Shown one piece after another: positions 1 to 64,000 of a stretch of 64,000 bases of DNA; position 1 is the first letter of the stretch, and each line of letters begins with the position of its first letter. The position numbers were made by a program, and so were the translations under genes. The DNA comes from a virus (taxonomy: Duplodnaviria; Heunggongvirae; Uroviricota; Caudoviricetes), in IMG/VR virus record IMGVR_UViG_3300046385_000126, positions 1 to 64,000 of that record. One strand, 5' to 3'. The notes below the pieces were generated by a model that saw only the letters and a program-made list of their open reading frames with translations, had not been told where the DNA came from and made no database searches.

Positions 1-154
1 TAAACGTCGTGATCTTTGGAGAAAGATTCGTTACGGTGATTGGTCACGTATTCGGACAAAGAGTCCACGGTTACCTAAGAAGCCAATTCAAGGCAACCAC
101 CACTTATCACATGCGGCGGCTGGTTACTATACATCAGGGTTCTATGATGCTGTT

Positions 155-727
155 GTGTTAGTCGCTGATGCTATTGGTGAGAATGAGTCGCTGGCTGTGT
201 ATGTTGCCTCGGAAGGCAGACTCCAGCCGACACCTCTGTTTACGATGACATATCCAGATTCTCTTGGTTTGTTTTACAGCTATCACACTGCACGTGTTGG
301 AATGACGCCACTCCAGGACGAAAACAAGTTTATGGAGCTGAGCAAACAAAGCTGGATCAGGCATGATCAAAGCGTTTATGAAACGGTCGATATGGATGGA
401 CACATCTTCCGGACGACTCGCAACTTACATCGCCGTCCGGAAGTGCTTGAGACTCATCCAGATGTACAGGCTCGGATTGCTGCAACTACGCAGGATATTC
501 TTGAAGGTGCGTTAGAGCGGATTTACCTAAAGTTTAAAGACCGTAGTAAGAACCTTGTCTTCACTGGAGGGGTTGCATACAACACTTTAGCTGTTAACCG
601 CTTGCGTAGGCATGCAAAGAACATATACGTCCCTTCACATCCAGGAGATGCTGGTAGCGCGCTCGGTGCTATTCTCCAACACACCCATCAGCATATTGAG
701 TTGCCAAACGGTAAGATGTTTACCTAA
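155..727 (+). CDS. C-terminal part of a carbamoyltransferase (NodU/CmcH/Kae1-like family). The ORF probably continues upstream of the window.
   Basis: The motif LVFTGGVAYNTLAVNRL resembles the GGVALN signature of NodU/HypF/Kae1-type carbamoyltransferases. A clean ORF runs to a stop at 727. Confidence 0.45.
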   Translation: MLVADAIGENESLAVYVASEGRLQPTPLFTMTYPDSLGLFYSYHTARVGMTPLQDENKFMELSKQSWIRHDQSVYETVDMDGHIFRTTRNLHRRPEVLETHPDVQARIAATTQDILEGALERIYLKFKDRSKNLVFTGGVAYNTLAVNRLRRHAKNIYVPSHPGDAGSALGAILQHTHQHIELPNGKMFT

Positions 728-735
728 TATGAGGT

Positions 736-951
736 TTGCGTTATCATGGAGGCATGAAGCGCAAACCACAACTCAAACTGGGCGACCTTGTCCAGTATTT
801 TGATATAACTGGAGTCATTTCTCAGTTCGTATCCGACACCACAGTCACCATCATTGTTCCAGACCCCCATTGGCCGTTTCCACGTTATATCAACGTCGAT
901 CGTTGCTTTTGCGAGGAGGTTATTGTAGAATATGAAGATGCACCATTTTAA
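736..951 (+). CDS. hypothetical protein
   Basis: 71-aa ORF in a tightly packed co-directional gene run. No recognisable domain. Confidence 0.3.
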   Translation: MRYHGGMKRKPQLKLGDLVQYFDITGVISQFVSDTTVTIIVPDPHWPFPRYINVDRCFCEEVIVEYEDAPF

Positions 952-962
952 CGGAGATCACT

Positions 963-2123
963 ATGAGTAGTGCTGAAAGTGAAGTAGATCGAGCGTTGGC
1001 TTCACTACGAAACATTACACGACGACCGCGTCGGCGACCACGACGTAGAGCAAGTCGTGTTGCGTTAAACAAATATTGGACATGGGGTCCAGACGAATTA
1101 AACTTTCCTGAACTGAAAAAACAAGACATGAGCAACAATAACCTTTTTATCGGTCTGTCAGATTTGAACGACCACACCGTCACGAGCCTGTTGCAAGGCC
1201 AGATGAAAGACGGTATCAACACTGTTGTTGATAACTTCTCTGTTCTTGCTACACGTGAGAAGTGGAACGAATTCTTGTTTGAGCTGAATGATGTTCAATT
1301 GACGCAGATGAAAGGTCGTTTCGGGATTGTTAATTTCCGTGAAAAGAGTTTGTTCTTCACATACAGCATTAGCTCTAGTGATGTTGAGATCGAGGCATTT
1401 GGTTCGGATATCGATGTCAAATGGGTCACTGACTGGATCCGTGACCAGTTCGAAGAAGTTTTGACTGAAATCGAATGGATTTACGGTTCGGATGGGTCAT
1501 CCATTCAAATTCCGCTGCGCGCTGATCGTCATCCTGTAGCTGAAATGTATCCCTTCCTCGGTGATGAAACTCTTGAGCAGTACTACGAGCGTTACATGGC
1601 TTCGAGTGCCTCCATCTTGCTGTTGATTGGTCCTCCTGGCACAGGTAAGACATCGTTCATTCGTGGCCTGATGCAGCATACACAATCGAGCGCAATCGTG
1701 ACATATGATGAGAACATTATGTCCAAGGACTATGTGTTTGCAAACTTCATCGAAGGTGATAAGAACCTGATGGTGATCGAGGATGCAGATATGTTCTTGA
1801 AGGCTCGTTCAGAAGGCAATACGACTATGCACAAGTTCTTGAACGTTGGTGATGGTTTGGTGACCACACGAAACAAGAAACTGATCTTCTCAACCAACTT
1901 GCCATCGATCCGTGACATTGACCCTGCACTGATTCGTCCAGGTCGTTGCTTTGATATTGTCACTTTTGACTTACTCGACCAACAAGCAGCAGAAAAACTT
2001 GCAAAGAAGATGAATGTGACGTTGACTGAAACGAAGGACAAGTGGAACATTGCTGATATCTTCAACAAGCAAACGTTTGATCCGCACATCACAACCAAAC
2101 GTACAACTATGGGATTCGTATGA
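963..2123 (+). CDS. AAA-family ATPase
   Basis: Walker A LLLIGPPGTGKTSF and Walker B-like LMVIEDAD. 386 aa. Start is preceded by GGAG. Confidence 0.6.
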   Translation: MSSAESEVDRALASLRNITRRPRRRPRRRASRVALNKYWTWGPDELNFPELKKQDMSNNNLFIGLSDLNDHTVTSLLQGQMKDGINTVVDNFSVLATREKWNEFLFELNDVQLTQMKGRFGIVNFREKSLFFTYSISSSDVEIEAFGSDIDVKWVTDWIRDQFEEVLTEIEWIYGSDGSSIQIPLRADRHPVAEMYPFLGDETLEQYYERYMASSASILLLIGPPGTGKTSFIRGLMQHTQSSAIVTYDENIMSKDYVFANFIEGDKNLMVIEDADMFLKARSEGNTTMHKFLNVGDGLVTTRNKKLIFSTNLPSIRDIDPALIRPGRCFDIVTFDLLDQQAAEKLAKKMNVTLTETKDKWNIADIFNKQTFDPHITTKRTTMGFV

Positions 2124-2407
2124 AACAAATTTGGACAGTAACACCAGAGGTAGATGGTGATGATATGATCCTTCCACTGCCCGATGATATGATTAAGACA
2201 CTTGGCTGGCAGCAAGGTGATATCATTGACTGGAGCATTGAGGATGGCAAGGTGATTGCTAAGCGTATGCCATCACAAGCTGTTGTTGATGAATGCACCA
2301 AGATTATTGATGGTTACATTCCTGTTGCTGAAACGACAGAACAGATTGATGCTATCCATCAGTACCGCAGCGATATTATCATGGCAATCTACCGGAGGTT
2401 TACATGA
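2120..2407 (+). CDS. hypothetical protein
   Basis: 95-aa ORF whose start overlaps the upstream stop (ATGA), suggesting translational coupling. Confidence 0.4.
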   Translation: MKQIWTVTPEVDGDDMILPLPDDMIKTLGWQQGDIIDWSIEDGKVIAKRMPSQAVVDECTKIIDGYIPVAETTEQIDAIHQYRSDIIMAIYRRFT

Positions 2408-2613
2408 AGGCATTGAAGATTACAGGGTGCTCTGACTCTTTGATGTGGTATTCGAAAAAGATTGGACAGTATGTTGATTATCTCGGTGAAGATGTTGACA
2501 GAAAGGGTCCAATCTTTTGGAGCAGAGATAATGGTGGATACAAAAACATTGTGTTCAAAAAAGACGCTGAAATTGTTGAAGTAGATGCAAAGGATGGTAA
2601 ATGGCCCGTGTAA
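2404..2613 (+). CDS. hypothetical protein
   Basis: 69-aa ORF with overlapping ATGA start/stop coupling. Confidence 0.4.
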   Translation: MKALKITGCSDSLMWYSKKIGQYVDYLGEDVDRKGPIFWSRDNGGYKNIVFKKDAEIVEVDAKDGKWPV

Positions 2614-2787
2614 TTCTAATATTCCTGTTGATGACAGGATCGATCGCTATCGGTATTTCTACCTTCCGAGAGCTAACAGGTAAAGAAAAATGGCAGTTGA
2701 CGAAGTTGGTTGCTTACGGTACAATGTGTGCTGCAATCGCATTTGTGATTCTTGGTTTGGTTGTTTCAATTTTTTAAAGAGGATATC

Positions 2788-3606
2788 ATGAAACGTTTTA
2801 GTATGATTATTGGTTTGGTGTTGGCTGCAGTGTTTGCAACTGGATGCACCCGGATCGAGACTGGTGAAGTTGGCTTGCGTCGCGGCTTCGATAAGCAAGT
2901 GAGTGGCCAAGAGCTGTTGCCTGGTTCGTTCAACCAGACGATTGTTGGTGAGGTGCTGACGTTCCCGATCAAGGACGTTACCGTTAAGGTCGAGGACATG
3001 ACTCCTTTGGCTAAGGATAACAGCACAATGAAGGACTTTGACGCGATCGTTGTGTACAACATTAACCAGGCCAACGTCAGTGACCTGTACAACACGAAGA
3101 ACCGAAGCTTCCACGCTGTTCACAACGGTGATGTGTACTTGATGTACAACTATGTTTTCAACGCAACACGAAACGCTATCTACAAAGCTTCGCGTAAATA
3201 TGAAGCATTGGACATGGGTGATAACCGACAAGCAATGGAAGCTGATATTCGCGACATCGTCATCAAGACTTTGGCAGAAGAAAAGCTGGACGGTATGATT
3301 AACGTTAGCCAGGTGTTGGTTCGTAACATTGTCCCTGCTGATGCTATTGTTGCCAGCGCCAATGACTTGGTTCGCAGCAAGAACGAGTTGAAGCAAAAAG
3401 AAGTTGAAGTTGCAACTGCTCAAGCAGAAGCACGCCGTATTGCAGCTTTGAACGCTAACGCTGGTGCTATTCAGTACATGGATGCTCAAGCTCGCATGAT
3501 GCACGCCGAAGCTGCAAAGATCCAAGCAGAAGGTATTCGTAACTTTAAGGGCACCACATTGGTCCTGGGTTCAGGTGCTATCCCTAACGTACCTTTGAGC
3601 AAGTAA
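2788..3606 (+). CDS. putative lipoprotein with an SPFH/band-7-like region
   Basis: The N-terminus MKRFSMIIGLVLAAVFATGC carries a lipobox-like signal. A coiled, Ala/Gln-rich C-terminus follows. Start chosen at the internal Met after GAGGATATC. Confidence 0.45.
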   Translation: MKRFSMIIGLVLAAVFATGCTRIETGEVGLRRGFDKQVSGQELLPGSFNQTIVGEVLTFPIKDVTVKVEDMTPLAKDNSTMKDFDAIVVYNINQANVSDLYNTKNRSFHAVHNGDVYLMYNYVFNATRNAIYKASRKYEALDMGDNRQAMEADIRDIVIKTLAEEKLDGMINVSQVLVRNIVPADAIVASANDLVRSKNELKQKEVEVATAQAEARRIAALNANAGAIQYMDAQARMMHAEAAKIQAEGIRNFKGTTLVLGSGAIPNVPLSK

Positions 3607-3608
3607 TC

Positions 3609-4034
3609 ATGGACGACACCTTAGCTATCATTCTGCTAGCGGGTGTCCCACTCTTGGTTCTCTTGAGTGGGTTCCTCTATCATCTCCGTTCAGTTAGAAA
3701 AGAACGTGAAAGGAGAGCGGTACTTGTGCGTGAACGTCTGGCAGCGATTAGAGAAGCTGATTATCAACGTATGCGTGAAGTTGCTCGACGTAGTACACCT
3801 ACACAAAGCACCACAGTTCGATCTGTACCTGCTTCGTACACCACAAGTAATACAACAAGTGCTAGTGATGACATTCTTAACTTGGCGTTGATCAACAGCA
3901 TCACTAGCTCATCTGAGAGTTCACGTCCAACATCGTGGTCATCTTCTGATTCAAGTTCATCCTGGTCGTCATCTGACTCTAGCTCATCGTGGTCATCGTC
4001 TGATTCAGGATCCTCTCCTTCTTCTGATTGGTAA
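3609..4034 (+). CDS. membrane-anchored protein with a Ser-rich repetitive tail
   Basis: N-terminal hydrophobic helix. The C-terminus carries repeats SSSDSSSSWSSSDSSSSWSSSDS. Confidence 0.4.
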   Translation: MDDTLAIILLAGVPLLVLLSGFLYHLRSVRKERERRAVLVRERLAAIREADYQRMREVARRSTPTQSTTVRSVPASYTTSNTTSASDDILNLALINSITSSSESSRPTSWSSSDSSSSWSSSDSSSSWSSSDSGSSPSSDW

Positions 4035-4226
4035 GATTATGAAAAGTTTTTATGGATGGATTACGAAACATGCCGGTGGGATTTCAATGCTCGCTGCTGG
4101 TTTGTGTCTAATGGCGGGTACTCGTCTACTTGAGCAACAAGCATATGGTCTGGCAGCAATTGAATTTGCGCTTGCTGGTTTGAATATTTGGTTGTATAGT
4201 ACAGAGATCAACAACTGAGGTTAAAA

Positions 4227-4871
4227 ATGGAACAAGTGAAACGTGGATTCAAGCGCAAGACGATTGAACATACCATTCGTGACAAAATGAAAGCATGGCT
4301 CAACTCGATCGATGATATCGAGTTGCGTGATGTGGTTAAGAAAGACTACATCGTCACTGGTGGTGCAATCACCTCGATGCTGCTTGGTGATCTGCCAAAC
4401 GATTATGATGTGTACTTTCAGAACCCAGATGTCGCTGCGCGCCTGGCCAACTACTACATCAGTCGTCTGTCTACCTCCGACAATGAGATGACCAAGACTC
4501 CGATTGTCACTGTTCCATCAACGCGTGATCGCGTGGAAATTAAAGTACAGTCTGCGGGAGTGGCTGGTGAAGAGGTGGACCAGGACAAGTATGAGTACTT
4601 CGAAATGTACGAAGACGGTGCTCAACGTGCAGCCGCATATCTTGATGCAATGGCCTCTCGCAACACAGGCAAGTACACTGCTCTTGCCATTACTACCAAC
4701 GCGATCACGTTGTCTGACCAGATTCAGATCATCCTGCGTTTCGTTGGAGATCCACAAGAGATCCACAAGAACTATGACTTTGTGCACACTACCAATTGGT
4801 TCACACAGGAGCATGGTGTAGAACTGAATGTAGACGCACTACAAAGTGTTTCACACTGGAGATGGGTTTAG
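4227..4871 (+). CDS. hypothetical protein
   Basis: 214-aa ORF preceded by GAGGTTAAAAATG. No domain recognised. Confidence 0.5.
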   Translation: MEQVKRGFKRKTIEHTIRDKMKAWLNSIDDIELRDVVKKDYIVTGGAITSMLLGDLPNDYDVYFQNPDVAARLANYYISRLSTSDNEMTKTPIVTVPSTRDRVEIKVQSAGVAGEEVDQDKYEYFEMYEDGAQRAAAYLDAMASRNTGKYTALAITTNAITLSDQIQIILRFVGDPQEIHKNYDFVHTTNWFTQEHGVELNVDALQSVSHWRWV

Positions 4872-4948
4872 AACTTATTTTAGACGAAATATAATCGACT
4901 CTAGCACGTGAACTCAAGTACGTTGGTAGCAGATATCCAATTTGCTCG

Positions 4949-5272
4949 ATGTTCCGTTTAAAGAAGTTTATTAAGCGTGGTTGGACAATCACGGCTGGTG
5001 AGATGTTGAAGATTGCATGGGATATCAACAAACTCGATCTGAATGATCGTCTGGTGTTGCAAGATCAACTGACTGGTGTCGATGCTGCATACTTCCGTCA
5101 AATTATCGATTTGTTGAACAAAGATGATAAACCGATTGAAAGAACTTACTTGTTTGAGTTGATTAATCGCATCTTTGACGAGGATAATGACGTCTTGGAG
5201 AAAGTTGCTGAGACACAACCAAGTATTGGTGAGCAACTAAGAAAGAAACTGGAAGATTCGTTTAAGGAGTAA
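4949..5272 (+). CDS. hypothetical protein
   Basis: 107-aa ORF. Confidence 0.4.
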   Translation: MFRLKKFIKRGWTITAGEMLKIAWDINKLDLNDRLVLQDQLTGVDAAYFRQIIDLLNKDDKPIERTYLFELINRIFDEDNDVLEKVAETQPSIGEQLRKKLEDSFKE

Positions 5273-5275
5273 GAC

Positions 5276-5737
5276 ATGGATCTAGCATTGTTGGTTTACG
5301 GCATTAGTTTGCTGAACGGTTTCACTGGATTGGTCGGTATGGCTATTGTTGTAACAGGTGTTGTTACGATAATCTGTACGATCGGTACATTGACGTGGGT
5401 TTTTGATGGTTCCGAGTATAGTTGGAACCTCGACAAGGATGGTAACTTGAAGCCTCGGATTGCAGCAGCGCGTAAGCGTATGGTGCAAGGAATTAAATGG
5501 GGTGTGCCGGCCGTTGTTGTGCTCAGCTTCATTGCTGTGTTGATTCCAACGGAGAAGACTGCATACACAATGGTTGGTGCATATGCTGCACAAAAGGTTG
5601 CTGAGGATCCACGTGTTAAGGATGTTGGTGGTAAAGTACTGACGATCATTAACCAAAAGCTCGATCAATATGTTGATGAGGGTGTGGAACAAGCTGCCAA
5701 GAAGGCTGAGGAAGTTGCTAAGAAGGCAAAGAAATGA
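5276..5737 (+). CDS. membrane protein
   Basis: Two predicted TM helices and a K/E-rich C-terminus. GGAG lies upstream. Confidence 0.45.
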   Translation: MDLALLVYGISLLNGFTGLVGMAIVVTGVVTIICTIGTLTWVFDGSEYSWNLDKDGNLKPRIAAARKRMVQGIKWGVPAVVVLSFIAVLIPTEKTAYTMVGAYAAQKVAEDPRVKDVGGKVLTIINQKLDQYVDEGVEQAAKKAEEVAKKAKK

Positions 5738-5837
5738 AAAATATCTTAATCAAAATCCGTAACTTTATGTTTGAGCGATCTTTATCGATCGCTGACTGGT
5801 GGGCAATTAGTTTCATTGCCGTGATTGGTGGCTGGTT

Positions 5838-6383
5838 TTGGCTTGCAATCATTCCTTGGATTGTATTCTCTGTCTATATGTCGTTTTACGTGGTGGAGCA
5901 ATGAAGTCATTCCTCCATAGTAAGATCCATGTCAAAAAGTACGGAGGAAAGCCAGATGACTACGCCGACATCGACGATTTTATTGACAGTACTAAAGCAG
6001 CGGTCGCAGACGTCCGGCACCGAGCAGTACTTCATTCCGCATTCGGGTGCTTCCTTGTCGAGCGAATTTTTGGTCGTACGCGCATCAACTCAGACGGGAA
6101 AGAGTATTCTCCACGAGATGTTGCAGAAGACCACATACAACAAGACTTAGGATTCATTCCTACTATGGAACAATACTTGAACAATATGACCGTTCAACCA
6201 TGGATGAGTGGTACAGAAAAGAAGAACACTGGTCCTTCTGTTCGTCATATTGCTCTTGGTCCAAAATACATCGATTTATATGAGTGCACCGCACAGTTTC
6301 AATCGAAAGATCCTCACATGGATGCGCTGCAGTCGGTGTGGATTGATTTTGTTAAACAACAAAGCTACACGCAAAGAAGCTAA
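5838..6383 (+). CDS. hypothetical protein
   Basis: 181-aa ORF. The true start may be the internal MKSFLH. Confidence 0.35.
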   Translation: MACNHSLDCILCLYVVLRGGAMKSFLHSKIHVKKYGGKPDDYADIDDFIDSTKAAVADVRHRAVLHSAFGCFLVERIFGRTRINSDGKEYSPRDVAEDHIQQDLGFIPTMEQYLNNMTVQPWMSGTEKKNTGPSVRHIALGPKYIDLYECTAQFQSKDPHMDALQSVWIDFVKQQSYTQRS

Positions 6384-6432
6384 CCGAGTGTGTAACGGTA
6401 AACGTGAAGATGAGTAACTTAAAGGAAATATT

Positions 6433-6939
6433 ATGAGCGACCTGCAATCTGCATTTGACAAGCTGTTGGAAGAACAGCGAGCACTGACCGAGAAGTTTCA
6501 AGCAACAGCACAAGAGCTGTTCAAGGAAACGACAAAAGAGTTCTTTGATAAGAACCCCAGCGTCACCGCTGTGATCTGGAATCAATACACTCCATACTTC
6601 AATGATGGGTATACTTGTGAATTCAGTGTACAAGAGCCATACTTCACAAACACCAACACCGATCAATTCGAAGACATTACTCGCTGGGGTGAGTATGAAG
6701 GTGAAGATGAAGGTGTGTGGTCAGAGAGTGATTGGATTTTCACTGGCGACGGTGACTATGTCAAAGAGCGCCGCGCAAAGATGGATCTTACTGGTGTCGA
6801 TTCTACATCGATTAAAAAGTTCTCCAGCCTGCTTCAATCAAGTGATATGGAAGACGTGATGGAAGCGATGTTCGGTGACCACGTTCGCGTTGTTGCTACC
6901 CGCAACGGCTTTGACATTGAAGATTGCGATCACGACTGA
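6433..6939 (+). CDS. hypothetical acidic protein
   Basis: 168 aa. AGGAAATATTATG RBS. Confidence 0.45.
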   Translation: MSDLQSAFDKLLEEQRALTEKFQATAQELFKETTKEFFDKNPSVTAVIWNQYTPYFNDGYTCEFSVQEPYFTNTNTDQFEDITRWGEYEGEDEGVWSESDWIFTGDGDYVKERRAKMDLTGVDSTSIKKFSSLLQSSDMEDVMEAMFGDHVRVVATRNGFDIEDCDHD

Positions 6940-7253
6940 TGTACCCGAAAGAAGTTGCTGAATTTATCCGTGACTTCGAGCCCGCTCCTTTTGCCAATCT
7001 GGATAAGGAGGGGGTTCAGAAGATCAAAAAGATAATCGCCAAGGATGAGGAAAAGAATAAGAAGTTATGGGAAAAGATCCGTGGTGCACGAGCTGTAATG
7101 CAAACAATGTGCATGCATGGTGACTTCCAAGTCGAATCAAAGTATCATGCTGGCGACTACTACAACAAAAGTTATACCGACTACACTGTCAAGTGTGGAA
7201 TATGTGGATGCATCCTGCATACTACAGATAAAGAGCATGGCTCATATGGATAA
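6924..7253 (+). CDS. hypothetical Cys-rich protein
   Basis: 109 aa with CGICGC and CMHG motifs. May bind Zn. Confidence 0.4.
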   Translation: MRSRLMYPKEVAEFIRDFEPAPFANLDKEGVQKIKKIIAKDEEKNKKLWEKIRGARAVMQTMCMHGDFQVESKYHAGDYYNKSYTDYTVKCGICGCILHTTDKEHGSYG

Positions 7254-7256
7254 GTT

Positions 7257-7526
7257 ATGAAACTTGAATTTACAATGTGTCATTCACAGCTGGTCAGCAT
7301 GATCTTGCTGCCAGAGATGCTTAGACGTGCTGTGACCAAATACGAAGCGACTGCACCTGATATGGACGGTGAAGGGTTCAATGGGTTTATGGAAGTGAAG
7401 GCAACATTCTATATACGAGATCTTCAAGCATTCAATGAGCTTTACCAAAAATCATATGTGTTCCCTTCTGATCGTACCGCGTGGTATCACGGAATCAAGA
7501 ACGGACTCGACAAACTGAACCAATAA
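7257..7526 (+). CDS. hypothetical protein
   Basis: 89-aa ORF. Confidence 0.4.
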   Translation: MKLEFTMCHSQLVSMILLPEMLRRAVTKYEATAPDMDGEGFNGFMEVKATFYIRDLQAFNELYQKSYVFPSDRTAWYHGIKNGLDKLNQ

Positions 7527-7527
7527 G

Positions 7528-8082
7528 ATGACCCTAGCATACATTCAACCGACCGCAGGATATTTTGATGAAGACCGTTTGGTCGAGGCATCGAGACAGA
7601 TTAGTGGAATGTATCCTAATCTTGAACAAATCAACTTACGTCGTCCTGCAAGCATTACAGACTCGTATGGGGTTACCTATGGTGCGGGAAGTTTGTACAC
7701 ACCTGAACTTCAACGTCAAGGTGCTTCGGAACACATCTGGACCGATTACATTGGTTTGTTTAAAGACAATTACCTGATCGAGGTTTGTAAGGCAATGGCC
7801 AACACTATGTCGAGTGTGTTTGGTATAGAGATCGGTCGTGCTCGGTTGATGCACGTAGCACCAAAGACCAATCTTACGTTACATACAGATCATGGCGTTC
7901 AGTATCGATTTCATGTTCCCATCGTTACCAACCCAGATGTGTTCTTCGTTACCAATGATGAAGTTGAACGGATGCCAGAGGTTGGCCGGTTATACGTTTA
8001 CCGCACTGACGTTCCACACACTGTCGTAAACGCTTCACGTTCAAAACGTACACACCTTGTTATCTCCGGCTGGAAGAAATGA
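7528..8082 (+). CDS. putative 2OG-Fe(II) oxygenase (aspartyl beta-hydroxylase-like)
   Basis: HTDHGVQYRFHVPIV resembles the HxD...H iron-binding motif of AspH-type dioxygenases. Confidence 0.4.
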   Translation: MTLAYIQPTAGYFDEDRLVEASRQISGMYPNLEQINLRRPASITDSYGVTYGAGSLYTPELQRQGASEHIWTDYIGLFKDNYLIEVCKAMANTMSSVFGIEIGRARLMHVAPKTNLTLHTDHGVQYRFHVPIVTNPDVFFVTNDEVERMPEVGRLYVYRTDVPHTVVNASRSKRTHLVISGWKK

Positions 8083-8624
8083 TTAACCTGTTTGCAACAC
8101 CAGTCCTGATATACGACAATGTGTACAACGACCCAAAGGCAGCCGCTGCTATCGCAGAACAAGCAGTTGCAAACGCAGAGAAGCAGCCCGAATGGGACTG
8201 CAATATTTTAACTTCGTTTGCACAAAGCAGTAGACTGCACGAGCTGCAGACGCTCAGACCACTGATCAGTGTAGTCACACGGTACGCAAGCGTGTACAGC
8301 AAGTCATTGTTCAATAAAGACGCTAAAGTGCTACACAGCTGGGCCAATGTAGCACGGTCAGGTCAGTACCAGGAGCATCACAACCACCTAGGTGATCGCT
8401 CGGCTTTCTCAGGGGTATACTATCCTCAGACTCCAGAAGGTGAAGATCTGATCATGCATAGCCCATTCCAGAATATTATACTGGCTGGACGTCAGACAGT
8501 CAACCTTATTCCAGTGGTCACGAATAGGTTGATTTTGTTCCCTTCGTACCTCGACCACTCGTTCAAAGCAAGGGACAGGGACACCCCTAAGATATCGATC
8601 GCATTCAACTTCGTGTTGACATAA
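8079..8624 (+). CDS. putative 2OG-Fe(II) oxygenase-like protein
   Basis: EHHNHLGDRSAFSGVYYP resembles a TIGR02466-type oxygenase motif. Weak. Confidence 0.3.
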   Translation: MINLFATPVLIYDNVYNDPKAAAAIAEQAVANAEKQPEWDCNILTSFAQSSRLHELQTLRPLISVVTRYASVYSKSLFNKDAKVLHSWANVARSGQYQEHHNHLGDRSAFSGVYYPQTPEGEDLIMHSPFQNIILAGRQTVNLIPVVTNRLILFPSYLDHSFKARDRDTPKISIAFNFVLT

Positions 8625-8671
8625 AATCAAAACCATGTTATAGTGGACTCACATTAACACATGGAGTCTAT

Positions 8672-9094
8672 ATGACAAACGCCACTGATCAAGATTACGG
8701 TTCCCGTAAGCTCGACCACTACAACAAATGGTTGCTCGACCCTAAGCGTCCGTCTGGCGAACGCTATCCTGGTTTCCCAGAAGATGTGATGACTGAGAAA
8801 GCACGAGCAAAGATCATCGCTGAATACACTGCTAAAGCAGAAGCACGCGCTGCTGCCAAAGACCTCCCTGAGAAGAAGAAAAAGGCATCCGTCAAGAAGC
8901 CTGTGTCAGGTGCAAAGAAAGCAAAGAGCTTGCCTGGTGAAAGCAAACTCGATAAAGCGATTGTCATCTTCGAAAGGATCGGGGATAATAAAGCTGTTGT
9001 GATTGAGACGATCCAGAAAGAGTGTGGAATGACCCCGCTTGGTGCACAGACGTACTATTACAACGCTCGTAAACACTTTTCACAGAAAGCTTAA
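8672..9094 (+). CDS. hypothetical basic protein
   Basis: 140 aa with a Lys-rich central segment. Confidence 0.4.
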   Translation: MTNATDQDYGSRKLDHYNKWLLDPKRPSGERYPGFPEDVMTEKARAKIIAEYTAKAEARAAAKDLPEKKKKASVKKPVSGAKKAKSLPGESKLDKAIVIFERIGDNKAVVIETIQKECGMTPLGAQTYYYNARKHFSQKA

Positions 9095-9095
9095 T

Positions 9096-9371
9096 ATGTC
9101 CAAATTGACCCTGAAACAAAAGATCCGTGGTGCATTGTACGGTACCGGTATTGGTATGACTGATGAGCAGCTCGCTGCTATGCTCAACACAACTGCTGGT
9201 GCTGTTCGTGGCACACTGAGCATGTTGCGCAACGATGATGGTTTCACTGTTGTCAAACGCTTGGTGATGGAAGACAATAAAGTCACCAAAGCGAAATACT
9301 TCATGCCTGCAGGCGTTGCAGAAGATGTGTATACACGCCTTGGCCGTCCATCGCATCTGATGGTAAAGTAA
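9096..9371 (+). CDS. hypothetical protein
   Basis: ORF starting MSKLTLKQKIRG. Confidence 0.4.
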   Translation: MSKLTLKQKIRGALYGTGIGMTDEQLAAMLNTTAGAVRGTLSMLRNDDGFTVVKRLVMEDNKVTKAKYFMPAGVAEDVYTRLGRPSHLMVK

Positions 9372-9564
9372 TCACAAGGAGCACTCTATGACAATGGCAG
9401 CAATTGATTCGATCCAGCGCGCTGTAATCGAAACTGATATGGACATCGATATGGTGTACAATCAGTATGTCCACGACTGGAGTGCAATCCTTTCCCCTTC
9501 CGAACTGGAACGAGTGTGGGAAGCTGCACTCACGATGATCCCTGAACTCAACTAAGGAACAATC

Positions 9565-9828
9565 ATGCATACGCAATCCTCTAGTCAATCTCGTTTGAAG
9601 AACGATACACTGGGCAACACTGCTCTTACTGAGCTGTACTCAGCGTTTGAGATGATGGACCTTGACAATTTCCGTATCTTTGCGGAAGGTGTTGTGATGG
9701 CTGGTGGTGGCAAGCAACCTCGCAAGCTCGAGATCTGCAATGCCATCAACGATCCACGTACGACGAAGGCCCAAGCTCTGAAAAAGGCTCAGGACTTTAT
9801 CTTGGCCGGCATGGGGTTAGGCGTATGA
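9565..9828 (+). CDS. hypothetical protein
   Basis: 87-aa ORF. AGGAACAATCATG RBS. Confidence 0.4.
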   Translation: MHTQSSSQSRLKNDTLGNTALTELYSAFEMMDLDNFRIFAEGVVMAGGGKQPRKLEICNAINDPRTTKAQALKKAQDFILAGMGLGV

Positions 9829-9975
9829 TTGGTACTCTTTTGATCTTGCTCGGTTGCGGTGCAATCGTGCTGTCATCTGCTTTGGATGGCAATCCTACAT
9901 CCGAGCGATGGCTCGGTGTTTCAATTTTATTTTGTGTCGGTATAATCCTGCTGTATGCGGGTGGAGGTATGCTCA

Positions 9976-10395
9976 ATGGATGAACAAGGAACGTTCTCGA
10001 TCAATTATGAGAACATCATGAAGGCAAACAACCTGTTGGCCGTCACGAAGATGCTGGCATCTGATATGCAACGCAATGCATACATGACGCCTGGTGACTT
10101 TATGAAGAACCTATCTGATGGTGATCTTCACTATCTCGTGGGCCTCTGTGAGGAAGAAGACAATGAACACTTTGCTGAGCTGATGCTGATGGCAGAGATG
10201 CTTGCGCAAGGCGAGGGTTTGCCTCGTGCTAATGAAGAGCAGATGATGCACCGTGTCAATGGAATGGTCGGGTTCATTGTGTGTGAGTCTCTTGCACGCC
10301 GAGGAATGGTCAAGATCCACCGCGAGAATATGTCATTCGGTGAAGACATGGCCAAGGCTGTACTTGTGGAGCGTATCGATGAAAATGACAATTGA
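9976..10395 (+). CDS. hypothetical acidic protein
   Basis: ORF with start chosen at MDEQGTF. Confidence 0.4.
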   Translation: MDEQGTFSINYENIMKANNLLAVTKMLASDMQRNAYMTPGDFMKNLSDGDLHYLVGLCEEEDNEHFAELMLMAEMLAQGEGLPRANEEQMMHRVNGMVGFIVCESLARRGMVKIHRENMSFGEDMAKAVLVERIDENDN

Positions 10396-10562
10396 CCAAC
10401 TGATCGATGAGCTCAAAGAGATTGCTCTGCAACAAGCATGGGATGATGATGAAGACTTCATGGCTGATGACTATGCAGGTGGAAACATCGATGATGCGTT
10501 CTATGGTGGACATCGAAGCGGTCGGATCGATATGGCGCGTGAAGTGCTGATTAACCTAGGGA

Positions 10563-11063
10563 TTGAGTGGGATGAAAACAATCAAGGGTGATTTGATTGC
10601 ACTTGCAGAAGATGGTGAGTTTGACATCATTGTTCAAGGGTGCAATTGCTTCAACACAATGGGTAGTGGCCTTGCGAAGCAGATTCGTGAGAAGTACCCT
10701 GCTGCATATGAAGCGGACTGTCAGACTGTTAAAGGTGACTACAACAAGCTCGGGAATTATACATCCACTGTTATTCCTGTCCTTCCATGGACTGATAAGG
10801 AATTTGTTGTCGTAAACGCATATACACAGTATGATTACAATAGACCTGGTGAAACTAAGGAAGTGTTTGAGTATGTTGCATTGAAGTTAATTCTACGCAA
10901 ACTGTACCATGCATATCCTAATGCACATTACGGGTTTCCTTTGATCGGCTGTGGATTGGCCAGAGCAGACAAAGGCAAAGTACTAACGATCCTTGAAGCG
11001 ATGGATAATGCTGTCAGTCGCAATGGAGGATCTGTTACAATTGTTGAATGGAGTGAATCATGA
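10563..11063 (+). CDS. macro-domain protein (ADP-ribose binding/processing)
   Basis: IVQGCNCFNTMGSGLAKQI and VVVNAYTQ are typical of macro domains / O-acetyl-ADP-ribose deacetylases. Confidence 0.65.
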   Translation: MSGMKTIKGDLIALAEDGEFDIIVQGCNCFNTMGSGLAKQIREKYPAAYEADCQTVKGDYNKLGNYTSTVIPVLPWTDKEFVVVNAYTQYDYNRPGETKEVFEYVALKLILRKLYHAYPNAHYGFPLIGCGLARADKGKVLTILEAMDNAVSRNGGSVTIVEWSES

Positions 11064-11368
11064 TTATTTTGGGTTGGATCGCATTTGTCATCGCTACAGT
11101 AGGGTTGGCAATTCTTGTCCGTGGTTGGGTGTTGACTGTGCTGTGGAGCTGGTTTGTTGTTCCTACGTTCAGCTTGCCCGAGCTATCGATCCCTGTTGCA
11201 CTTGGGTTCACATTGATCGTGGGGATGTTCACACATCATTTGGCTCAAAAGACCGCTAACGATACTACGAGAAGCACAGCAACAAAGGCTGGTGAAGTGA
11301 TTGGTACTGCTATTGTCAATCCGTTGATTGTTTTGTTGTTTGGCTGGATCATCCAGTCTTTCATGTAA
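11060..11368 (+). CDS. small membrane protein
   Basis: Three hydrophobic segments. Overlapping ATGA coupling. Confidence 0.45.
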   Translation: MIILGWIAFVIATVGLAILVRGWVLTVLWSWFVVPTFSLPELSIPVALGFTLIVGMFTHHLAQKTANDTTRSTATKAGEVIGTAIVNPLIVLLFGWIIQSFM

Positions 11369-11546
11369 GGAAATAAGATGTCTAAAACTGAACAAGAACC
11401 ATTGTTTGTCGAGCTGGTGCATGACAATAACGGCTGGTACGCATTCGATGTGATGGCTCAAGAGCTAATCAAGATGGGTGCAAAACAACAGGAACGTGCT
11501 GATCTGTTTACGATGATCGGTCAAACCCCTACTCAGAAGTGGTGAC

Positions 11547-11948
11547 ATGCTGATGCTCGAGTGTATGATTTTAGGTGATAGCATTGCGACCGGGATTGCA
11601 AAGCACCGGCCTGAATGTGTGTCGTATGTGAAGATTGGGGTCAACAGCCACAACTTCAACAGCTTCTACCGTGCTCGGTCGTTCGAGGCTGAGGCTGTTA
11701 TTATCAGCCTTGGCTCTAATGATCACAAGAAAATCCACACTCGACGCGAGCTCACAGAGTTGCGTGAAAGAGTGGGTGGTCGGCGCATTTACTGGATTTT
11801 ACCCGCTAATAACGTGGAGATCCAGGAAGATATCCGTCAACTTGCTGCAGAGTACAAGGACATTGTACTGCCGATTCCCCTGTTGTCTTTAGACAAAGTT
11901 CACCCTACAATTGACGGGTACAAACAACTTGCAGCGAGTGTAAAATGA
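11547..11948 (+). CDS. SGNH/GDSL-type hydrolase
   Basis: GDSIATG N-terminal motif and SLGSNDH block. Confidence 0.5.
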   Translation: MLMLECMILGDSIATGIAKHRPECVSYVKIGVNSHNFNSFYRARSFEAEAVIISLGSNDHKKIHTRRELTELRERVGGRRIYWILPANNVEIQEDIRQLAAEYKDIVLPIPLLSLDKVHPTIDGYKQLAASVK

Positions 11949-12115
11949 ACTTCAAAAAGATTGCCGGATGGTTGATATTCCTGTACCTGCTCAATGCAGT
12001 GCTTACATGGATGTACAAGTTAATCGATGGCGATGAAGAAGAAGAGAGCTTAGAGTAAGCTATATACAACTGTACGGGATAGACCTGTACGACATTTTAT
12101 TCAAAGGAGCTTTGA

Positions 12116-13135
12116 ATGTCAAAAAAGTATCACACCCTTGTCCTTATTGGACGTTTCCAACCATTCCACAATGCTCACCTCGAGATTGTGAAGCGTGCCA
12201 CTGCGCTATGTGAACAGTTGATCATCATCACTGGGTCAGCAAAGCAGCCACGTACGTACAAGAACCCATTCACGAGCGCCGAACGTCGTGGTATGATCAA
12301 AGCAGCAACTGCTGGTCTGAGCATACAGATTCATGTTGAGGAAAACATCGACACGATCTATAATGACCAAGCATGGGCCATTCGTGTTCAAGGTATTGTT
12401 AGCAAGTATCGTGCTCTTGGTGGTAAGATCGGTGTTATCGGTCACAAGAAAGACGATTCATCATTTTACCTCGATATGTTCCCTCAGTGGGAGTACGAAA
12501 ACGTCGATGAGATTGAGCCTCTGAGCGCAGTCAACATCCGTGACCTATATTTCAAAGAGAATGTCAACTACAACTTTCTCAAAGGCGTGATCCCACAGAC
12601 CACCTACGACTTCTTGCTCGACTTTGCTCACACAGAAGAGTATCGTCAGATCATTCGTGAACGTGAGTTTGTGGCAACGTACAAGAAGCAGTACGCTTCG
12701 CTGCCCTACCCTCCAATCTTCTCTACCGCTGATGCTGTAGTGATTCAGTCCGGTCACGTTCTTATGATCAAACGTCGTGCTGAGCCTGGTAAAGGATTGT
12801 GGGCAGTTCCTGGTGGATATGTCAACGCCAACACAGACAAGAGTGTAGAGGATGCTGCAATCCGTGAATTACGGGAAGAAACACTGATCAAGGTACCTGC
12901 TCCTGTGTTGCGTGGGTCAATCGTTGATAATCGTGTTTTTGACGCTGTTGATCGTAGTCCTCGTGGCCGGATCATCACGCACTGCTTTAAGATTGTATTG
13001 CCTGATGGTGAATTGCCAAAGGTCAAAGGAAGTGACGATGCTGAGAAAGCCCGTTGGGTGCCTATTGCAGAGGTCAAATCAGAAGAGTGTTTTGAAGACC
13101 ACTATGACATGATCATGTGGGCAGTTGGAGCTTGA
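12116..13135 (+). CDS. natV: bifunctional NMN adenylyltransferase / Nudix ADP-ribose pyrophosphatase (NatV-like)
   Basis: N-terminal GRFQPFHNAH (HxGH nucleotidyltransferase motif). C-terminal Nudix box GGYVNANTDKSVEDAAIRELREETLI. Confidence 0.8.
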   Translation: MSKKYHTLVLIGRFQPFHNAHLEIVKRATALCEQLIIITGSAKQPRTYKNPFTSAERRGMIKAATAGLSIQIHVEENIDTIYNDQAWAIRVQGIVSKYRALGGKIGVIGHKKDDSSFYLDMFPQWEYENVDEIEPLSAVNIRDLYFKENVNYNFLKGVIPQTTYDFLLDFAHTEEYRQIIREREFVATYKKQYASLPYPPIFSTADAVVIQSGHVLMIKRRAEPGKGLWAVPGGYVNANTDKSVEDAAIRELREETLIKVPAPVLRGSIVDNRVFDAVDRSPRGRIITHCFKIVLPDGELPKVKGSDDAEKARWVPIAEVKSEECFEDHYDMIMWAVGA

Positions 13136-13504
13136 TATGGCATATCGTCCATGCATTCGATATGAGGACCACCTTTGGTATCCTATCCTTGTAAAGGTAG
13201 GTGGAGGACATTGGATCGTAGAGATGCAAGGTAAGAGCGTCAATGCATGGAATGATATGGTAAGAGAGCAGTGGAAAAAGGACACAGAAGGTCATCCAAG
13301 AGGTTGGCACGTTTAAGGAGTGAAACATGAGTGCAATGAAAGATAGTATTCCGATGTTGATCACCAAGCTAGAACAGGTTGGCACACAATACGCATACGA
13401 AAGACGGTACATTGGTGAGGCAGTAACATACTTGCGACACCTGTATGATTTGCTTGATGCTCAACCGGTCAAGCAAATTGATGAAACAACCCTAGGACAA
13501 TGAT

Positions 13505-14038
13505 ATGACAATTGAAGTGAAAGCACCAGCACCGTACAATACAGCTGGTAAAATTGCAGTGTTCCTTGCTGGTTCGATTGAAATGGACACAGCAGAGCGG
13601 TGGCAAGAGAAGGTCGTCAAGATGATTGACCATCCAGACGTGATGTTCCTCAACCCTCGCCGTGACGATTGGGATGCTTCGTGGAAGCAAGAGAAGGATG
13701 ATCCAGATTTCAGTGAGCAAGTCGAGTGGGAGTTGGATTCCATGGAGCTTGCTGATGTGATTTTCTTCTACTTTGCCCCTGGCACCAAGTCACCAATTAC
13801 ATTGCTTGAGCTCGGTCTGATGGCCAACAGCGATAAGCCTGTCGTTGTGTGCTGTCCAGAAGGGTTCTGGCGTAAGGGTAATGTGGACATCGTATGTGAA
13901 CGTACAGGTATCCGTGTTTACGAAGATCTTGTTGACATGATCACCAAATTCCCTGAGAATATTGAATTCCTGCTCGAAGCTAAGCGACGAGCAACCGAGA
14001 TGGAGGCACGATACAACGTGCCCCCTACCAAGTTCTGA
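13505..14038 (+). CDS. nucleoside 2-deoxyribosyltransferase-like protein
   Basis: AVFLAGSIE...W pattern of NDT/Rcl-family Rossmann-like proteins. Sits between natV and nadV. Confidence 0.45.
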   Translation: MTIEVKAPAPYNTAGKIAVFLAGSIEMDTAERWQEKVVKMIDHPDVMFLNPRRDDWDASWKQEKDDPDFSEQVEWELDSMELADVIFFYFAPGTKSPITLLELGLMANSDKPVVVCCPEGFWRKGNVDIVCERTGIRVYEDLVDMITKFPENIEFLLEAKRRATEMEARYNVPPTKF

Positions 14039-14080
14039 GATAGACTTAGGACTTTTTATTAACTTGTTAAGGAGATTAAC

Positions 14081-15481
14081 ATGAAAATTGCAAAAAACAT
14101 CATTCTGAACACTGACTCATACAAGACTAGCATGTTCGCTCAATACCCTGCAGGCACTACTGGTGTCTATAGTTACATTGAGTCTCGTGGTGGTCGTTAT
14201 GATCAGACCGTGTTCTTCGGTCTGCAGGCGTTCATTAAGGAGTATTTGCTTGAGCCTATCACACAAAGCGATATTGACTTCGCAGACGAGATCCTCACTG
14301 CACACGGTGAACCATTCAACCGTGCCGGATGGGAATACATTCTGGACAAACACAATGGCTTCCTACCGGTCGTCATCCGTGCAGTCCCTGAAGGTTCCGT
14401 GGTCCCTACGCGAAATGTACTCGCCACGATCGAAAACACAGACCCAGCATGTTTCTGGCTGACCACTTGGTTGGAGACTGCTTTGCTTCGTGCTGTGTGG
14501 TATGGCACTACCGTGGCTTCGCAGAGCTACAAGATCAAGACCATTATCCTCGACTACCTGGAGAAAACTGGTGATCCTAGCCTTATCGATTTTAAGTTGC
14601 ACGATTTTGGTGCTCGTGGTGTATCTTCAATGGAGAGTGCTGGAATCGGTGGAGCGGCTCACCTGGTCAACTTTATGGGCACGGACACTATTAGTGGTAT
14701 TTTGTTTGCTCGTGAGTATTACAACGCTGGCATCGCTGGTTTTAGCATTCCAGCAGCCGAGCACAGTACAATTACTAGTTGGGGACGAGACAACGAGGTA
14801 AAAGCCTATGCTAACATGCTCAATCAATTCGCCAAGCCTGGCAGTATCGTGGCTGTTGTTTCTGATAGCTATGATGTTTTTAATGCCGCTAGTAATCTTT
14901 GGGGAGAAGAACTTCGCCAACAAGTTATTGATAGTGGTGCTACTATTGTTATCCGCCCAGATAGTGGGGACCCTGTTGCAGTTAACGTGCAACTGATCCA
15001 AATCTTGGATAGCAAGTTCGGAAGTGTGGTAAACGCTAAAGGATTTAAAGTTCTTAACAATGTTCGATTGATTCAAGGAGACGGTGTAAATGAACTTACT
15101 ATTCGCAGCATTCTTGGTGCCTTTATGGCTCTTGGGTATAGTGCTGACAACATTGCATTCGGTATGGGTGGAGCGCTGCTGCAAGGCGTTGACCGTGACA
15201 CTCAGAAGTTCGCAATGAAGTGCTCATCCGCTTGCATCGATGGTGCATGGGTTGATGTTCAGAAGGATCCTGTCACAGACAGTGGTAAGAAGTCTAAAGC
15301 TGGCCGCGTCACTCTGTGGAAGAGTGGTGGCGAGTATACGTCTGGCGTTCATCGCCCTTTGGCTGGTTGGACTGATAAAGCAATTGGTCCTTGGACCGAG
15401 GCTCTGGAAGAAGTGTATCGGGATGGTGTAATGACCAAGCAATACGACTTCGAAGAGGTTCGCGCAAACGCACGTAAGTAA
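14081..15481 (+). CDS. nadV: nicotinamide phosphoribosyltransferase (NadV-like)
   Basis: 466 aa, NTDSYKTSMFAQYP...DSGDP...GGALLQ. Typical NAMPT family. Confidence 0.85.
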   Translation: MKIAKNIILNTDSYKTSMFAQYPAGTTGVYSYIESRGGRYDQTVFFGLQAFIKEYLLEPITQSDIDFADEILTAHGEPFNRAGWEYILDKHNGFLPVVIRAVPEGSVVPTRNVLATIENTDPACFWLTTWLETALLRAVWYGTTVASQSYKIKTIILDYLEKTGDPSLIDFKLHDFGARGVSSMESAGIGGAAHLVNFMGTDTISGILFAREYYNAGIAGFSIPAAEHSTITSWGRDNEVKAYANMLNQFAKPGSIVAVVSDSYDVFNAASNLWGEELRQQVIDSGATIVIRPDSGDPVAVNVQLIQILDSKFGSVVNAKGFKVLNNVRLIQGDGVNELTIRSILGAFMALGYSADNIAFGMGGALLQGVDRDTQKFAMKCSSACIDGAWVDVQKDPVTDSGKKSKAGRVTLWKSGGEYTSGVHRPLAGWTDKAIGPWTEALEEVYRDGVMTKQYDFEEVRANARK

Positions 15482-15505
15482 TCCCGTTGTCATGGGTTAA
15501 GGGTT

Positions 15506-15552
15506 GTGGTGATAATAACGTCATCGCAACCCTTTTTTTGTTTATCATGATT
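15506..15552 (+). terminator. rho-independent terminator after nadV
   Basis: GGGTTGTGGTGATAATAACGTCATCGCAACCC hairpin followed by TTTTTTTG. Confidence 0.7.
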
Positions 15553-15835
15553 TATCCATGTGAATTGATCTCCGCTGCACAACTCCAACAGCTTGCCAAG
15601 CCTGCTCGTGCTGTCGTCAATAGCGAATGTGCATTCGTTGCTGATACTCTGCGCAAGCAAGGCCATACCGATCTGGCAAAAGAGTATTGGAGCTGGGTGT
15701 GCTCATCAGCATCCAATGATCCTGTTGTGGGTAAACTGCGCTTCGGTGCGGAAGTGTATGACCAGTATACACGATTGAGAGCGATCGATGCTCAACAAAC
15801 AATGCCATCATGGGGAACATACGGAACTTGACCTG

Positions 15836-15895
15836 TTGACTCATCATCCGATCTAACAGATAATTGAGTCATCGCAAACACAAACGGAGTTTATT
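15836..15895 (+). promoter_or_regulatory. sigma70-like promoter plus conserved leader (copy 1)
   Basis: TTGACT, 17-nt spacer, GATAAT, then the conserved TGAGTCATCGCAAAC leader and GGAG RBS before the ATG at 15896. Confidence 0.55.
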
Positions 15896-16498
15896 ATGAG
15901 TGCATACAAAATCGGCGAATACGACCTGATGCGCATCGGTGCTAATGGTTGTGGTTCAATCAACTGCAGTGTCGAAGGATACTGGAGCCGTGATCCTCTG
16001 ACGTTGTATATCAACCGCGGATGGGCAACTTCAATAGAAGAAGGTGTGTGGACTGTTAGTATGTCTCACAGCTCTGGCGGCCGTGACACAAAGGTTCTCG
16101 AGGATGATATGCAAGCTACGTGTAACTTCGCAGAAGGGATGACTGCACTTGCCAATCTTGGCCGTGAGATCCGTGAGATGCAGGTGCAATTAGAAGCATT
16201 CTATCAAGCTCAACGTGAACTTAATCGTCAGGAACGTGAAGCTGAGAAGAAAGCACAAGCTGAACGTGAGGCTGCTGATCAACCGCTCGGTCGCTTGCAA
16301 GCTGAACGTCTGATGTTGGATGCTGAGATCTATCATCAGCACATCACATACTTCCTGCGCGGCAGTGACCAACCACGTACCATCGAGCTCCAGCAGCGAG
16401 TGAAGACCAAGTGGTACATGAACGGCACTAATGCATCAAAGAAGGCTGTTGTCGAGTTCTTGGCAACGTGCTCTGAGCGTTCCAAACTGGCTGAATGA
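15896..16498 (+). CDS. hypothetical coiled-coil protein
   Basis: 200 aa with an RE-rich helical segment. Confidence 0.45.
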   Translation: MSAYKIGEYDLMRIGANGCGSINCSVEGYWSRDPLTLYINRGWATSIEEGVWTVSMSHSSGGRDTKVLEDDMQATCNFAEGMTALANLGREIREMQVQLEAFYQAQRELNRQEREAEKKAQAEREAADQPLGRLQAERLMLDAEIYHQHITYFLRGSDQPRTIELQQRVKTKWYMNGTNASKKAVVEFLATCSERSKLAE

Positions 16499-16887
16499 TC
16501 ATGCGCAAAAACGAACTGATTGAGCTCCTTGCTACGATCGATGGTAATCCTGAGATCGTGCTGTGGAACGGGATGGTCGGCGACTACATGCACATCGACA
16601 ACAAACTGGTTGAGGGTGACCTTGTCAAGATGACGCTCGATTATTATCTGAGGACGAACTTGCTACGTGACTGTCGTGATGCAAAAAACTGGGACCTCGT
16701 GCATACACCAGAAGAGGTTCAAGAGTTGAAGAGTGCGTACAAAAAGTACGTCGCTTGGGAAACAAACCAGTACGTCACAGATAACGATGTAGAAAACAAA
16801 CGGTACAAGCGTAAACGCGTGTTCTACATCGATGCAAAGAAGCGCAATCAAACATTTCACGACCGAATGGGTTCAATCGAATATTGA
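16495..16887 (+). CDS. hypothetical protein
   Basis: 130-aa ORF with overlapping start. Confidence 0.45.
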   Translation: MIMRKNELIELLATIDGNPEIVLWNGMVGDYMHIDNKLVEGDLVKMTLDYYLRTNLLRDCRDAKNWDLVHTPEEVQELKSAYKKYVAWETNQYVTDNDVENKRYKRKRVFYIDAKKRNQTFHDRMGSIEY

Positions 16888-16890
16888 CCG

Positions 16891-16949
16891 TTGACTGATC
16901 CATCGAATGCAATGATAATTGAATCATCACAAACGCAAACGGAGCTGAT
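16891..16949 (+). promoter_or_regulatory. sigma70-like promoter plus conserved leader (copy 2)
   Basis: TTGACT, 17-nt spacer, GATAAT, TGAATCATCACAAACGCAAACGGAG, then ATG at 16950. Confidence 0.55.
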
Positions 16950-17252
16950 ATGAAAAAGATCACTAAATCCACATTCAAGTCCTTCATCAAGAAGAACCGT
17001 GCTGCCCTATTGGTCAGCCGTCCATCATCGTTCGATGGTATGGTTGATGGTATCGTTAGCAACGATGCTGGATTCAAGCCTGCAGAAGAGGATGGGTTCA
17101 TGGACAACTCGCTTGGAATCAAGGGTGTGTGGCTGGTTAATGGCAGTCGTGATTATTTCGAGCACTACGAACAAGGTGGTCTCGTTGGTATCCGTGTGCA
17201 CAACTGCTGCGGAACATCGATCGTTGCTGTCCGTGCAGGAGAAGTGAAATGA
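16950..17252 (+). CDS. hypothetical protein
   Basis: 100-aa ORF. Confidence 0.45.
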   Translation: MKKITKSTFKSFIKKNRAALLVSRPSSFDGMVDGIVSNDAGFKPAEEDGFMDNSLGIKGVWLVNGSRDYFEHYEQGGLVGIRVHNCCGTSIVAVRAGEVK

Positions 17253-17440
17253 ACATTGAAAAAGCATTGGAAATCGTTCAAACCATCCAGACTGAGATGG
17301 GGGAGGGTCTGTTGGAGACTCTTCAATATATGGATCGCAACCTCTTCCAGTTTGATGAGGAACAACGTAGCGCATTCCGTGTTACGATGCGTGAATTTAG
17401 TAAATTGTTTGCACCTAAGAAAGAGGTTCAGTATGAGTAA
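17249..17440 (+). CDS. hypothetical protein
   Basis: 63-aa ORF with coupled start. Confidence 0.4.
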   Translation: MNIEKALEIVQTIQTEMGEGLLETLQYMDRNLFQFDEEQRSAFRVTMREFSKLFAPKKEVQYE

Positions 17441-18452
17441 GTTAATTTCTGCAGTGGTCCTTGCCGCTGCCGTAGTGAGTTCGTTCCCTAGCCATTCCGG
17501 AAGCATTGGTCGTTCCGGAGGTGGTGCATCAGTGAGTCGCAGTGTGTCGGTATCACGACCGAGCGTTGCCCCTTCGCGACCATCTGTTGCTCCGGCACCG
17601 AGCCGTCCAGGTGGAATCGGTGGCACACAGAGTGCTATGGGTGTTCGTAAGAGCGAAGTGACTGCTCCTGTTGCACAGAAGGTCAATCCTCCCGTCAGCA
17701 GCGGTGTTGCTTCAACGGGTAGTACATCACAATACAGCTCACCACAACCATCATATGGAAACGCTAATGTCCCCAACTACGGTGGTGGCGGTGTGACAAA
17801 CGGCAGTATGTTCATGAGCTCTATGGGTGGTGCTGTTGCAGGTACGTTGCTTGGCAATGCAATCTCTGGCGGTCATGGTCACGGTGGTGGCACAACGGTG
17901 ATCAACAATGGTGGTGGGGGCGGAGGTACAAGTGCTCCCGCTGTTGTGGCTGGTGGTCCTTCAAACTCGTTTGACCAGAGTGGTCCTGGTGGATACACTC
18001 AAGCTGCTGAAAAGAAGTCCAACTACGGCTTCTGGCACTTCATCATCGATGTGTTCTTGTTTGCTCTGACTGCTGTTGTCCTCGTCGGGGTAATCTGGTT
18101 GTTCTACAAAGGTTTCAAAATGATCAAAAATTATATCAACAAGGAGCGTGGCATTGCACCTAAGCAGCCATTCAGTCCTACCGCTCAGTTCTGGGAGATT
18201 CAGCGATCGTTTGCTGAGGGCAACGTTGAGAAGTTGAAGACGTTGCTCGGTCCAGATCTTGTCGATGAAGCAACACAAGACCTTACTCCTAGCGAACTGA
18301 CGCTGAGTAAGGTCAGTCATGAGGTTGTCCTTGACACGCCGCGTGAGTTCAGTGTACACTACACGTTCAATGACGGTGATTTGGTGATCAACCAAGTGTG
18401 GCACTATGAGCTGCACGGCACATGGAAGCTCAATGGAATCGAAAACGTTTGA
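17433..18452 (+). CDS. Gly/Ser-rich protein with a single TM helix
   Basis: N-terminal signal-like helix, long G/S/P-rich low-complexity segment, TM helix FIIDVFLFALTAVVLVGVIWLF, then a ~110-aa globular C-terminus. Start chosen at MSKLISAV. Confidence 0.5.
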   Translation: MSKLISAVVLAAAVVSSFPSHSGSIGRSGGGASVSRSVSVSRPSVAPSRPSVAPAPSRPGGIGGTQSAMGVRKSEVTAPVAQKVNPPVSSGVASTGSTSQYSSPQPSYGNANVPNYGGGGVTNGSMFMSSMGGAVAGTLLGNAISGGHGHGGGTTVINNGGGGGGTSAPAVVAGGPSNSFDQSGPGGYTQAAEKKSNYGFWHFIIDVFLFALTAVVLVGVIWLFYKGFKMIKNYINKERGIAPKQPFSPTAQFWEIQRSFAEGNVEKLKTLLGPDLVDEATQDLTPSELTLSKVSHEVVLDTPREFSVHYTFNDGDLVINQVWHYELHGTWKLNGIENV

Positions 18453-18706
18453 TGATATTGACCAGCTCATGGATGCGCTGGCATGGGCAAAGGAGTGTGG
18501 TCTTGAGCATGAATTCCTTGAGTTCTTCCTCAATGACTACGCTACAACAAAAAGCATACCATCAGCCATTTGGTATGCCAACTGCGAATGGGACCTATGA
18601 ACGAAGAAGAGGAAGAGAAGTTCAGATACACATTAACGATGGACATTGCTGACTCCATTGGTCTGATCTTGCTGTGTGTGTTGTTGATGTTGGTTGTTCT
18701 TCTATG

Positions 18707-19006
18707 AAAATGTACATCGTCATATTGGACTGGGTTCCAACAGGTCATGCTCTAAACACCGCAGCTCATGCGGGTTTGATCGGATACTTGGAATACCAGC
18801 ACCTGCCCGAGACACAGGAATGGTTGGATACCAGCTTCAAGAAGGTCACATGCGTTGTGTCTGAGGAAGAGTTCAGAGAGTTGATTAACGTTGAGAACCG
18901 TTATATAATGACGGAGAGTCGCCTCGACCATGCTGTTGTTGGTGCTGTGTTTGCCCCTCGTAAAGAGTGGCCTCCTATTATGAAAACATTGAGGTTATGG
19001 TCATGA
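18707..19006 (+). CDS. hypothetical protein
   Basis: ORF with start at MKMYIVILDW. Confidence 0.4.
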   Translation, partial: KMYIVILDWVPTGHALNTAAHAGLIGYLEYQHLPETQEWLDTSFKKVTCVVSEEEFRELINVENRYIMTESRLDHAVVGAVFAPRKEWPPIMKTLRLWS

Positions 19007-19203
19007 AAGTCAGGATCCGAATTGTAAACCAGTATGGTACGTTCACGAGTGATGAGCTCACTGACACTCCAGTCGTACATGATTATGTCATGAAGGCAGC
19101 ACGTGGTGAAGCGTACTACCTGAACATGGAAATAAATGGAAACGACACATACTTTACAGAGCATGTCCTTAAGCAGTCAATCATTACGGTACTTCGCTCA
19201 TGA
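19007..19203 (+). CDS. hypothetical protein
   Basis: Small ORF starting MKVRIRIVNQYG. Confidence 0.35.
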
Positions 19204-19532
19204 CCAGTTCAGTATCACTCCGCGCTAGTGCGTTGATCAAGGCTTGTGATGTGTACCTTGCACATCACAAGGCCAAGGTGGAAGAACGTAGAGAAAAGCA
19301 CATTGCAGAGGAGATGAAACGAAAGCGTTGGTGGGGACTTGCTCGCTGCCTCACCCGTGAAGAAGTGGAGGCTCAGATCTCACCACTAGATTCATGGATC
19401 CTTAGTGGTTGGTGGCGATACCAATGCGAGCGTTTGAGGAAAATGGCTATCATGGTGGATCCTGATGTGGGATGTGTCGATGTTGATGAAGAGATGGCCG
19501 TGTTTTTGTATGATTACTGGGAGCACCAATGA
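19200..19532 (+). CDS. hypothetical protein
   Basis: 110 aa. Confidence 0.4.
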   Translation: MTSSVSLRASALIKACDVYLAHHKAKVEERREKHIAEEMKRKRWWGLARCLTREEVEAQISPLDSWILSGWWRYQCERLRKMAIMVDPDVGCVDVDEEMAVFLYDYWEHQ

Positions 19533-19729
19533 AAGAGCCGTATAAGACACTACATGAAGAAGCAGTGAAGATCGTTACAACACCTCCGCGTACCGACTAT
19601 CCAACGAATGGTGAGCTTGCAGAGGCATATGGTGAGCTGGTTGCAATTGCTGTGATCAGTGCAGCCGAAAGGATGGGCCTCGGATCAGATGCTGTTGAGG
19701 AACTGATGGATCGCTTCGGTATAGAGTGA
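19529..19729 (+). CDS. hypothetical protein
   Basis: 66 aa. Confidence 0.4.
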   Translation: MKEPYKTLHEEAVKIVTTPPRTDYPTNGELAEAYGELVAIAVISAAERMGLGSDAVEELMDRFGIE

Positions 19730-19742
19730 CCCTTCATAAGCG

Positions 19743-19797
19743 TTGACATGGATGATGATCTCCGTTACAATTGACACATCGCAATTAGGAGCTCATC
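19743..19797 (+). promoter_or_regulatory. sigma70-like promoter (copy 3 variant)
   Basis: TTGACA, 16 nt, TACAAT, TTGACACATCGCAATTAGGAG, then ATG at 19798. Confidence 0.45.
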
Positions 19798-20196
19798 ATG
19801 AAAGTCTTCATCTATTTCAATCTGCACAAGCGTGTGTTCAGTGTGAAAGCCATGGAAGGTGAGAATAAGGGTCGTGTGATTGCTCATCGCGAGCAAGCTC
19901 TTGTCAACAACCCACAATTCCGTGTGTCTCAAGCTGGCCGCGCTCGTGTTCTTCGTGAAAAGAAGAAGAACGTCCATGCTGGCGTGTATGGTACATGGGT
20001 TGATGTTGTGGATGATGGCCTTGCTCGGACAGCTCTGTCGATTGCTGCTGACGGTCAGCCTGTCCGTTACAATCCGTACAAGTACGATTCATTCGTTGAT
20101 GACAATGAACAACGTGTGTTCGAAGCACGTGTTGCTGCTCTGTCTCTGAGAACTAATGATGCTGGTCTGCGAGTCGGTTCGATCTCTATGATTTGA
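19798..20196 (+). CDS. hypothetical protein
   Basis: 132 aa. Confidence 0.45.
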   Translation: MKVFIYFNLHKRVFSVKAMEGENKGRVIAHREQALVNNPQFRVSQAGRARVLREKKKNVHAGVYGTWVDVVDDGLARTALSIAADGQPVRYNPYKYDSFVDDNEQRVFEARVAALSLRTNDAGLRVGSISMI

Positions 20197-20199
20197 CCG

Positions 20200-20254
20200 T
20201 TGACATCCAATGCAATCTAACAGATAATTGAGTCATCGCAAACAGGAGCACATC
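20200..20254 (+). promoter_or_regulatory. sigma70-like promoter plus conserved leader (copy 4)
   Basis: TTGACA, 17 nt, GATAAT, TGAGTCATCGCAAACAGGAG, then ATG at 20255. Confidence 0.55.
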
Positions 20255-20491
20255 ATGAGCTGGAATCTCGAAGGCAAACGAATCAATGGCATGTACTTGG
20301 GTCTGTTCCCATACAGTGGTACAGTGTTGGAGAGCCGTGTCAAGTATGGTGGCAAGGTTCAGCATACTGTCCAGGTAGATGAGCCATTCAAGGTGTATGG
20401 CGAAGTACGTGAGCGCGTGCTCGTGGAAGACTTCAATCGCATTCTGGACGAGCGCGATGCTCAGTATGCCGTTGACATGGCATCCGTCTGA
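20255..20491 (+). CDS. hypothetical protein
   Basis: ORF starting MSWNLEGK. Confidence 0.4.
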   Translation: MSWNLEGKRINGMYLGLFPYSGTVLESRVKYGGKVQHTVQVDEPFKVYGEVRERVLVEDFNRILDERDAQYAVDMASV

Positions 20492-20525
20492 ATGTATAAT
20501 TGACACATCACAACACGGAGTATGA

Positions 20526-20727
20526 TATGATCAACGAAGCAAACGTTCTCGCAGTCGTCAAGCAAGTGACCAGCAAACGCGCATATTTCTTCAACGGTAC
20601 ACTGTTCCTGGAGACAGAGGACTCGAAGATTGCTGTTGCTGTGTTCAATGCTCTGCGTGATAATATCACTGCGGCCTTGTCATTCTGCAAGGCTGGCCAA
20701 AGCGAAACAGCATACGACTTCATCTAA
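20526..20727 (+). CDS. hypothetical protein
   Basis: ORF starting MINEANVLAV. An upstream GTATAAT -10-like box lies at 20494. Confidence 0.4.
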
Positions 20728-20737
20728 GGATCACATC

Positions 20738-20938
20738 ATGTCTCTGACAATCGCTGAACGTAACTATCTCGAGGCTGAGCTGTTCGCTGTCGCTAATTTG
20801 CCAGTCGATGACAAGCACTTCCCATATGGATTCAATATGCAGATTCGCTCAGAGCGAGGTGCAACCAAATGGCTGAAAATCAGCCCTCGACAGATGAAAG
20901 CAATCGAGCAGATCCTGCTCACAGGAGAACAACAATGA
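20738..20938 (+). CDS. hypothetical protein
   Basis: ORF starting MSLTIAERNY. Confidence 0.4.
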   Translation: MSLTIAERNYLEAELFAVANLPVDDKHFPYGFNMQIRSERGATKWLKISPRQMKAIEQILLTGEQQ

Positions 20939-21180
20939 ACCTTCGTGATAATGTACCAGAACACACTCTGGGAGCGATTGACAATTATGTCAAGCACAAG
21001 TACGAGCCAGGGAGCTTCCTGTACTCTGTGCTAATCAACGATCTCAAGGGAGCAGTCAGTTGTGCCGACATGATGAACCAGGCTGCACTTGCTGACATTG
21101 TCAAATATCTGTACAACTATGTTCCAGCAACGTGCTGGGGCAGTGAGGATGCAGTACAACGTTGGTTGGCATCGCGATGA
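20935..21180 (+). CDS. hypothetical protein
   Basis: ORF starting MNLRDNVPEH. Confidence 0.4.
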   Translation: MNLRDNVPEHTLGAIDNYVKHKYEPGSFLYSVLINDLKGAVSCADMMNQAALADIVKYLYNYVPATCWGSEDAVQRWLASR

Positions 21181-21560
21181 GAGAAGCAACACTATACACC
21201 ATTCAGGAGCAGAGAGTGGTTGTCCATAACAGAGACTACGTCAGCTTCCATCGTATGGACGCTCCACATCTGATGTGGACAGATGATCACGCTAGTGCTC
21301 TACAGCCTATGAGACGGATCGATGTCCCTGTTGAGCACATTGTTGAAGTGACGGATGGTGTTCGTAAGGATGATTTCATTGCGATTGACCCTGATCTACG
21401 GGAGATGATCGAGGCGCCGATCAAACGTGAGCATGGTGAGCATATGGACATGCTAAGAAAACAGATTCAGATCCTGACATGGGATGTGGAGTGGTATCGA
21501 CTGCGTGTCAAGGGGTACAACGAACTGCCATGGTACAAACGCATTTGGAGAAAACCATGA
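21162..21560 (+). CDS. hypothetical protein
   Basis: 132 aa. Confidence 0.4.
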   Translation: MVGIAMREATLYTIQEQRVVVHNRDYVSFHRMDAPHLMWTDDHASALQPMRRIDVPVEHIVEVTDGVRKDDFIAIDPDLREMIEAPIKREHGEHMDMLRKQIQILTWDVEWYRLRVKGYNELPWYKRIWRKP

Positions 21561-21787
21561 CTGTGCCACGCGAGAGAACGAATGCTGTTGTGTTCACAGG
21601 GAACTTCCTGTACGATCTGATTGATCCGAAGAAGACGCCACGTGTACCGAAAGCAATCCGTCAACGAGCAAAAGGTCTGCTCAGACATTATCCCACTCTG
21701 TATGAGATGGAAGTGATTGCTGACCGCGAAGATGGTGACAATCAACATCCATTCGGATCGAAAGTTTTTGGCAAAGGATATATGTAA
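21557..21787 (+). CDS. hypothetical protein
   Basis: ORF starting MTVPRERTNA. Confidence 0.4.
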   Translation: MTVPRERTNAVVFTGNFLYDLIDPKKTPRVPKAIRQRAKGLLRHYPTLYEMEVIADREDGDNQHPFGSKVFGKGYM

Positions 21788-21999
21788 TGGCAAGGATCGA
21801 AAAGCCTCAGGGCGATATGTTCAAAGTGGAGTTCACAGAGTATGAACGTGGATGGGGATCAAAGCACTGGGACACTGAGTATTATGACAACGAAGCGGAG
21901 GCTCGTCAACGAGCAGTCGACTACAACAAGGAGCATAACAACTTGGATTCTGCTCCCGACTGGTATGTCCGTGCTGATTATGCTGGTATGGTGCGGTAA
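21787..21999 (+). CDS. hypothetical protein
   Basis: 70 aa. Confidence 0.4.
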   Translation: MARIEKPQGDMFKVEFTEYERGWGSKHWDTEYYDNEAEARQRAVDYNKEHNNLDSAPDWYVRADYAGMVR

Positions 22000-22193
22000 T
22001 GGAGCAGGACTATGATGTTGTAGTTGATGTCCTGCAAAAGCATTACGACAAGTTGTGGGACATGACAAGACAGAACATGCAGTCTGAGTTCATAGGGATG
22101 AACATCATGGATGACATTCGCCTAAGGCAGATGGATGAGCTTAGAGAAGCGATCTGGATGTGGCAAGAGAAAAAGCTCCATGAAACTAAGTGA
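21999..22193 (+). CDS. hypothetical protein
   Basis: 64 aa. Confidence 0.35.
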   Translation: MEQDYDVVVDVLQKHYDKLWDMTRQNMQSEFIGMNIMDDIRLRQMDELREAIWMWQEKKLHETK

Positions 22194-22506
22194 ACTTCAC
22201 AGGATTGTCAACCTAACACACCGTCCGGGCCATTATGTGGATCCGGACGTAACTATTGCAATCAGCATGCCATATGCTACGATTGGCGCTCATCCTATGG
22301 TCAATGTCAAATCAGCATCGCTAGGGTTTGACTGGGAGAATGGCAAGTTCATAATCTGGCCAGAGGAAAAGCTACAGCATTTCGATGTTGACTTTGCTGC
22401 TCAAATGAGTAAAATGCAAAAGGAGCTTGGTGCGTCTGACTATGAGCGCCGAGGGTTACAGGCCGAGGTCAAGAGACTGAGGAAACTATTGAAAGAGAGC
22501 GAATGA
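22180..22506 (+). CDS. hypothetical protein
   Basis: ORF starting MKLSELHRIV. Confidence 0.4.
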   Translation: MKLSELHRIVNLTHRPGHYVDPDVTIAISMPYATIGAHPMVNVKSASLGFDWENGKFIIWPEEKLQHFDVDFAAQMSKMQKELGASDYERRGLQAEVKRLRKLLKESE

Positions 22507-22611
22507 TGTGTGGTGAAAGTATTGTGTTGTACATTGTACTTGGCCTGTTCATTGCTGGAATTGTATGGGTGCTGCATCTATTCCATGCAGCAACAAAACG
22601 ATAGGGAGTAC

Positions 22612-22837
22612 CATGGGACGGTATGTTGAAGTATACATTGACGAGGACTGGCAAGATGATGTCTCAGATGAGGATCTGATCGCTGAGTGTGATGCCCGGG
22701 GGCTCGAAATAGAGGACCCATTAGACAAACAGGTCAAGCACATTATTACAGCAATGTGGCTGAAAAGACGACTGGGTGTTGACCATCAGAGCGAAATTGA
22801 TCAGTTGATCTATTGCGCAATTGGAAAGATCATATGA
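22612..22837 (+). CDS. hypothetical protein
   Basis: ORF starting MGRYVEVYID. Confidence 0.35.
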
Positions 22838-23013
22838 AAATCCTGACAGACGAGCAGATTGCACGGTGGAAGTCAAAGACAACACGGCAGCTCGAGCAAG
22901 ACCTCAAGAAGGCCATGGAGTTTGTGCAGGAATACCCTCAGTTTGAGCATTCATTGCACAATGAGTACATTCACTTGCTTAAGCGAGAGATTGCTGAAAG
23001 GATTGGACGTTGA
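22813..23013 (+). CDS. hypothetical protein
   Basis: 66 aa. Confidence 0.35.
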   Translation: MRNWKDHMKILTDEQIARWKSKTTRQLEQDLKKAMEFVQEYPQFEHSLHNEYIHLLKREIAERIGR

Positions 23014-23222
23014 ACGAGCACATTAAGAGTTTATCACAAAAGGCTTTGGACTATGCTGCTGAGCAGTATGGTCCTCAACGTCGTGATGAGAAGGTATGGG
23101 AGGCATCTGTGTTTGATGAGAAGTTCGCTGAGCTGATCGTGCGAGCATGTATTGATATCGCTTTGGCCAACGATGATCCATACACTGCTGTGGACATTGG
23201 CAACTACTTTGGTGTGAAATGA
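23010..23222 (+). CDS. hypothetical protein
   Basis: 70 aa. Confidence 0.35.
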   Translation: MNEHIKSLSQKALDYAAEQYGPQRRDEKVWEASVFDEKFAELIVRACIDIALANDDPYTAVDIGNYFGVK

Positions 23223-23515
23223 AGACGACCAAGCTGGTGCTGAGGACATGGGAACAATGGGAATCTGATGGTTTCCATGTGATAAAGGGCCAAAGAGCTA
23301 CAGCATACAATGGAAGAAGTCAAGCGTTGTTCTCATCAGCACAAGTGACAAAGACGATCCATCACAGCTTCGGTGATATACACTATCCACATGGAGAAGT
23401 GTTGACTGCTAGTGAACCACAGCCAAGGACAGTGTACTATGCTGATGGGTCAGGGTATGTTGATTATGGTGGTCCGTGCGGACCGTTGTACTTTGATAGG
23501 AATGGCAATACATGA
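23219..23515 (+). CDS. hypothetical protein
   Basis: 98 aa. Confidence 0.4.
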   Translation: MKTTKLVLRTWEQWESDGFHVIKGQRATAYNGRSQALFSSAQVTKTIHHSFGDIHYPHGEVLTASEPQPRTVYYADGSGYVDYGGPCGPLYFDRNGNT

Positions 23516-23654
23516 AAACGTATTATGTCGTGTACAAGTCGTACCAGAGGCCAGGACTGGAACATTATGAGGTTGTTGCAGAGAACAAAGCCGTTGCCAG
23601 GATGAAGTTTCTGGAAGAGAATATCAAGCATGACTACATCATCAAGATCATTCT

Positions 23655-23921
23655 ATGATACACTACAGTAACACAAACAATCCAATTGACTTTCCCAAGG
23701 CCAGTGATAAGCCTTTTGTCGATCAGATCATTGGTCAGGCATTGGATGATGTTGTCAGCCACACATGGACATCATTACAATACGAACAGGTCACTGATGT
23801 TCAGAGGCGAACGATAGAGCTCGTGGTCAGGGAATGTGCATTGATTGCTGGCCTGATGGAGCTTGAAGGTCGTAAGAGTATTGGAGCTGTTATGTTGGAC
23901 AGATTTGGAGTACCGCAATGA
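23655..23921 (+). CDS. hypothetical protein
   Basis: 88 aa. Confidence 0.4.
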   Translation: MIHYSNTNNPIDFPKASDKPFVDQIIGQALDDVVSHTWTSLQYEQVTDVQRRTIELVVRECALIAGLMELEGRKSIGAVMLDRFGVPQ

Positions 23922-24412
23922 TCCGATGGATTGAAAATGTTAGCATGAGTGCTATTCACCTTGGTCACCATAGTGATCTGGGGGATAATTGCTTGCTGAT
24001 CCGCATTCAGGACCCAGCAACGGAGTTCAAACCATCAAAACGTCAGTTCAAGCAAGTGCATTGTTTTGAATTCCTCGATGCAGAGGACTCGGACGGGTTT
24101 CCAGATGAGACCAAGATCAGTGATGATCAGGCAAAGGAAATCATTTCGCTGCTTGAGCATGCACTTGAGAAGCAGATGAACGTGATGGTTCATTGTCATG
24201 CAGGGATCTGTAGGAGCGGTGCTGTCACTGAGGTTGGTACAATGATGGGGTTCACGGCAACGGAACGTTTTCGTCAGCCAAACCTTCGTGTCAAGCATAA
24301 GATGATGAAGGCACTCGGATGGACATATGACTCTGATGAGCCTAAGAAGTCTGTTGGTGGATGGATATCTGATGGTGGCGTGTGGCTGCCAGACAACTTT
24401 GGAGTAGAATAA
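23918..24412 (+). CDS. Cys-based protein phosphatase (dual-specificity/tyrosine phosphatase fold)
   Basis: HCHAGICRSG is a perfect CX5R P-loop (HCxxGxxRS) of the PTP/DSP family. Confidence 0.7.
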   Translation: MIRWIENVSMSAIHLGHHSDLGDNCLLIRIQDPATEFKPSKRQFKQVHCFEFLDAEDSDGFPDETKISDDQAKEIISLLEHALEKQMNVMVHCHAGICRSGAVTEVGTMMGFTATERFRQPNLRVKHKMMKALGWTYDSDEPKKSVGGWISDGGVWLPDNFGVE

Positions 24413-24615
24413 TGATCGAATTTAGGTATGTCATTCGTAAGAGCAGTGCGACTGCTGAAAAGATCAGGGAGTATGCTAATGAGCATGACATTCCTTTGAT
24501 GCTGGCCAAGAGAGAATTGGAAGATGTAACTGATCCAATCCTGCAGTATCGTGTGCTACCCGTTCCTGCATTGTGGCAGGATGTTCAAACTGTTGTGGAG
24601 TACCGGAATGAATGA
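24412..24615 (+). CDS. hypothetical protein
   Basis: ORF starting MIEFRYVIRK. Confidence 0.35.
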   Translation: MIEFRYVIRKSSATAEKIREYANEHDIPLMLAKRELEDVTDPILQYRVLPVPALWQDVQTVVEYRNE

Positions 24616-24820
24616 TCAGATCTATAAACTTTACGCACGAGCATTTCAAGTGTTTGACAAACGTGATGAAAACTATTACGAAATGATGGCTAAGTTCACA
24701 GAGTTGATTGTTGAGGAGTGCGTTCAAGTTGCCGGACCAGATGATTCGTATACGGACGAGTGGTTCAAGGCAAAAGCAGATTCTGTGGCAAAGATCAAGC
24801 AACATTTTGGAATTCAATAA
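24611..24820 (+). CDS. hypothetical protein
   Basis: ORF starting MNDQIYKLYA. Confidence 0.35.
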   Translation, partial: NDQIYKLYARAFQVFDKRDENYYEMMAKFTELIVEECVQVAGPDDSYTDEWFKAKADSVAKIKQHFGIQ

Positions 24821-24990
24821 TGTCTCAGTTCGTTGTAAGAGAAGTTGAATGGGGTGGTGATGTGGATGGCACTGGTCCTGAGCGTTGGCTGGGCAGGGCA
24901 TTGGGATGTTTCGACACTGAGAATGAAGCCTTGGACTTCGTCGATACACAGTGGACTGATTGTCAAGTTGTTGAAGAAGAAGTAAAATGA
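24820..24990 (+). CDS. hypothetical protein
   Basis: ORF starting MSQFVVREVEW. Confidence 0.3.
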   Translation: MSQFVVREVEWGGDVDGTGPERWLGRALGCFDTENEALDFVDTQWTDCQVVEEEVK

Positions 24991-25235
24991 CCGAAGCTAA
25001 ACCATGTCCATTCTGCGGAACAAAAATCGACGTCAACAACCGAGACATCATGTATCCGGCAGGATTTGGTTGGAAGGAAGAAGACGGGCATCGACACTAT
25101 GTGGACATATATGATGTGCCACACGAACAGTGGTGCTATAAGATTGTTTGCCAAGAGCACTATGGCGGATGCTGTGCACAGATGATTGGTGATTCTGTTG
25201 ATGAAGTTATAGAGAAATGGAATAAGCGAGTATGA
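24987..25235 (+). CDS. hypothetical Cys-rich (probable Zn-ribbon) protein
   Basis: CPFCGTK...CQEHYGGCC. Confidence 0.4.
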   Translation: MTEAKPCPFCGTKIDVNNRDIMYPAGFGWKEEDGHRHYVDIYDVPHEQWCYKIVCQEHYGGCCAQMIGDSVDEVIEKWNKRV

Positions 25236-25546
25236 ATGATCAAATCAAAGCCGGAGCTGAGATCCATGCAGGGGATGGTGGATACTCTATTGGCACGAAG
25301 GAAGCTCATGATGAATTTGTTAAAGCACGTAATGCGTCAATGGAGCAGACAGCAATCGAGCAATGGCTGAGTAAGCCACGTCCATGGCCACAGGCATGTG
25401 GATGTCTCGGTCCGATCAATGGTGATCCTGTATGTCCATGTGCAATGCAATGGATGGAGAAGGTTGCCGGGCAATGGTATCAGATTATTGAGCACCATGG
25501 TCCGTCTGGCGTTACGCATACAGCACAGTTGGTGGAGGTCAAATGA
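25232..25546 (+). CDS. hypothetical Cys-rich protein
   Basis: 104 aa, CGCLGPINGDPVCPC. Confidence 0.4.
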   Translation: MNDQIKAGAEIHAGDGGYSIGTKEAHDEFVKARNASMEQTAIEQWLSKPRPWPQACGCLGPINGDPVCPCAMQWMEKVAGQWYQIIEHHGPSGVTHTAQLVEVK

Positions 25547-25728
25547 ATGATTTGATGGTAATAGAAGAGGTTGACCAACTTGATGATCTGCCAGAGTATT
25601 GTCCGACATGCGGGCTGGAGTGGAGCGGTACGAGCTGTGGTCTTGATGATTGCGGATGGGTAACAGGAGGTGACGAATGAACGAACGAATCAAAGAACTT
25701 GCTAGAGTTATACATTACATGCAATATG

Positions 25729-26022
25729 GAGAATATCATGGATAAGCGACTTATGCAGCTGATTCAAGAAACTAAAGGTATACTTCGTAACAAAACAATT
25801 ACCGTAGATGATTTGAATAGAGCGTTGGCATGTGCAGAATGGTCTGAGCGGGTTTTACGTGGACAAATATCAAAAGAAATCAGTGAGTTGTTGACCAAGT
25901 TTGTTGAAGAAATTCTATTACTCAATAAAGAAATTCAAAAAGATATGGACTATATGGCTGCCAGAGATTACTCTGATTGGGTTAGTGATTCTCAGTCTAA
26001 TTACGATTGCGGGGAACTATGA
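25729..26022 (+). CDS. hypothetical protein
   Basis: ORF starting MENIMDKRLM. Confidence 0.35.
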   Translation, partial: ENIMDKRLMQLIQETKGILRNKTITVDDLNRALACAEWSERVLRGQISKEISELLTKFVEEILLLNKEIQKDMDYMAARDYSDWVSDSQSNYDCGEL

Positions 26023-26231
26023 ACGAACGAATTCTACAACTTGCTGAACAAGCTAACGTCAATTTTGGTAAAGGCTTAGAATTTGCGGTGGTGTTTGGTG
26101 AGCTAGAAGATTTTAAAAAGTTCGCCGAGTTGCTTGTTCAGGAATGTGCTACAATCGCAGATAAAAACAGCCCGTTGTCATATCCGGATCATGGCATTAA
26201 GATTAAAAGACATTTCGGAGTTGAAGAATGA
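26022..26231 (+). CDS. hypothetical protein
   Basis: ORF starting MNERILQLAE. Confidence 0.35.
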   Translation, partial: NERILQLAEQANVNFGKGLEFAVVFGELEDFKKFAELLVQECATIADKNSPLSYPDHGIKIKRHFGVEE

Positions 26232-26446
26232 ACATCCAAACAGTAGCAGAAAATCTGCGTAACACAATCTCCGGCAAAGAACAATATTTGGTAGCAGTCA
26301 TTAATGGACTGCAAAGCTCCAAAGGTGTTGATCGTGTTGTTCTTAAAACTACAAAGGCTATGCTTGAACTCAACATCAACGAACTCAAGCGTGTCTTGCA
26401 GGATGTGGAACAGTGTGAAGATCAATTAGCCGCTGACGCTAGATAA
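26228..26446 (+). CDS. hypothetical protein
   Basis: 72 aa. Confidence 0.35.
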   Translation: MNIQTVAENLRNTISGKEQYLVAVINGLQSSKGVDRVVLKTTKAMLELNINELKRVLQDVEQCEDQLAADAR

Positions 26447-26611
26447 TAAGGAAATAGTATGAGTCAAATTCTAGTTTGAACAACTTGAGTTAGTAAGCGA
26501 CACCGAGTCCTTCGATGCGATGCCTGAAGGAGCCAAAGACCACTCATTTGGTCGTGTGGTTGCCATCAATCAAGTTGTAGCGGATATCAAAGAACATTTC
26601 GGAGTTGAAGA

Positions 26612-26815
26612 ATGAATGTACAACAATTGATTGATAAGCTCAAAGAGTATCCAAAGGACAGTATGGTTGTCGTCAATGGGTACGAAGGTGGGGTGAGTGA
26701 AGTCAGTAGCATGTCCGAGTGTAGGCTACGATTAAATGTCAATACTGCATGGTATTATGGGTGTCATGAGGTGAAAGATGATGGCGATACACCTGCTGTG
26801 TGGATTGGCGGGTAA
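26612..26815 (+). CDS. hypothetical protein
   Basis: 67 aa. Confidence 0.35.
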   Translation: MNVQQLIDKLKEYPKDSMVVVNGYEGGVSEVSSMSECRLRLNVNTAWYYGCHEVKDDGDTPAVWIGG

Positions 26816-26923
26816 AGTAATTAATTTGTGTGTGACAATGGAATAATTTAATTAATTAATGTCTGAGCGGAATTAATTAAAATAATTGTTGTATGCACAT
26901 GCGAACCAGGAGATAATTGGCGT

Positions 26924-27271
26924 ATGAATAATGCTCTTACATCATTTGAATGGTTCGTACTATACATTGTAGTGACGAGTGCCGTCGCTCATGTCCAATG
27001 GGTAAAGAAGGCGGCAAGTAAGAAGAAGACTACAGTACGTAAGCCAGTAGCACAACAGGTAGAAGAGCCACAGCCAAAACAAGCTAAATGCGCACAAACA
27101 GTAGAGAATGTGTATAAAGAGCGATTGATTACCCCTAAGGAGACTAAGGTAAGGGATAGGGTAGTAAAGGTCAATGAGAAGGCAGCACAGTACTACCTTA
27201 TGCAGAAAGAGATAGACAGAGGGATGGCCAACTTGACTAGCAAGTATCATAAAGGTTCCCAAGCAAAGTGA
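26924..27271 (+). CDS. hypothetical protein with an N-terminal TM helix
   Basis: 115 aa, hydrophobic N-terminus then K-rich segment. GGAGATAATTGGCGTATG upstream. Confidence 0.4.
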   Translation: MNNALTSFEWFVLYIVVTSAVAHVQWVKKAASKKKTTVRKPVAQQVEEPQPKQAKCAQTVENVYKERLITPKETKVRDRVVKVNEKAAQYYLMQKEIDRGMANLTSKYHKGSQAK

Positions 27272-27539
27272 TGGGAGATCCCGTTTACCTGGCATAGCAG
27301 AAAGCCAGTTACCTATACACGTTACCTGCATCCACTAGAATCCGTTTTACCAGCGTTTTACCCACTCGTCTATAGGATGATGTGGGTTTTCGTTGTTCAC
27401 ATTTAAATACGGTTTTAAACAGGGTATCGTGACACATTGTTGCTCTAATGCCGGGATAAAAGAAACAATCTTGCTAATCCGCAGGGTATCGGGATAAAGT
27501 GTTGCTTTCCAGGATATTCCTGCCACTATCGGCCGCTTA

Positions 27540-27790
27540 TGTGCTTGGACACAAAAGTACCCACAGCCACGCTCAGAGTAGCACAGGATAGCCACAGTAG
27601 CACTTTTGGTTCCAGAAACGTTCTGGACACAGAGTAGCCCATAGCACTTCTGTGTCCCAGCCGGAGTTGAACACAGAGTAGCCACTAGCACGTTTGGTTC
27701 CAGTTCGAGCCTGGACACTGAAGTCCCATAGCACTTTTGTTTCCCATTCAGATTGAACACAGAATAGCTACAGCCCTTTCTAGCCACACA
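27540..27790. repeat. array of ~4-5 degenerate direct repeats (~42-45 nt units beginning CACAGAGTAGC...)
   Basis: Units CACAGAGTAGCCCATAGCACTTCTGTGTCCCAGCCGGAGTTGAA, CACAGAGTAGCCACTAGCACGTTTGGTTCCAGTTCGAGCCTGGA, CACTGAAGTCCCATAGCACTTTTGTTTCCCATTCAGATTGAA and CACAGAATAGCTACAGCC... Lies in a ~900-nt noncoding stretch. Confidence 0.6.
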
Positions 27791-28371
27791 GCTATAGTTT
27801 TAGCAACAGCAATCGTATATCAAAACATGCAAGCTTGTCAACAGTAAGGTTATTCAAGCGTACAGTTGACAAGGTTATTATTTTGCTGTATGCTGCTGAG
27901 TGGGAAGATCCCAAAACTCGGCCGCAACTATTATTAGTCACTCTCGCTGTCCATCCCCAGATTGCCTGTTCGAACGCATGTCAGTAGCATCTCATAGATC
28001 TGAGGGTCAGTCAACATGTAAATAATGTCCTTCAATTCCGTATGGATACTTTGTAGCCATGTTGTCAGAAGTTCAAAAACCATGATGATAGACGCAACAA
28101 CCACAGGAGTGTTTCTATGACGATCGATCAAATCAATTCAATTGCACGTCTACAACGGATGGAACGACAGTTGTATCAGACAATCACCAAAACGATTCCG
28201 ATGCGGAATATCGATCAGGCAAAATGGATGCACGAACAACTCACTACCATACAACAACACATCCGTCAACAACAACAATATTGTGCTTACAAACAAGGCT
28301 GATACTTCTAACCTACGTTGACCAAGTTCAGAATCCATCAGACAATCATCACACATTAACAGGAGAATCAC

Positions 28372-28734
28372 ATGATCAATACTACTCACCCCTTCCCCAG
28401 CGTCAACAACAACAACCTGCAGAAGGTTCTACACGATCGTGACACTATTCGCGCACTCGCTGTTCAAATTGTCGGTGCGCAAGTAGAGGCACATTTGGAC
28501 ATGATTTCGGATGCTGGCACTATTGAGTACGGAACGTTCCAAGAAGTAGCAGGATGTATTCAAGGGGCAAAAGAGAGTGTAAAGGACTACATTGCCGATC
28601 TGTTGGCAGACTTCAGTACTACTCTTTACGAAGAAGTCGCTAAGGTGAAAGTGGAAACAAAAGCGTTCATTCAGAAACCGACAGCAGATGGTCGGATCGA
28701 CATCGATGCAGAAGTGGATGTGTATATCGACTGA
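28372..28734 (+). CDS. hypothetical protein
   Basis: 120 aa. AGGAGAATCACATG RBS. Confidence 0.45.
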   Translation: MINTTHPFPSVNNNNLQKVLHDRDTIRALAVQIVGAQVEAHLDMISDAGTIEYGTFQEVAGCIQGAKESVKDYIADLLADFSTTLYEEVAKVKVETKAFIQKPTADGRIDIDAEVDVYID

Positions 28735-28753
28735 GAGTCAACAGGATCAAATA

Positions 28754-28999
28754 ATGCCCTTCTCTTTTGGGAGGGTATTGTTGGACACTGTTGTCCGTTT
28801 GGAGAAAAGCATGACCGAATTCACACATGACGATTATGAGGAGTTTCTGAACGACATCCATCCTGAGGTGGTTGTCTTGGGATCGAAAGTAGGGTACGGA
28901 TCGATTGCACGTTCTGTTGAACCGATTGGCTTTGTAGAGTCTTTCAATCAATATGTCAACAGCTTCGATCAATACCCTTCACAAACCAACGCTTATTAA
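28754..28999 (+). CDS. hypothetical protein
   Basis: ORF starting MPFSFGRVLL. Confidence 0.4.
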   Translation: MPFSFGRVLLDTVVRLEKSMTEFTHDDYEEFLNDIHPEVVVLGSKVGYGSIARSVEPIGFVESFNQYVNSFDQYPSQTNAY

Positions 29000-29084
29000 A
29001 TTAACAGTTGACCAAGTTTAGAAACTGTTGATAATAGGACGTACTGCAGTAAGCAGTGATTCAAAAACCTAAATGGAGTTTATC

Positions 29085-29717
29085 ATGACAGCAGCAATCG
29101 CACAAATGGCAGCAACTTTGACCACCGACAAAACCCCTGCGAAAAAGACTCGCAAACCTACGGCGAAGAAAGTTGAAACCAAAAGTGTTACGAACGAAGT
29201 GGCAATCAACCCTGTGGCTATTATGGAGTCGTTGGGGTTGGATGTTGACGGTTCAGTGTCCAAAGCAGTCAACGATTTGGGGATGTACTTCAACGAATCT
29301 GAAAACAAACTTGCTAGTGCCAACACAATCATCACTAGTTTGGGTGGCACTGAAATGTCCAACGAACTCGAAGCGGACATGATGGCAAAGGCTCTGATTG
29401 AGCAAGTAATGAAAACAAAAGAGTCATATTCGGCAGAAGTGGCAGTGACGAAAGCTACTGAGAAAGTAGCACGAGTGTTGAACAATATGCCAGAACTGAA
29501 AGTAGCAAAGGAAGTCACAGAAGTGCCTACTACTACCCCATCAGGACGTGCGAACAAAAACAACAACGAGAAGAAAGCTAACGCTAAAGTGATCTACGAT
29601 CGCATGAATGACGGTACTTCTAGCCAGTCTGCTATCGCAAAGCAGATCGCAAGTGAACTTGACATCACGTTTGCTAACGCTTTCTACTACGTGTCACGAG
29701 TGTTCGGCAAGAAGTGA
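29085..29717 (+). CDS. Lys/Ala-rich basic protein (possible nucleic-acid-binding)
   Basis: The N-terminus has many K/T/A (TPAKKTRKPTAKKVETK). The C-terminus is helical. Confidence 0.5.
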   Translation: MTAAIAQMAATLTTDKTPAKKTRKPTAKKVETKSVTNEVAINPVAIMESLGLDVDGSVSKAVNDLGMYFNESENKLASANTIITSLGGTEMSNELEADMMAKALIEQVMKTKESYSAEVAVTKATEKVARVLNNMPELKVAKEVTEVPTTTPSGRANKNNNEKKANAKVIYDRMNDGTSSQSAIAKQIASELDITFANAFYYVSRVFGKK

Positions 29718-30295
29718 TACTAGTTAGTTACCTCCCCTGCAGACAACCTTGCAGGGGAGTAACGACAAGGACCAACCAATGTTGAAACCAATAGTGTCAC
29801 TACTCGAAGCATTCTCTAACACATGGGAGTCACTCATGCAAGTCGTTGAATGGATTGGACTGAACACAGAAGTGCTACTGACCAAGCTATTCATTCATGA
29901 GTAAGCGTACATCAGAACCCCCTGCAGGACAACACTAAAAACAAGTGTATTCTGTAGGGGGTTATAGCCATATGGGTGCTATAGGGATACCCACCCCGGA
30001 GAGGGGTTTTTAAACCAAATATTATGCATGGCTGTAGATGAATTTCTTTCCGCTCAGGATAGCTCAGCACGCCCCCCGAAAGTTCCCGCGTTTCTCTTCC
30101 CGCGGATCTCAGAATTTTTTTTCCCGCAAAATCAGTAAAATCCGAAATCCACACGGGGGCGGAAATATACGCTATATGTGGCCGACACGTCCATAGAAAT
30201 TTTTTTTGTAAAAAATTATGAAAATAACGGTTGCCTGTTGTTTAGAGTTCTGATACAATAAACGTTCTTTCAACAAACTCGTATAGGATGTTATT

Positions 30296-31246
30296 ATGGC
30301 ACACATGGTAGAAACAATGGCATATGCAGGTGAAACTCCTTGGCACGGTCTTGGTGTTCACGTTCCGGCAGACTTGTCGCCAGCTCAGATGCTTGAGAAG
30401 GCAGGCCTCGATTGGACGGTAGAGAAGGTTCCTGCATTTGCAGAGATTGGTGGCGTCAAGAAGAACGTTGGATGGTCCGCACTTGTTCGTAGCACCGATC
30501 AGAGCGTCCTGTCTGTCGTATCCAATGATTGGAATGCAGTGCAGAACCATGAAGCGTTTGAGTTCTTCCATGAGTACTGTGCAGCAGGTGATATGGAGAT
30601 GCATACTGCAGGCTCTTTGCGTGACGGGCAAGTTGTGTGGGCGCTTGCTAAGATCAAGGAATCGTTTGAGCTGTTCAAGGGCGACCAGGTCGATTCATAC
30701 TTGCTGTTCACCAACCCTCATAAGTTTGGCCAATCCATCGACGTGCGGTTTACTCCTATCCGCGTTGTGTGCAATAACACACTGACTCTGTCACTCGAGC
30801 AGAAAGCAGACCGTGTGGTCAAGAAAAGCCACCGCACTGCATTCGATCCCGCTCAGGTAAAAGAGCAACTGGGGATTGCAACGGATAAACTTGCCAAGTA
30901 CAAAGAGATGGCAGCATTCCTTGGCAGCAAGCGTTATACAGAAGGATCGCTGTCAGAGTACTTCAACAAGATCTTCCCCGTCCTTGCATATAACAAGGAA
31001 AAGGGCCCTCAGCGCAAACAACTGTCCAAGTCCGCCTCTCGTGCACTCGAAATCATTGACACACAACCTGGTGCTGCATTCGCTCAGGGTTCGTGGTGGC
31101 AAGCATTCAACGCTGTGACGTACCTGACGGATCACGAAATTGGCCGCTCTGCCGATAGCCGTCTGCAGTCTGCATGGTTTGGTGCCAATAAGAACGTCAA
31201 ACTGAAGGCTCTGGAAACTGCAGTTGAATTTGCGGAGGCAGCATGA
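30296..31246 (+). CDS. DUF932-like phage/plasmid protein
   Basis: N-terminal MAHMVETMAYAGETPWHGLG is characteristic of the DUF932 / TIGR03299 family seen on mobile elements. Confidence 0.55.
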   Translation: MAHMVETMAYAGETPWHGLGVHVPADLSPAQMLEKAGLDWTVEKVPAFAEIGGVKKNVGWSALVRSTDQSVLSVVSNDWNAVQNHEAFEFFHEYCAAGDMEMHTAGSLRDGQVVWALAKIKESFELFKGDQVDSYLLFTNPHKFGQSIDVRFTPIRVVCNNTLTLSLEQKADRVVKKSHRTAFDPAQVKEQLGIATDKLAKYKEMAAFLGSKRYTEGSLSEYFNKIFPVLAYNKEKGPQRKQLSKSASRALEIIDTQPGAAFAQGSWWQAFNAVTYLTDHEIGRSADSRLQSAWFGANKNVKLKALETAVEFAEAA

Positions 31247-31479
31247 CATATTACACAGACGAAGGTGTCCACCGGGACGCAGCAGTACGGAAAGCTGTCC
31301 GTAACCCATCAGCTTTCCCTCATCCACACTCGCAACAACAAAGCGGGATGACGCTACGCGATTACTTTGCGGGGCAATGCATGCAGGCTTTGCTTACAAG
31401 GGGCGATGATACTAATCGCCCGGCTATCGCAGAATGGGCATACATGATGGCAGATGCAATGCTTAAGGAGCGAGCATGA
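31243..31479 (+). CDS. hypothetical protein
   Basis: 78 aa, coupled start. Confidence 0.4.
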   Translation: MTYYTDEGVHRDAAVRKAVRNPSAFPHPHSQQQSGMTLRDYFAGQCMQALLTRGDDTNRPAIAEWAYMMADAMLKERA

Positions 31480-31763
31480 CCAAAGACAAAGCCCTTGCAA
31501 AGCCTGTGGCGTGGATAAACGCAAAAGGTGATATGACTTACTTGCATGGCCCGTACAATAACGATGACAGGCCACTCATTTACGGCGACATACCGCTCAC
31601 AGCACCTGTGTCGCTGACCGACCTGGAAAAGGACGCAGCAGCTCTTTTGTTCGCTCTGCATGATGCGTGGCCATATGTCCATCAGTGGTGCACAATTGAG
31701 TCTAAGAGGAAGTCTATTCTGGCGCTGATGCGCAAACACGGAGATTTTGCGGACCTCGCTTAA
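31476..31763 (+). CDS. hypothetical protein
   Basis: 95 aa. Confidence 0.4.
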   Translation: MTKDKALAKPVAWINAKGDMTYLHGPYNNDDRPLIYGDIPLTAPVSLTDLEKDAAALLFALHDAWPYVHQWCTIESKRKSILALMRKHGDFADLA

Positions 31764-31822
31764 AAAAATCGGTGGGCACCGGCTGATTATTACCTATAGA
31801 TATTGATTTTCAGTGTAGTGAC

Positions 31823-32479
31823 ATGAATATTACCAAGTTTCCAGTGCTAATCTTATCAGCCCCAAGGACAGGAAGCACTCCTCTGATGCAGTACATACAA
31901 AAACACTGCAATGAGGACGTGCCTTTCTTCATGGAGCCGACTACAGGCAACTGGCAGCCGGGCGTTTCCCACTGGTCTACTGGCAAAGTAATGGATGAAT
32001 TTATGGCAACTGCCACAACTTCTCATAAATTCATCGTCAAAGACCACATCCATACGTTTTCAAAGCACGATCAACATATACAAAACCTTCTGTTATCAGA
32101 TTCAACGTTTAAAATCCGACTACAACGACGCAATTTTGCCGAACAAGTGGCGAGTCGGTACATCGTGTGGTGTAGGAATGAGTGGCACTACACGGAAAAA
32201 ACTGTTTCTACAGATTACGAACAGCCAATTCCACTGAGTGCTGACATAATTTTACGAATTTGCAGCTTCATACATGCAATAAATGAGCAGCTTCGCGAAA
32301 CAGATATAAATTTTGACCTGGATTTGTACTACGAAGATGTGTTGACATCGTGTGACTTAGACCAGTCAGGGCTTTTGGCGACTCCAAAACCTAAAAACTA
32401 CCAAGAACTACTGGATTTTATCAAATTCCAAATAGAGCACGCCTGGCCGTCTCATAGTACACGTCACCTTCGTTTATAG
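31823..32479 (+). CDS. sulfotransferase-like P-loop protein
   Basis: LILSAPRTGST resembles the 5'-PSB loop. RLQRRNFAEQVAS resembles the 3'-PB motif of PAPS-dependent sulfotransferases. Confidence 0.45.
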   Translation: MNITKFPVLILSAPRTGSTPLMQYIQKHCNEDVPFFMEPTTGNWQPGVSHWSTGKVMDEFMATATTSHKFIVKDHIHTFSKHDQHIQNLLLSDSTFKIRLQRRNFAEQVASRYIVWCRNEWHYTEKTVSTDYEQPIPLSADIILRICSFIHAINEQLRETDINFDLDLYYEDVLTSCDLDQSGLLATPKPKNYQELLDFIKFQIEHAWPSHSTRHLRL

Positions 32480-33032
32480 TTCTGAGTGAAAGTAGCTTGC
32501 GATTGCTATCACTCATCCTATTATCGAAGTCATGGTAGATGTCGACGTTGATTAGTATGCACTCACCCTGCTTAAATGTAGCTGTTTTGGCGGGAGTAAA
32601 CTTATCTGGGTCGAAACCTTTCAGTTCTCGTGTGAACGGACCGTCGTTAAACACCTCATACCCCTGGCTGACCGACTCATCATACCAGTTGGTCTTGCAT
32701 TTATCGTCATTTACTTCTAGGTAATAGTTAATACCGAACCTATTACACAGTCCATCTTTGTGTGCAACGTAGTAACTATTCGGTTTAGCGCTCAACATCC
32801 CCGTATGGCGTGTTTTTGTTTTTACTAAGCTGAACGGACTCAGTGTATGGATAAGGTATTCATCGGCAAGAGGCAGTCTTATATGGCCAACCTTCTTTGC
32901 TGATGCCTCTTCATCAAAGAACTGTTTGTTGGCCTGAGCAATGCGCTGGCCAATCTCTATGATGTCTTCCATATTTTCATGAACAATCCTCATGTAGTAA
33001 GGACTGCAGTCTTCGATGATTTCAATTTTCAT
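32421..33032 (-). CDS. hypothetical protein
   Basis: 203 aa. Its start overlaps the radical-SAM gene stop. First gene of the minus-strand accessory operon as read downstream. Confidence 0.45.
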   Translation of the reverse strand: MKIEIIEDCSPYYMRIVHENMEDIIEIGQRIAQANKQFFDEEASAKKVGHIRLPLADEYLIHTLSPFSLVKTKTRHTGMLSAKPNSYYVAHKDGLCNRFGINYYLEVNDDKCKTNWYDESVSQGYEVFNDGPFTRELKGFDPDKFTPAKTATFKQGECILINVDIYHDFDNRMSDSNRKLLSLRTINEGDVYYETARRALFGI

Positions 33033-34473
33033 TGTAGGATCTGTCTAGTAGAATATCGCGGTAGTTGTTTACAGTATCGAGCACTCTAAGTGATAACATA
33101 TCGCTTTCTGGCATTCGTCTATCATCAGCTAAACGTATGCCTAGATTCTTGATAATTGTTGTAGCAAAACCACCCACTCGGTTTCTTTTTGTTGTTTGGC
33201 ATTTGGTTGCTATATCACTACTGAACGATGCTGCCCATTTTCTGTCAAAATTTCCATTGTGCCACACGCCGTCATCCATTGTGTAGTATTTTTGCCAGTT
33301 AAGGTCAAACTCACTTTTGAATGTTTTTTTATCTGATATGTCTATGGTTAGTGGAGATATGGCAAAGCTGTCCAATGGATAATCAGGTGATAACAACCGT
33401 TCAGACCATCCAGCAATAGTGTCTGTGGTTTCATATGGCAATCCAGCAATAAAACTTCCCTCGGTCGAGCATTGAGGCATTAGAGTTTTAAACCTGTGTA
33501 ATTCGTCCTCGATCTTCTCAGGTCGCAATCCTTTGCCTACAGCCTTACTGCTTTCGTAGTTCAGAGATTCGATTCCGAAGAGCGCACCAACCAAACCAGC
33601 ATCCTTTAACATGGTATACTGTTCTGGATGTGCTCTTAGCAGCTCCAACCTAATGTATGCTGTGTACTCAAAGTTGAATGGCAGACTTTGCTTAACATCA
33701 GCCAGCATTGCTAACTTTACTGAGGTGTCGTTGTGTGTATCATCCGCAATAATGTAACTTGTAGTACCACGTTCGTAGTAATTTTTGATTAATTCATTGT
33801 AGATGGTCTGTTTATGCTTTACGTAATCGTTTTTCTTTTTCCCATTCAGCGGATAATTGCAAAACGAGCATTTGAAAATACATCCTCTTGCAATTTCGAG
33901 AACTAGACTTTCCCCATGTCTAATGTTATCATGTGCAATGTATTCGATTGCGCTTGAATTGAAATCAAACGAGGAGTTATGTGTATTGCCATCCAATACC
34001 ATTTTGTTATTGGCGTTTGTTGAATATGTGAAGAATGGATTCTTGCCATCCAACCATTTTAAATACTCAACGATAGATCTATCAGCATATCCAGTGGCCA
34101 GCACGTCAACAAGGTTATGAGATAAGGCTAGTACGTTTGCACCGCCTGCAACGATCTTTGTACTGCTGTTAATCTTTTTTATGTGTTTGAATACTATGTC
34201 CACTCTTCTCAAGTACACATTCGTGTCTGCATCACGGTATGGGTTCAGCCCATGTGTAAAGGTCGTGCTTATACCTACAACCTTTGTAGACTTTCCTACA
34301 CTTGCTGTAATAGCAGAAAGCAAATCATTAATTGGTAGTTGTGAAAAGAAGTCAACTATTTGACAGCTATAGTTGGCTGATCTGATTTCTGTTGCAAGAC
34401 GGTATGCACCAGCGGTCCTCATTCCAAATGAGGCTTCAGACAGGATCACGACGTCTGCGTTAGACTGTATCAT
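33022..34473 (-). CDS. radical SAM enzyme with an N-terminal B12-binding-like domain
   Basis: IARGCIFKCSFCNY gives the CxxxCxxC cluster motif. The first ~130 aa are Rossmann-like, as in class B radical SAM enzymes. Confidence 0.65.
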   Translation of the reverse strand: MIQSNADVVILSEASFGMRTAGAYRLATEIRSANYSCQIVDFFSQLPINDLLSAITASVGKSTKVVGISTTFTHGLNPYRDADTNVYLRRVDIVFKHIKKINSSTKIVAGGANVLALSHNLVDVLATGYADRSIVEYLKWLDGKNPFFTYSTNANNKMVLDGNTHNSSFDFNSSAIEYIAHDNIRHGESLVLEIARGCIFKCSFCNYPLNGKKKNDYVKHKQTIYNELIKNYYERGTTSYIIADDTHNDTSVKLAMLADVKQSLPFNFEYTAYIRLELLRAHPEQYTMLKDAGLVGALFGIESLNYESSKAVGKGLRPEKIEDELHRFKTLMPQCSTEGSFIAGLPYETTDTIAGWSERLLSPDYPLDSFAISPLTIDISDKKTFKSEFDLNWQKYYTMDDGVWHNGNFDRKWAASFSSDIATKCQTTKRNRVGGFATTIIKNLGIRLADDRRMPESDMLSLRVLDTVNNYRDILLDRSYNEN

Positions 34474-34511
34474 TATAATTCATACTGTGCCGGTGTTCCA
34501 GCACAGGGTAC

Positions 34512-34811
34512 TTACGCTTCTATGATAGTTTCGGTAATGTTTTTAGTAATACCACGCTCAGTAAGAAGGGGATCCTGGGCGCTCAACAGCGCGATTGTGA
34601 TTGGGCTGTCAGCCACTACCTGCCAATCAGCTTTGGTTTCCCAATCAACATTGTTGGTAATCTCAGTATCTGTGTTGACTAAGTTGAATTTGCCAATAAA
34701 ACCGCTCGCAGTAGCAATTAAATCGTTATAGTCATCAATCTGGCTCAGCCCTTCCCATGGCCATGCCACATCTGTGCTTGGTCTAATCCATTGAATTGTG
34801 CGTCTGTACAT
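34512..34811 (-). CDS. hypothetical protein
   Basis: 99 aa. Confidence 0.35.
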   Translation of the reverse strand: MYRRTIQWIRPSTDVAWPWEGLSQIDDYNDLIATASGFIGKFNLVNTDTEITNNVDWETKADWQVVADSPITIALLSAQDPLLTERGITKNITETIIEA

Positions 34812-34841
34812 AGTTGCCTCGTTTGTAAATATTGTAGCTAT

Positions 34842-35489
34842 TTATCTATTAATGAAAAACCCCGGAGTCAAGGGATCATCAACCTTTACTTGAACAGCTA
34901 ATCTACCTCGTCGGTCTCCCTGAATATTATGTACGCTATGCAACACAGTAGCTTTCATTAAATACCACGTACGGGGTTTAAAACAAGCCTCACCTAAAAA
35001 CTCACAATTGTCCCAATCGTTCAAGAACGTACTTCTGCTTCGCTCGATAGGCATTCCACGTTCTCTCCAGAATTTTGTATACTGATCTGGGTTGCTTGCT
35101 TCCAAAATGTAGATTAAAACAAAATCTCTACTCATATCCGTGTGAATAGGAGCAGTTGTACCGTCACCTTCTTTGTTCTGATATGCGACATTGACGTAAG
35201 ACCCATCATGAACCTTACATACATTCTCTGATACCCACGTATCAAACTGATCACTTAGTTTAAACTTAATATTTGGTCGACCTCTGACTATCTTACCGTC
35301 GAGATCTTTGATTTCCCTGAACCAAATACTAGGACTCAGCTCTTTATACAGCTCTCCCGTCTGTGGGACCGCGTTGTTTTCATCCAAAGCAATTGCCATA
35401 GCCTCGTCGATGAGCGATTGTGGTAGGTTTGGTACGTTCGAAAGCTCTTCAAATAAAAACACTTCTTCTGTGTCGTCTTTATAATACAT
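34842..35489 (-). CDS. hypothetical protein
   Basis: 215 aa, no recognisable motif. Sits in the accessory operon. Confidence 0.45.
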   Translation of the reverse strand: MYYKDDTEEVFLFEELSNVPNLPQSLIDEAMAIALDENNAVPQTGELYKELSPSIWFREIKDLDGKIVRGRPNIKFKLSDQFDTWVSENVCKVHDGSYVNVAYQNKEGDGTTAPIHTDMSRDFVLIYILEASNPDQYTKFWRERGMPIERSRSTFLNDWDNCEFLGEACFKPRTWYLMKATVLHSVHNIQGDRRGRLAVQVKVDDPLTPGFFINR

Positions 35490-35496
35490 ATTTTTC

Positions 35497-36687
35497 CTAT
35501 ACGTTGAGCGTAAACAATTTTGTAGTTATCATCTGAAGACCTACCATTCTACCATTAGCATCTACAGTTTTGAATTGAGGGCTAATACCGTCAGACAGAT
35601 CGTTGAGTTTATATATTAGTTTATTGTTTATGTGTTTAAACTCGTCTGATGTATACAGATAGTGAAACCACGGATGGTATATTTTGTTAAAGTTGTCTGG
35701 TTTCGCTACTTGGAACGTATTCTGGTCCCAGTTTGGATAACAGACTGAATTAACCACTTTATCAAACTCAAAAAACATTTCGAGCTTTTTATTATGAGTC
35801 GCAGTCTTCCTTACGTTTAGATCGATCAACCTTTTTAGATGAGGATTGCGTCTTACATAGAATGCAACAGCATGTGCTCTTGCAAGCGTTAGATCAGGAT
35901 AATCAGCAGAGTAGTAAAAGTTTACCCTAGAATCTACTTCTAGTTTATTATGGGAGTGTTGGTTGCCAGCAGCCATAATAGTTAGATCAGGGAAGCAAGT
36001 AGCGAACTTATCTGTGTTTGGATCGTATGTTAGGATCGGCTTGTCGATACCAAAAATATTAGCTACCCGTTTTCCCTTATTTCCATTAGCAATAGCGTTT
36101 TCCGATACGACCTCGCTAAACCCAAAGTTAGCCATTCCAAAGTTATGGTTCTGCTTATACAGCAGATCTTCGGTGATGTTAACTTGCTTTACAGTATCAA
36201 TCCAATCATCAATAACAATCTTTATCTCAGGATGATGTTCTCTTACCCAGTCGAGTTTAGGCTTAATGGAAAAATCCCATTCACTCAACATATTGGTGGC
36301 ACGTCTGTCGTTAATATCTGGTACATACTTGTTAGCATCTACCAAACGTTTGGGCCATCTCACGTAGATTTCATCTAGCTTGATATTGTTCTTTATGAAG
36401 GTTTCGAGAATTGTTGTGCTGTCAACACCACCACTAAAGTTGAGTATCAAGTAATCGTATGTTTCTCGTATCTGCCAAGCCCGAGTCTTGTACATATCTT
36501 CCAAGACGGTGCTCGGATTGTGCTTATACATCTTTAACGATGCATCCCATACCTCATCATAGTAATGGTATGTGACATTAGTCCTGCCCGCTGATGATGC
36601 ATACAACAGCGCTTGCATCTTGCTAGTGAATACCTTAGCTCCACTAGCTGTGTGTGCTTTGTAATAACCCAGCGAGCTGTTTATCAT
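35497..36687 (-). CDS. PP-loop ATP pyrophosphatase family protein (adenine-nucleotide alpha-hydrolase fold)
   Basis: LNFSGGVDSTTILE is an SGGxDS PP-loop motif. Confidence 0.55.
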   Translation of the reverse strand: MINSSLGYYKAHTASGAKVFTSKMQALLYASSAGRTNVTYHYYDEVWDASLKMYKHNPSTVLEDMYKTRAWQIRETYDYLILNFSGGVDSTTILETFIKNNIKLDEIYVRWPKRLVDANKYVPDINDRRATNMLSEWDFSIKPKLDWVREHHPEIKIVIDDWIDTVKQVNITEDLLYKQNHNFGMANFGFSEVVSENAIANGNKGKRVANIFGIDKPILTYDPNTDKFATCFPDLTIMAAGNQHSHNKLEVDSRVNFYYSADYPDLTLARAHAVAFYVRRNPHLKRLIDLNVRKTATHNKKLEMFFEFDKVVNSVCYPNWDQNTFQVAKPDNFNKIYHPWFHYLYTSDEFKHINNKLIYKLNDLSDGISPQFKTVDANGRMVGLQMITTKLFTLNV

Positions 36688-37562
36688 TTCAGCAACCGCT
36701 TGATAATATCTTTTTCTGTTTTCAGTGCGTTAGGTTTTTTAGTGTCAATGCACGACTCATAACCCATGCCAGTAAAGATCTGTGCCATCTGTTCTTCATT
36801 GAGCTTTTTGTCGATGTATGTCTTTAACTTGGTCGATAATGCCGTATTACCTACAAATAGTTGGCGACTTTTGAACCCATGAATATCAACCCCGACATCT
36901 TTGAACGTAGGGACATCAGGATACTTTTTAAGAGGTTGTGACGCTGCTAGGATTCTAAACTTACCTGAGTCGATGAGAGGTGAAACCAGTGTAACACTAT
37001 CCAAATACCACACGATTGTATCGGCAAGAAGAGCATTCATAACATCAGCAGCACCCTTGAATGGAATCTCGATTTGGTTCTTATCACCTCCTGCGATTAG
37101 TGGCGACACCATACTCTGCACCGTACCAGTTCCTGATGTGCCGTATGGGATTGTTCTGGTTGCTGATGCTGAGCGAATATCTTGAAATCGTTTGATCGGG
37201 CTATCTGCTTTCACAATAACAACACTTGGATCGGTAATTAGACACGACAAGAAAATGAAGTCGTTTTCGATATCGTATTTTGCATTGCCAAGTAGTGTAT
37301 TAGTGACGAGTGCTTGACCACTTACCAGTAGCGTCGGTTCACTCTTTTCATTTGCTACAAGAGTTGCTCCAAGAGCTCCGCCAGCTCCTGGTTTGTTCTC
37401 AACCACAAAAGTGTATTCATCGTTGGTTAGATGAGTCTGCAATTGACGTGCTAATTTGTCTGATGTTCCCCCTGCTGTGTATGGAACGACTATCTTAATG
37501 GTTTCTTTTGCGTATGTGGTAAAGCTAGCAGCTAAGAGTAGAATGGTAATTAGTTTTTTCAT
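36684..37562 (-). CDS. periplasmic substrate-binding protein, TctC/Bug-like
   Basis: Signal peptide MKKLITILLLAASFTTYA. IVVPYTAGGTSD...KPGAGGALG resembles tripartite tricarboxylate transporter binding proteins. Confidence 0.5.
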   Translation of the reverse strand: MKKLITILLLAASFTTYAKETIKIVVPYTAGGTSDKLARQLQTHLTNDEYTFVVENKPGAGGALGATLVANEKSEPTLLVSGQALVTNTLLGNAKYDIENDFIFLSCLITDPSVVIVKADSPIKRFQDIRSASATRTIPYGTSGTGTVQSMVSPLIAGGDKNQIEIPFKGAADVMNALLADTIVWYLDSVTLVSPLIDSGKFRILAASQPLKKYPDVPTFKDVGVDIHGFKSRQLFVGNTALSTKLKTYIDKKLNEEQMAQIFTGMGYESCIDTKKPNALKTEKDIIKRLLK

Positions 37563-37564
37563 GA

Positions 37565-38431
37565 TTAAGGTTTATCAGTTCGAATAAGTTGTATGAACCA
37601 GAAGGTTGGATCGATCTCCCACCACCTACGCCCTCCATAATTTGGATTGCGGCCTTCACCGTGATGGTTGTTATGCCACGCCTCTCCTAGTATTAAAGGA
37701 AAGAGCCACGGCGAATTTATACTATCATCTTTAACTGCATAATTGCGATACCCCATCTGCGGTATATGAGTAACACTTGTTTGCAATAAAAACAAATGCA
37801 AAGTGATTACGGAAGGCAGCAGCAGTAAAAACACCCACAACTGTACACTAACCATTGCCAAAAGTAAATGGGTGATCCATATGATGTATATGTAATATTT
37901 GTGTGCAAACAGCATATCTGGATCTCGTTGCAGATCGATTGTCGATCTAACACTAATGTTTACGTGTTTAAACATCCACGCCATGTAGCTGTGCCAAAAT
38001 CCATCTCTTGGGCTGTGCAAATCTTTTGGAGTATCGGCATGGCGATGGTGATACCCTCGATGTATGGAGCACCATGCAATAGGACTTCCTTGTCCTGCTA
38101 AGACGCCAAAATACAGAGTAATCAGTTTAATATGTCTGCTTACTTTATACCCTCTGTGACAAAATAATCTGTGGTAACCAGCAGCAATACCAATCATCTT
38201 TAGGCAGACATAGCCTATAAGTAATGCAACCCACCACCAAGCGGGAATAGACACCGTAAACAGCGCTATAACAGCGATAACATGGAAAGGCACTATCACC
38301 CCCCATAGTTGAGGTAACTTACGTGTATTTCTGAGTATTTGAGTTACCGATGTTTCCACTGCTTTAAAATGTCTTGATTGCCGTTGTAGATGATGTATTG
38401 CCAGCATGCGTCTTGTTGTTCGCATGGACAT
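37565..38431 (-). CDS. membrane fatty-acid-desaturase / hydroxylase-like di-iron protein
   Basis: Three His boxes (HRLFCH, HHRHADTP, HNNHH) plus multiple TM helices. Confidence 0.55.
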   Translation of the reverse strand: MSMRTTRRMLAIHHLQRQSRHFKAVETSVTQILRNTRKLPQLWGVIVPFHVIAVIALFTVSIPAWWWVALLIGYVCLKMIGIAAGYHRLFCHRGYKVSRHIKLITLYFGVLAGQGSPIAWCSIHRGYHHRHADTPKDLHSPRDGFWHSYMAWMFKHVNISVRSTIDLQRDPDMLFAHKYYIYIIWITHLLLAMVSVQLWVFLLLLPSVITLHLFLLQTSVTHIPQMGYRNYAVKDDSINSPWLFPLILGEAWHNNHHGEGRNPNYGGRRWWEIDPTFWFIQLIRTDKP

Positions 38432-38895
38432 GTCAAATACTTATATGGGTCTTTGGTAAAGTGAATGTTGTGATCATTTTTAAATGAATCGATCATCCAA
38501 TCCTGCCAGTTGCTTGTTTCGCGGCTTATGAAATATAACTCGAAGTCGGTATGTTGCTTGAGCCAGTCTATCTGACTTGCACCAGCTGCACCTACGCCCA
38601 GCGTCACTCGCCGTAAATATTCTTTACGGTCATTGGGCTTCCACAATCTATTGTATATTCGATATGTGTCATCGGGCCAGCAGCTTCGTGCAGATATACT
38701 TGAACAAACAATAGGTTGGTTATCACAATCAAATACGATTGTGCACGCTACACAATCATCCATCATTCTCTTGTTATAGTTTTTCCAAAGTCTGTGTGTT
38801 TTATCCTGGTGCTGCTTTTCGCGAAGACTGTCAAAAAGGGTATCCATTGCTGGATTGGACCCTGGAGTCCATGTTATCGATGTCACTGTTTGCAT
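38344..38895 (-). CDS. hypothetical Cys-rich protein
   Basis: 183 aa. Its 3' end overlaps the desaturase-like gene start. Confidence 0.4.
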   Translation of the reverse strand: MQTVTSITWTPGSNPAMDTLFDSLREKQHQDKTHRLWKNYNKRMMDDCVACTIVFDCDNQPIVCSSISARSCWPDDTYRIYNRLWKPNDRKEYLRRVTLGVGAAGASQIDWLKQHTDFELYFISRETSNWQDWMIDSFKNDHNIHFTKDPYKYLTCPCEQQDACWQYIIYNGNQDILKQWKHR

Positions 38896-39764
38896 AGGTT
38901 ATATTTTTTCATGAAGGCAAAAAAATCTATATCGTAACTACCATTCCATCTTTTGCCCTGCTTATGTAATTCTTGAAAGTAGGGGTGTTTGAAGATAGGT
39001 GATTGCTCGATCTGCTCATAACCATGATACTTTGGTCGCGCAATAAGATTGAAACCACTATGTCTGTTGTATATCTCTACTTTGCTAGAGTTTGAACCTT
39101 GTTTGTGGGGGCGTCTATTACTCGCCAATTCAAACATTACTGGATCTGTAAGCATTGCAGACATCATTTCAGGTCTGTATGTGTTGAAATGTGTAGTACC
39201 GTCTATTCCCTTTTTTTCAAAATATCGATACACAGCAAATTCGTGCTCATCCAGATGTATTACCCATGACAGCGATTGTTGGTCTGGCTTTATGTACATC
39301 TCACCGTCACCACATATGACAGTGCCATCGAGCTTTTCAGCAACAAATGCTGTCAACGCCCGATGATATATTTCAGACTTACATATTTGAGCAACTTCGA
39401 GCATCTTACCACTAGAGACGAAGTGGTCGAAGTCAATGTTAATTACTAAAGGTGTTAGATTTTTTGATCTACAGAAATCAAAAGCATATTTGGTATCGTA
39501 GGTATTATATCCCTGTATCATATTGATAATGACAGGAACTATCGGTATACCAGCGCTGAGAAAAACACTCAATGTGTTTTCACTATCTAAACCACCACTA
39601 TACAATAAGTGGAGCTTGCCGACCTTTAGAGAATTAATTTCCTCTGCAGCCAGCAAGCTCTCTTTGTAATAGTTTTGAAACGTAGTGGGAAGAGGGTTAA
39701 TATGGACAGTAAAATTAGAACCATGACCGCGTGGTTCATAGTAATTGCTCTTTACAAAATCCAT
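38883..39764 (-). CDS. PP-loop ATP pyrophosphatase family protein
   Basis: LLYSGGLDSENTL is an SGGxDS PP-loop. Confidence 0.55.
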   Translation of the reverse strand: MDFVKSNYYEPRGHGSNFTVHINPLPTTFQNYYKESLLAAEEINSLKVGKLHLLYSGGLDSENTLSVFLSAGIPIVPVIINMIQGYNTYDTKYAFDFCRSKNLTPLVINIDFDHFVSSGKMLEVAQICKSEIYHRALTAFVAEKLDGTVICGDGEMYIKPDQQSLSWVIHLDEHEFAVYRYFEKKGIDGTTHFNTYRPEMMSAMLTDPVMFELASNRRPHKQGSNSSKVEIYNRHSGFNLIARPKYHGYEQIEQSPIFKHPYFQELHKQGKRWNGSYDIDFFAFMKKYNLCKQ

Positions 39765-39777
39765 ATTCCCTCTTTTA

Positions 39778-40260
39778 TTATGCAGCTAATACTTCCTTCA
39801 AACGATCAGCAGCGTATGATGCAGCAAACGCTCTTGGTTTAACCATTGGGATAACGTTACACGTTCCCTTGATGTATCCAATTGCTTGCTGTACAACACA
39901 GCTTGAACCATACATTTCGTTTGGGTTAATATCTAGGTGAACTTCAACTTCCCGATCTTCCAATACATCTTTCAACTTTTGGAACAAATCAGAAACCTTA
40001 TACACTTCGTTCATCAACCGCATTGAAGGCTTGCTCTTCTTTTGATCGTAGTCAAGTTCGGTTTGCACTTCACCGAAAATCTTACAACCATGACATCCAT
40101 CGATGTGTACAACAACGGCGAGAGTATAGTCAGCATACCATTGGCCATTCAGTTTAAAGCGTACTGAATCAGCGCCAATGTAAATCTTTGTAGATGGTCC
40201 TTGTGCCTCAATGAATTCTTTAACTTCATTGATATCTAACTTTTTCATCATACTCTCCAA
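39778..40260 (-). CDS. hypothetical protein
   Basis: 160 aa. Directly downstream of tRNA-Gly on the minus strand. Confidence 0.45.
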   Translation of the reverse strand: MESMMKKLDINEVKEFIEAQGPSTKIYIGADSVRFKLNGQWYADYTLAVVVHIDGCHGCKIFGEVQTELDYDQKKSKPSMRLMNEVYKVSDLFQKLKDVLEDREVEVHLDINPNEMYGSSCVVQQAIGYIKGTCNVIPMVKPRAFAASYAADRLKEVLAA

Positions 40261-40266
40261 AATATT

Positions 40267-40340
40267 TGGTGCGGGGTAAGGGAATCGAACCCTTAACTAA
40301 ACGTTGGCAACGTCTGATTTTACCGTTAAACTAACCACGC
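40267..40340 (-). tRNA. tRNA-Gly(GCC)
   Basis: Cloverleaf with T-loop GGTTCGATTCC, anticodon loop TTGCCAA and encoded CCA. One acceptor mismatch. Sits immediately 3' of the TROVE/vWA gene. Confidence 0.6.
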
Positions 40341-40372
40341 ATGATGGCAGGGGATACGTCCCCTGCCTTTAC

Positions 40373-41791
40373 TTAGGTCAACGCATAGCGATCGACCATA
40401 ACTGCCTTAAGCATGATGCCTTGTGGAGTGAATTGTTCCGTGTTGGAAGACAAGACAGCTTTCACAACTGCTGGGCTAAACCCAGACACAAGCGCCACAC
40501 CGGACTCGTTTGCCTTTACAGGTACGTTGTCCTTAGCGTTCAGGTTCCAGAACACAATGGCAGGAACCTTGTAGCCAGCTTCTGCAAACTTACGCTTGAT
40601 CATCTGCATTGCAGAGTCATCGTACGTTGCGCACTGGTTGAATTGCATGTCTGACAGGATCAGCAACATTTCTGGCATCTCTGCTTGAGGAACGTTTGCA
40701 TCTACAGCAGTCTTCAAGATCTTTGCCATAGCCTTGTTCAGGTTAGTGGACATATTCCAAGAAGACTTAGACATTTGCTGGACCTTCTGAACAATGTTGC
40801 CCTTCAAGTGCAACAGCTCTGGATTGTCAGAGAAAGTCAGGAACGTGTCCTTGAACTTACCCTTGTTCTTATCTGCCAGGTACAAACCAAGCGAGATAGC
40901 AACATCCATACAGGTCACAGAACCAGAACCACCAGCTGGGCAGCTCATAGAGCCGGAAACATCAACCAAAGGCAGAATGTTTGCATCCCCAACGTAGTTA
41001 GGCAGAGCTTCCCATTGCTTTGCAATGTGATCCAACTCGGTCTTACCGTAGTTGTTAGACATATATCCGTTGCACATGCCTTTCAGCACGTCGTATGGAT
41101 ACACAGCCCCTGCGTTAACCTTGACGCCTGCTTCGCCCTTAACGAGCTTAGCAACGTATTCAGCAAACTTCGTACCGTGACGAGTAAACGCCTTCTTGTA
41201 ACGAGCAGATGCTACGGATGGCACATGGTTGTAGTTAATATCATCCCACTTACCAGCACACATTTGCTGTTCGACCACATTCGTCAGATTAACCAACGAC
41301 TTACGGTAGAACTTTGGCGACATGCCGAAGAAGGTACGAATCTCTGCGGCCAGAGGGCCTTGACGAGGTGTCCACTTTGCAGCCAAGCCATTCTTCTCAC
41401 GAAGAGCATCACCTAACATGGTGAAAGCCTTAGCCTTCAGATCCTTATCTTCAAAAACAAAGATGTCATCCCAGCGACCGATTTCTGGCGTCTTGGCCAG
41501 CAATGCTGCTGCAGCATCCTTATCGTGCTTTTCCAGATACTTTAGAATCTGACGGTACAACGCACGTTCACCAGATCCACCACGTGCGTCACGTGCCCAT
41601 TGAGCAATACGCAATGCAACGTCTTTGTCTTCGACGTATGCGGCTACAAAGTCCTTGGTAATATCCTTACCACGGCTTGCACCGATCTTGAAAAACAAGT
41701 CTACACATGCATCTGCAGTGGACTTGCGAGCCTTCATACCGTTAGTGGTACGAGCTTCTTGGTTCTTAACAGCTTCTACGAATGTTGACAT
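40373..41791 (-). CDS. TROVE-like + von Willebrand A protein (Ro60/Rsr-related, DUF2828-like)
   Basis: The N-terminus TTNGMKARKST...LFFKIGASRG resembles the start of a TROVE domain. A MIDAS motif VDVSGSMS lies near the C-terminal third. Confidence 0.55.
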   Translation of the reverse strand: MSTFVEAVKNQEARTTNGMKARKSTADACVDLFFKIGASRGKDITKDFVAAYVEDKDVALRIAQWARDARGGSGERALYRQILKYLEKHDKDAAAALLAKTPEIGRWDDIFVFEDKDLKAKAFTMLGDALREKNGLAAKWTPRQGPLAAEIRTFFGMSPKFYRKSLVNLTNVVEQQMCAGKWDDINYNHVPSVASARYKKAFTRHGTKFAEYVAKLVKGEAGVKVNAGAVYPYDVLKGMCNGYMSNNYGKTELDHIAKQWEALPNYVGDANILPLVDVSGSMSCPAGGSGSVTCMDVAISLGLYLADKNKGKFKDTFLTFSDNPELLHLKGNIVQKVQQMSKSSWNMSTNLNKAMAKILKTAVDANVPQAEMPEMLLILSDMQFNQCATYDDSAMQMIKRKFAEAGYKVPAIVFWNLNAKDNVPVKANESGVALVSGFSPAVVKAVLSSNTEQFTPQGIMLKAVMVDRYALT

Positions 41792-41821
41792 AATGAACTC
41801 CTTTTCAAATCAACAGGTTAA

Positions 41822-41995
41822 ACTTTTTGCTAAGCGGGTGTGCTACCATTACACTACTAGTCGGAATCGAACCGATCCACCTGCGTGGGTTTGCATTAAA
41901 GAGATTGCGGAACTTAACCTAAATTCAGCAGATTGGTTATCATTGAGGCTATCACGGCACTCAGCCAGATTCGGGCTATCTTTATGGTGATTTTT
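41822..41995 (-). ncRNA. candidate tRNA-like / Y-RNA-like noncoding RNA upstream of the TROVE/vWA gene
   Basis: On the minus strand, a T-arm-like GGTGGATCGGTTCGATTCCGACTAG is followed by a D-arm-like GTAGTGTAATGGTAGCACAC. The order is noncanonical, there is no ORF, and promoter-like and terminator-like hairpins are absent. Confidence 0.25.
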
Positions 41996-42223
41996 GTACT
42001 TGCTGTACCCAATCTAAAATCAACAGAGTAGTTTCCTTCTTTTTGTTTTACATGAGAACACGAAACTCATGTCTACCATACGTGTTAACGTATACAACCT
42101 TCAAAGCCCATACAGGCTCCAGTTGCATACCACCTTGGTAAGCCGTTACTGGAATTGCTCCCAGTTAGTTTTGTTTGCTGAACCTACTCTAAAAACTCTC
42201 GATGACTCAATTATCTGTGCTTT

Positions 42224-42748
42224 TCAGATTAGAGTCAACTGTTTAAAAATATCTTCAAGCAAAATAGGTCTAAAATCTGTTTGCTCTACGCAAGCACAGA
42301 AGTACCAAGGATCAGGGTTTACACCCCACTTGTCTTTGACCACATTTGCGTGCAAGTGACCGTGCACGTTAGCCTTGAAGCGGCCTTTGCTTTCCGTGTG
42401 AATGGGAATGTGACTAAAGATGACGTTGTTCATCACATGGTAAGCTCTAATGTCCCGAAAATGTTCTGTATATTCTTCGAGACGGAAAATATCGTGGTTA
42501 CCTTTGATCAGGACCTTGTCGCCATTCAACCTGCTAAGCGTTTTAAGTGCCTTTCGGTTAATAACAACATCACCCAAGTGATAAACCTTGTCGCCAGGAC
42601 GAACAGTTTCGTTCCAACGCTTAATCATTTCTTCATCCATTTCTTCTGGCGTATCCCAGGGACGAAGCTTTGTTCCATCATCACGAAGGAACTTACACAC
42701 ACCGGCGTGGCCAAAGTGTGTGTCGCTAACTACGAATGTCGCAGCCAT
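42224..42748 (-). CDS. calcineurin-like metallophosphoesterase
   Basis: DTHFGH, GD and GNHD motifs. Confidence 0.7.
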   Translation of the reverse strand: MAATFVVSDTHFGHAGVCKFLRDDGTKLRPWDTPEEMDEEMIKRWNETVRPGDKVYHLGDVVINRKALKTLSRLNGDKVLIKGNHDIFRLEEYTEHFRDIRAYHVMNNVIFSHIPIHTESKGRFKANVHGHLHANVVKDKWGVNPDPWYFCACVEQTDFRPILLEDIFKQLTLI

Positions 42749-42755
42749 AATAATC

Positions 42756-42947
42756 TCACTTTTTAATTAGGGGATTTTCTGTATTGTCGTACAGACTGAG
42801 TTTTTCGTTTTCTCTTACCATTGCAGTAAGAGCCTCTTCACGCTTTTTCTTTTCTAGTCGTGATTCGCCAAAGATGCGTGTGTGACCTTCATCATATGCT
42901 TTGATATTTGTTGGTCGTTGGCTATCACCTTTTCCACCATCACTCAT
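42756..42947 (-). CDS. hypothetical protein
   Basis: 63 aa, basic. Confidence 0.3.
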   Translation of the reverse strand: MSDGGKGDSQRPTNIKAYDEGHTRIFGESRLEKKKREEALTAMVRENEKLSLYDNTENPLIKK

Positions 42948-43037
42948 AATAATCTCCTGGTGGTACTAGAAGGTAACGATCCTTCCTGTCAGGCTTATGA
43001 GACCCGTGCATATCCATCTATGCTATAGTACCGTTAT

Positions 43038-43111
43038 TGGATGCGGGTGACGGATTCGAACCGCCGATGCTGCGAGCTTATGAGACTGCAGTGGTGACCT
43101 CCCTACCCGCG
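43038..43111 (-). tRNA. tRNA-like with CAU anticodon motif and initiator-like acceptor (C1·A72)
   Basis: Acceptor CGCGGGT/ACCCGCA as in bacterial tRNA-fMet. T-loop TTCGAAT and CTCATAA loop present. The D and anticodon arms do not fold canonically. Confidence 0.4.
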
Positions 43112-43118
43112 TAAATTT

Positions 43119-43192
43119 TGGTGCCCCTTGACAGAATCGAACTGCCGTAACCTGATTACAAAACAGGTGTAATACCATTATACTAAAAGGGC
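43119..43192 (-). tRNA. tRNA-Thr(UGU)
   Basis: GCCCTTT/AAGGGGC acceptor, D-loop AATGGT, anticodon loop TTTGTAA, T-loop TTCGATT, CCA encoded. Confidence 0.65.
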
Positions 43193-43201
43193 AAAATTGG
43201 C

Positions 43202-43273
43202 TGGCCAACCTGGGCTCGAACCAGGGACATTTTGATTAACAGTCAAACGCTCTACCAACTGAGCTATAGGCCA
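43202..43273 (-). tRNA. tRNA-Asn(GUU)
   Basis: D-arm GCTCAGTTGGTAGAGC, anticodon arm TTTGA-CTGTTAA-TCAAA, T-arm CCTGGTTCGAGCCCAGG. Confidence 0.7.
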
Positions 43274-43311
43274 ATATCTTGTATTATATAGTCGACCCGT
43301 TAAAAGTCAAC

Positions 43312-43386
43312 TGGTGGATGGTACTGGGATCGAACCAGTGACCGCTTCCATGTCAAGGAAGTATTCTACCGCTGAAATAACCATCC
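43312..43386 (-). tRNA. tRNA-Val(GAC)
   Basis: Acceptor GGATGGT/ACCATCC perfect. Anticodon loop TTGACAT, T-loop TTCGATC, CCA encoded. Confidence 0.7.
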
Positions 43387-43390
43387 ATTT

Positions 43391-43465
43391 TGGTGCCCAC
43401 GAAAGGACTCGAACCTTCACTCCGTCGATTATGAGTCGACCGCTTCACCTTTAAGCTACCTGGGC
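43391..43465 (-). tRNA. tRNA with CAU anticodon (elongator Met or Ile2/lysidine type)
   Basis: D-arm GCTTAAAGGTGAAGC, anticodon arm GTCGA-CTCATAA-TCGAC, T-loop TTCGAGT. Confidence 0.65.
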
Positions 43466-43470
43466 ATCTC

Positions 43471-43548
43471 TGGTGCGGCCAATGGGATTCGAACCCATAC
43501 TGTACAGATTTTAAGTCTGTTGCCTCCTACCTATTGCGCTATGGCCGC
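43471..43548 (-). tRNA. tRNA-Leu(UAA), short-variable-arm type with atypical D-arm
   Basis: Acceptor GCGGCCA/TGGCCGC perfect, A73. Anticodon arm ACAGA-CTTAAAA-TCTGT. Only a 5-nt variable loop. D region is GCGCAATAGGTAGGAGGC. Confidence 0.55.
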
Positions 43549-43555
43549 AAAACCA

Positions 43556-43650
43556 TATTAAAACACACTGCTCACTATCTTTATGTACACTATTACATAG
43601 TGGGTTGCATATTGTTCGTGTGTGCCATGCAACTAGCGCCTCACAGTGTG
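43556..43650. other. long hairpin (17-bp stem, ~60-nt loop) in an inter-tRNA spacer
   Basis: ATATTAAAACACACTG pairs with CAGTGTGTTTTAATAT. Confidence 0.5.
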
Positions 43651-43658
43651 TTTTAATA

Positions 43659-43735
43659 TGGCGCGCCAAGAGGGATTCGAACCCCCGACATGCGGTGTAG
43701 AAGACCGCTGTTCTATCCAGCTGAACTATAGGCGC
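43659..43735 (-). tRNA. tRNA-Arg(UCU)
   Basis: D-arm GTTCAGCTGGATAGAAC, anticodon arm GCGGT-CTTCTAC-ACCGC, T-loop TTCGAAT. Confidence 0.7.
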
Positions 43736-43738
43736 AAA

Positions 43739-43813
43739 TTGGTGCTCTCGTCAAGAATCGAACTTGAGTTACATCCGTACCAAGGATGTGTAATGCCATT
43801 ATACTACAAGAGC
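43739..43813 (-). tRNA. tRNA-Thr(GGU)
   Basis: Acceptor GCTCTTG/CGAGAGC, anticodon arm CATCC-TTGGTAC-GGATG, T-loop TTCGATT. Confidence 0.7.
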
Positions 43814-43821
43814 ATTTATAT

Positions 43822-43899
43822 TGGTACCCACAGCGAGATTCGAACTCGCACTGTACAGATTTTGAATCTGTTGCCTCCTACCTATTGCGCTATGTGGGC
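43822..43899 (-). tRNA. tRNA-Leu(CAA), short-variable-arm type with atypical D-arm
   Basis: Same body as 43471-43548 (TAGCGCAATAGGTAGGAGGCA). Anticodon arm ACAGA-TTCAAAA-TCTGT. A73. Confidence 0.55.
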
Positions 43900-43925
43900 A
43901 TTATTAAACAGGATACGTTTTTTAC

Positions 43926-44075
43926 TCTGCTCTACCAACTGAGCTACCCCTCCACTAAACTTATTCATCGAACTCCTCAGACGGTTACTCTAAGTCATAA
44001 CGCTCTTCAAATCGTAGACCAATACGACAGGAATAAGTTTAGTGGAGGGGGATGGAATTGAACCACCGACACGAG
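43926..44075 (-). ncRNA. circularly permuted tRNA-like unit (T-arm + 3' acceptor, 64-nt insert, 5' acceptor + D-arm)
   Basis: On the minus strand GGTGGTTCAATTCCATC then CCCCTCCA, a perfect 20-bp inverted repeat (43947-43966 / 44031-44050), then GGAGGGGTAGCTCAGTTGGTAGAGC. No anticodon arm in canonical position. Confidence 0.3.
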
Positions 44076-44117
44076 GCTTTCAATGCATTTTATGTTGCTG
44101 AATGTATCCTAAAACTT

Positions 44118-44207
44118 TGGCGGTGCGACTGAGACTCGAACTCAGAACCCAGCTTTCGCTAAGCGACAGATTAGCAATCTGCTCTAATACCATTATAGGA
44201 CCGCACC
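44118..44207 (-). tRNA. tRNA-Ser(GCU), type II
   Basis: Acceptor GGTGCGG/TCGCACC, anticodon arm GCAGA-TTGCTAA-TCTGT, long variable hairpin, T-loop TTCGAGT. Confidence 0.7.
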
Positions 44208-44214
44208 AATATTC

Positions 44215-44304
44215 TGGCGGTGTGTGGAGGAGTCGAACCCCGGCCAGCATTCGCCAACCGTCCGCTTTCCAGGCGGATGCTAGAACCATCTAGCTGCACA
44301 CACC
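44215..44304 (-). tRNA. tRNA-Ser(GGA), type II
   Basis: Anticodon arm TCCGC-CTGGAAA-GCGGA, long variable arm, T-loop TTCGACT. Confidence 0.65.
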
Positions 44305-44329
44305 AATAACAGGTTCAATTTTTTACGTG

Positions 44330-44400
44330 CTACCACTACACCAACGCGAAGACCAACTCGCGTCCGGGATTCGAACCCGGCCCCTCTTTTTTACAGAAAG
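44330..44400 (-). ncRNA. permuted tRNA-like unit (T-arm, acceptor-like hairpin, D-arm)
   Basis: Minus strand reads CCGGGTTCGAATCCCGG, ACGCGAG-TTGGTC-TTCGCGT, TGGTGTAGTGGTAGCAC. No CCA. Confidence 0.3.
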
Positions 44401-44439
44401 ATTATTTTTGATTGCTGAAATGAACCTAATGGTCTAATT

Positions 44440-44520
44440 TAACAGGATGCTGTGTTATCGCCGGGAATCGAACCCCTATTACAAACACGGTCCCCAACTG
44501 GACGGCCTGGCAAAAGTGGC
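44440..44520 (-). ncRNA. degenerate tRNA-like element (D-arm and T-arm present, no anticodon arm)
   Basis: GTCCAGTTGGGGAC D-arm-like and GGGGTTCGATTCCC T-arm-like segments sit only ~14 nt apart. Confidence 0.25.
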
Positions 44521-44540
44521 GCCATAAGTTGTTTGCTGTA

Positions 44541-44600
44541 TTCATCCTAAAAATGGCGGGACATTTAAAATTGCAGAATAAATTCTTTACAGAATTATAT
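44541..44600 (-). ncRNA. tRNA-acceptor-like minihelix with CCA
   Basis: GGGACA...TGTCCC + GCCA ends. Internal AATTCT-GTAA-AGAATT GNRA-capped hairpin. Confidence 0.2.
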
Positions 44601-44615
44601 TTTTGTCCCATAACT

Positions 44616-44707
44616 TGGCGGAAAGCAGAGGAGTCGAACCCCATCCCCGTTAGGAGAACCTGGTTTTCAAGGCCAGTCGCAGGACCAACCCCGCTGCATT
44701 ACTTTCC
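44616..44707 (-). tRNA. tRNA-Ser(UGA), type II
   Basis: Acceptor GGAAAGT/GCTTTCC, anticodon loop CTTGAAA, long variable arm, T-loop TTCGACT, CCA. Confidence 0.65.
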
Positions 44708-44715
44708 ATTATTCT

Positions 44716-44979
44716 TTAGACATCCTCATATGTTGCAAGGATGTGTTGCTCTTCAATGATGAAGAACGGAACTGCACCGAACTTTGAAGGTTGGGCTTTG
44801 CTCCAATCGATATACACATAGTCTCCGATCTTAACATCAGCTACATCTGGTCCTGTGGCAATCACTTTACCACGTGGGCTTTCTGATTCGTGCCCTTCAA
44901 CAATAATACCAGATGCAGTAGCATTTGCTGGTTTAATCCGAGCAACTGCGACTTTATTTCCAATAGGAACTAGTGCCAT
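44716..44979 (-). CDS. GroES-like co-chaperonin (gp31-type)
   Basis: LVPIGNKVAVARIKP...SGIIVEGHESESPRGKVIATG...VKIGDYVYID follows the GroES/Cpn10 pattern. Embedded in the tRNA array. Confidence 0.7.
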   Translation of the reverse strand: MALVPIGNKVAVARIKPANATASGIIVEGHESESPRGKVIATGPDVADVKIGDYVYIDWSKAQPSKFGAVPFFIIEEQHILATYEDV

Positions 44980-44995
44980 AACAAACCTTTAAAAT

Positions 44996-45069
44996 TGGCA
45001 TCCCGGGAGGGACTCGAACCCCCACAAACAGTTTTGGAGACTGCTGTGCTGCCATTACACTACCGAGAT
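44996..45069 (-). tRNA. tRNA-Trp(CCA)
   Basis: D-arm GTGTAATGGCAGCAC, anticodon arm GCAGT-CTCCAAA-ACTGT, T-arm GGGGGTTCGAGTCCCTC, G73. Confidence 0.7.
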
Positions 45070-45076
45070 ATAAAAA

Positions 45077-45152
45077 TGGTGCCAAGGGACGGGATCGAAC
45101 CGCCGACACACGGATTTTCAATCCGCTGCTCTACCATCTGAGCTACCGAGGC
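45077..45152 (-). tRNA. tRNA-Phe(GAA)
   Basis: D-arm GCTCAGATGGTAGAGC, anticodon arm GCGGA-TTGAAAA-TCCGT, variable GTGTC. Acceptor has two mismatches. Confidence 0.65.
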
Positions 45153-45155
45153 ATT

Positions 45156-45230
45156 TGGTACATCGTGACGGGATCGAACCGCCGACCTACTCCGTGTAAA
45201 GGAGGCACTCTACCGCTGAGTTAACGATGC
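45156..45230 (-). tRNA. tRNA-Val(UAC)
   Basis: Anticodon arm CCTCC-TTTACAC-GGAGT. T-arm GGCGGTTCGATCCCGTC. Confidence 0.7.
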
Positions 45231-45859
45231 ATATTCTGAAAATAATCTTTGTAATTATCCGGCATTTCGTAGTCGGATTTCAACATAAGATTAGTAACAT
45301 TATCATACTGCAGATTACCGTTCCACGGTGCACCTGCAGCAATTGTTAGTTTGAAGTCATCTGTGGTATTATTCATACCGTGAAGCCAACTACCATCCAT
45401 TATGAATGGTCCATCAACTTCTGGGACATTGACATCGCCCTTTGTTGTTTTAAAGTACAGCGTGCTTGTTTTACCATGCACAACTATACGGAATTTGTGT
45501 TGCATTGTCCCCATCTTATGAGGATCACAATCGATATGTTCTTCGTTTGCAAAGTTTGGTTTGGTTATCAAGGCCATTACACGTGTTTTCGTTCCCATCC
45601 AAGGAAACACAACACTATCAAACCAGACTTTAATACATTCTGGAGTGTATGGCAACCATAAGAAATCACCAGATCTGCTATTCGATGATCCTGTGGCTCC
45701 AGGTTTTGCTTCTTTTGTCATCAACGGTAGCATAGATGTAGCTCTGTATGTATCCCACCACCAATATGATTCATCAACACAAAGAAGCTGTTCAGTAGCC
45801 AGTTCTTTATTGAGTGCTGGTAAATTAACACTAGCAAACAACATATCATCTATTGTCAT
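45221..45859 (-). CDS. hypothetical protein encoded inside the tRNA array
   Basis: 212-aa ORF from MTIDDMLF. Trp-rich. Confidence 0.45.
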   Translation of the reverse strand: MTIDDMLFASVNLPALNKELATEQLLCVDESYWWWDTYRATSMLPLMTKEAKPGATGSSNSRSGDFLWLPYTPECIKVWFDSVVFPWMGTKTRVMALITKPNFANEEHIDCDPHKMGTMQHKFRIVVHGKTSTLYFKTTKGDVNVPEVDGPFIMDGSWLHGMNNTTDDFKLTIAAGAPWNGNLQYDNVTNLMLKSDYEMPDNYKDYFQNMHR

Positions 45860-45872
45860 AATAACTCCGTTA

Positions 45873-45946
45873 TGGGGTGAAAGGGGGAATCGAACCCTCG
45901 TCAACTGTTTCACAGACAGCTATGTTACCACTACACTACTAACACC
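45873..45946 (-). tRNA. tRNA-His(GUG) with encoded G-1
   Basis: Anticodon arm GCTGT-CTGTGAA-ACAGT. An extra 5' G pairs with C73, as expected for tRNA-His. Confidence 0.65.
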
Positions 45947-46072
45947 ATATAGAAACACTCTGCCAGTGCTTGAACCTGAGGTAGCCCTACTCTTCCTGGC
46001 AACGTTCACAGCGTAGTCGACTTTGCTGTTACTTGATGAACTCCAGTGTAGCTACTCAAAGTGTTTTTATAT

Positions 46073-46147
46073 GGTAGGGGCACAGAGAATCGAACTCTGA
46101 TTACATGGTTAAAAGCCACGTACTTTAGCCGTTAAGTTATACCCCCT
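46073..46147 (-). tRNA. tRNA-Lys(UUU)
   Basis: Anticodon arm CGTGG-CTTTTAA-CCATG. T-arm CAGAGTTCGATTCTCTG. Confidence 0.7.
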
Positions 46148-46421
46148 CAAGTGCATACCCAGAACCTTCGCGGTTCAGGCTGCGGCGCATTTGTTTATTA
46201 GTCTTGCGGTGACTACCAGCTTTTCTGAATAATGCCAAAGCAACGAACTGGTTACGTTCCTTGGCGATCTGTTTTCGCTTCATCTCGTATTTCCTTATCT
46301 GCTTCTTTTAAGCGTTGTTCCCACTTGCAGTTGATCATCATACAACAATAGCATGACAACAACTTCGTTTTTTTGCCGTTACATTTGACGTTACCGGCTC
46401 TTGCTCCATATACAGGTGACC

Positions 46422-46646
46422 TCATACACGAACCCTTTTTGGTGCGCCAATGCGGCTTGCTTTATTCCAATCGTAGGCAACTCCGTCTGGACACTTGCCA
46501 TCTTTAACACTATCGACACCAAACTTACCTACTACTTCAAAGTCTGGGCCTTGAATGGTGACAAATACATCTAGTTCTTTAGCATATGACATTGCTGTGT
46601 CCAAGCTAGGAAACTCAATCTTTGTTTCATGCAATATCACATTGTA
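46422..46646 (-). CDS. hypothetical protein
   Basis: ~74-aa ORF from MYNVILHETKIEF. The longer ORF-track version overlaps tRNAs and was trimmed. Confidence 0.35.
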   Translation of the reverse strand, partial: YNVILHETKIEFPSLDTAMSYAKELDVFVTIQGPDFEVVGKFGVDSVKDGKCPDGVAYDWNKASRIGAPKRVRV

Positions 46647-46666
46647 CATATTATATCTTTTATTTT

Positions 46667-46741
46667 TGGCAGAGGGAATGGGGATCGAACCCATCTTCCT
46701 GCAGTCAAAGTGCAGTGTCATCACCAGATGACAATCCCCCA
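46667..46741 (-). tRNA. tRNA-Gln-like (UUG), U1·U72 mismatch
   Basis: D-arm GTCATCTGGTGATGAC, anticodon arm CTGCA-CTTTGAC-TGCAG, G73. Confidence 0.55.
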
Positions 46742-46747
46742 ACAATT

Positions 46748-46823
46748 TGGCACCCCGTAATGGACTCGAACCACTGAATGTCGGAATCAAAATCCGATGC
46801 CTTACCAACTTGGCGAACGAGGT
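46748..46823 (-). tRNA. tRNA-Gln(UUG)
   Basis: D-arm GCCAAGTTGGTAAGGC and anticodon loop TTTTGAT closely match the bacterial tRNA-Gln pattern. Confidence 0.7.
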
Positions 46824-46834
46824 ATAAACAACAG

Positions 46835-46940
46835 GATGCGTTTTTCGAAGGCTATGCGCCTTTGCTCGACCACTGAGCGATCTACGCTTGAAGCGTGGAG
46901 TTGGATTCGAACCAACGTGTCGTTAGACATTGCTGTATGC
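46835..46940 (-). ncRNA. circularly permuted tRNA-like unit (T-arm, 3' acceptor, loop, 5' acceptor, D-arm, CAU-containing hairpin)
   Basis: Minus strand reads GTTGGTTCGAATCCAAC TCCACGC TTCAA GCGTAGA TC GCTCAGTGGTCGAGC A AAGG-CGCATAG-CCTT. The acceptor strands are contiguous and closed by a 5-nt loop. Confidence 0.3.
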
Positions 46941-46950
46941 ATCCTAAAAC

Positions 46951-47025
46951 TGGTGGGTCGTCGCAGATTCAAACTGCGTTCTCGCGGGTTAAGAGCCCGG
47001 ACTTCATCATCAAAGTTTACAACCC
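46951..47025 (-). tRNA. tRNA-Lys(CUU), tentative
   Basis: Acceptor GGGTTGT/ACGACCC, anticodon loop CTCTTAA with a 4-bp stem, T-loop TTTGAAT, CCA. Confidence 0.5.
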
Positions 47026-47029
47026 ATAT

Positions 47030-47105
47030 TGGTGGAGGACCAGGGTATCGAACCCTTGTAGTCATGATCCTTGCAAAAGAACACCGCCGCCCTCGGCTCC
47101 CCCCA
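47030..47105 (-). tRNA. tRNA-like, anticodon uncertain (possibly UGC)
   Basis: T-arm and CCA are clear. The 5' half, with its G-rich start, does not fold cleanly. Confidence 0.35.
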
Positions 47106-47185
47106 TAAAATAACAGAGTAGTTATGTCGAACATGACAAATTAAAAGTTTGGTGTTCTAATATATTGCTGAACCTACTCTAAAAC

Positions 47186-47260
47186 TGGTACTCGATAGCG
47201 GAGTTGAACCGCTCTTCTCAGGTTGAAAACCTGATGTCCTAACCGATAGACGAATCGAGC
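47186..47260 (-). tRNA. tRNA-Glu(UUC)
   Basis: Anticodon arm TCAGG-TTTTCAA-CCTGA. T-arm AGCGGTTCAACTCCGCT. Confidence 0.7.
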
Positions 47261-47265
47261 ATAAC

Positions 47266-47344
47266 TGGCTCCGGATGTGGGGATCGAACCCACCTAATCA
47301 TTGATTAACAGTCAAGTCCTTGCACCATGCTTGGATTTTCCGGA
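47266..47344 (-). tRNA. tRNA with GUU anticodon (Asn-like, second copy, enlarged D-loop)
   Basis: Anticodon loop CTGTTAA. T-arm GTGGGTTCGATCCCCAC. 79 nt. Confidence 0.45.
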
Positions 47345-47349
47345 ATAAA

Positions 47350-47745
47350 ATTGGCCCCGTTTTTTTGTTGCTCTTACTGAGGTGGACGGGAGTTCCTCAG
47401 GTCAGTACGTACATACGCATTAAATTTGTAAGTTGTAGCGTCCCTCATATCGCTACCATTTTCCCTTGATATAAAGCCGGCAGGGTCAAGATACGTCACT
47501 TGGGTCTTGTCCAGTTTGTCCACCTTTAGAACTAGCACCTTTAGAGTGCTGGGATTCGAACCCAAAACCTTTTGCTGCACAATACCTTCGAAGTATATTG
47601 ATACAACGTGACTCCACTTGCTGACACTTACAAAACTGATTTGTAGCGGGCTCCACACATTGATTGAAGTTGCGCTTCGATGTTTAACGCCATTTAAGGT
47701 TCCGCAACACCCCTTACCCTAGCTCCAGGCTAAGACTACAAAACT
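47350..47745 (-). ncRNA. structured noncoding region of unknown function (no convincing ORF)
   Basis: Contains a T-arm-like GGGTTCGAATCCCAG (47545-47565) without a matching acceptor, plus hairpins such as CTGAGG...CCTCAG. The 94-aa ORF on the minus strand has no start context. Confidence 0.2.
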
Positions 47746-47828
47746 TGGTGCAGCCAGAGGACTCGAACCTCTGTGGCAACTAGTATACGATGCACAGGGC
47801 ATCTGCCTCCTCCATTACTGCATATAGG
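47746..47828 (-). tRNA. tRNA-like (83 nt), anticodon uncertain (CUG or other)
   Basis: T-arm AGAGGTTCGAGTCCTCT, CCA, acceptor GCAGTAA/TGGCTGC. The internal region folds ambiguously. Confidence 0.35.
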
Positions 47829-48082
47829 TTTTTGAGAGGCCAACTATCTTTCTCAAGGACTCGTCGGTTTGTCTCGAATGAGAGAGTTTAAACAACCTTA
47901 CACAATTCTACTGGTGTGTCATGCTCAAGGATAGGGCACTAGAATGTAAGGGACTCATCTCACCGTCTATCTCAAAATTTACGTGTCGTTACGGGTTTTT
48001 ACCGTACCTGAACCTTGTTCCACCGCTCGTTTAAAGACTTACATGGCGATCCCGTGCATTCTCATTACACTATGACAAAACT

Positions 48083-48158
48083 TGGTGCTCACGTCAGGCC
48101 TCGAACCTGATCCTCCGCGTTACGAGGGCGGCATACCACCAACTAATACTTCGCGAGC
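48083..48158 (-). tRNA. tRNA-Thr(CGU), tentative
   Basis: Acceptor GCTCGCG/CGTGAGC, anticodon loop CTCGTAA, T-arm TCAGGTTCGAGGCCTGA. Confidence 0.5.
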
Positions 48159-48232
48159 TAATACAACAGGTTAGTTTTTGCGGTTTCAATTACAAGTTGA
48201 ATGCTTTATGCTTGCTGAACCTAACCTAAAAC

Positions 48233-48308
48233 TGGTCTGAGTGGGGAATTCCGAGATCCCAACCTCCAGGTTCCAAACCCGGCCGTCTGCCTTTGACAAT
48301 ACACTCAG
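48233..48308 (-). tRNA. tRNA-Pro-like (UGG) with noncanonical T-loop
   Basis: Perfect acceptor CTGAGTG/CACTCAG. Anticodon arm CCGGG-TTTGGAA-CCTGG. T-loop TCTCGGAAT lacks TTC. Confidence 0.45.
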
Positions 48309-48315
48309 ATAAAAA

Positions 48316-48391
48316 TGGTCTCCGTACGAGGATTTGAACCTCGACCACATGACCCCAAATCACGGACGCTACCAGATTACGCCATACGGAG
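48316..48391 (-). tRNA. tRNA-Pro(UGG)
   Basis: Perfect acceptor, anticodon arm CGTGA-TTTGGGG-TCATG (G37), T-arm CGAGGTTCAAATCCTCG. Confidence 0.7.
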
Positions 48392-48400
48392 ATAAAAAAA

Positions 48401-48484
48401 TGGTGGAGACGGATGGATTTGAACCACCGTGCTGTTAAGAACAGATTTACAGTCTGCCGCAATCGACCTCTCTGCCACGTCTCC
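48401..48484 (-). tRNA. tRNA-Tyr(GUA), type II
   Basis: Anticodon arm GCAGA-CTGTAAA-TCTGT matches the bacterial Tyr pattern. 84 nt, perfect acceptor. Confidence 0.7.
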
Positions 48485-48489
48485 AAAAC

Positions 48490-48571
48490 TGGTGGATGAG
48501 GTAGGGATCGAACCTACTTGCCGAAGCCATGGGGTTACAGCCCACTGCCCTACCATTAGAGCATCTCATCC
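48490..48571 (-). tRNA. second GUA-anticodon tRNA (Tyr-like, type II)
   Basis: Anticodon arm GTGGG-CTGTAAC-CCCAT. Variable hairpin GGCTTCGGC. T-arm GTAGGTTCGATCCCTAC. Confidence 0.55.
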
Positions 48572-48648
48572 ATTATACAACAGGATCCGGTTTGCTTTTC
48601 ACAGCCAAAAGTGAAATATTTTGTGTTGCTGAAAGGATCCTAAAAATC

Positions 48649-48722
48649 TGGAGCGGGTAGGGAGAATCGAACTCCACTCAGCGCAGCTTGGAAGGCTGGC
48701 GTCTCACCTTGAGCTTACCCGC
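48649..48722 (-). tRNA. tRNA-Gly(UCC)
   Basis: Perfect acceptor GCGGGTA/TACCCGC, U73, anticodon loop CTTCCAA. Confidence 0.65.
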
Positions 48723-49094
48723 ATACCTTATTATAGTACATTTCCAAACAGGTGTCAACTGTTTGTAACCATTATCCACATCTTAATATAAGGAGCTACC
48801 AAATACCTCAATGGATCTTGATCCTATCTGGCTATGATAGACACTTTTGACAAAAATGCACTATAATAAGGTGTCTAGCTACTCGACCCATCGAGCCCTA
48901 GACTGAGTGGTTACCCTGTCCGTTGAGTTACCTTATGGAAAGTACTCACAACACCCACGATATTCTCAAGATCCCCATGTAAGCGGGGTTTGGGGCTACT
49001 GCCGCTAAGCAGATTCGAGATCGTGCGCGCCCAGGCTATTGTGGTATTGCCAATATACCCACTTTCGATAACGCTCAAAGTGTAAAGCGGGGTT
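48723..49094. other. noncoding spacer with internal direct repeats (GTAA(A)GCGGGGTTTGG at ~48980 and ~49082)
   Basis: No ORF of convincing length. The repeats immediately precede tRNA-Arg(ACG). Confidence 0.3.
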
Positions 49095-49172
49095 TGGTGC
49101 GTCCCGAGGAATTCGAATCCCCAACCTCACGGGTTCGTAGCCCGGTGCTCTATCCAGTTGAACTAGAGACGC
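49095..49172 (-). tRNA. tRNA-Arg(ACG)
   Basis: D-arm GTTCAACTGGATAGAGC, anticodon loop CTACGAA, T-loop TTCGAAT. Confidence 0.65.
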
Positions 49173-49179
49173 ATTATTC

Positions 49180-49254
49180 TGGTGGAATCACGGGGAATCG
49201 AACCCCGAACTGAAGCTTGCAAAGCTACTGCGTTCCCAATTACGCCATAACCCC
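49180..49254 (-). tRNA. tRNA-Ala(UGC)
   Basis: GGGGTTA start with a G3·U70 wobble. Anticodon arm GTAGC-TTTGCAA-GCTTC. Confidence 0.65.
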
Positions 49255-49303
49255 AAAGTGACTAGTATCTTATCCTATTATACGCGACTAGTCAACGCGA
49301 AGA

Positions 49304-49381
49304 TGGTGCCCACGGTCGGATTCGAACCGACACTGTTCGGCTTCTAAGACCGTTGTCTCCTACCAATTGCACTACGTGGGC
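49304..49381 (-). tRNA. tRNA-Leu(UAG), short-variable-arm type with atypical D-arm
   Basis: Perfect acceptor GCCCACG/CGTGGGC, A73. D region GTGCAATTGGTAGGAGAC parallels the other two Leu-anticodon genes. Anticodon loop CTTAGAA. Confidence 0.55.
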
Positions 49382-49533
49382 TTAATCAACAGAATCCGCT
49401 TTTTTTCATTAACAGTGAAATTTTTAAATTGCTGAATGGATTCTAAAACTTAATATTCTTGACTTATCAGAACGGTTAGTCTACCGGTTGAATTCTCGAC
49501 TCTGATTGTGATTCAACAGACCATGTTGAATCT

Positions 49534-49608
49534 TGGTACCCGCGGACAATTTCGAAATGTCGACTTATCCCTTATCAAGGGATTACTCTGCCTCTGAGTT
49601 ACGCGGGC
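49534..49608 (-). tRNA. tRNA-Ile(GAU)
   Basis: D-arm ACTCAGAGGCAGAGT, anticodon arm ATCCC-TTGATAA-GGGAT, T-arm GACATTTCGAAATTGTC. Confidence 0.7.
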
Positions 49609-49614
49609 AATGAT

Positions 49615-49689
49615 TGGCGGTTCCAAGGGGTAACGATCCCCTTCTTCATGCGTGACAGGCATGCGTGCGTCCGTGAACACTTTGAAACC
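49615..49689 (-). tRNA. tRNA-Asp(GUC) with unusual T-loop (ATCGTTA)
   Basis: Anticodon arm CATGC-CTGTCAC-GCATG is perfect. In the T-loop positions 54 and 58 read A and T (swapped). Confidence 0.55.
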
Positions 49690-49693
49690 AAAT

Positions 49694-49771
49694 TGGAAGC
49701 TGGAGTCAGATTTGAACTGACGGTTTTACGGGTTTGCAATCCGTTGCCTTGGACCACTCGGCCATCCAGCC
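49694..49771 (-). tRNA. tRNA-Cys(GCA)
   Basis: D-arm GCCGAGTGGTCCAAGGC, anticodon loop TTGCAAA, U73, T-arm GTCAGTTCAAATCTGAC. Confidence 0.65.
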
Positions 49772-50106
49772 ATAAAAATTAACCATTAATTGTATCCTCT
49801 GCACTATTTGCCTATCCTCAACACGCTTTACTGCAGTCTTACGGTTTATCGAATAGGTTACATAACGAATGATCAGTCCTCTGGGCTTACAAAGGACACA
49901 ATTAATGGTACACCGTACGGGTAACGATCCCGTCTAATCACCTTGAAAGGGTGGTGACCTCACCTGAAGTCGAACGGTGTACAATTTTTACCATCTACAA
50001 ATTTTAAAAGAACAATGATTGATTTCTCAATCGATGCGTCAATTGTCTCTTAAATAAAACAACTAGTCAACATCTTTTTTTGCTATCCTGAGATCAAAAT
50101 AGTCTT

Positions 50107-50150
50107 AAATAAAAAAACCCCGGTATCTTTCGAGACCGGGGTTCCTTATT
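50107..50150. terminator. bidirectional rho-independent terminator
   Basis: AAAAAAACCCCGGTATCTTTCGAGACCGGGGTTCCTTATTT. The GC stem is flanked by an A-run and a T-run. Confidence 0.6.
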
Positions 50151-50905
50151 TAAAGCCACTAAGAGCTAGATTTAGGTTCCCCGCGTACATCCCCAATCAA
50201 TAAAGCATGAGCGTGCCGCCAAGCTATTATAGCTCGGTTGCTCAAGTTTTACTGTAATTGTCGAATGTAGGTTCATTTGTTTGTTTGAAGAAAAATCTGT
50301 TACGTCAAGTATATATCTAAACGACAACGCATGACAACAGATTTTTAAAAATAATTTTGGTTGGTTATTCTGTTACGAGGAAACCAACCGAAACCCTAGT
50401 CAGCGTTTAGGCTGCCAATGCGAACTTTTCATCGTTTGCGTTTACTTTGTTTTGCTTCTTCGGCCGGGAAACCCCAACCCTACGGTTTTCACATTACCGT
50501 GCTGTCCACTCTGTTACTCTTTGCCCTGTCGAATCCATTTCACCCCCATCAGAAGCATTATCTGGTCTATATCTGGCAACCAACCCTTAATTGTGATAAT
50601 GCTTTTGGTGGAGGTGGGGGTTTCGAAACCCCGTCCAGAACACTTTTCTCTTTGCTTCATACAGCAATAAGTGTATATAGTACTTCATATACACGACGAA
50701 GACAACAGGATCAATCTTACTTTTCTCAAAGTATTTACATGAATGCCTAAATACCTTTTCAAGATAGGTTACCAACCTACTATAGGTACTACCAGCCGCC
50801 ACTCATAGCGGACTGTATACTACTTTTGTTAAAAGTCAACAGCTTTCTTTGTTGACAACTCGTTGTTGTTGTGGTACGATAACGTTTTATTCATTTCCAC
50901 AAATT

Positions 50906-51409
50906 ATGAACAAAGTCAAACACTCAATGTTTGGTGTATTCTTAACTCTACTAATGTACTGTGGTGGGGTAAACATATATCAAACAAACACTCAGGTCAG
51001 TGAGCCTATTCGTGTTTCTGAAAAGGAACTGAAGTGTCTTACGGACAACGTATATTACGAAGCAGGTAATCAGCCTGTGGAAGGTAAGCTAGCAGTTGCG
51101 TTTGTAACTCTTAACCGTGTGTTCGCAAATGGATTCCCTTCAAGCATATGCGGTGTAGTATACCAACGCAAGGTGTATTCTACATGTCAGTTCTCTTGGG
51201 TATGTCAAAAGCCAAACCGCTTTGAAGCAAAGCATCATGAAGAAGCAAAGACAGTTGCCAAAGCTGTTTTAAACGGGTACAATGGCCAACTTAAAGATCC
51301 TACAAACGGAGCTTTGTTTTTCCACGCACATTATGTGAAGCCAAAATGGCGGCACCATTTTGTTAAGACGGCACACATTGCCGATCATATTTTTTATAGG
51401 CCAACATGA
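50906..51409 (+). CDS. SleB-like cell wall hydrolase
   Basis: Signal/TM N-terminus then CLTDNVYYEAGNQPVEGKLAVAFVTLNRV, typical of the spore-cortex-lytic (Hydrolase_2) fold. Confidence 0.6.
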   Translation: MNKVKHSMFGVFLTLLMYCGGVNIYQTNTQVSEPIRVSEKELKCLTDNVYYEAGNQPVEGKLAVAFVTLNRVFANGFPSSICGVVYQRKVYSTCQFSWVCQKPNRFEAKHHEEAKTVAKAVLNGYNGQLKDPTNGALFFHAHYVKPKWRHHFVKTAHIADHIFYRPT

Positions 51410-51642
51410 CAGAATTCACCCCAGTCAAAACACTAAAGGACTTCCAGCGCGAAGTTGAGCAGCTTGCATATGAAAAGCGAATTGAATTCATGGATGCTGT
51501 GATCCTGTACTGTGAGTTGACCGGTATGGAGATTGAAGCGGCAGGTAGTCTAATCAAAACAAGCGCAAAAATGAAAGCTCGTATCCAAGACGAAGCTGAA
51601 CAGTTGAACTATTTTCCCAAAACTGATAAACTACCTATTTGA
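51406..51642 (+). CDS. hypothetical protein
   Basis: 78 aa, coupled. Confidence 0.4.
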   Translation: MTEFTPVKTLKDFQREVEQLAYEKRIEFMDAVILYCELTGMEIEAAGSLIKTSAKMKARIQDEAEQLNYFPKTDKLPI

Positions 51643-52247
51643 TGATTTTAAGAATGGATGCCTTTGAAGCGTACAAACACTATCTTGCTTTGAAGAGTCA
51701 TTTTACGTCCAAGACGTATGACTACTTTAAGTACAATGGTGCTGTACGGGCTAAACGTGAGTCGTTCGAGCAACGACGTGACAAATACTTCTTTCAGAAG
51801 TTAGCAAAGCACAAAGACTTGACCAACTTTCTTGTTTCCATTTTTGTTTATGGAAAGAAGGATATATGGGTCGGGGACCTTTTAAACAATGAACATACAG
51901 AGCAGCTGTATCAACGCTGGCAGCGGGTGAAGCAGTCTATGACGTATGTTTTCATGAGTGATCTGGAAAAGTTTAATGATGACTTGCTGAGTAGCTTTGT
52001 GGTAGAGGATGGACAACATCCCCACGCCCTCAAGCTGTTATTGCAAGATGAGATCCAGATCGAAACGTTCATTATTCTGAATGATATCATGCGGTTCACG
52101 CCAGCATGGAATCGTCAGATCAATGACACCATTGTTTGGCCTGAAATCAGACAGCGGTGCAAGAAGTATCATCCATTCATGGAGTACGACAAAGAAAAAT
52201 GCAAAAAAGTTCTTGTTGACCACTTCCATCTGAATGAGGTAAGATAA
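51639..52247 (+). CDS. gp59-like helicase loading protein
   Basis: RRDKYFFQKLAKHKDLTNFLVSIFVYGKKDIWVGD matches the conserved core of T4 gene 59 protein as I recall it. Confidence 0.65.
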   Translation: MMILRMDAFEAYKHYLALKSHFTSKTYDYFKYNGAVRAKRESFEQRRDKYFFQKLAKHKDLTNFLVSIFVYGKKDIWVGDLLNNEHTEQLYQRWQRVKQSMTYVFMSDLEKFNDDLLSSFVVEDGQHPHALKLLLQDEIQIETFIILNDIMRFTPAWNRQINDTIVWPEIRQRCKKYHPFMEYDKEKCKKVLVDHFHLNEVR

Positions 52248-52315
52248 ATACCTGGTTCGTTATGATACCGTGGATACAAACATACATTTAATACAATCTA
52301 TACAAGGAATACGAT

Positions 52316-53251
52316 ATGTCAATTGACTTCTCCTCTCTGAAAAAGAGCAGCTCTTCTTCTCTGTCTAAGCTCAACGACGAGCTGACCAAACTCTCCACTC
52401 CCCAATCTTCTAAGCCGTCTGACGACGATCGCTTCTGGCGTCCCGAAGTAGATAAAGCTGGTAACGGTTATGCTGTTATTCGCTTTCTGCCTCAGCCTGC
52501 CGGTGAAGATGTGCCGTTTGTTCGCTTGTTCGATCATGCATTCAAGAGCGCTTCCGGCCAATGGCTGATCGATGGTTGCTTGACTTCCATCGGTGAAAAG
52601 TGCCCTGTGTGTGAGCACAACAGTGAGTTGTGGGCGACAGGTACTAAAGACAATCAAGCTCAGGTTCGTAACCAAAAGCGTAAGCTGTCTTTCATTAGCA
52701 ACATCTACGTTGTTAAGGATCCTGCTCATCCAGAAAATGAAGGTAAGGTGTTCTTGTTCAAGTTCGGTAAAAAGATCTTCGATAAGCTGAATGCTGCGAT
52801 GAATCCCGAATTCGAAGATGAACAACCTCTGAACCCATTCGATTTGTGGGCTGGTGCTAACTTCAAGTTGAAGATCCGTAAGGTTGAAGGCTACCAGAAC
52901 TACGACAAGTCAGAATTCGAATCCCCAGCTGCATTGCTGACGGACGATGATGAATTGGAAAGCGTATGGAAGCAGGAATATCCTCTGGTCACTTTCCTGG
53001 ATCGTAAGAACTACAAGTCCTACGACGAAGTGAAGTCTCGCCTGAATAAGGTGCTTGGTTTGGAAGGCTCTAGCCGTCCTTCTCAAGCAGCAGAACGCCA
53101 ATCCGCTTGGGATGATGAAGCAGATTCTGCTCCGCCACCACGCGCATCAGCAAAGCCTGCTAAAGCAGCTCCTCGAGCAGAAGCTGCACCTTCTTGGGAT
53201 GATCAAGAGGATGACGATCTCGCAATGTTCCAGCGACTAGCTAACGATTAA
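52316..53251 (+). CDS. gp32-like single-stranded DNA-binding protein
   Basis: DKAGNGYAVIRFLP, CPVCEH Zn site and VVKDPAHPENEGKVFLFKFGKKIFDKLN match T4 gp32 blocks. Acidic C-terminus. Confidence 0.8.
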   Translation: MSIDFSSLKKSSSSSLSKLNDELTKLSTPQSSKPSDDDRFWRPEVDKAGNGYAVIRFLPQPAGEDVPFVRLFDHAFKSASGQWLIDGCLTSIGEKCPVCEHNSELWATGTKDNQAQVRNQKRKLSFISNIYVVKDPAHPENEGKVFLFKFGKKIFDKLNAAMNPEFEDEQPLNPFDLWAGANFKLKIRKVEGYQNYDKSEFESPAALLTDDDELESVWKQEYPLVTFLDRKNYKSYDEVKSRLNKVLGLEGSSRPSQAAERQSAWDDEADSAPPPRASAKPAKAAPRAEAAPSWDDQEDDDLAMFQRLAND

Positions 53252-55119
53252 GCAGCCGCCACGAACGTAACGTTCTGATCTAGCGATCCCCTGTCAGCGA
53301 TTGGCGAGGGGATCGCCCTACGTCCGGCTACCTGGTTTCCGCCACTCGTATTGTTGTTAACGATGGTTGTATTGCCAGCAGATACAGGTGTAGATTGTGC
53401 GGCAGCAACCTGTGTACTCTGTGTAGCAACCTGTGCACCTGTGTTTGGCGCAGCACCGACTACTGTACCAGAAGGAGCACCTAGTCTACTTGCTAGTGTT
53501 TGCTCAAAACTACCAACCTTCAATCTGGCTAGTTCGGGATTGTTAGATGTAGGGTCTCTATGTCCAGCCTTTACAAGAGCTTGGGCGACCGTAATGTCTT
53601 CGCCTCTCTTGGCTGCCTGGTTAACAGCAATAGCTCCACCGGCACCGATGTAGTGAGCCATGTACATATTACCTGGTGTAGGAGCAACGCCAGCACCCTG
53701 CAAAGTATTTTTGTTCTGTTGTTGGAGGATGTCATTCATCTTCTCTTGGTTGGCAGGTGAGAACTTATCGTTCATACTCAATCCTGCTTTTTCAACCAAA
53801 CCACCTTTACCGAACAATGTGTTAGGCATGAACTGATACTTACCTACAGCACCTGTTCCTTGTTTTTGGAAGTTACGAGTCGTTTGGAATCGCTGTACTT
53901 CTGCAAGTGTCATTTCGGAAAGGCTTTTACCGCCAAACTCTTTAGCGGTAACCAAACCAATACTGTTGGAAATTTCACCAGACTGTTTATCAGCTCTATC
54001 CCCGAACGCTACATCATAGTTGTTACCAGACTCTGCAGCTCCGATACCACCTGTACCGCTTACACCAGGACGCATCCCAGGTACTGGCTTGGCATCATAG
54101 ACAGGTGCAAGACCGTTAGCGATAGCAACTTGGTTTTCAATTGTGTCAGCATCAGGTGTGTTGACTTCGTTTCCATTAGAATCCAAATATGTGCGCTGGC
54201 TACCTCTTCCAGCACCTGCAGTAGAAAGACTCTTTGGTATAATAGGAGCTGGAATTTTAACTGGCTTCTTGTCAGGAATGACTTCGCCAACAGTCTCTAG
54301 GTACTTTTTACGCAGTGCTGGTGAGCATTTGTCTATAATGTAGTATAGATCTGCTTCTGGTGAAAATTCACGGATAAAGGCAGCGGCTTGAGCGCCGTTC
54401 CATTTTTCCTTTATCAATACGCTCATGATGTCATCAGCGACACCCTGTGTAATAGTTGATCTAGCCTTTAAAGCTTCGCGCTGGTTCATTGCCCCCGCTT
54501 CACGAAGATTCGTCGCTTCTCCGCGTCTTACACGGTTAATAGGAGCACTTCTTGCACTAGGATCTTCCAACCCTCTATTGGCAAGGAACTTAGCAACTGC
54601 AGCCAGCACACCCGTCACTAGACCACCAACAACAAGAGGACTCGATAACGCTCTGATTAAACCAGCTCCTCTTGCCGCATCTCCAAGCAGCCCACCTTCT
54701 TTGTTGCCGCCTGCTATCTTTTCAAGTGTTGCTTCTTCGCTTATTGCTTGCTCACGAGACTTTGCAATTCTCATGTCACGTCGTGTTTGTTCCATCGACG
54801 TTAATTGTGCATTCAATATACCAGCAATGTTGTAGAGATTATCGGATACATTCTGAGCAATGATCTCTACTCTCATCATAGTAGCTGCCATTTGCTGTTG
54901 GGTTTGCAGAACAGTTGCACCCATCATTCCACGTTGATCAACCTTACCAAACATCTTTTCTGACGTGGATTGCATAACACGTCCAACAAGACTACCACCA
55001 AAAGCATTGCCGATTACTTGGTGGGATTTTTCAGCGGCGTATTCTTTAGCAACAGATTTAATAGACTCTGCTGTCTGTTTAATTACAGAGTTGTTGCCTT
55101 TGGTTTTTTTCGTGGCCAT
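53248..55119 (-). CDS. large virion/baseplate-associated protein (possibly hub / tail-length protein)
   Basis: 623 aa. Gly/Ala/Gln-rich, with no convincing catalytic motif. Sits in the morphogenesis block with gp4-like and baseplate genes. Confidence 0.5.
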   Translation of the reverse strand: MATKKTKGNNSVIKQTAESIKSVAKEYAAEKSHQVIGNAFGGSLVGRVMQSTSEKMFGKVDQRGMMGATVLQTQQQMAATMMRVEIIAQNVSDNLYNIAGILNAQLTSMEQTRRDMRIAKSREQAISEEATLEKIAGGNKEGGLLGDAARGAGLIRALSSPLVVGGLVTGVLAAVAKFLANRGLEDPSARSAPINRVRRGEATNLREAGAMNQREALKARSTITQGVADDIMSVLIKEKWNGAQAAAFIREFSPEADLYYIIDKCSPALRKKYLETVGEVIPDKKPVKIPAPIIPKSLSTAGAGRGSQRTYLDSNGNEVNTPDADTIENQVAIANGLAPVYDAKPVPGMRPGVSGTGGIGAAESGNNYDVAFGDRADKQSGEISNSIGLVTAKEFGGKSLSEMTLAEVQRFQTTRNFQKQGTGAVGKYQFMPNTLFGKGGLVEKAGLSMNDKFSPANQEKMNDILQQQNKNTLQGAGVAPTPGNMYMAHYIGAGGAIAVNQAAKRGEDITVAQALVKAGHRDPTSNNPELARLKVGSFEQTLASRLGAPSGTVVGAAPNTGAQVATQSTQVAAAQSTPVSAGNTTIVNNNTSGGNQVAGRRAIPSPIADRGSLDQNVTFVAAA

Positions 55120-55283
55120 TTAACTGTTTAGTCTTTGTTGTTCTTGTTCTAGGTAATCCTTGAGCATATCGACATACAAATCGCGTTCGTATGGGTACAT
55201 ATGTTCAATTTCAGTTAATGAGTATTTATGGTGCTGGATCAGGCTAAAACACAACGTATAGTAATTGGGCACACTATTGTGGT

Positions 55284-55994
55284 TTAGCCCAACGAGAAAA
55301 AATCTTGTAAGTTTCTTAGAACAATTTCACGTTGGTTGCCCAGCTTATTGACATACTCAATTTTATGTTCAATCTTTGGCATGTTGTCAAAGAATGCTTG
55401 AATCTTCTCAAATGTCTTAACATCTAAATCGTTGAGAAATTCTTCCATCTCTTTTGCGGTGTAGTCGGAGGCCTTAAAAACCTCATCAGATGTGTATACC
55501 TTATCTACACATTGCTTCATAAGCTCGAATGTGAAATCTGTCATGGTATCGACGTTACCCATCTTTTCTGTGACACCAATTTGAGGGTATTTCAACACGA
55601 TACCTAAATCATCGTTTACGGTGATTGTATTGGTAGTGTTTGTAGAAGATGTTACCTCGATATCTTCGAGATCAATATCAAATGAATATACTTCTTCATC
55701 CTCAGCATCGCGGTAGCTAAGTGTTACGATATTGTTAACAGACTTAGAGCGCAGCTTCAAAAAGAAATACTCAAGATCAAATGTGGTAAAAGATTCCACA
55801 TCCACTTTATCAGTGACGATACAATTGTTGATAACTTGTTTGATTGCGCGTAACGTCTCCGCCACATCATTAGCCGCTTGCGCAACAAGAAGAATCTTTT
55901 CTTCTTTGACTAAAAATGGACGATATGTAATCTGCTGCTGTGTTGATGGTAATGTCAATACAAAAGTTGGGTGTTCTAGTTTTGGTAGTCCCAC
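55284..55994 (-). CDS. virion morphogenesis protein (unassigned)
   Basis: 236 aa, acidic. Confidence 0.45.
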   Translation of the reverse strand: MGLPKLEHPTFVLTLPSTQQQITYRPFLVKEEKILLVAQAANDVAETLRAIKQVINNCIVTDKVDVESFTTFDLEYFFLKLRSKSVNNIVTLSYRDAEDEEVYSFDIDLEDIEVTSSTNTTNTITVNDDLGIVLKYPQIGVTEKMGNVDTMTDFTFELMKQCVDKVYTSDEVFKASDYTAKEMEEFLNDLDVKTFEKIQAFFDNMPKIEHKIEYVNKLGNQREIVLRNLQDFFSLG

Positions 55995-56011
55995 AATTCA
56001 CTCCTAATAAT

Positions 56012-56836
56012 TTAAAATAAGTTTTTTACCGTCGACGCTGAGCTCAATGCTTGTTGTACGTTGGAAGGACGCTTCAAAGATGAGATTACTTGCACTGCTG
56101 TGCCAATCTTTACCAGCTTTTGTAGTAGAGACAGCTCCTGGATACCGTTGCCCGTATCTGCAATAGGAGGATCTTCTGCGTTTCGTAGTTGTGCGGTTCT
56201 AAAGGTAAACTGCACACTGAATTCCATCATCCCTTCACCACCCCAATCCAGATCGACCTCTGTAATGTTTATAGGGTATGCGCTGATTAAACGGTTGATC
56301 AGGACTTCCTTGCCCTGCTCGTTGTATGTGTTGATATCAATGTCGGTGGCATAGTCTTCTCTGAAATCAACCTCAAATGCTTCCTTAGCGTTGCTGTCAG
56401 TTTGACCATAAAGAGCGCTATAGTCGCCTCTTACAATGTTCTGGATCCAGTTGTAGAAGAATTTGTAGACTTCACCCTTACCATCGCCGATAAACTTGAT
56501 TGTTATATCGTTGTGTTCGATGCCGTATGCAAATTTATCAGAGACGCCATAGCCGTAGCGCTTTACACTGCTCGTTTGAATGTAGTATCCAGGGAGTTGT
56601 GCTGCGTGACCAAAAAGAGATATCTTTGCTGCTGCATCAGCCTTCTTTCCGATCAATACTTTTGGCGCATTGATCGTTACATCGAAAAGGTTTGTTCGAG
56701 CAACAGAGGAGCTTCTTACCTGAGCAAGAAACTCATTCATCTTACCTGATGAGCTACCTTTTGGCTTTTCACCAAAAAGAGATTTAAGTGCTGCCACTGT
56801 TCCGACAGCATTCATTGCTGTATTAAGCAAAGCCAT
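56012..56836 (-). CDS. probable tail tube / baseplate-tube family protein
   Basis: 274 aa, beta-rich. Position in the structural block. Weak resemblance to the gp19/gp48/gp54 tube family. Confidence 0.4.
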   Translation of the reverse strand: MALLNTAMNAVGTVAALKSLFGEKPKGSSSGKMNEFLAQVRSSSVARTNLFDVTINAPKVLIGKKADAAAKISLFGHAAQLPGYYIQTSSVKRYGYGVSDKFAYGIEHNDITIKFIGDGKGEVYKFFYNWIQNIVRGDYSALYGQTDSNAKEAFEVDFREDYATDIDINTYNEQGKEVLINRLISAYPINITEVDLDWGGEGMMEFSVQFTFRTAQLRNAEDPPIADTGNGIQELSLLQKLVKIGTAVQVISSLKRPSNVQQALSSASTVKNLF

Positions 56837-56838
56837 TT

Positions 56839-57441
56839 TTATCCTCGTACTTTATTTCGACTATCTCTATACACTTGCTGCTTCGAGGCACCGACGAATC
56901 GTTCAAGAGGAAGAAACAGCACTCTATCCCATGCATCAGCGGGCACAGAAATAAAGCGTGACCGGACGTGGCTATTTAGGTAGTGCTTTACACATGGAGT
57001 AAAATACTTAAACTTAGATGCGCTGTTCAGAATGTTATAGGACAACTTTAACTTCATTGAATCGTCAAAGTTAAGGTTGTTTGCTAACGAATACAATTGA
57101 TCCATTAGCTTTGCACGGAGCAAAGGTGGAAGGTAGTGCATATTGATACCGTAGAAACCACCCTTTACACGTCGGAAAGGAAAGATAAGTGGGAACTTAT
57201 CATAGTACGGTAGATCTTCTTTTGTTTTAGGGTCGTATGCAAATAGATACATGCGGCCGACTGTAATTTGTGATACTAGACGGTCTTCGGCAATATTGAC
57301 AATACGCTGTGGAGACACTTGCGAAAGCGAACGTGAAGTCTGTTGTGTCAACCACTCAACAGATTTGCTGGTGGCTGTCTTTGGATCCGCTGTAGTATTC
57401 AGCAGGTCCTGATATATCTGTTGTTGTTTAGAGATTGTCAT
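56839..57441 (-). CDS. virion morphogenesis protein (unassigned)
   Basis: 200 aa. Coupled to the downstream gp4-like gene. Confidence 0.45.
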   Translation of the reverse strand: MTISKQQQIYQDLLNTTADPKTATSKSVEWLTQQTSRSLSQVSPQRIVNIAEDRLVSQITVGRMYLFAYDPKTKEDLPYYDKFPLIFPFRRVKGGFYGINMHYLPPLLRAKLMDQLYSLANNLNFDDSMKLKLSYNILNSASKFKYFTPCVKHYLNSHVRSRFISVPADAWDRVLFLPLERFVGASKQQVYRDSRNKVRG

Positions 57442-57881
57442 TAGAATTTAATTCCGAGTTCGTGTTCGGTCATTATTAGAAACGTCCATTTACGGTCAGC
57501 ACAGAATTGTCTAGCCGCTTCCCATTTAGCGCTGTTTATACCCCATGTGTAAACTTCACGGATGTATTGTTTAGTCTGCTTTGTTTGTGGTGTTGGTGCC
57601 TTTGTTTCCTTATAAGGCTTTATTTCCACTACGACTCTTTCTATTTTACCATCAGCGTTCTGCTTTTTCAACAAAAAGTCCGGAAAATATCTATGGATCT
57701 TGTTGTCAATTGGCGAGCGATATGGTATTGAAAACTCCTCACTAGACCATTCCAATACATCTTGGTGGGAGTCTAAATAACCCATAAACTTCAATTCCCA
57801 CCGGCTTCGGTAGATAATGTTTAATGGATCGCCCTGGTATTTTGCAGGATTGCGCGGTTTGAAGAAGCCTTTATAACTCAT
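57441..57881 (-). CDS. gp4-like head completion protein
   Basis: MSYKGFFKPRNPAKYQGDP...YRSRWELKFMGYLD...LEWSSEEFSIPYRSPIDNKIHRYFPDF closely parallels T4 gp4. Confidence 0.7.
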   Translation of the reverse strand: MSYKGFFKPRNPAKYQGDPLNIIYRSRWELKFMGYLDSHQDVLEWSSEEFSIPYRSPIDNKIHRYFPDFLLKKQNADGKIERVVVEIKPYKETKAPTPQTKQTKQYIREVYTWGINSAKWEAARQFCADRKWTFLIMTEHELGIKF

Positions 57882-57894
57882 AGGAAATATTTAT

Positions 57895-58911
57895 ATGTCT
57901 GATCCGTCTGGCTTATATAGCACGGCTTCAACAATTGCGGATAAAATGGGCATTCAAAAGATATCAGACGCACTCAAATCCGGTGTTGGAAAGATATCTG
58001 ATGCTTTAGGTAGCGCTACAAAGAAAGCAACATCGTTTCCAGTAAACGATAAGAAAGCAACCGCACCAACATCTTCGAGCCAAAAGCGCCCGGAAGAAGT
58101 CCGCCCTGTGAAATATCAAGGAGCATTGACGTTCCCTGCTGAGTTGAAATACTTCACGATGTTTACTTTCAAGAAGTATAAACGTGTTGATATTTTCGAA
58201 GATAAAAAGGAATTGTCAGATGTCACCATCATCCTCCCAGTTCCTAGCAACATTTCTGAAAACTTTGGTGTAACATACGACACACCAGCACTGGGACCTA
58301 TTGCTGGTCAGCTTGGTGATACCGCTATTGCGATTGGTCGTGAAATGGCCGGGCAGGGTGGGACACAGGACTTTAGACAGCGTATCCAAGACACCAATGC
58401 TGCGATGGCGAAGCTAAGTGGTGCTCAGGGTGCCTATGTGTTGGCGCGTGGCGCTGTTACGTCTGGTAATGAAACTGGTATTTTGGATCGAGCACTAGGT
58501 GTTATTCCTAACCCTCATCTTGCTACAGTGTTCAGTAACGTGGGGCTACGCCAACATTCATTCTCATACCGTCTGATTCCTTCTAACGCTAAAGAGCTGG
58601 AGACGATCAAGAAGATTATTTATAACTTCAAAACAAGAATGCTTCCAGGTCTATTGAATGACTCAAACTTCCTGTTTACCTTTCCTGCAACATGCGAAAT
58701 TAAAATGATTGCTGGTAACAAAGACATTGTGAAGATGAAAGAATGCGTGCTCGAAAGTTTGAATATCAACTACTCACCAAATGGACCGGCTTTTTTCAAA
58801 ACAGGTGATCCTGTTGAAGTAATTATCGATATGGTATTCAAAGAAGTGAGTGTATTTACTCGTGAAGATGTCGAACCTTTAACAACAATGCAAGACGCAC
58901 CGAACCCATAA
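57895..58911 (+). CDS. baseplate/structural protein (unassigned)
   Basis: 338 aa. First gene of the plus-strand baseplate block. Confidence 0.45.
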   Translation: MSDPSGLYSTASTIADKMGIQKISDALKSGVGKISDALGSATKKATSFPVNDKKATAPTSSSQKRPEEVRPVKYQGALTFPAELKYFTMFTFKKYKRVDIFEDKKELSDVTIILPVPSNISENFGVTYDTPALGPIAGQLGDTAIAIGREMAGQGGTQDFRQRIQDTNAAMAKLSGAQGAYVLARGAVTSGNETGILDRALGVIPNPHLATVFSNVGLRQHSFSYRLIPSNAKELETIKKIIYNFKTRMLPGLLNDSNFLFTFPATCEIKMIAGNKDIVKMKECVLESLNINYSPNGPAFFKTGDPVEVIIDMVFKEVSVFTREDVEPLTTMQDAPNP

Positions 58912-58912
58912 T

Positions 58913-59728
58913 ATGTCTAGTTTCTTTTCATACTTCCCATCGCTGATATATGATGACAAGGCAGTAACAAATGTTATTGCAAAGGTCAAATTCAAAGAAA
59001 GCATTATTCGTAACGCAGCTTTGTTTTATCCATATACCGTTATCGATAATGAACGCCCAGATCAAATTGCTGAGCGGTATTATAATGACTCATCATATGA
59101 TTGGGTGATCTATATGGCTAACGACATTACAGATCCATACTATGAGTGGCCCCGTAGTGATGATGAAGTCAATAATCTTTTGATTACTAAGTTTGGTAAT
59201 GTGGCAAACTCACAAGCACAAATATCACATTATATGATTAACTACACAACTGATGATAGGGTGATATCAACAGCTGCATATGATGCTCTAGCTACAAATG
59301 TCAAGAAATACTGGCAACCAATCATTGGTTACAATGACACGATTATCAACTATCAGCGGAAACCGCTTGATATGTTTGTTGAAACTAATAGAGTGGTAGG
59401 ATTAACTGGTACGTTCAGCAATGTGTATGTAAATGATATCATCACACAAAGCAGTGCTCGTGGAACAGTTGCGTTTGCAAATACAACCAATTTGACTATT
59501 AGACACGTGACAGGAACATTTGCAAACGGATCTATTAGCCAAGGCAATATCACAAACACGACAGTGATTAGTGAAACTATTCCTTTGGATGAGTTTGCGT
59601 ACTGGACTCCTGTGTCTGCTTATGAAGCGGCCCACATGGAAAATGAGAGCCGTAAAACTATCCGTGTGTTATCGCCATCCTACTTAGATGTGGTTGAGCG
59701 TGATATGAAAGAGTTGTTGACAGCATGA
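58913..59728 (+). CDS. baseplate/structural protein (unassigned)
   Basis: 271 aa. Confidence 0.45.
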   Translation: MSSFFSYFPSLIYDDKAVTNVIAKVKFKESIIRNAALFYPYTVIDNERPDQIAERYYNDSSYDWVIYMANDITDPYYEWPRSDDEVNNLLITKFGNVANSQAQISHYMINYTTDDRVISTAAYDALATNVKKYWQPIIGYNDTIINYQRKPLDMFVETNRVVGLTGTFSNVYVNDIITQSSARGTVAFANTTNLTIRHVTGTFANGSISQGNITNTTVISETIPLDEFAYWTPVSAYEAAHMENESRKTIRVLSPSYLDVVERDMKELLTA

Positions 59729-60966
59729 AGCGCGTAGAAAACGGTGACGTTAAGCTCCTTAAATTGGAGATGACGAATAAAAATATCAGCGCCGGGGTCA
59801 ATATACTTGACCAAGTGCAAGGGTTCGATGTGTTTGAAGACATGACGAAACCTACAATGTACGCGTTGTTTTTCATGACGGATTCTATCGGTCTGTTCAC
59901 CTCGTTCCCGATTATTGGTGAAGAGACTATCACCGTTGAGTATGGTACGCCTGGTCTAAAACCAACTCGTCAACAATTTAGATGTTTTGAAGTAGCTAAC
60001 ATTGTTCGTTCAGAAAACGGAAAGCTAATGCACTACATGTTGAAATGTGTAAGTGAGGAACATCTTAACAACGGTACGAATGTCGTAGCTCACAGTTTCA
60101 ATCAGGCGCTGAGCTCTACTGTTAGCGATCTTCTGACAACGTTTTTGAAGACTAAAAAGAAGCTAATTGTAGATGACACTAAGGGAACACAGAATATTGT
60201 ATTCCCAAGAATGGCACCACTGGTAGCAATTGATATGTGCCGCAGACGCGCGGTTAGTATCTCATATGCATCATCATCATATGTGTTTTTCGAAAACCAA
60301 CAAGGGTTCAACTTCAAGACAGTTGAAGGTCTTATCGATGATGGCAAAAAGAGCATCGGCTCTCGTGTGTTCAATTTTAACGAATCGCCAACATCAGATA
60401 AGGAAAGTCAGTTTCTATCAAACCGCACCGTATTGAGCTTTGAAAATATTACGAGCGTTGATACTGTAAGAAACCTTAATGATGGCATGCACTATGCGGT
60501 TGCTGATGTATTCGATATCAAGCAGAAAAAGTTTTCAACAACAACATTTAAACTGAAAGATGCTTTTGGTAAATTCCAAAAGACTAATGACAAAGACAAA
60601 AACGTTAACACTGATGCCTTTGTATCAGAGTTTGCTAGCACATCGCCACGTCGATTCTTTATACCAAAAGACACATCCCGCCCAGATCAGTTTATCGAGG
60701 ACATGCTGCCAGTACGTAACTCATATGTCATGCTGCTGAATCAAAACGTTACACGTATTTTAATTCATGGTGATTCTGGTCTAAAGGCAGGTGATGTAAT
60801 ACGTCTGGAAGCGCCGGAAGCAACTGGTACAACAGGTAAGAAAAAGCAGGATGAAGTATTAACAGGCAACTATATGATTACTAGATTGCGTCACATGGTG
60901 ACAAATAGCACAGTACCTAAACACGAAGTTGTGTTTGATTGTGTACGAGTTGGAGCAGCAACATGA
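59725..60966 (+). CDS. gp27-like baseplate hub protein
   Basis: 413 aa immediately upstream of, and overlapping, the gp5-like spike gene. The size and position match the gp27-gp5 pair. Confidence 0.5.
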   Translation: MKRVENGDVKLLKLEMTNKNISAGVNILDQVQGFDVFEDMTKPTMYALFFMTDSIGLFTSFPIIGEETITVEYGTPGLKPTRQQFRCFEVANIVRSENGKLMHYMLKCVSEEHLNNGTNVVAHSFNQALSSTVSDLLTTFLKTKKKLIVDDTKGTQNIVFPRMAPLVAIDMCRRRAVSISYASSSYVFFENQQGFNFKTVEGLIDDGKKSIGSRVFNFNESPTSDKESQFLSNRTVLSFENITSVDTVRNLNDGMHYAVADVFDIKQKKFSTTTFKLKDAFGKFQKTNDKDKNVNTDAFVSEFASTSPRRFFIPKDTSRPDQFIEDMLPVRNSYVMLLNQNVTRILIHGDSGLKAGDVIRLEAPEATGTTGKKKQDEVLTGNYMITRLRHMVTNSTVPKHEVVFDCVRVGAAT

Positions 60967-61790
60967 CAACAAAGAGCATGGGTACTGAGGGCTTTAGATG
61001 GTTCGTCGGAGTTGTTGAAAATAGAGATGACCCCGAGCAGCTTGGCCGTGTGCAGGTACGTGCATATGGATTTCATGGTGATGAGGTTGATACGCCTACC
61101 AAGGATTTGCAATGGGCAGTATCAATGATGCCAGTGACTACGTCCGGAACCAAGCAAGTTGGTGTTTCGCCTACAGGTATTCAAGTGGGTTCAACAGTAA
61201 TCGGCTTTTTCATGGATGGCAATGAAATGCAAATTCCTGTAATCATGGGAACTTTGTATGGTGCACCTGATAATGTCAATGATATTTCAAAGCTAGCTCT
61301 AGGAGCAATGAGTTTAAACAAGACTCAACTCGGCCCAGAGCCTCCGTCTGCTTACAGTGCGTTTTATCCGTACAACAAAGTAATGCAATCAGAGTCAGGT
61401 CACGTAATAGAGGTGGATGACACACCAAATTACGAACGTCTACACGTGTATCATCGCACTGGCACATACATGGAAGTAGATGCTAGTGGCCAGCGCGTAA
61501 ACAAGATCGTAGGTAATGATTTTGAAATTATCCAAAAGGATAAAACGGTGTATGTGCAAGGCAATGTTGAAGTTGTTGTAAAAGGCAATGTCAATATCAA
61601 AGTGGATGGGTCTTACAACTTAGACGTCAAAGGACCTATTACTATTCAGGGATCCACTATCAACCTGAACAATGGCACAATGGGTGCGGCACGTATTGGG
61701 GATTCTACACTTGATGATGATACAGAAAAGAATGGTCCAGACAACGGTACGATTAATTCTGGTTCCGGCACGGTTATCATAGGAGACTGA
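60939..61790 (+). CDS. gp5-like baseplate spike (OB-fold + beta-helix, no lysozyme domain)
   Basis: N-terminal WFVGVVENRDDPEQLGRVQVRAYGFHG OB-domain signature. C-terminal VxGNVxVxV beta-helix repeats. Confidence 0.6.
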   Translation: MCTSWSSNMTTKSMGTEGFRWFVGVVENRDDPEQLGRVQVRAYGFHGDEVDTPTKDLQWAVSMMPVTTSGTKQVGVSPTGIQVGSTVIGFFMDGNEMQIPVIMGTLYGAPDNVNDISKLALGAMSLNKTQLGPEPPSAYSAFYPYNKVMQSESGHVIEVDDTPNYERLHVYHRTGTYMEVDASGQRVNKIVGNDFEIIQKDKTVYVQGNVEVVVKGNVNIKVDGSYNLDVKGPITIQGSTINLNNGTMGAARIGDSTLDDDTEKNGPDNGTINSGSGTVIIGD

Positions 61791-61791
61791 C

Positions 61792-62220
61792 ATGGCTATC
61801 GTCAGACAAACAGCACAAGACACACTACAAAGTAAACAACCTGAGTTGTTTTCAGACTTCTTAACAGACTTTGACTCTCATCCAGTTAAAAAAGATTTGG
61901 TAAAATACACGAACGAAAACGCCGTCAAACAATCCATAAAGAGTTTAGTGCTCACCAATCGAGGTGAGCGCTTCTTTAACTACTCTTTGGGATGTGATGT
62001 GCGCACAATGCTTTTCGAGCAGTTAACGCCAGCAACAGAGCTTGTTGTGGCAGACCTGATCAAAACGACAATTGAAAATTATGAACCCAGAGCAAGGGTG
62101 ATTGACGTCGCAGCTAGTGGGGATTACGACACAGGGACAGTTTTTGTCACTATTGTTTTCTCAATCATAAATAAACAAGAACCTATAACTCTCGAACTAA
62201 TTCTCGATAGGATCAGATAA
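61792..62220 (+). CDS. gp25-like baseplate wedge protein (GPW/gp25 family)
   Basis: VLTNRGERFFNYSLGCDVRTMLFEQLT...ENYEPRARV matches the conserved gp25 core. Confidence 0.7.
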   Translation: MAIVRQTAQDTLQSKQPELFSDFLTDFDSHPVKKDLVKYTNENAVKQSIKSLVLTNRGERFFNYSLGCDVRTMLFEQLTPATELVVADLIKTTIENYEPRARVIDVAASGDYDTGTVFVTIVFSIINKQEPITLELILDRIR

Positions 62221-64000
62221 ATGGCGAATACCAATATCGACCTAGTTGGACTTGACTTTGCGTCAATGAAGTCAAATCTAAAGTCGTTTCTCAAAAATAA
62301 CACCCAATTCAAAGACATTGACTTCGAGGGATCGAACATCAATGTGTTGCTAGATTTACTGGCATATAACACATACCTAAATGGTTTTTATACCAACATG
62401 GTAGCTAGTGAGATGTTCCTCGACACCGCACAGCTCCGTGACAGTGTCGTGTCTCATGCAAAAGAACTCAACTATACCCCACGTTCGTTTACTGCTGCTA
62501 AAGCAAAAATAACTGTTGACATTACTCCAGCATACGATGTATCGTCCGTTGTGGTTCCGAAATTTACTTCCTTCACTTCTAAAGTAGGATCTAATACATA
62601 TTCGTTTACCACAAATGAAACGTTGGTGGCTACTAATCTGGTGAATAGTAAGTTTACACTAGACGTAGATGTGTACGAGGGTGTTGTAACAACAGAATCT
62701 TTTGTCGTCAATAATCAAAGCACAAGACAGCGTTTTGTTATTTCTAACCCCACTGTTGATGCGTCTATTTTAGATGTTACGGTGTATGAAGACAACGGAC
62801 AGACATCTACAACATTTACACCAGTATCCAAGATTATCAATCTGACGAGCACTTCCCCAGTGTACTTTGTTCAAGCTGCAGAAAACCAACAGTTTGAAAT
62901 TTTGTTTGGTGATGGTGTATTCGGTCGCCGTCCAAAGGACGGCTCTACGGTAGTTGTGCGATACAGAGCATGTTCCGGCGAGTTGCCGAACGGGGCGCTG
63001 CGCTTTATTTCAGACGGACCTATCGACGGACACTCATCTGTAGCTGTTACAACAGTCAGTGCTGCTACTGGTGGTGCTGTTGCTGAAACGGTCGAATCCA
63101 TTCGCTTCAATGCTCCACGTTCTTTCCAATCACAAAACAGAGCAGTTACATCTTCTGACTATGAAACATTGTTGTTGACCAAGTTTCCTGAGATCCAATC
63201 AATCAGTGTTTACGGTGGTGAAGAAGCAGACCCACCACAGTACGGTCGTGTGTTTGTTTCCGTTGACGTTGCAGATGCTGACGGTGCACCACAGTCCCGT
63301 AAAGATGTGTTCTATGATTATATCAAAGACAGAACGCCGCTGACGATCGATGTCAACTTCGTAAACCCAGACTTTTTGTATGTCCGGGTACAGTCTGATG
63401 TTTTGTATGATGTTACAAAGACAAGCAAAACGACGGCAGATATTAAGTCGCTTGTTCAAGCATCCATCAGTGATTACAACAACGTAGAGCTCGAAGATTT
63501 CAAGACGACATTATTCTATAGTGCATTGTGCAGTGCAATCGATGGTGCCGATTCAAGTATCCTTTCTAATGATACAACGTTGACTGTGATTAAGCGTGTA
63601 GCTCCTAAGCTAGGTCAATCAACAGATATCAACTTTAGTATCGGTAATGCTCTATCAACTGAAACAGGTAAAAAGTTGAACGTCAGTGAGGCTCACTACG
63701 GCCACACTCTTACAACCACAACTTTTACATACCAGAACGCATCATGTACCTTGGTAGACGATACCTTGGGTAATGTTTTTGTTGCTGCACAGCAAGCTGA
63801 CTCTATTCAAATTATTAAGAAGGTCGGTAATATTGATTATATCACAGGCAAGATCGCAATATCTGGTTTAAATATTGCTGCTTATTCTGGTTCATACATT
63901 GAGTTCAGACTTAAAACTGCATCAAAAAATATCAGCAGTTTGAAAAACATGATTATTAAGATTGATCCTGCAGATGTAACTGTTAACGTTGCCGGCGCTA
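62221..64000 (+). CDS. gp6-like baseplate wedge protein (baseplate J family), truncated at the window end
   Basis: Open frame from ATGGCGAATACC continues to the window end. MANTNIDLVGLDF...NVLLDLLAYNTYLNGFY is typical of gp6/gpJ. Confidence 0.5.
   Translation, partial: MANTNIDLVGLDFASMKSNLKSFLKNNTQFKDIDFEGSNINVLLDLLAYNTYLNGFYTNMVASEMFLDTAQLRDSVVSHAKELNYTPRSFTAAKAKITVDITPAYDVSSVVVPKFTSFTSKVGSNTYSFTTNETLVATNLVNSKFTLDVDVYEGVVTTESFVVNNQSTRQRFVISNPTVDASILDVTVYEDNGQTSTTFTPVSKIINLTSTSPVYFVQAAENQQFEILFGDGVFGRRPKDGSTVVVRYRACSGELPNGALRFISDGPIDGHSSVAVTTVSAATGGAVAETVESIRFNAPRSFQSQNRAVTSSDYETLLLTKFPEIQSISVYGGEEADPPQYGRVFVSVDVADADGAPQSRKDVFYDYIKDRTPLTIDVNFVNPDFLYVRVQSDVLYDVTKTSKTTADIKSLVQASISDYNNVELEDFKTTLFYSALCSAIDGADSSILSNDTTLTVIKRVAPKLGQSTDINFSIGNALSTETGKKLNVSEAHYGHTLTTTTFTYQNASCTLVDDTLGNVFVAAQQADSIQIIKKVGNIDYITGKIAISGLNIAAYSGSYIEFRLKTASKNISSLKNMIIKIDPADVTVNVAGA

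Follow-up and report, generated by a model that had tools for sequence, protein, structure and literature searches.

A ten-gene accessory cassette of a T4-like phage that may bind, amidate and tailor an acyl-bearing molecule

The 64,000 nucleotides at positions 1 to 64,000 of the viral record IMGVR_UViG_3300046385_000126 (hereafter, the window) contain a group of genes whose predicted products include a radical SAM enzyme, two PP-loop enzymes, a membrane desaturase and a secreted binding protein. What would a phage do with such a set, and do the genes belong to one pathway? We addressed these questions by profile, structure-library and gene-neighborhood comparisons. The genome is that of a T4-like phage, as the initial annotation had assumed, since genes for gp32, the tail tube and the baseplate were found. 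The gene content of the group was also essentially as named there, and the motifs it had quoted (CIFKCSFC, SGGVDS, SGGLDS, HRLFCH, HHRH, and HNNHH) were all located at the positions reported.

Genomic setting of the cassette

As shown in Table 1, the interval 31823-40260 holds eleven ORFs. It had first been described as ten mostly minus-strand genes; this number is correct for the cassette, which consists of nine head-to-tail minus-strand genes and a convergent g1, but the eleventh ORF, g11, is a phage backbone gene and lies outside it. The minus-strand genes are spaced by -88 to +38 nt, and the five overlapping junctions among them fit one translationally coupled operon. The 3' ends of g1 and the operon overlap by 59 nt, so the orientation of g1 is convergent, not divergent as previously stated. 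The cluster had also been thought to interrupt the phage core. Instead, it lies in an accessory stretch adjoining a 31-gene tRNA array with a tmRNA, not core structural or replication genes. An RNaseH-like gene and a DUF2828 gene are close to the operon; the homologue of the latter in one related locus (L004; related loci carry L numbers) is TROVE-related.

Table 1 ORFs of the interval and their predicted products.
Gene	Positions	Strand	Length (aa)	Predicted product
g1	31823-32479	+	218	Possible PAPS-type sulfotransferase
g2	32421-33032	-	203	Divergent double-stranded-beta-helix (2OG/Fe-type) oxygenase-like protein
g3	33022-34473	-	483	Radical SAM enzyme
g4	34512-34811	-	99	ABM / dimeric alpha-beta-barrel fold protein, family c4
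g5	34842-35489	-	215	Divergent Asp/Arg-hydroxylase-like (DSBH) oxygenase
g6 (PPa)	35497-36687	-	396	Asparagine-synthetase-type PP-loop ATP pyrophosphatase, stand-alone; hallmark gene of the module
g7	36684-37562	-	292	Secreted TctC/Bug-type (tripartite tricarboxylate transporter, TTT) solute-binding protein
g8	37565-38431	-	<=288	Integral-membrane SCD1/DesC-type (delta-9-like) acyl desaturase; start codon uncertain
g9	38344-38895	-	183	Protein accompanying desaturase; no family assigned
g10 (PPb)	38883-39764	-	293	Second PP-loop enzyme, distant paralogue of g6
g11	39778-40260	-		RNaseH_like, PF04308

Predicted functions of the cassette proteins

The PP-loop motifs are SGGVDS at residue 85 of g6 and SGGLDS at residue 56 of g10. 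Alignment of the two families by hhalign (probability 97.2%, E = 4e-11, 216 columns) confirmed that the enzymes are paralogous, as first annotated. The fold of g6 is closest to the synthetase domain of asparagine synthetase and beta-lactam synthetase, and small-molecule amidoligases rank first among its structural matches, aligning over a longer span. The initial annotation had instead pointed to the logic of 7-deazaguanine and thio-modification pathways, in which case the cassette would give phage DNA or tRNAs a modified base of the 7-deazaguanine-like, thio-, or amido- type. The location of the operon beside the tRNA array and near the RNaseH-like and DUF2828 genes is consistent with this, as are the weak QueC-like genes and the RNA ligase / kinase genes found up to 10 kb away in L006 and L008. 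However, neither PP-loop protein significantly matched the models of QueC, TilS, ThiI, MnmA, TtcA, or DndC, nor was a thiolase match found, and no Cys that could hold an Fe-S/Zn site or a persulfide is conserved in the g6 family. In addition, the cluster lacks QueD, QueE, FolE, TGT, and DpdA genes, the amidoligases are the better structural relatives, and a secreted binding protein, a membrane acyl desaturase and an ABM protein are ill-suited to such chemistry. In most related loci, tRNA genes are not adjacent and the neighbors vary. We therefore dropped the proposed logic and consider nucleic-acid modification highly improbable.

g7 matched Pfam TctC above the cut-off (E = 8e-24), and its best relative in the PDB was Bug27 (E = 1.5e-25), with the terephthalate-binding protein, BugD, and others also matching. 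It contains AGGTSD and PGAGG loops, and its N-terminus (MKKLITILLLAASFTTYA/KE) resembles a signal peptide; a similar N-terminus was seen in 89% of 72 distinct g7 homologues. These features mark g7 as a genuine TTT binding protein and predict a signal peptide for it, in agreement with the first description. Bug27 binds quinolinate and nicotinate (PMC11452294), and the phage has a NAMPT and a NadR-like NMN adenylyltransferase/Nudix protein of its own, encoded at 12116-15481. Hence, g7 might import nicotinate or quinolinate, with g6 acting as an NAD/NMN-synthetase-like amidase that feeds the NAMPT-NadR salvage. The preference of g7 for Bug27 over other Bug proteins is, however, slight (1e-25 vs 1e-20), g6 is more like AsnB than NadE, and in no other locus was a NAMPT or NadR homologue found within 10 kb of a g6 homologue. 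As this scheme also leaves all the tailoring enzymes unexplained, we give it only the faintest chance.

The desaturase-like His-box enzyme of the initial annotation was upheld, though the window copy of g8 has no Pfam match. Its His boxes (HRLFCH at residue 87, HHRH at residue 128, and HNNHH at residue 253) all aligned with those of human/mouse SCD1 (PDB 4zyo; E = 4e-16, residues 38-281), the NCBIfam DesA family was matched at E = 5e-11, and two long hydrophobic blocks are present. A 55%-identical homologue in L008 has Pfam FA_desaturase. The first ATG of g8 gives an 88-nt overlap with g9; the JGI start (38293) would trim into the SCD1-aligned region. Because unrelated genes gather in phage accessory regions, part of the physical linkage of the desaturase may have no functional meaning. 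The adjoining g9 matched nothing in any profile library searched and has homologues in three other loci, which adjoin a desaturase gene or sit one gene away from it (L059 and L047) or lie at a contig end (L016). Its invariant features are CWP, YRIxNRLWK and two more Cys. It occupies the position of the GNAT-like families c16 and c18 in other loci and has no detectable homology to either.

g2 and g5 have no direct Pfam match. By hhalign, the g2 family was related to the Ox5 family (probability 95.6%) and the g5 family (90%), and a chain leads from the g5 family to Ox5 (97.9%), from Ox5 to Ox17 (98.5%) and from Ox17 to Ox8 (96.3%), thus reaching families such as Ox8 and Ox19 that pass the Pfam Asp_Arg_Hydrox cut-off. 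The sequences read HKD at residue 91 with a distal His (...IYHDFDN) in g2, and HTD at residue 116 with a distal His (...VLHSVHN) in g5. These transitive chains suggest that both are divergent Asp/Arg-hydroxylase-like oxygenases. A g2 homologue lies between PP-loop genes in L034, and a 45%-identical g5 homologue between two TctC genes in L007. g4 has the ABM fold common to LsrG, ActVA-Orf6, and SnoaB, all of which act on small molecules. Of the small-molecule or nucleotide pathway envisaged at first, the former part was strengthened by g4 and g2/g5, while the latter found no backing.

g3 carries CIFKCSFC at residue 198 and matched Pfam Radical_SAM above the cut-off (E = 1e-9). Its assignment to the B12-type, made in the initial annotation, is probable only: the Pfam B12-binding domain reached E = 0.04, and the partial NCBIfam matches to the PhpK family (1e-20), the lipid-biosynthesis B12/rSAM family TIGR04072 (2.5e-16, residues 61-354), HpnJ, and BzaD are all far under the membership cut-offs. 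g3 is thus probably a cobalamin-dependent class B radical SAM enzyme of the methylase type.

These enzymes could also be read as a RiPP-like pathway or as modifying host or virion proteins, where an AsnB-like enzyme of the lasso-cyclase/amidotransferase type would act on a ribosomal peptide together with Asp/Asn hydroxylases, a B12-radical-SAM C-methyltransferase, a P450 and a sulfotransferase. The AsnB homologues indeed include lasso-peptide cyclases and RiPP C-terminal amidotransferases, and Asp_Arg_Hydrox enzymes classically hydroxylate protein Asp/Asn. Further points in favor are a weak match of g3 to TIGR03975 ('RiPP maturation radical SAM C-methyltransferase', 4e-8) and the several copies of small c4 genes beside P450s in related loci, as expected of precursor genes. 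Yet g4, the c4 member here, is a compact ABM-fold domain with its C-terminal strand inside the sheet, not a leader-core precursor, and the biggest gap in the operon, 38 nt, is too small for a short precursor gene. Since a leader peptidase, an RRE, and an exporter are all absent and the binding protein and desaturase would be without a role, we regard peptide or protein modification as very unlikely.

The assignment of g1, previously called sulfotransferase-like, is sub-threshold and suggestive only: Pfam Sulfotransfer_3 was matched by the N-terminal 70 residues at E = 0.003 (18.4 bits; cut-off 27), and a profile search of the PDB gave no match. A PRTGST motif at residue 14 is followed by a conserved RRxxxxQxAS stretch. 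Homologues with 36-38% identity are located at the module edge in L036, L037, and L051, on the opposite strand there too.

The SCD type of the desaturase and the Asp_Arg_Hydrox families of the module would also suit remodeling of the host envelope through modification of a glycan or of lipid A / amino-lipid. Head groups of the uronic-acid or amino-acid kind, for instance, could be amidated (AsnB-like, WbpS-type) and acyl chains hydroxylated or desaturated (LpxO/OlsC-like), and the altered host surface during infection would result in superinfection exclusion or phosphorus sparing. The acyl-chain hydroxylases LpxO and OlsC belong to the Asp_Arg_Hydrox family, the marginal GNAT-like families c16 and c18 lie beside desaturases in related loci, and sugar epimerase and DegT aminotransferase genes occur near g6 homologues in L009, L095, and L098. 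On the other hand, these sugar genes are present in few loci only, we know of no role of a TTT binding protein in envelope biosynthesis, and Pfam/NCBIfam searches of the window cluster found neither glycosyltransferases nor nucleotide-sugar enzymes, and no acyltransferase or flippase either. In favor of envelope remodeling, hypervariable regions of aquatic myophages commonly contain LPS genes (PMC7029224); this reading overlaps, however, with the lipid version of the explanation preferred below and is hard to separate from it by sequence alone. We judge it unlikely.

Recurrence of the module

The g6 family is encoded in at least 486 IMG/VR stretches and comprises 1,858 clusters at 50% identity, and it was found in 0 of 50,697 phage records. 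The initial view that the cluster matches no nameable phage module holds in that no isolate phage carries it, but the cluster is not unique, as it recurs in many uncultured phage contigs. The module core is the invariant g6-type enzyme, which in most loci abuts a signal-peptide TctC/Bug-type protein: a TctC gene is present in 58-63 of 83 g6-family loci, at a median gap of 13 bp and in 87% on the same strand. The extended form adds g10 (37 of 64 long loci), desaturase(s) with g9, Asp/Arg-hydroxylase-like oxygenases and ABM-fold proteins; class-B-like radical SAM enzymes and P450s occur in a minority of loci (g3 homologues in 16-18). Outside phages, a g6 homologue in a Bdellovibrionales MAG is flanked on one side by an AsnB-type glutaminase protein and on the other by an Opp-type binding protein and its permeases; a B12-rSAM-like gene is in the vicinity. 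Other g6 homologues abut homologues of DctP (TRAP-type) binding proteins, and these partners lack signal peptides in related loci; the partner could therefore be a cytoplasmic ligand carrier, not an uptake protein.

A binding protein and a desaturase had been called odd for a virus. They are unusual, TctC and SCD-type desaturase genes each occurring in only 2-3 of the 50,697 phage records, but have precedents: PstS of cyanophages is a periplasmic binding protein known to be encoded by phages. Cyanophage lipid desaturases have likewise been published (PMC5776448). The initial annotation would have been refuted by close homologues side by side in an already-annotated pathway; homologues do exist side by side, but none of them carries an annotation. 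The window cluster is an elaborate member of a large, unnamed and so far undescribed phage module, which large uncultured phages share by the hundreds.

Does the whole cassette work as one pathway? It may instead be an accessory-gene island, in which the TctC-PP-loop pair is the only functional unit, and the desaturase (membrane fluidity), the radical SAM enzyme and the Asp/Arg-hydroxylase-like oxygenases, of a kind that aquatic T4-like phages commonly have, are independent auxiliary genes in a hyperplastic region. A minimal form, TctC + PPa, does exist among the same RNaseH-like/DUF2828 neighbors on a related backbone (L029, L030, and L032), and Pelagibacter phage Mosig groups a desaturase, two Asp_Arg_Hydrox, TauD, and radical SAM genes without a detectable g6 homologue. 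The GC content, 0.39-0.42 over the cluster vs 0.45-0.51 in the flanks, is low as expected of a mosaic accessory stretch. Moreover, aspartyl beta-hydroxylase was reported as core and stearoyl-CoA desaturase as occasional in pelagimyophages (PMC7029224), and cyanophage desaturases were proposed to act alone, on membrane fluidity (PMC5776448). In contrast, the window desaturase is inside the overlapping operon, between the PP-loop genes g6 and g10 and 2 nt from the TctC gene, and module genes flank 59 of 72 desaturase copies on both sides. Within g6-containing loci, which are phylogenetically non-independent and include several near-duplicates, PPb, desaturase, ABM family, and oxygenases vary together with odds ratios of 16-39 (21 for g10 with the desaturase and 39 with the ABM family). 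Accordingly, we hold the island to be rather unlikely.

A tentative model of binding, amidation, and tailoring

Here, we tentatively propose, as quite possible, that the cassette serves carboxylate uptake or binding, ATP-dependent amidation, and oxidative or methyl tailoring. The target would probably be a lipid or a small molecule that bears an acyl group. Exported g7 would capture a carboxylate in the periplasm and pass it to the host's own TctAB permease, which it would need because genes for TctA and TctB are absent from the window. Adenylation of a carboxyl group with ATP and its transfer to ammonia or an amine, to give an amide, would be the task of g6 and g10 in the cytoplasm; AsnB and the beta-lactam and carbapenam synthetases perform this chemistry in their synthetase domains. 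Tailoring of the same molecule would follow, by the membrane desaturase, the 2OG-type oxygenases, the ABM protein and the radical SAM methylase, and perhaps also by g1. Among these enzymes, the desaturase is the sole one with a confident substrate class, long acyl chains, and the molecule would therefore most likely be acyl-bearing, either a metabolite or signal derived from a fatty acid or an envelope lipid of the amino-lipid-like kind.

Layout of the operon and its surroundings

The stretch at 31823-40260 contains eleven ORFs: g1 on the plus strand and the ten genes g2 to g11, arranged head-to-tail, on the minus strand. The minus-strand genes are spaced by −88 to +38 nt and overlap at five junctions, a layout that fits a single translationally coupled operon running from about 39764 down to 32421. 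g1 converges on this operon, its 3′ end overlapping that of g2 by 59 nt, whereas the initial annotation had described it as divergent. The GC content is 0.39-0.42 in the cluster versus 0.45-0.51 on either flank. At the far end, g11 is a phage backbone gene that lies outside the cassette.

The window is part of a 169,610-bp metagenomic contig, and the phage has T4-like features (gp32, tail tube, baseplate, and tail genes). The cluster had been thought to interrupt the phage core; it instead occupies an accessory stretch, with small plus-strand genes on one side and a tRNA block on the other. A promoter and terminator scan of the cluster gave no signal above that of shuffled sequence, and neither a riboswitch nor any other Rfam element was found in the operon flanks. 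Among the PADLOC models, the sole match was that of g3 to a generic radical SAM model (PDC-M51A, 1e-8), all others having E ≥ 0.008.

The tRNA block comprises 31 tRNA genes and a tmRNA, a set unusually complete for a phage of ~170 kb. The tmRNA tag peptide, ANDEKFALAA, resembles the ANDERFALAA-type tags of betaproteobacteria and might hint at the host. One tRNA call with the four-base anticodon 'atac' (tRNA-???) may represent a frameshift-suppressor-like tRNA or else a pseudogene. The interval that separates the tRNA block from the cassette contains an RNaseH_like gene, a single tRNA-Gly, and a DUF2828/DUF7788 gene. Homologues of the DUF2828 protein occur in 710 phage records, and its counterpart in L004, one of the loci compared with the window, gave weak Pfam TROVE and vWA_Ro60 matches; the combination suggests an RNA-handling neighbourhood. 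Elsewhere in the window, the phage has a pair of genes for NAD salvage, which encode a nicotinamide phosphoribosyltransferase (NAMPT) and a NadR-like adenylyltransferase/Nudix protein.

Coordinates of features in the window and in compared loci
Feature	Coordinates	Strand	Remark
g1, possible sulfotransferase	31823-32479	plus	
g6, PP-loop enzyme PPa	35497-36687	minus	
g8, desaturase (from first ATG)	37565-38431	minus	
g9, partner of g8	38344-38895	minus	
g11, RNaseH_like PF04308		minus	70-72% identical to genes of phages with related backbone
NAMPT	12116-15481 (pair)	plus	466 aa; PHROG E=7e-158
NadR-like adenylyltransferase/Nudix	12116-15481 (pair)	plus	339 aa
RNaseH_like (PF04308), tRNA-Gly, DUF2828/DUF7788	39778-41791	minus	
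tRNA genes and tmRNA	40267-50697	minus	
tRNA with four-base anticodon	47747-47822		
L088, Pelagibacter phage Mosig MT647606, accessory block	50696-69325		
L096, g6 homologue locus in MAG	7287-13217		
L099, g6 homologue locus in MAG	8201-16026		
L100, DctP homologue	8051-9034		Pfam DctP 8.6e-56

The PP-loop enzymes and the binding protein

All motifs quoted in the initial annotation were found: CIFKCSFC at residue 198 of the radical SAM protein g3, SGGVDS at residue 85 of g6, SGGLDS at residue 56 of g10 (the second PP-loop enzyme, PPb), and HRLFCH, HHRH, and HNNHH at residues 87, 128, and 253 of g8. In g6 and g10, the SGGxDS pyrophosphate-binding loop follows the first strand of a Rossmann-like fold, as in the PP-loop superfamily. 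Neither protein matched a curated PP-loop HMM of Pfam, NCBIfam, or PHROG at E<0.005; no PP-loop model was matched when 51 members of the g6 family were scanned one by one against Pfam, and PDB sequence searches with g6 (phmmer and profile) returned no relevant match. The name 'archaellin' that one JGI record gives to g6 was supported by no search that we ran. Thus, sequence-only routes to naming g6 failed, and structure prediction alone worked.

The predicted structure of g6 has the synthetase-domain fold of asparagine synthetase B with a C-terminal helical subdomain, and CarA and beta-lactam synthetase were among its top structural matches. Sequence identity with the synthetase domains of AsnB, beta-lactam synthetase, CarA, and TsnB9 is merely 8-10%. 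Unlike class II glutamine amidotransferases, g6 matched no Pfam or NCBIfam asparagine-synthase model and no GATase model of Pfam, and it is without the N-terminal Ntn glutaminase domain with its catalytic Cys. In place of that domain, the protein, which starts MINSSLGYYK, has ~60 unrelated residues ahead of the PP-loop domain that form a small beta-beta-alpha-beta-alpha unit.

In 7-deazaguanine and PP-loop thiolation systems, which like the cassette occur in phages, a radical SAM enzyme is also clustered with a PP-loop ATPase, and this shared logic had led the initial annotation towards nucleic-acid modification. It did not hold up: g6 matched no QueC model of Pfam or NCBIfam, and PADLOC QueC gave just E=0.009 over 35 residues. 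The g6 family has no conserved Cys, where QueC has C-terminal Zn-binding cysteines, and none of the partners QueD, QueE, FolE, DpdA, and TGT is among the eleven ORFs; g3, unlike QueE, is a ~480-aa B12-type enzyme. With no QueC-, TilS-, or thiolase-type features, no partner genes, and secreted and membrane components that are hard to fit, modification of nucleic acids seems very improbable.

The gene next to be considered, g7, encodes a binding protein of the TTT (tripartite tricarboxylate transporter) type, as indicated by Pfam TctC (PF03401, 8e-24, 85.1 bits versus a cut-off of 27). Its best-supported PDB relative was Bug27 (E=1.5e-25), and its identity with solved Bug proteins was 25-32%. 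Like Bug27, BugD, BugE, and the terephthalate- and adipate-binding proteins, it has glycine-rich loops and a signal-peptide-like N-terminus, from which export is predicted. An N-terminal hydrophobic segment was present in 89% of 72 distinct TctC homologues, compared with 0-5% in the soluble enzyme families. Unlike known Tct/Bug systems, g7 is virus-encoded, and the gene with which it shares translational coupling specifies a cytoplasmic PP-loop enzyme instead of a permease. The window is without TctA or TctB: no ORF in its 64 kb has more than three hydrophobic segments and none is TctA-like, and neither gene was in the gene lists of the related loci.

Other binding proteins also accompany g6 homologues. 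On a 338-kb contig of a Bdellovibrionales MAG, the gene order is GATase_7, g6 homologue, SBP_bac_5, OppB-like and OppC-like permeases, and a B12-rSAM-like gene. On two MAG contigs (L100 and L091), the immediate neighbour of the g6 homologue is a homologue of DctP, a TRAP-type binding protein, and in four phage loci a DctP homologue lies a few genes away; in all, such homologues were seen beside or near g6 homologues in L057, L071, L082, L086, L091, and L100. The sequences of these DctP-like partners open at the mature domain, without a signal peptide; the binding-protein partner may therefore sometimes act intracellularly. Organic acids are the dedicated substrates of TTT and TRAP systems alike (PMC5812351), in keeping with an enzyme that is expected to act on a carboxyl group by adenylation. 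Of the functional clues, this link to binding proteins is the strongest.

In another reading, the g7/g6 pair would serve NAD supply. Bug27 binds quinolinate and nicotinate (PMC11452294), and the phage has its own NAMPT and NadR-like genes. However, no NAMPT or NadR gene was near g6 homologues in the other loci, so NAD supply is kept merely as a minor and extremely improbable rival.

The accompanying enzymes

g3 carries a CxxxCxxC motif and matched PF04055 Radical_SAM (E=1.1e-9, 39.1 bits versus a cut-off of 29.5), which places it in this superfamily; for a cobalamin-binding domain ahead of the radical SAM core, Pfam B12-binding gave only E=0.04. Partial NCBIfam alignments, some of them spanning the N-terminal region, were obtained with PhpK (1e-20), a lipid biosynthesis B12-binding/radical SAM family (TIGR04072, 2.5e-16, residues 61-354), BzaD (residues 22-323), HpnJ, and RiPP C-methyltransferases; these top families are all B12-dependent, with scores far under the membership cut-offs. 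g3 is thus probably a class B (cobalamin-dependent) radical SAM enzyme of no named family.

Both g2 and g5 have an HxD motif and a distal His. PF05118 was not matched directly; hhalign chains (90-98% probability) led to sister families of related loci, two of which pass PF05118 Asp_Arg_Hydrox. By this transitive assignment, g2 and g5 are probable Asp/Arg-hydroxylase-like 2OG/Fe(II) oxygenases. Aspartyl beta-hydroxylases have been reported among the core genes of pelagimyophages (PMC7029224).

A search with g4 alone found two homologous proteins; a profile of the family, made from its members in the compared loci, was then used in its place. The protein is modelled as a compact ABM domain, with the ferredoxin-like beta-alpha-beta-beta-alpha-beta arrangement over the expected ~100 residues. 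Genes of this family had been candidate RiPP precursors and were ruled out as such by this model. We consider it quite improbable that the cassette modifies a peptide or protein, since g4 folds as an ABM domain and the operon leaves no space in which a precursor could be encoded. For g1, PF13469 Sulfotransfer_3 remained below threshold (E=0.003, 18.4 bits versus a cut-off of 27) and covered the N-terminus only. The protein has PRTGST and a conserved RRxxxxQxAS stretch, and a PDB profile search with it gave no match.

g8 aligned with stearoyl-CoA desaturase SCD1 (PDB 4zyo) at E=4e-16, with HRLFCH, HRGYHHRH, and HNNHH on the SCD1 boxes. As in SCD1 and DesC-DesA, the three His boxes are in register and are accompanied by a DPHxxxxGFxxSHxGW-like stretch and transmembrane blocks, the hydrophobic blocks of g8 being at residues 39-86 and 180-220. 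Pfam FA_desaturase was below threshold for g8 itself and is on record for a 55%-identical homologue. The start codon is uncertain: the first ATG implies an 88-nt overlap with g9, ATG 38407 or GTG 38359 would shorten this overlap, and the JGI start at 38293 would remove residues that align with SCD1. Phage-encoded desaturases have already been published, and g8 resembles the cyanophage lipid desaturases in being encoded by a phage (PMC5776448). It differs from SCD1, DesC, and the cyanophage enzymes in being shorter (~245-288 aa), in lying inside a multi-enzyme operon rather than standing alone, and in having a conserved, unnamed partner, g9.

g9 has conserved CWP and YRIxNRLWK motifs. Kinship with two GNAT-like families that take the same position in other loci (c16 and c18) was rejected, as the hhalign probability was <1%. 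A desaturase match in 'Acinetobacter phage MD-2021a' was also discarded. The entries of this label (254 kb; L089; INPHARED CAKLQH020000002.1 and CAKLQF020000003.1) carry trpB, trpC, btuB, baeSR, and acyl-CoA dehydrogenase genes and look like bacterial chromosome filed as phage, so that matches in them do not count as phage genes.

Recurrence of the module and a candidate pathway

A word-indexed protein search identified 91 full-length homologues of g6, none of which (0/91) had a name or Pfam domain. With the g6-family profile, 1.84 billion representatives yielded 1,858 clusters at 50% identity, and 931 of these reached E≤1e-30; the few named members are 'hypothetical protein', except for one spurious 'archaellin', and in BFVD the fold was present only as 'Uncharacterized protein [uncultured Caudovirales phage]'. 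Scanning IMG/VR revealed at least 486 stretches encoding g6 relatives, on contigs of 5 kb to 353 kb, and the carriers include T4-like phages (L007, with gp32 and gp59) and jumbo phages (L006, L024, and L076). In 50,697 deposited phage records, tblastn detected neither a g6 nor a g3 homologue, and DNA and protein searches with the region, g3, and g6 gave 0 matches, which leaves the cassette without a cultured reference. Only 11 g6 loci were found in prokaryotes (one genome for each of 185,579 species); most are short phage-looking MAG contigs, and a distinct set belongs to Bdellovibrionales and Bacteriovoracaceae MAGs. By these searches, g6 represents a separate family almost confined to phage-like contigs.

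The Bdellovibrionales/Bacteriovoracaceae loci (L099 and L096) lie on long contigs and encode g6 homologues of 26-30% identity. One homologue has as neighbours an AsnB-type glutaminase protein, an Opp-like binding protein together with permeases, and a B12-rSAM-like gene; another lies beside S-adenosylhomocysteine hydrolase and a protein of 723 aa that contains a spermine-synthase domain. These loci may be cellular relatives of the phage module.

ORFs were called in 84 non-redundant g6-family loci, clustered, and reassigned with family HMMs; the co-occurrence sample consisted of the best 80 of at least 486 IMG/VR matches and a few metagenome loci, near-duplicates included. A TctC-type gene was present in 58-63 of ~83 loci, at a median gap of 13 bp from the g6-type gene and on the same strand in 87%. 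The g10-type paralogue was found in 39-42 loci, SCD-type desaturases in 35-40 (72-75 copies in total), and class-B-like radical SAM genes in 16-18. The ABM family occurred in 36 loci, usually directly adjoining the g6-type gene, and was often duplicated and often flanked a cytochrome P450; at least one DSBH oxygenase family was present in 48/64 loci of ≥15 kb. Among phage records, TctC and SCD-type desaturase genes were seen in just 2 and 3, respectively, some of them bacterial DNA, so the association with g6 is far beyond chance. A module gene lay within two genes of the desaturase for 61 of 72 copies, and module genes were on both sides for 59 of 72. PPb, desaturase, ABM, oxygenases, and the two GNAT-like families co-varied across g6 loci of ≥15 kb with odds ratios of 16-39 and Fisher p values of 1e-6 to 1e-8, which overstate the evidence because the loci are not phylogenetically independent.

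Two tiers of the module emerge. The first is the near-universal pair of PPa and the binding protein; the second, the form present in the window, adds PPb, desaturase(s), oxygenases, and ABM, with or without GNAT-like, P450, and radical SAM genes. Three loci (L029, L030, and L032) whose backbone genes are 68-72% identical to those of the window carry TctC and PPa alone beside the same neighbours (RNaseH-like, DUF2828, and metallophosphoesterase), and their PPa is just 36% identical, indicating that the cassette diversifies or is exchanged faster than the backbone.

Pelagibacter phage Mosig, a cultured pelagimyophage, has a 15-kb accessory block beside its tail-fibre genes, with a desaturase, two Asp_Arg_Hydrox, TauD, peroxiredoxin, FMN reductase, several MoaA-like radical SAM, carbamoyltransferase, and aminotransferase genes. 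It is possibly a distant functional cousin of the cassette, without the PP-loop/TctC core. The extended genes could be an accessory-gene island in which the TctC-PPa pair alone is the functional unit. Minimal loci with only these two genes support such an island, as does Mosig with its desaturase, Asp_Arg_Hydrox, TauD, and radical SAM genes in a genome without g6, but the interleaving of the genes and the co-variation of the extended set argue against it, and we regard it as unlikely, if a serious contender.

In addition to the observed gene content, folds, motifs, operon structure, conserved pairing, and co-occurrence, we propose a pathway model. g7 would be exported and bind a carboxylate; as the window encodes no multi-span transporter, it would have to dock on a TctAB permease, assumed to be supplied by the host. 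g6 and g10 would adenylate the carboxyl group and pass it to ammonia or an amine, and g8 (with g9), g2, g5, g4, g3, and perhaps g1 would desaturate, hydroxylate, rearrange, methylate, and sulfate the same scaffold. The desaturase is the sole member with a confident substrate class, long acyl chains. Acyl chains are also possible substrates of LpxO/OlsC-type hydroxylases, P450s, and lipid-type B12 radical SAM enzymes. For these reasons, an acyl-bearing carboxylate is the favoured substrate, either a fatty-acid-derived metabolite or signal or an amino-lipid-like envelope lipid. We tentatively put the general pathway, in which a small molecule or lipid is bound, adenylated, and tailored, at somewhat below an even chance, and any specific substrate is much less probable. 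Remodelling of the envelope glycan or lipid A, which overlaps the lipid version of this pathway, is improbable; the cassette is no lipid A module, nor is it a queuosine/archaeosine module or a complete TTT transport operon.

The initial annotation could name no matching phage module, and no named system was matched here either. Carbapenem and thienamycin pathways, built on the beta-lactam synthetase CarA/ThnM, the 2OG oxygenase CarC, and the cobalamin radical SAM methylases ThnK/L/P, may resemble the cassette in uniting an AsnB-like synthetase of the PP-loop type with one or more 2OG-type oxygenases and a class-B radical SAM protein. In contrast to those clusters, the cassette contains no CarB/ThnE crotonase or other carbapenem gene, and its oxygenases resemble Asp/Arg hydroxylases and not CarC. 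The lsr operon, which takes up and processes autoinducer-2, combines the LsrB binding protein, the LsrACD transporter, the LsrK kinase, and the ABM-fold isomerase LsrG; the cassette differs in its binding protein and has an adenylating enzyme where lsr has a kinase. Literature searches yielded no description of a PP-loop/binding-protein cassette. All of the proteins belong, as divergent members, to known superfamilies, whereas the central enzyme family and the overall logic are undescribed.

We regard the cassette as a phage auxiliary metabolic cluster assembled from known enzyme superfamilies. Phage auxiliary genes are usually single enzymes taken from host central metabolism; here, instead, several enzymes are assembled much as in a biosynthetic gene cluster, and the family that defines the cassette, that of g6, is both large and diverse and goes undetected by Pfam, NCBIfam, and PHROGs. 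Neither this family (~1,860 clusters at 50% identity) nor the proposed pathway has a characterised member. There is a fair chance, though well short of even, that large aquatic phages, both T4-like and jumbo, carry a widespread, unrecognised class of virus-encoded small-molecule metabolism. A phage-secreted carboxylate-binding protein would then re-aim the host TTT (or similar) permease at a chosen compound, dedicated PP-loop ligases would amidate it, and desaturation, hydroxylation, and methylation would follow, so that a lipid-like metabolite, such as an amino-lipid or a fatty-acid-derived signal, would be made or destroyed by the phage. The question is directly testable: the cassette proteins are small and, except for the desaturase, soluble, and the binding protein offers a simple route to the ligand. 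If the cassette is one pathway, infection by many uncultured freshwater and marine phages would involve the synthesis, import, or destruction of a particular small molecule or lipid with the aid of a binding protein that they themselves secrete, and this would be a new kind of virus-host metabolic interaction. It would also assign a function to ~1,860 'hypothetical' protein clusters and account for the high frequency of Asp/Arg-hydroxylase-like oxygenases and desaturases among aquatic myophages.

Follow-up and report, generated by a model that had tools for sequence, protein, structure and literature searches.

The DUF2828 locus of a caudovirus genome in IMG/VR (record IMGVR_UViG_3300046385_000126, positions 1 to 64,000, hereafter the window) is read here, with moderate confidence, as encoding a particle of the Ro60/Y RNA type whose RNAs carry interchangeable tRNA-mimic cargo and which probably acts in tRNA conflicts. 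This reading draws on the anatomy of a set of RNA units, the covariation of their stems, a strand-specific linkage to DUF2828 genes throughout the family, similarity of predicted fold and a repair-type gene neighbourhood. A sequence-only reading of the same DNA had pointed to four elements, a TROVE/vWA protein, a tRNA-Gly gene flanking it, an ORF-free segment with tRNA-like arms and a metallophosphoesterase gene; all four proved real where it had placed them, with the corrections given below.

The vWA part of the first assignment stands. The MIDAS motif occupies residues 276–283 of the 472-aa protein, and D277, S279, S281, T349 and D381, which make up the DxSxS...T...D pattern, are invariant across 39 homologs. 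The TROVE part does not stand: TROVE (PF05731) was not found by Pfam search at E ≤ 0.1, vWA_Ro60 (PF25045) scored below its curated cutoff (15.6 bits against 27.7, E 0.016), and by sequence the protein belongs to DUF2828 (PF11443; E 9e-25, 87.8 bits against a curated cutoff of 29) and DUF7788 (PF25043; E 5e-49, 167.1 bits against 27.1), outside the TROVE/Rsr family. A profile of the 39 homologs retrieved no Ro60 chain from the PDB at E ≤ 10, and the Ro60 likeness was detected by fold comparison only: a structure model of moderate confidence (pLDDT 69, pTM 0.55) has Ro60 as its best match among solved structures and displays the overall Ro60 arrangement of a helical repeat domain joined to a vWA domain. 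The protein is thus predicted to be Ro60-like in fold, with a vWA/MIDAS domain. It matches PHROG 850, which is annotated as "RNA-binding protein", and its mycobacteriophage homologs are annotated as "Ro-like RNA binding protein". The DUF2828 family comprises 6208 clusters at 50% identity (E ≤ 1e-3), and 710 cultured phage genomes encode members, those of Felix O1-like phages, Listeria P100, mycobacteriophages and Campylobacter phages among them; according to BFVD, the fold family extends to the protist giant viruses Pithovirus, Marseillevirus, CroV, ChoanoV1 and Bodo saltans virus.

Upstream of the gene, the ORF-free segment had been put at about 170 nt and credited with a single tRNA-like element. 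The segment is there, with a true extent of 432 nt (41792–42223), and consists of three tandem structured units; the element described (unit 11) is real and has company, both in the leader and in the tRNA island, which holds 11 units in total, all on the minus strand (Table 1). Each unit follows the layout uuUUAG-[7-bp covarying stem]-nU(U/A)CAGCAA-[32–180 nt cargo]-[stem]-GUUG. The window contains 11 matches to the 5' signature TTAGNNNNNNTNCNGCAA, every one of them a minus-strand site within 41905–49446; shuffled sequences give an expectation of 0.12. Three units lie 19–400 nt upstream of the DUF2828 gene and on its strand, and the other eight are dispersed among tRNA genes 2–8 kb away, each 1–7 nt from the adjoining tRNA. 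Unit 11 has CCGCAA; every other unit has CAGCAA, which is preceded by A in units 5, 6 and 10.

Table 1. The DUF2828 locus and the RNA units of the tRNA island in the window (L numbers are our labels for related loci).
Feature	Position	Strand	Stem; motif	Cargo	Remarks
PF04308 RNase H-like protein	39778..40260	(-)			Occasional neighbour, 15/107 loci
tRNA-Gly(GCC)	40267..40340	(-)			ARAGORN; Rfam tRNA 57.4 bits (gathering score 29); CCA end encoded
DUF2828/DUF7788-family protein, predicted Ro60-like, 472 aa	40373..41791	(-)			MIDAS motif VDVSGSMS
Unit 11	41811..41920	(-)	AGGTTAA/TTAACCT; GTTCCGCAA	T-arm CGG-TTCGATT-CCG, then directly D-arm-like GTGT-AATGGTA-GCAC	3' border 19 nt upstream of DUF2828 start codon
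Unit 10	41926..42015	(-)	AGATTGG/CCAATCT; GTACAGCAA	64 nt, conserved (..CCCGAAUCUGGCUG..UGAUAGC..AAUGAUA)	CM R1 32.7 bits; homologs in L001, L002, L086
Unit 9	42021..42190	(-)	AGAGTAG/CTACTCT; GTTCAGCAA	144 nt, structured, includes GGAGCCUGUAUGGGCUUUGAAGG	
Sigma-70-like promoter	42210..42238	(-)	TTGACT-17-GATAAT		Just upstream of unit 9; consensus match only
Metallophosphoesterase	42224..42748	(-)			Metallophos_2 E 7e-7; PHROG 547 E 5e-49
Unit 8	43906..44110	(-)	AGGATAC/GTATCCT	T-arm, ~100-nt acceptor-like hairpin, D-arm (TAGCTCAGTTGGTAGAGCA)	Between tRNA-Ser and tRNA-Leu
Unit 7	44307..44427	(-)	AGGTTCA/TGAACCT	Hairpin plus T-arm, acceptor-like hairpin, D-arm	Weak Rfam Class I match, 18.8 bits
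Unit 6	44440..44548	(-)	AGGATGA/GCATCCT (6/7 pairs); ATACAGCAA	D-arm-like and T-arm-like hairpins	CM 18 bits
Unit 5	46829..46945	(-)	AGGATGC/GCATCCT	T-arm, acceptor-like hairpin, D-arm and one additional hairpin	
Unit 4	47111..47180	(-)	AGAGTAG/CTACTCT	Hairpin loop CUUUUAA (anticodon-loop-like, UUU)	CM R1 49.7 bits
Unit 3	48164..48227	(-)	AGGTTAG/CTAACCT	5-bp stem, loop CUUGUAA (anticodon-loop-like, UGU)	CM R1 71.2 bits
Unit 2	48578..48641	(-)	AGGATCC/GGATCCT	Hairpin UUUCAC-UUUUGGC-UGUGAAA	CM R1 62.9 bits; Rfam Class I 23.7 bits
Unit 1	49387..49444	(-)	AGAATCC/GGATTCT	Hairpin tttcaCUGUUAAtgaaa, near copy of the phage's own tRNA-Asn anticodon arm, one base pair flipped	Rfam Dicty_Class_I_RNA 40.1 bits

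Folding the 432-nt leader as a whole gave no useful signal (z-score -0.38 relative to shuffles), and the structure of the units becomes clear only through comparison with relatives. In related phages the upstream RNA has a conserved structure, as the earlier reading required. The consensus fold of unit 9 (8 sequences) has compensatory changes in 11 of 33 pairs, and homologs of unit 11 (L008, L190, L120, L124, L142) likewise differ by compensatory changes. The YrlA-style order of the leader element, a T-arm (GGTTCGATTCC) before a D-arm-like sequence (GTGTAATGGTAGCAC), was read correctly and is conserved in relatives; unit 11 itself has no acceptor-like hairpin, which three of its homologs retain. 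A 26-aa ORF within unit 9 (ATGCAACTGGAG...) was rejected as a coding candidate, since the frame is not kept from the window to L010/L063, where sequence differences in hairpins are compensatory. A pseudoknot between UCAGCA and a 3' UGUUGA was also discarded, the 3' flank varying by clade (GUUG, GG, AGUUU, GUnnnn) and the loop lengths being sterically implausible.

The scaffold can be recognized far beyond the window. On the gene strand, CAGCAA was counted at 341 distinct sites. For 170 of these, the 7-mer before it has a perfect 7-nt complement within 600 nt, against 22–30 in controls, and at 118 of the 170 GTT or GCT follows the complement; the opposite strand has a complement at 25 of 213 sites, never with either triplet after it. 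It is this count that provides the unbiased evidence for the stem, because the units of alignment A2 were selected for pairing and its 100% pairing is there by construction. In 80 short units, double changes affect six of the seven stem pairs. The sequence n-U-(U/A)-CAGCAA fills the position of the YrlA motif in 149 unique units from related loci, with A before CAGCAA in 90 of them; most units examined from Listeria, Bacillus, Brachyspira and Lumos have this A too. The scaffold differs by clade, with AGGAU.. in lake phages, AGACC.. in Felix-like phages and GGAC.. in Lumos.

The cargoes are of three kinds: YrlA-like tRNA mimics (T-arm, acceptor-like hairpin, D-arm), look-alikes of anticodon stem-loops, and other conserved folds. 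The T-arm/D-arm mimic is conserved in relatives on the strand of the DUF2828 gene, and units of mycobacteriophages and Bacillus phages show the same succession of T-arm, acceptor-like hairpin and D-arm. Among 281 short cargoes, 117 form a stem of at least 4 bp closed by a 7-nt loop with U33 and R37 (15 when the cargoes are shuffled), and 75 of the 117 have the loop C-U-NNN-A-A; "anticodon-like" here refers to loop shape and sequence alone.

The pairing of DUF2828 gene and units recurs in every relative examined, in many phage groups and some bacteria. Nearly all IMG/VR loci with enough upstream sequence have same-strand units just upstream of the gene, and across these loci 198 units lie on the gene strand and 23 on the opposite one; the motif scan of IMG/VR returned 118 complete units, nearly all at tRNA-rich loci. 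In all 13 divergent loci (27–44% identity) units flank the DUF2828 gene, also in genomes that have no tRNA array; these loci include those of Brachyspira chromosomes, mycobacteriophage Lumos, Listeria P100, Campylobacter F374, Bacillus Thrax2 and the Felix O1-like UAB_Phi87. At the DNA level, GenBank phages yielded no close relative of the window locus. It might be argued that the units are independent small RNAs of tRNA islands, decoys or sponges made of tRNA parts, that the DUF2828 protein does not bind and that are co-inherited with it in one RNA-conflict toolkit. The packing of 8 of the 11 window units among tRNAs, kilobases from the gene, would agree with this, as would the 79 of 119 unit-bearing IMG/VR loci that have no DUF2828 gene in the short stretches retrieved. 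However, several of the gene-less loci belong to gene-bearing contigs (L118 with L006, L099 with L001), the units adjoin the gene even where few or no tRNAs are nearby (Brachyspira, Lumos, Listeria P100), and the clade variants of the scaffold change together with the protein; we regard independence as unlikely, if the strongest of the alternatives.

Somewhat less likely still is a role for the units as punctuation that acts in cis on polycistronic tRNA transcripts, serving processing by RNase P, E or Z, insulation of folding or stability, with the three upstream units as the tail of the operon. The units do follow encoded CCA ends at a distance of 1–7 nt (CCA-GUUUU-AGG...), A/U-rich junctions (GUUGAUUUUAG) recur between tandem units, and those within tRNA arrays could serve operon processing instead of the protein. 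Against a general role of this kind, the scaffold is found beside DUF2828 genes also where the tRNA array is absent, elaborate and conserved tRNA-mimic cargoes would be needless for such an element, and most tRNA junctions of the window have no unit. A regulatory leader, through which the protein or a tRNA-related signal controls translation or stability of the DUF2828 mRNA, would suit the position of the last unit, whose end in most loci is separated from the start codon by 13–20 nt or about 75 nt, and the promoter-like site upstream of the array, with similarly placed sequences in L001, L002, L006, L014, L063, Listeria P100 and Bacillus Thrax2. As the sole role of the units this has little probability, as it accounts neither for the variety of cargoes nor for units away from the leader, namely the eight scattered through the tRNA genes of the window and those that Lumos, Felix-like and Lentisphaeria loci have downstream of the gene; as an added role it is compatible with a Ro60/Y-type particle. 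It is highly improbable that the units represent degenerate tRNA genes, or repeats at the DNA level such as inverted-end miniature mobile elements: T-arm and D-arm sequences do resemble tRNA fragments in a region rich in tRNA genes, but the orientation is strictly strand-specific and the motif asymmetric and non-palindromic, the stems covary beside a fixed motif, T-before-D order and non-tRNA cargoes are kept across phyla, and we saw no target-site duplications, nor any terminal inverted repeats other than the 7-bp stem.

Genes for enzymes of the RNA-repair type are frequent around DUF2828 genes. The metallophosphoesterase that had been noted upstream is a recurrent same-strand neighbour of DUF2828 genes: about 45 of 107 related loci have a homolog within 3 kb, a number that a second query put at 46; a DSP-type phosphatase is near 53 and an AAA_33 kinase near 45 of the same 107. 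In Listeria P100 an RtcB ligase lies 1.2 kb downstream, in parallel to the bacterial rsr-yrlBA-rtcBA operon (PMC7790460). The flanking tRNA-Gly(GCC), which had been put forward as part of a candidate Y RNA module, is a genuine tRNA and the ordinary last gene of an array of more than 30, merely a co-transcribed neighbour of the Y-like system.

Among the known systems closest to the proposed particle are Ro60/Rsr proteins with their Y RNAs, including Ro60 of phage phiLo with Yrl1/Yrl2 (PMC12135203) and bacterial Rsr (PMC4201824). Ro60/Rsr systems share with the window locus the helical-plus-vWA fold (predicted here) with a MIDAS site, small RNAs beside the gene on the same strand, and RNA-repair genes close by, as RtcB in P100; their Y RNAs resemble the units in the terminal stem that unites the 5' and 3' ends, the conserved 5'-side motif and the variable effector module. 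They differ in that the window protein is DUF2828/DUF7788 without a TROVE or Ro60-vWA sequence match, and in that many units, dispersed in a tRNA array and of several cargo classes, occur per genome. The units also have (U/A)CAGCAA in place of the Ro-binding GGUCCGA or GNCGAA, so the Ro60 mode of recognition cannot simply be transferred.

A second close system is the tRNA-like Y RNA YrlA (RF02553), with which units 5, 7 and 8 share T-arm, acceptor-like hairpin, D-arm and terminal stem; unit 11, in contrast, has lost the acceptor-like hairpin. The Rfam model aligns over its full length (1–114) to unit 5 (25.1 bits, E 0.02–0.045), short of the gathering score of 69, as are relatives at 30–49 bits. 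The suggestion that the leader holds a YrlA-type RNA was not borne out by covariance models: YrlA has no match in 41780–42230 even at E ≤ 10, Rfam at gathering thresholds detects only tRNAs and tmRNA, and relaxed scans add only sub-threshold YrlA and Class I matches, with no Y RNA model at threshold. The Ro-binding motif of YrlA, GNCGAAN0-1G near the 5' end (PMC4201824), is absent from the units, where (U/A)CAGCAA replaces it. Placement is as for YrlA, on the same strand within about 4 kb of a Ro-like gene, both here and in relatives. The 2014 YrlA survey (Chen et al., PMC4201824) covered only genomes with an annotated TROVE protein, 22 phages included, and DUF2828 phages therefore fell outside it. 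Our literature searches, whose journal coverage was incomplete, returned no description of the present RNAs or of their pairing with DUF2828 genes.

A further resemblance in Rfam is to the Class I RNAs of Dictyostelium (RF01414), which are about 60 nt long, with ends joined by a 6-bp covarying stem whose 5' strand leads straight into a conserved, unpaired motif that finishes in ACAGCAA; their interior is variable and A/U-rich, and they have a 3' end in ..CUG. The Dicty_Class_I_RNA model matches unit 1 over 49390–49443 with E 3e-5, just under its gathering score of 41.5, and other matches range from 18.8 to 35.3 bits. Compared with the Class I motif ..CUUACAGCAA, all units but unit 11 share CAGCAA, only part of them have the preceding A, and the first 3–4 Dictyostelium positions are not conserved. 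Class I RNAs are eukaryotic and have their own promoter element, and Kjellin et al. 2021 (PMC7919456) reported them from dictyostelids alone. The RRM protein Rnp1A is known to bind them. Unlike these RNAs, which have a DUSE promoter and are described as restricted to Dictyostelia, the units reside in phage and bacterial DNA behind sigma-70-like promoters or in a tRNA-operon context, and also exist in long forms with tRNA-like cargo.

As to function, a homolog offers a lead. The Ro60-like gp130 of Bas63, a Felix O1-like phage, counters the Ppl defence, as established by deletion and complementation (PhageMaP preprint, PMC11482910); its gene lies directly upstream of the Bas63 tRNA stretch, and the authors guessed that some of the annotated tRNAs are the Y RNAs (PMC11482910). 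Our candidate partners are instead the non-tRNA units between tRNAs: UAB_Phi87, whose homolog is 39% identical to the window protein and is likewise encoded directly upstream of a tRNA stretch, has four units between its tRNA genes and distinct from them. From its description and the UAB_Phi87 gene order, gp130 would be a DUF2828 ortholog. Ppl is not known to target tRNA.

In the proposed Ro60/Y-type particle, the protein part would be the DUF2828/DUF7788 protein, with its predicted Ro60-like helical domain and MIDAS vWA domain, and the RNA part a scaffold of a 6–7 bp terminal stem, with unpaired (U/A)(U/A)CAGCAA after the 5' strand, around an exchangeable cargo. Three units would be transcribed as the leader of the DUF2828 transcript from the sigma-70-like promoter, and the eight in the tRNA island, given their close spacing to tRNAs, would be released by the RNase P and 3'-end processing that mature the tRNAs; both sets would then accumulate as discrete RNAs. 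As in Ro60/Y RNA, the protein would recognize and bind the constant stem-plus-motif, and the cargo would set the target. Most cargoes appear to mimic parts of tRNA, either the anticodon stem-loop or, in the manner of YrlA, the T/D-loop elbow together with an acceptor-like hairpin, and the particle may thereby confront host enzymes that bind tRNA, among them anticodon nucleases or other defence effectors, with tRNA-like decoys or tethers; alternatively, it may bring repair enzymes to damaged tRNAs. Its most likely role is in tRNA conflict during infection. A more far-reaching and distinctly tentative proposal, which we consider possible rather than probable, is that DUF2828 proteins, together with RNAs of the stem-plus-ACAGCAA type, make up a single ancient ribonucleoprotein family that parallels Ro60/Y RNA and is spread over phages of many bacterial phyla, certain bacterial chromosomes, protist giant viruses and eukaryotes, with the Dictyostelium Class I RNAs as eukaryotic members that have a DUF2828 partner and the phage scaffold as a programmable carrier of anticodon-arm and tRNA-elbow decoys against tRNA-targeting defences.

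If the Ro60/Y-type reading is correct, a very large family of functionally uncharacterized proteins would gain RNA partners, and a class of unannotated small RNAs would be identified in phage tRNA islands. It would also provide an unexpected lead on the role and origin of the Dictyostelium Class I RNAs. The systems are suited to direct tests in phages of E. coli, Listeria and M. smegmatis, and with one homolog, the presumed ortholog gp130 of Bas63, already displaying an anti-defence phenotype, they suggest a testable route by which phages may handle attacks on tRNA.

The 472-aa open reading frame on the minus strand is present and carries the motif VDVSGSMS, as the sequence-only reading had it; the TROVE-like N-terminus proposed there did not hold by sequence, as Pfam detects no TROVE domain and a Ro60-type vWA model stays below its cutoff. 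The domains recognized by Pfam are DUF2828 (E 9e-25) and DUF7788 (E 5e-49). A profile built from 39 homologs retrieved no Ro60 from the PDB by sequence, and in the same set of homologs the MIDAS residues D277, S279, S281, T349 and D381 are invariant. The family is labelled 'RNA-binding protein' in PHROGs, its mycobacteriophage homologs are annotated as 'Ro-like RNA binding protein' in SEA-PHAGES, it comprises 6208 clusters at 50% identity and is present in 710 cultured phage genomes, and structural relatives are found in giant viruses of protists. Taken together, this points to a protein that, by a structure predicted with moderate confidence, is Ro60-like in terms of fold and, by sequence, is not a TROVE family member.

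The ORF-free stretch upstream of the gene measures 432 nt, rather than the approximately 170 nt originally described, and the T-arm (GGTTCGATTCC) followed by a D-arm-like sequence (GTGTAATGGTAGCAC) was indeed found there. In 80 related loci, the DUF2828 gene almost always follows an ORF-free gap of 400–850 nt and comes last after a run of tRNA genes on its own strand. Side-by-side comparison of the upstream sequences from related loci revealed one recurring module, uuUUAG-(stem 5' strand, AGrnNNN)-n-U-(U/A)-CAGCAA-(cargo)-(stem 3' strand, NNNnyCU)-GUUG, the stem of which varies between copies yet always pairs (AGAGTAG/CTACTCT, AGATTGG/CCAATCT, AGGTTAA/TTAACCT). Three such units in tandem make up the 432-nt leader, and eight more are interspersed with the tRNAs of the window. 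The window contains the 5' signature TTAGNNNNNNTNCNGCAA 11 times, on the minus strand only and from 41905 to 49446, against 0.12 occurrences expected.

Coordinates of the features discussed
Feature	Position	Strand
DSP/PTP-type phosphatase	23918-24412	plus
TctC/Bug-family gene and adjoining ORF	36684-37562 and 37565-38431	minus
293-aa ORF	38883-39764	minus
GC-rich hairpin	40346-40367	
DUF2828 gene	40373-41791	minus
ORF-free leader	41792-42223	
Leader unit 11 (variant tRNA mimic)	41920-41811	minus
Leader unit 10	42015-41926	minus
Leader unit 9	42190-42021	minus
Metallophosphoesterase gene	42224-42748	
tRNA-Ser(GGA)-like gene	44218-44305	minus
tRNA-Ser(UGA)-like gene	44620-44707	minus
Cpn10/GroES-like ORF	44716-44979	minus
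tRNA with four-base anticodon	47747-47822	minus
Unit 1	49387-49444	minus
Permuted tmRNA	50316-50728	minus
gp32	52316-53251	

The stem was tested without selection for pairing, by searching for a perfect complement of the 7-mer preceding CAGCAA up to 600 nt downstream. Such a complement exists for 170 of the 341 distinct CAGCAA sites that all loci together have on the gene strand, against 22–30 in three controls, and GTT or GCT follows directly in 118 of the 170; on the opposite strand a complement is found at the control level (25 of 213), and in no case does GTT or GCT come next. An alignment of 80 short units, whose 100% pairing is by construction, shows double-sided changes in six of the seven stem pairs (121 cells), and a covariance model derived from these units recovers the short units of the window at 50–71 bits.

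The cargo enclosed by the stem is of three kinds. The first (units 5, 7 and 8 in the window) is a tRNA mimic ordered T-arm, acceptor-like hairpin, D-arm, the circularly permuted order known from YrlA (PMC4201824); in full-length alignment to the Rfam YrlA model units of this kind score 25–49 bits, under the threshold of 69. Unit 11, the one glimpsed in the original reading, is a variant in which the middle hairpin was lost; it is retained in three related loci (L120, L124, L142), and the T and D arms hardly vary. The second kind is short, with an A/U-rich 5-bp stem and a 7-nt loop C-U-NNN-A-A. An anticodon-arm-like hairpin is present in 117 of 281 unique short cargoes, compared with 15 after shuffling, the commonest 'anticodons' being UGU, UUU, GGA, UCU, GUU, GCA and UGA; the cargo of unit 1 reads tttcaCUGUUAAtgaaa, versus tttgaCUGUUAAtcaaa in the phage's own tRNA-Asn. 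The third kind (units 9 and 10) consists of other conserved folds, with compensatory changes between relatives. A sigma-70-like promoter lies ahead of the three leader units, and promoter-like sequences stand at similar places in relatives and in phages P100 and Thrax2. The units within the array are situated 1–7 nt from adjacent tRNAs, often straight after an encoded CCA, and because of this arrangement may be freed by tRNA-processing enzymes.

Gene and units occur together, as assessed in the gene flanks. Among IMG/VR loci with enough upstream DNA, nearly all have at least one unit close ahead of the gene and on its strand, and all loci combined contain 198 units on the gene strand versus 23 on the other. 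A scan of IMG/VR with the RNA motif alone gave 157 matches. Complete units account for 118 of them and belong almost without exception to tRNA-rich loci (up to 38 tRNAs per 14 kb); the incomplete matches, in tRNA-free loci, look like chance. At divergent DUF2828 loci (27–44% identity), units with CAGCAA and a covarying 6–7 bp stem lie beside the gene in 13 of 13, against 0–1 per locus in the opposite-strand control. These include Campylobacter phage F374, Bacillus phage Thrax2, the Felix O1-like UAB_Phi87 and Listeria phage P100, with three units behind a promoter; also among them are Brachyspira chromosomes and mycobacteriophage Lumos, in which the units flank the gene with no tRNA array nearby. 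CAGCAA is unchanged between clades, and the constant part of the stem differs: lake phages have AGGAU, Felix-like phages AGACC and Lumos GGAC. P100 also has a large RNA of ROOL-like type (L229 968-1519; 86 bits against a gathering score of 99.1, E 5e-16), some 650 nt ahead of its three units and DUF2828 gene.

The window, with gp32 and NAD-salvage genes, derives from a large T4-like phage and has no close DNA-level relative among GenBank phages; at least 192 IMG/VR contigs, many of 160–350 kb, encode a protein 70–82% identical to its DUF2828 protein. Its minus-strand tRNA island contains 31 tRNAs from 40267 to 49980 (ARAGORN), and the downstream tRNA-Gly(GCC) is a bona fide tRNA with an encoded CCA (Rfam, 57.4 bits). 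At the upstream end of the island lies a phage-encoded permuted tmRNA, two-piece and of beta-proteobacterial type (tag peptide ANDEKFALAA). Two genes missed by ARAGORN are tRNA-Sec by Rfam (50.9 bits, above threshold, and 36.7 bits), and their anticodon loops, CUGGAAA and CUUGAAA, make them look rather like long-arm tRNA-Ser(GGA) and tRNA-Ser(UGA). ARAGORN also calls a tRNA with a four-base anticodon (atac), without assigning it an identity; it may be of the frameshift-suppressor type or else a miscall. Within the island, between tRNA-Trp and a tRNA-Ser-like gene, lies a Cpn10/GroES-like ORF (Pfam E 7e-9). In relatives L016 and L058, ARAGORN places tRNA-SeC(tca) and tRNA-Pyl(cta), respectively, immediately ahead of the DUF2828 gene; both are possible stop-codon suppressors.

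The metallophosphoesterase gene noted upstream was confirmed. Within 3 kb of the DUF2828 gene at 107 loci are found a metallophosphoesterase (about 45), a DSP-type phosphatase (53) and an AAA_33 P-loop kinase (45), and an RtcB ligase is encoded 1.2 kb downstream in P100. In the window the phosphoesterase still adjoins the DUF2828 gene and no AAA_33 kinase was found; a DSP/PTP-type phosphatase lies 16 kb away, its homolog standing right beside the DUF2828 gene, with the kinase, in relatives (53 of 107 loci). As a set, these neighbours recall enzymes that heal and seal RNA ends, in parallel to rsr-yrlBA-rtcBA, a bacterial operon that responds to tRNA damage (PMC7790460). Between the DUF2828 stop codon and tRNA-Gly stands a GC-rich hairpin of nine perfect base pairs (GGCAGGGGA-cgta-TCCCCTGCC); since no T-run follows on the minus strand, a role in processing or stability is likelier than one as a terminator. 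Two genes downstream of the DUF2828 gene, a 293-aa ORF without Pfam or PHROG match has an SGGLDS motif, by eye like PP-loop ATPases. Farther on, a solute-binding protein of the TctC/Bug family (Pfam E 8e-24) adjoins an ORF with no Pfam match and, by eye, histidine-box motifs like those of a membrane desaturase, both being unusual phage cargo.

Ro60 with Y RNAs is known in phages also (PMC4201824, PMC12135203), the 2014 survey having covered TROVE-annotated genomes only (PMC4201824); the kind of system is thus already known, and no description of these members was found in the literature searched. No Rfam family covers the units, and their conserved motif differs from those of YrlA and Ro60 Y RNAs. 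The best score of a short unit to the Dictyostelium Class I RNAs of Rfam is 40.1 bits (threshold 41.5; E 3e-5), others reaching 24–35 bits; both have a 6-bp covarying terminal stem and an interior that is variable and A/U-rich. The unpaired motif adjoining the stem, which ends in ACAGCAA in Class I RNAs, corresponds in part: CAGCAA is common to all window units but unit 11, and the A before it to 90 of 149 units at related loci. Class I RNAs, of unclear function, were reported as unique to dictyostelids (PMC7919456). A 2024 preprint describes a Ro60-like protein, gp130 of the Felix O1-like phage Bas63, that counters the Ppl defence system; its gene lies directly upstream of the Bas63 tRNAs, some of which, the authors speculate, are Y RNAs (PMC11482910). 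UAB_Phi87 has the same arrangement, with four non-tRNA units among its tRNAs, and gp130 is presumably an ortholog of the DUF2828 protein.

All functions of the DUF2828 protein and its units are ones that we infer. The best-supported reading is a particle of the Ro60/Y-RNA type, whose protein would recognize the constant scaffold of stem and CAGCAA and whose cargo would expose look-alikes of tRNA to other factors. In view of the tRNA island, of neighbours of the repair type and of a presumed homolog with an anti-defence phenotype, such a particle would most likely act in conflicts over tRNA, where the units may decoy or tether defence enzymes that bind tRNA or, alternatively, may recruit repair enzymes.
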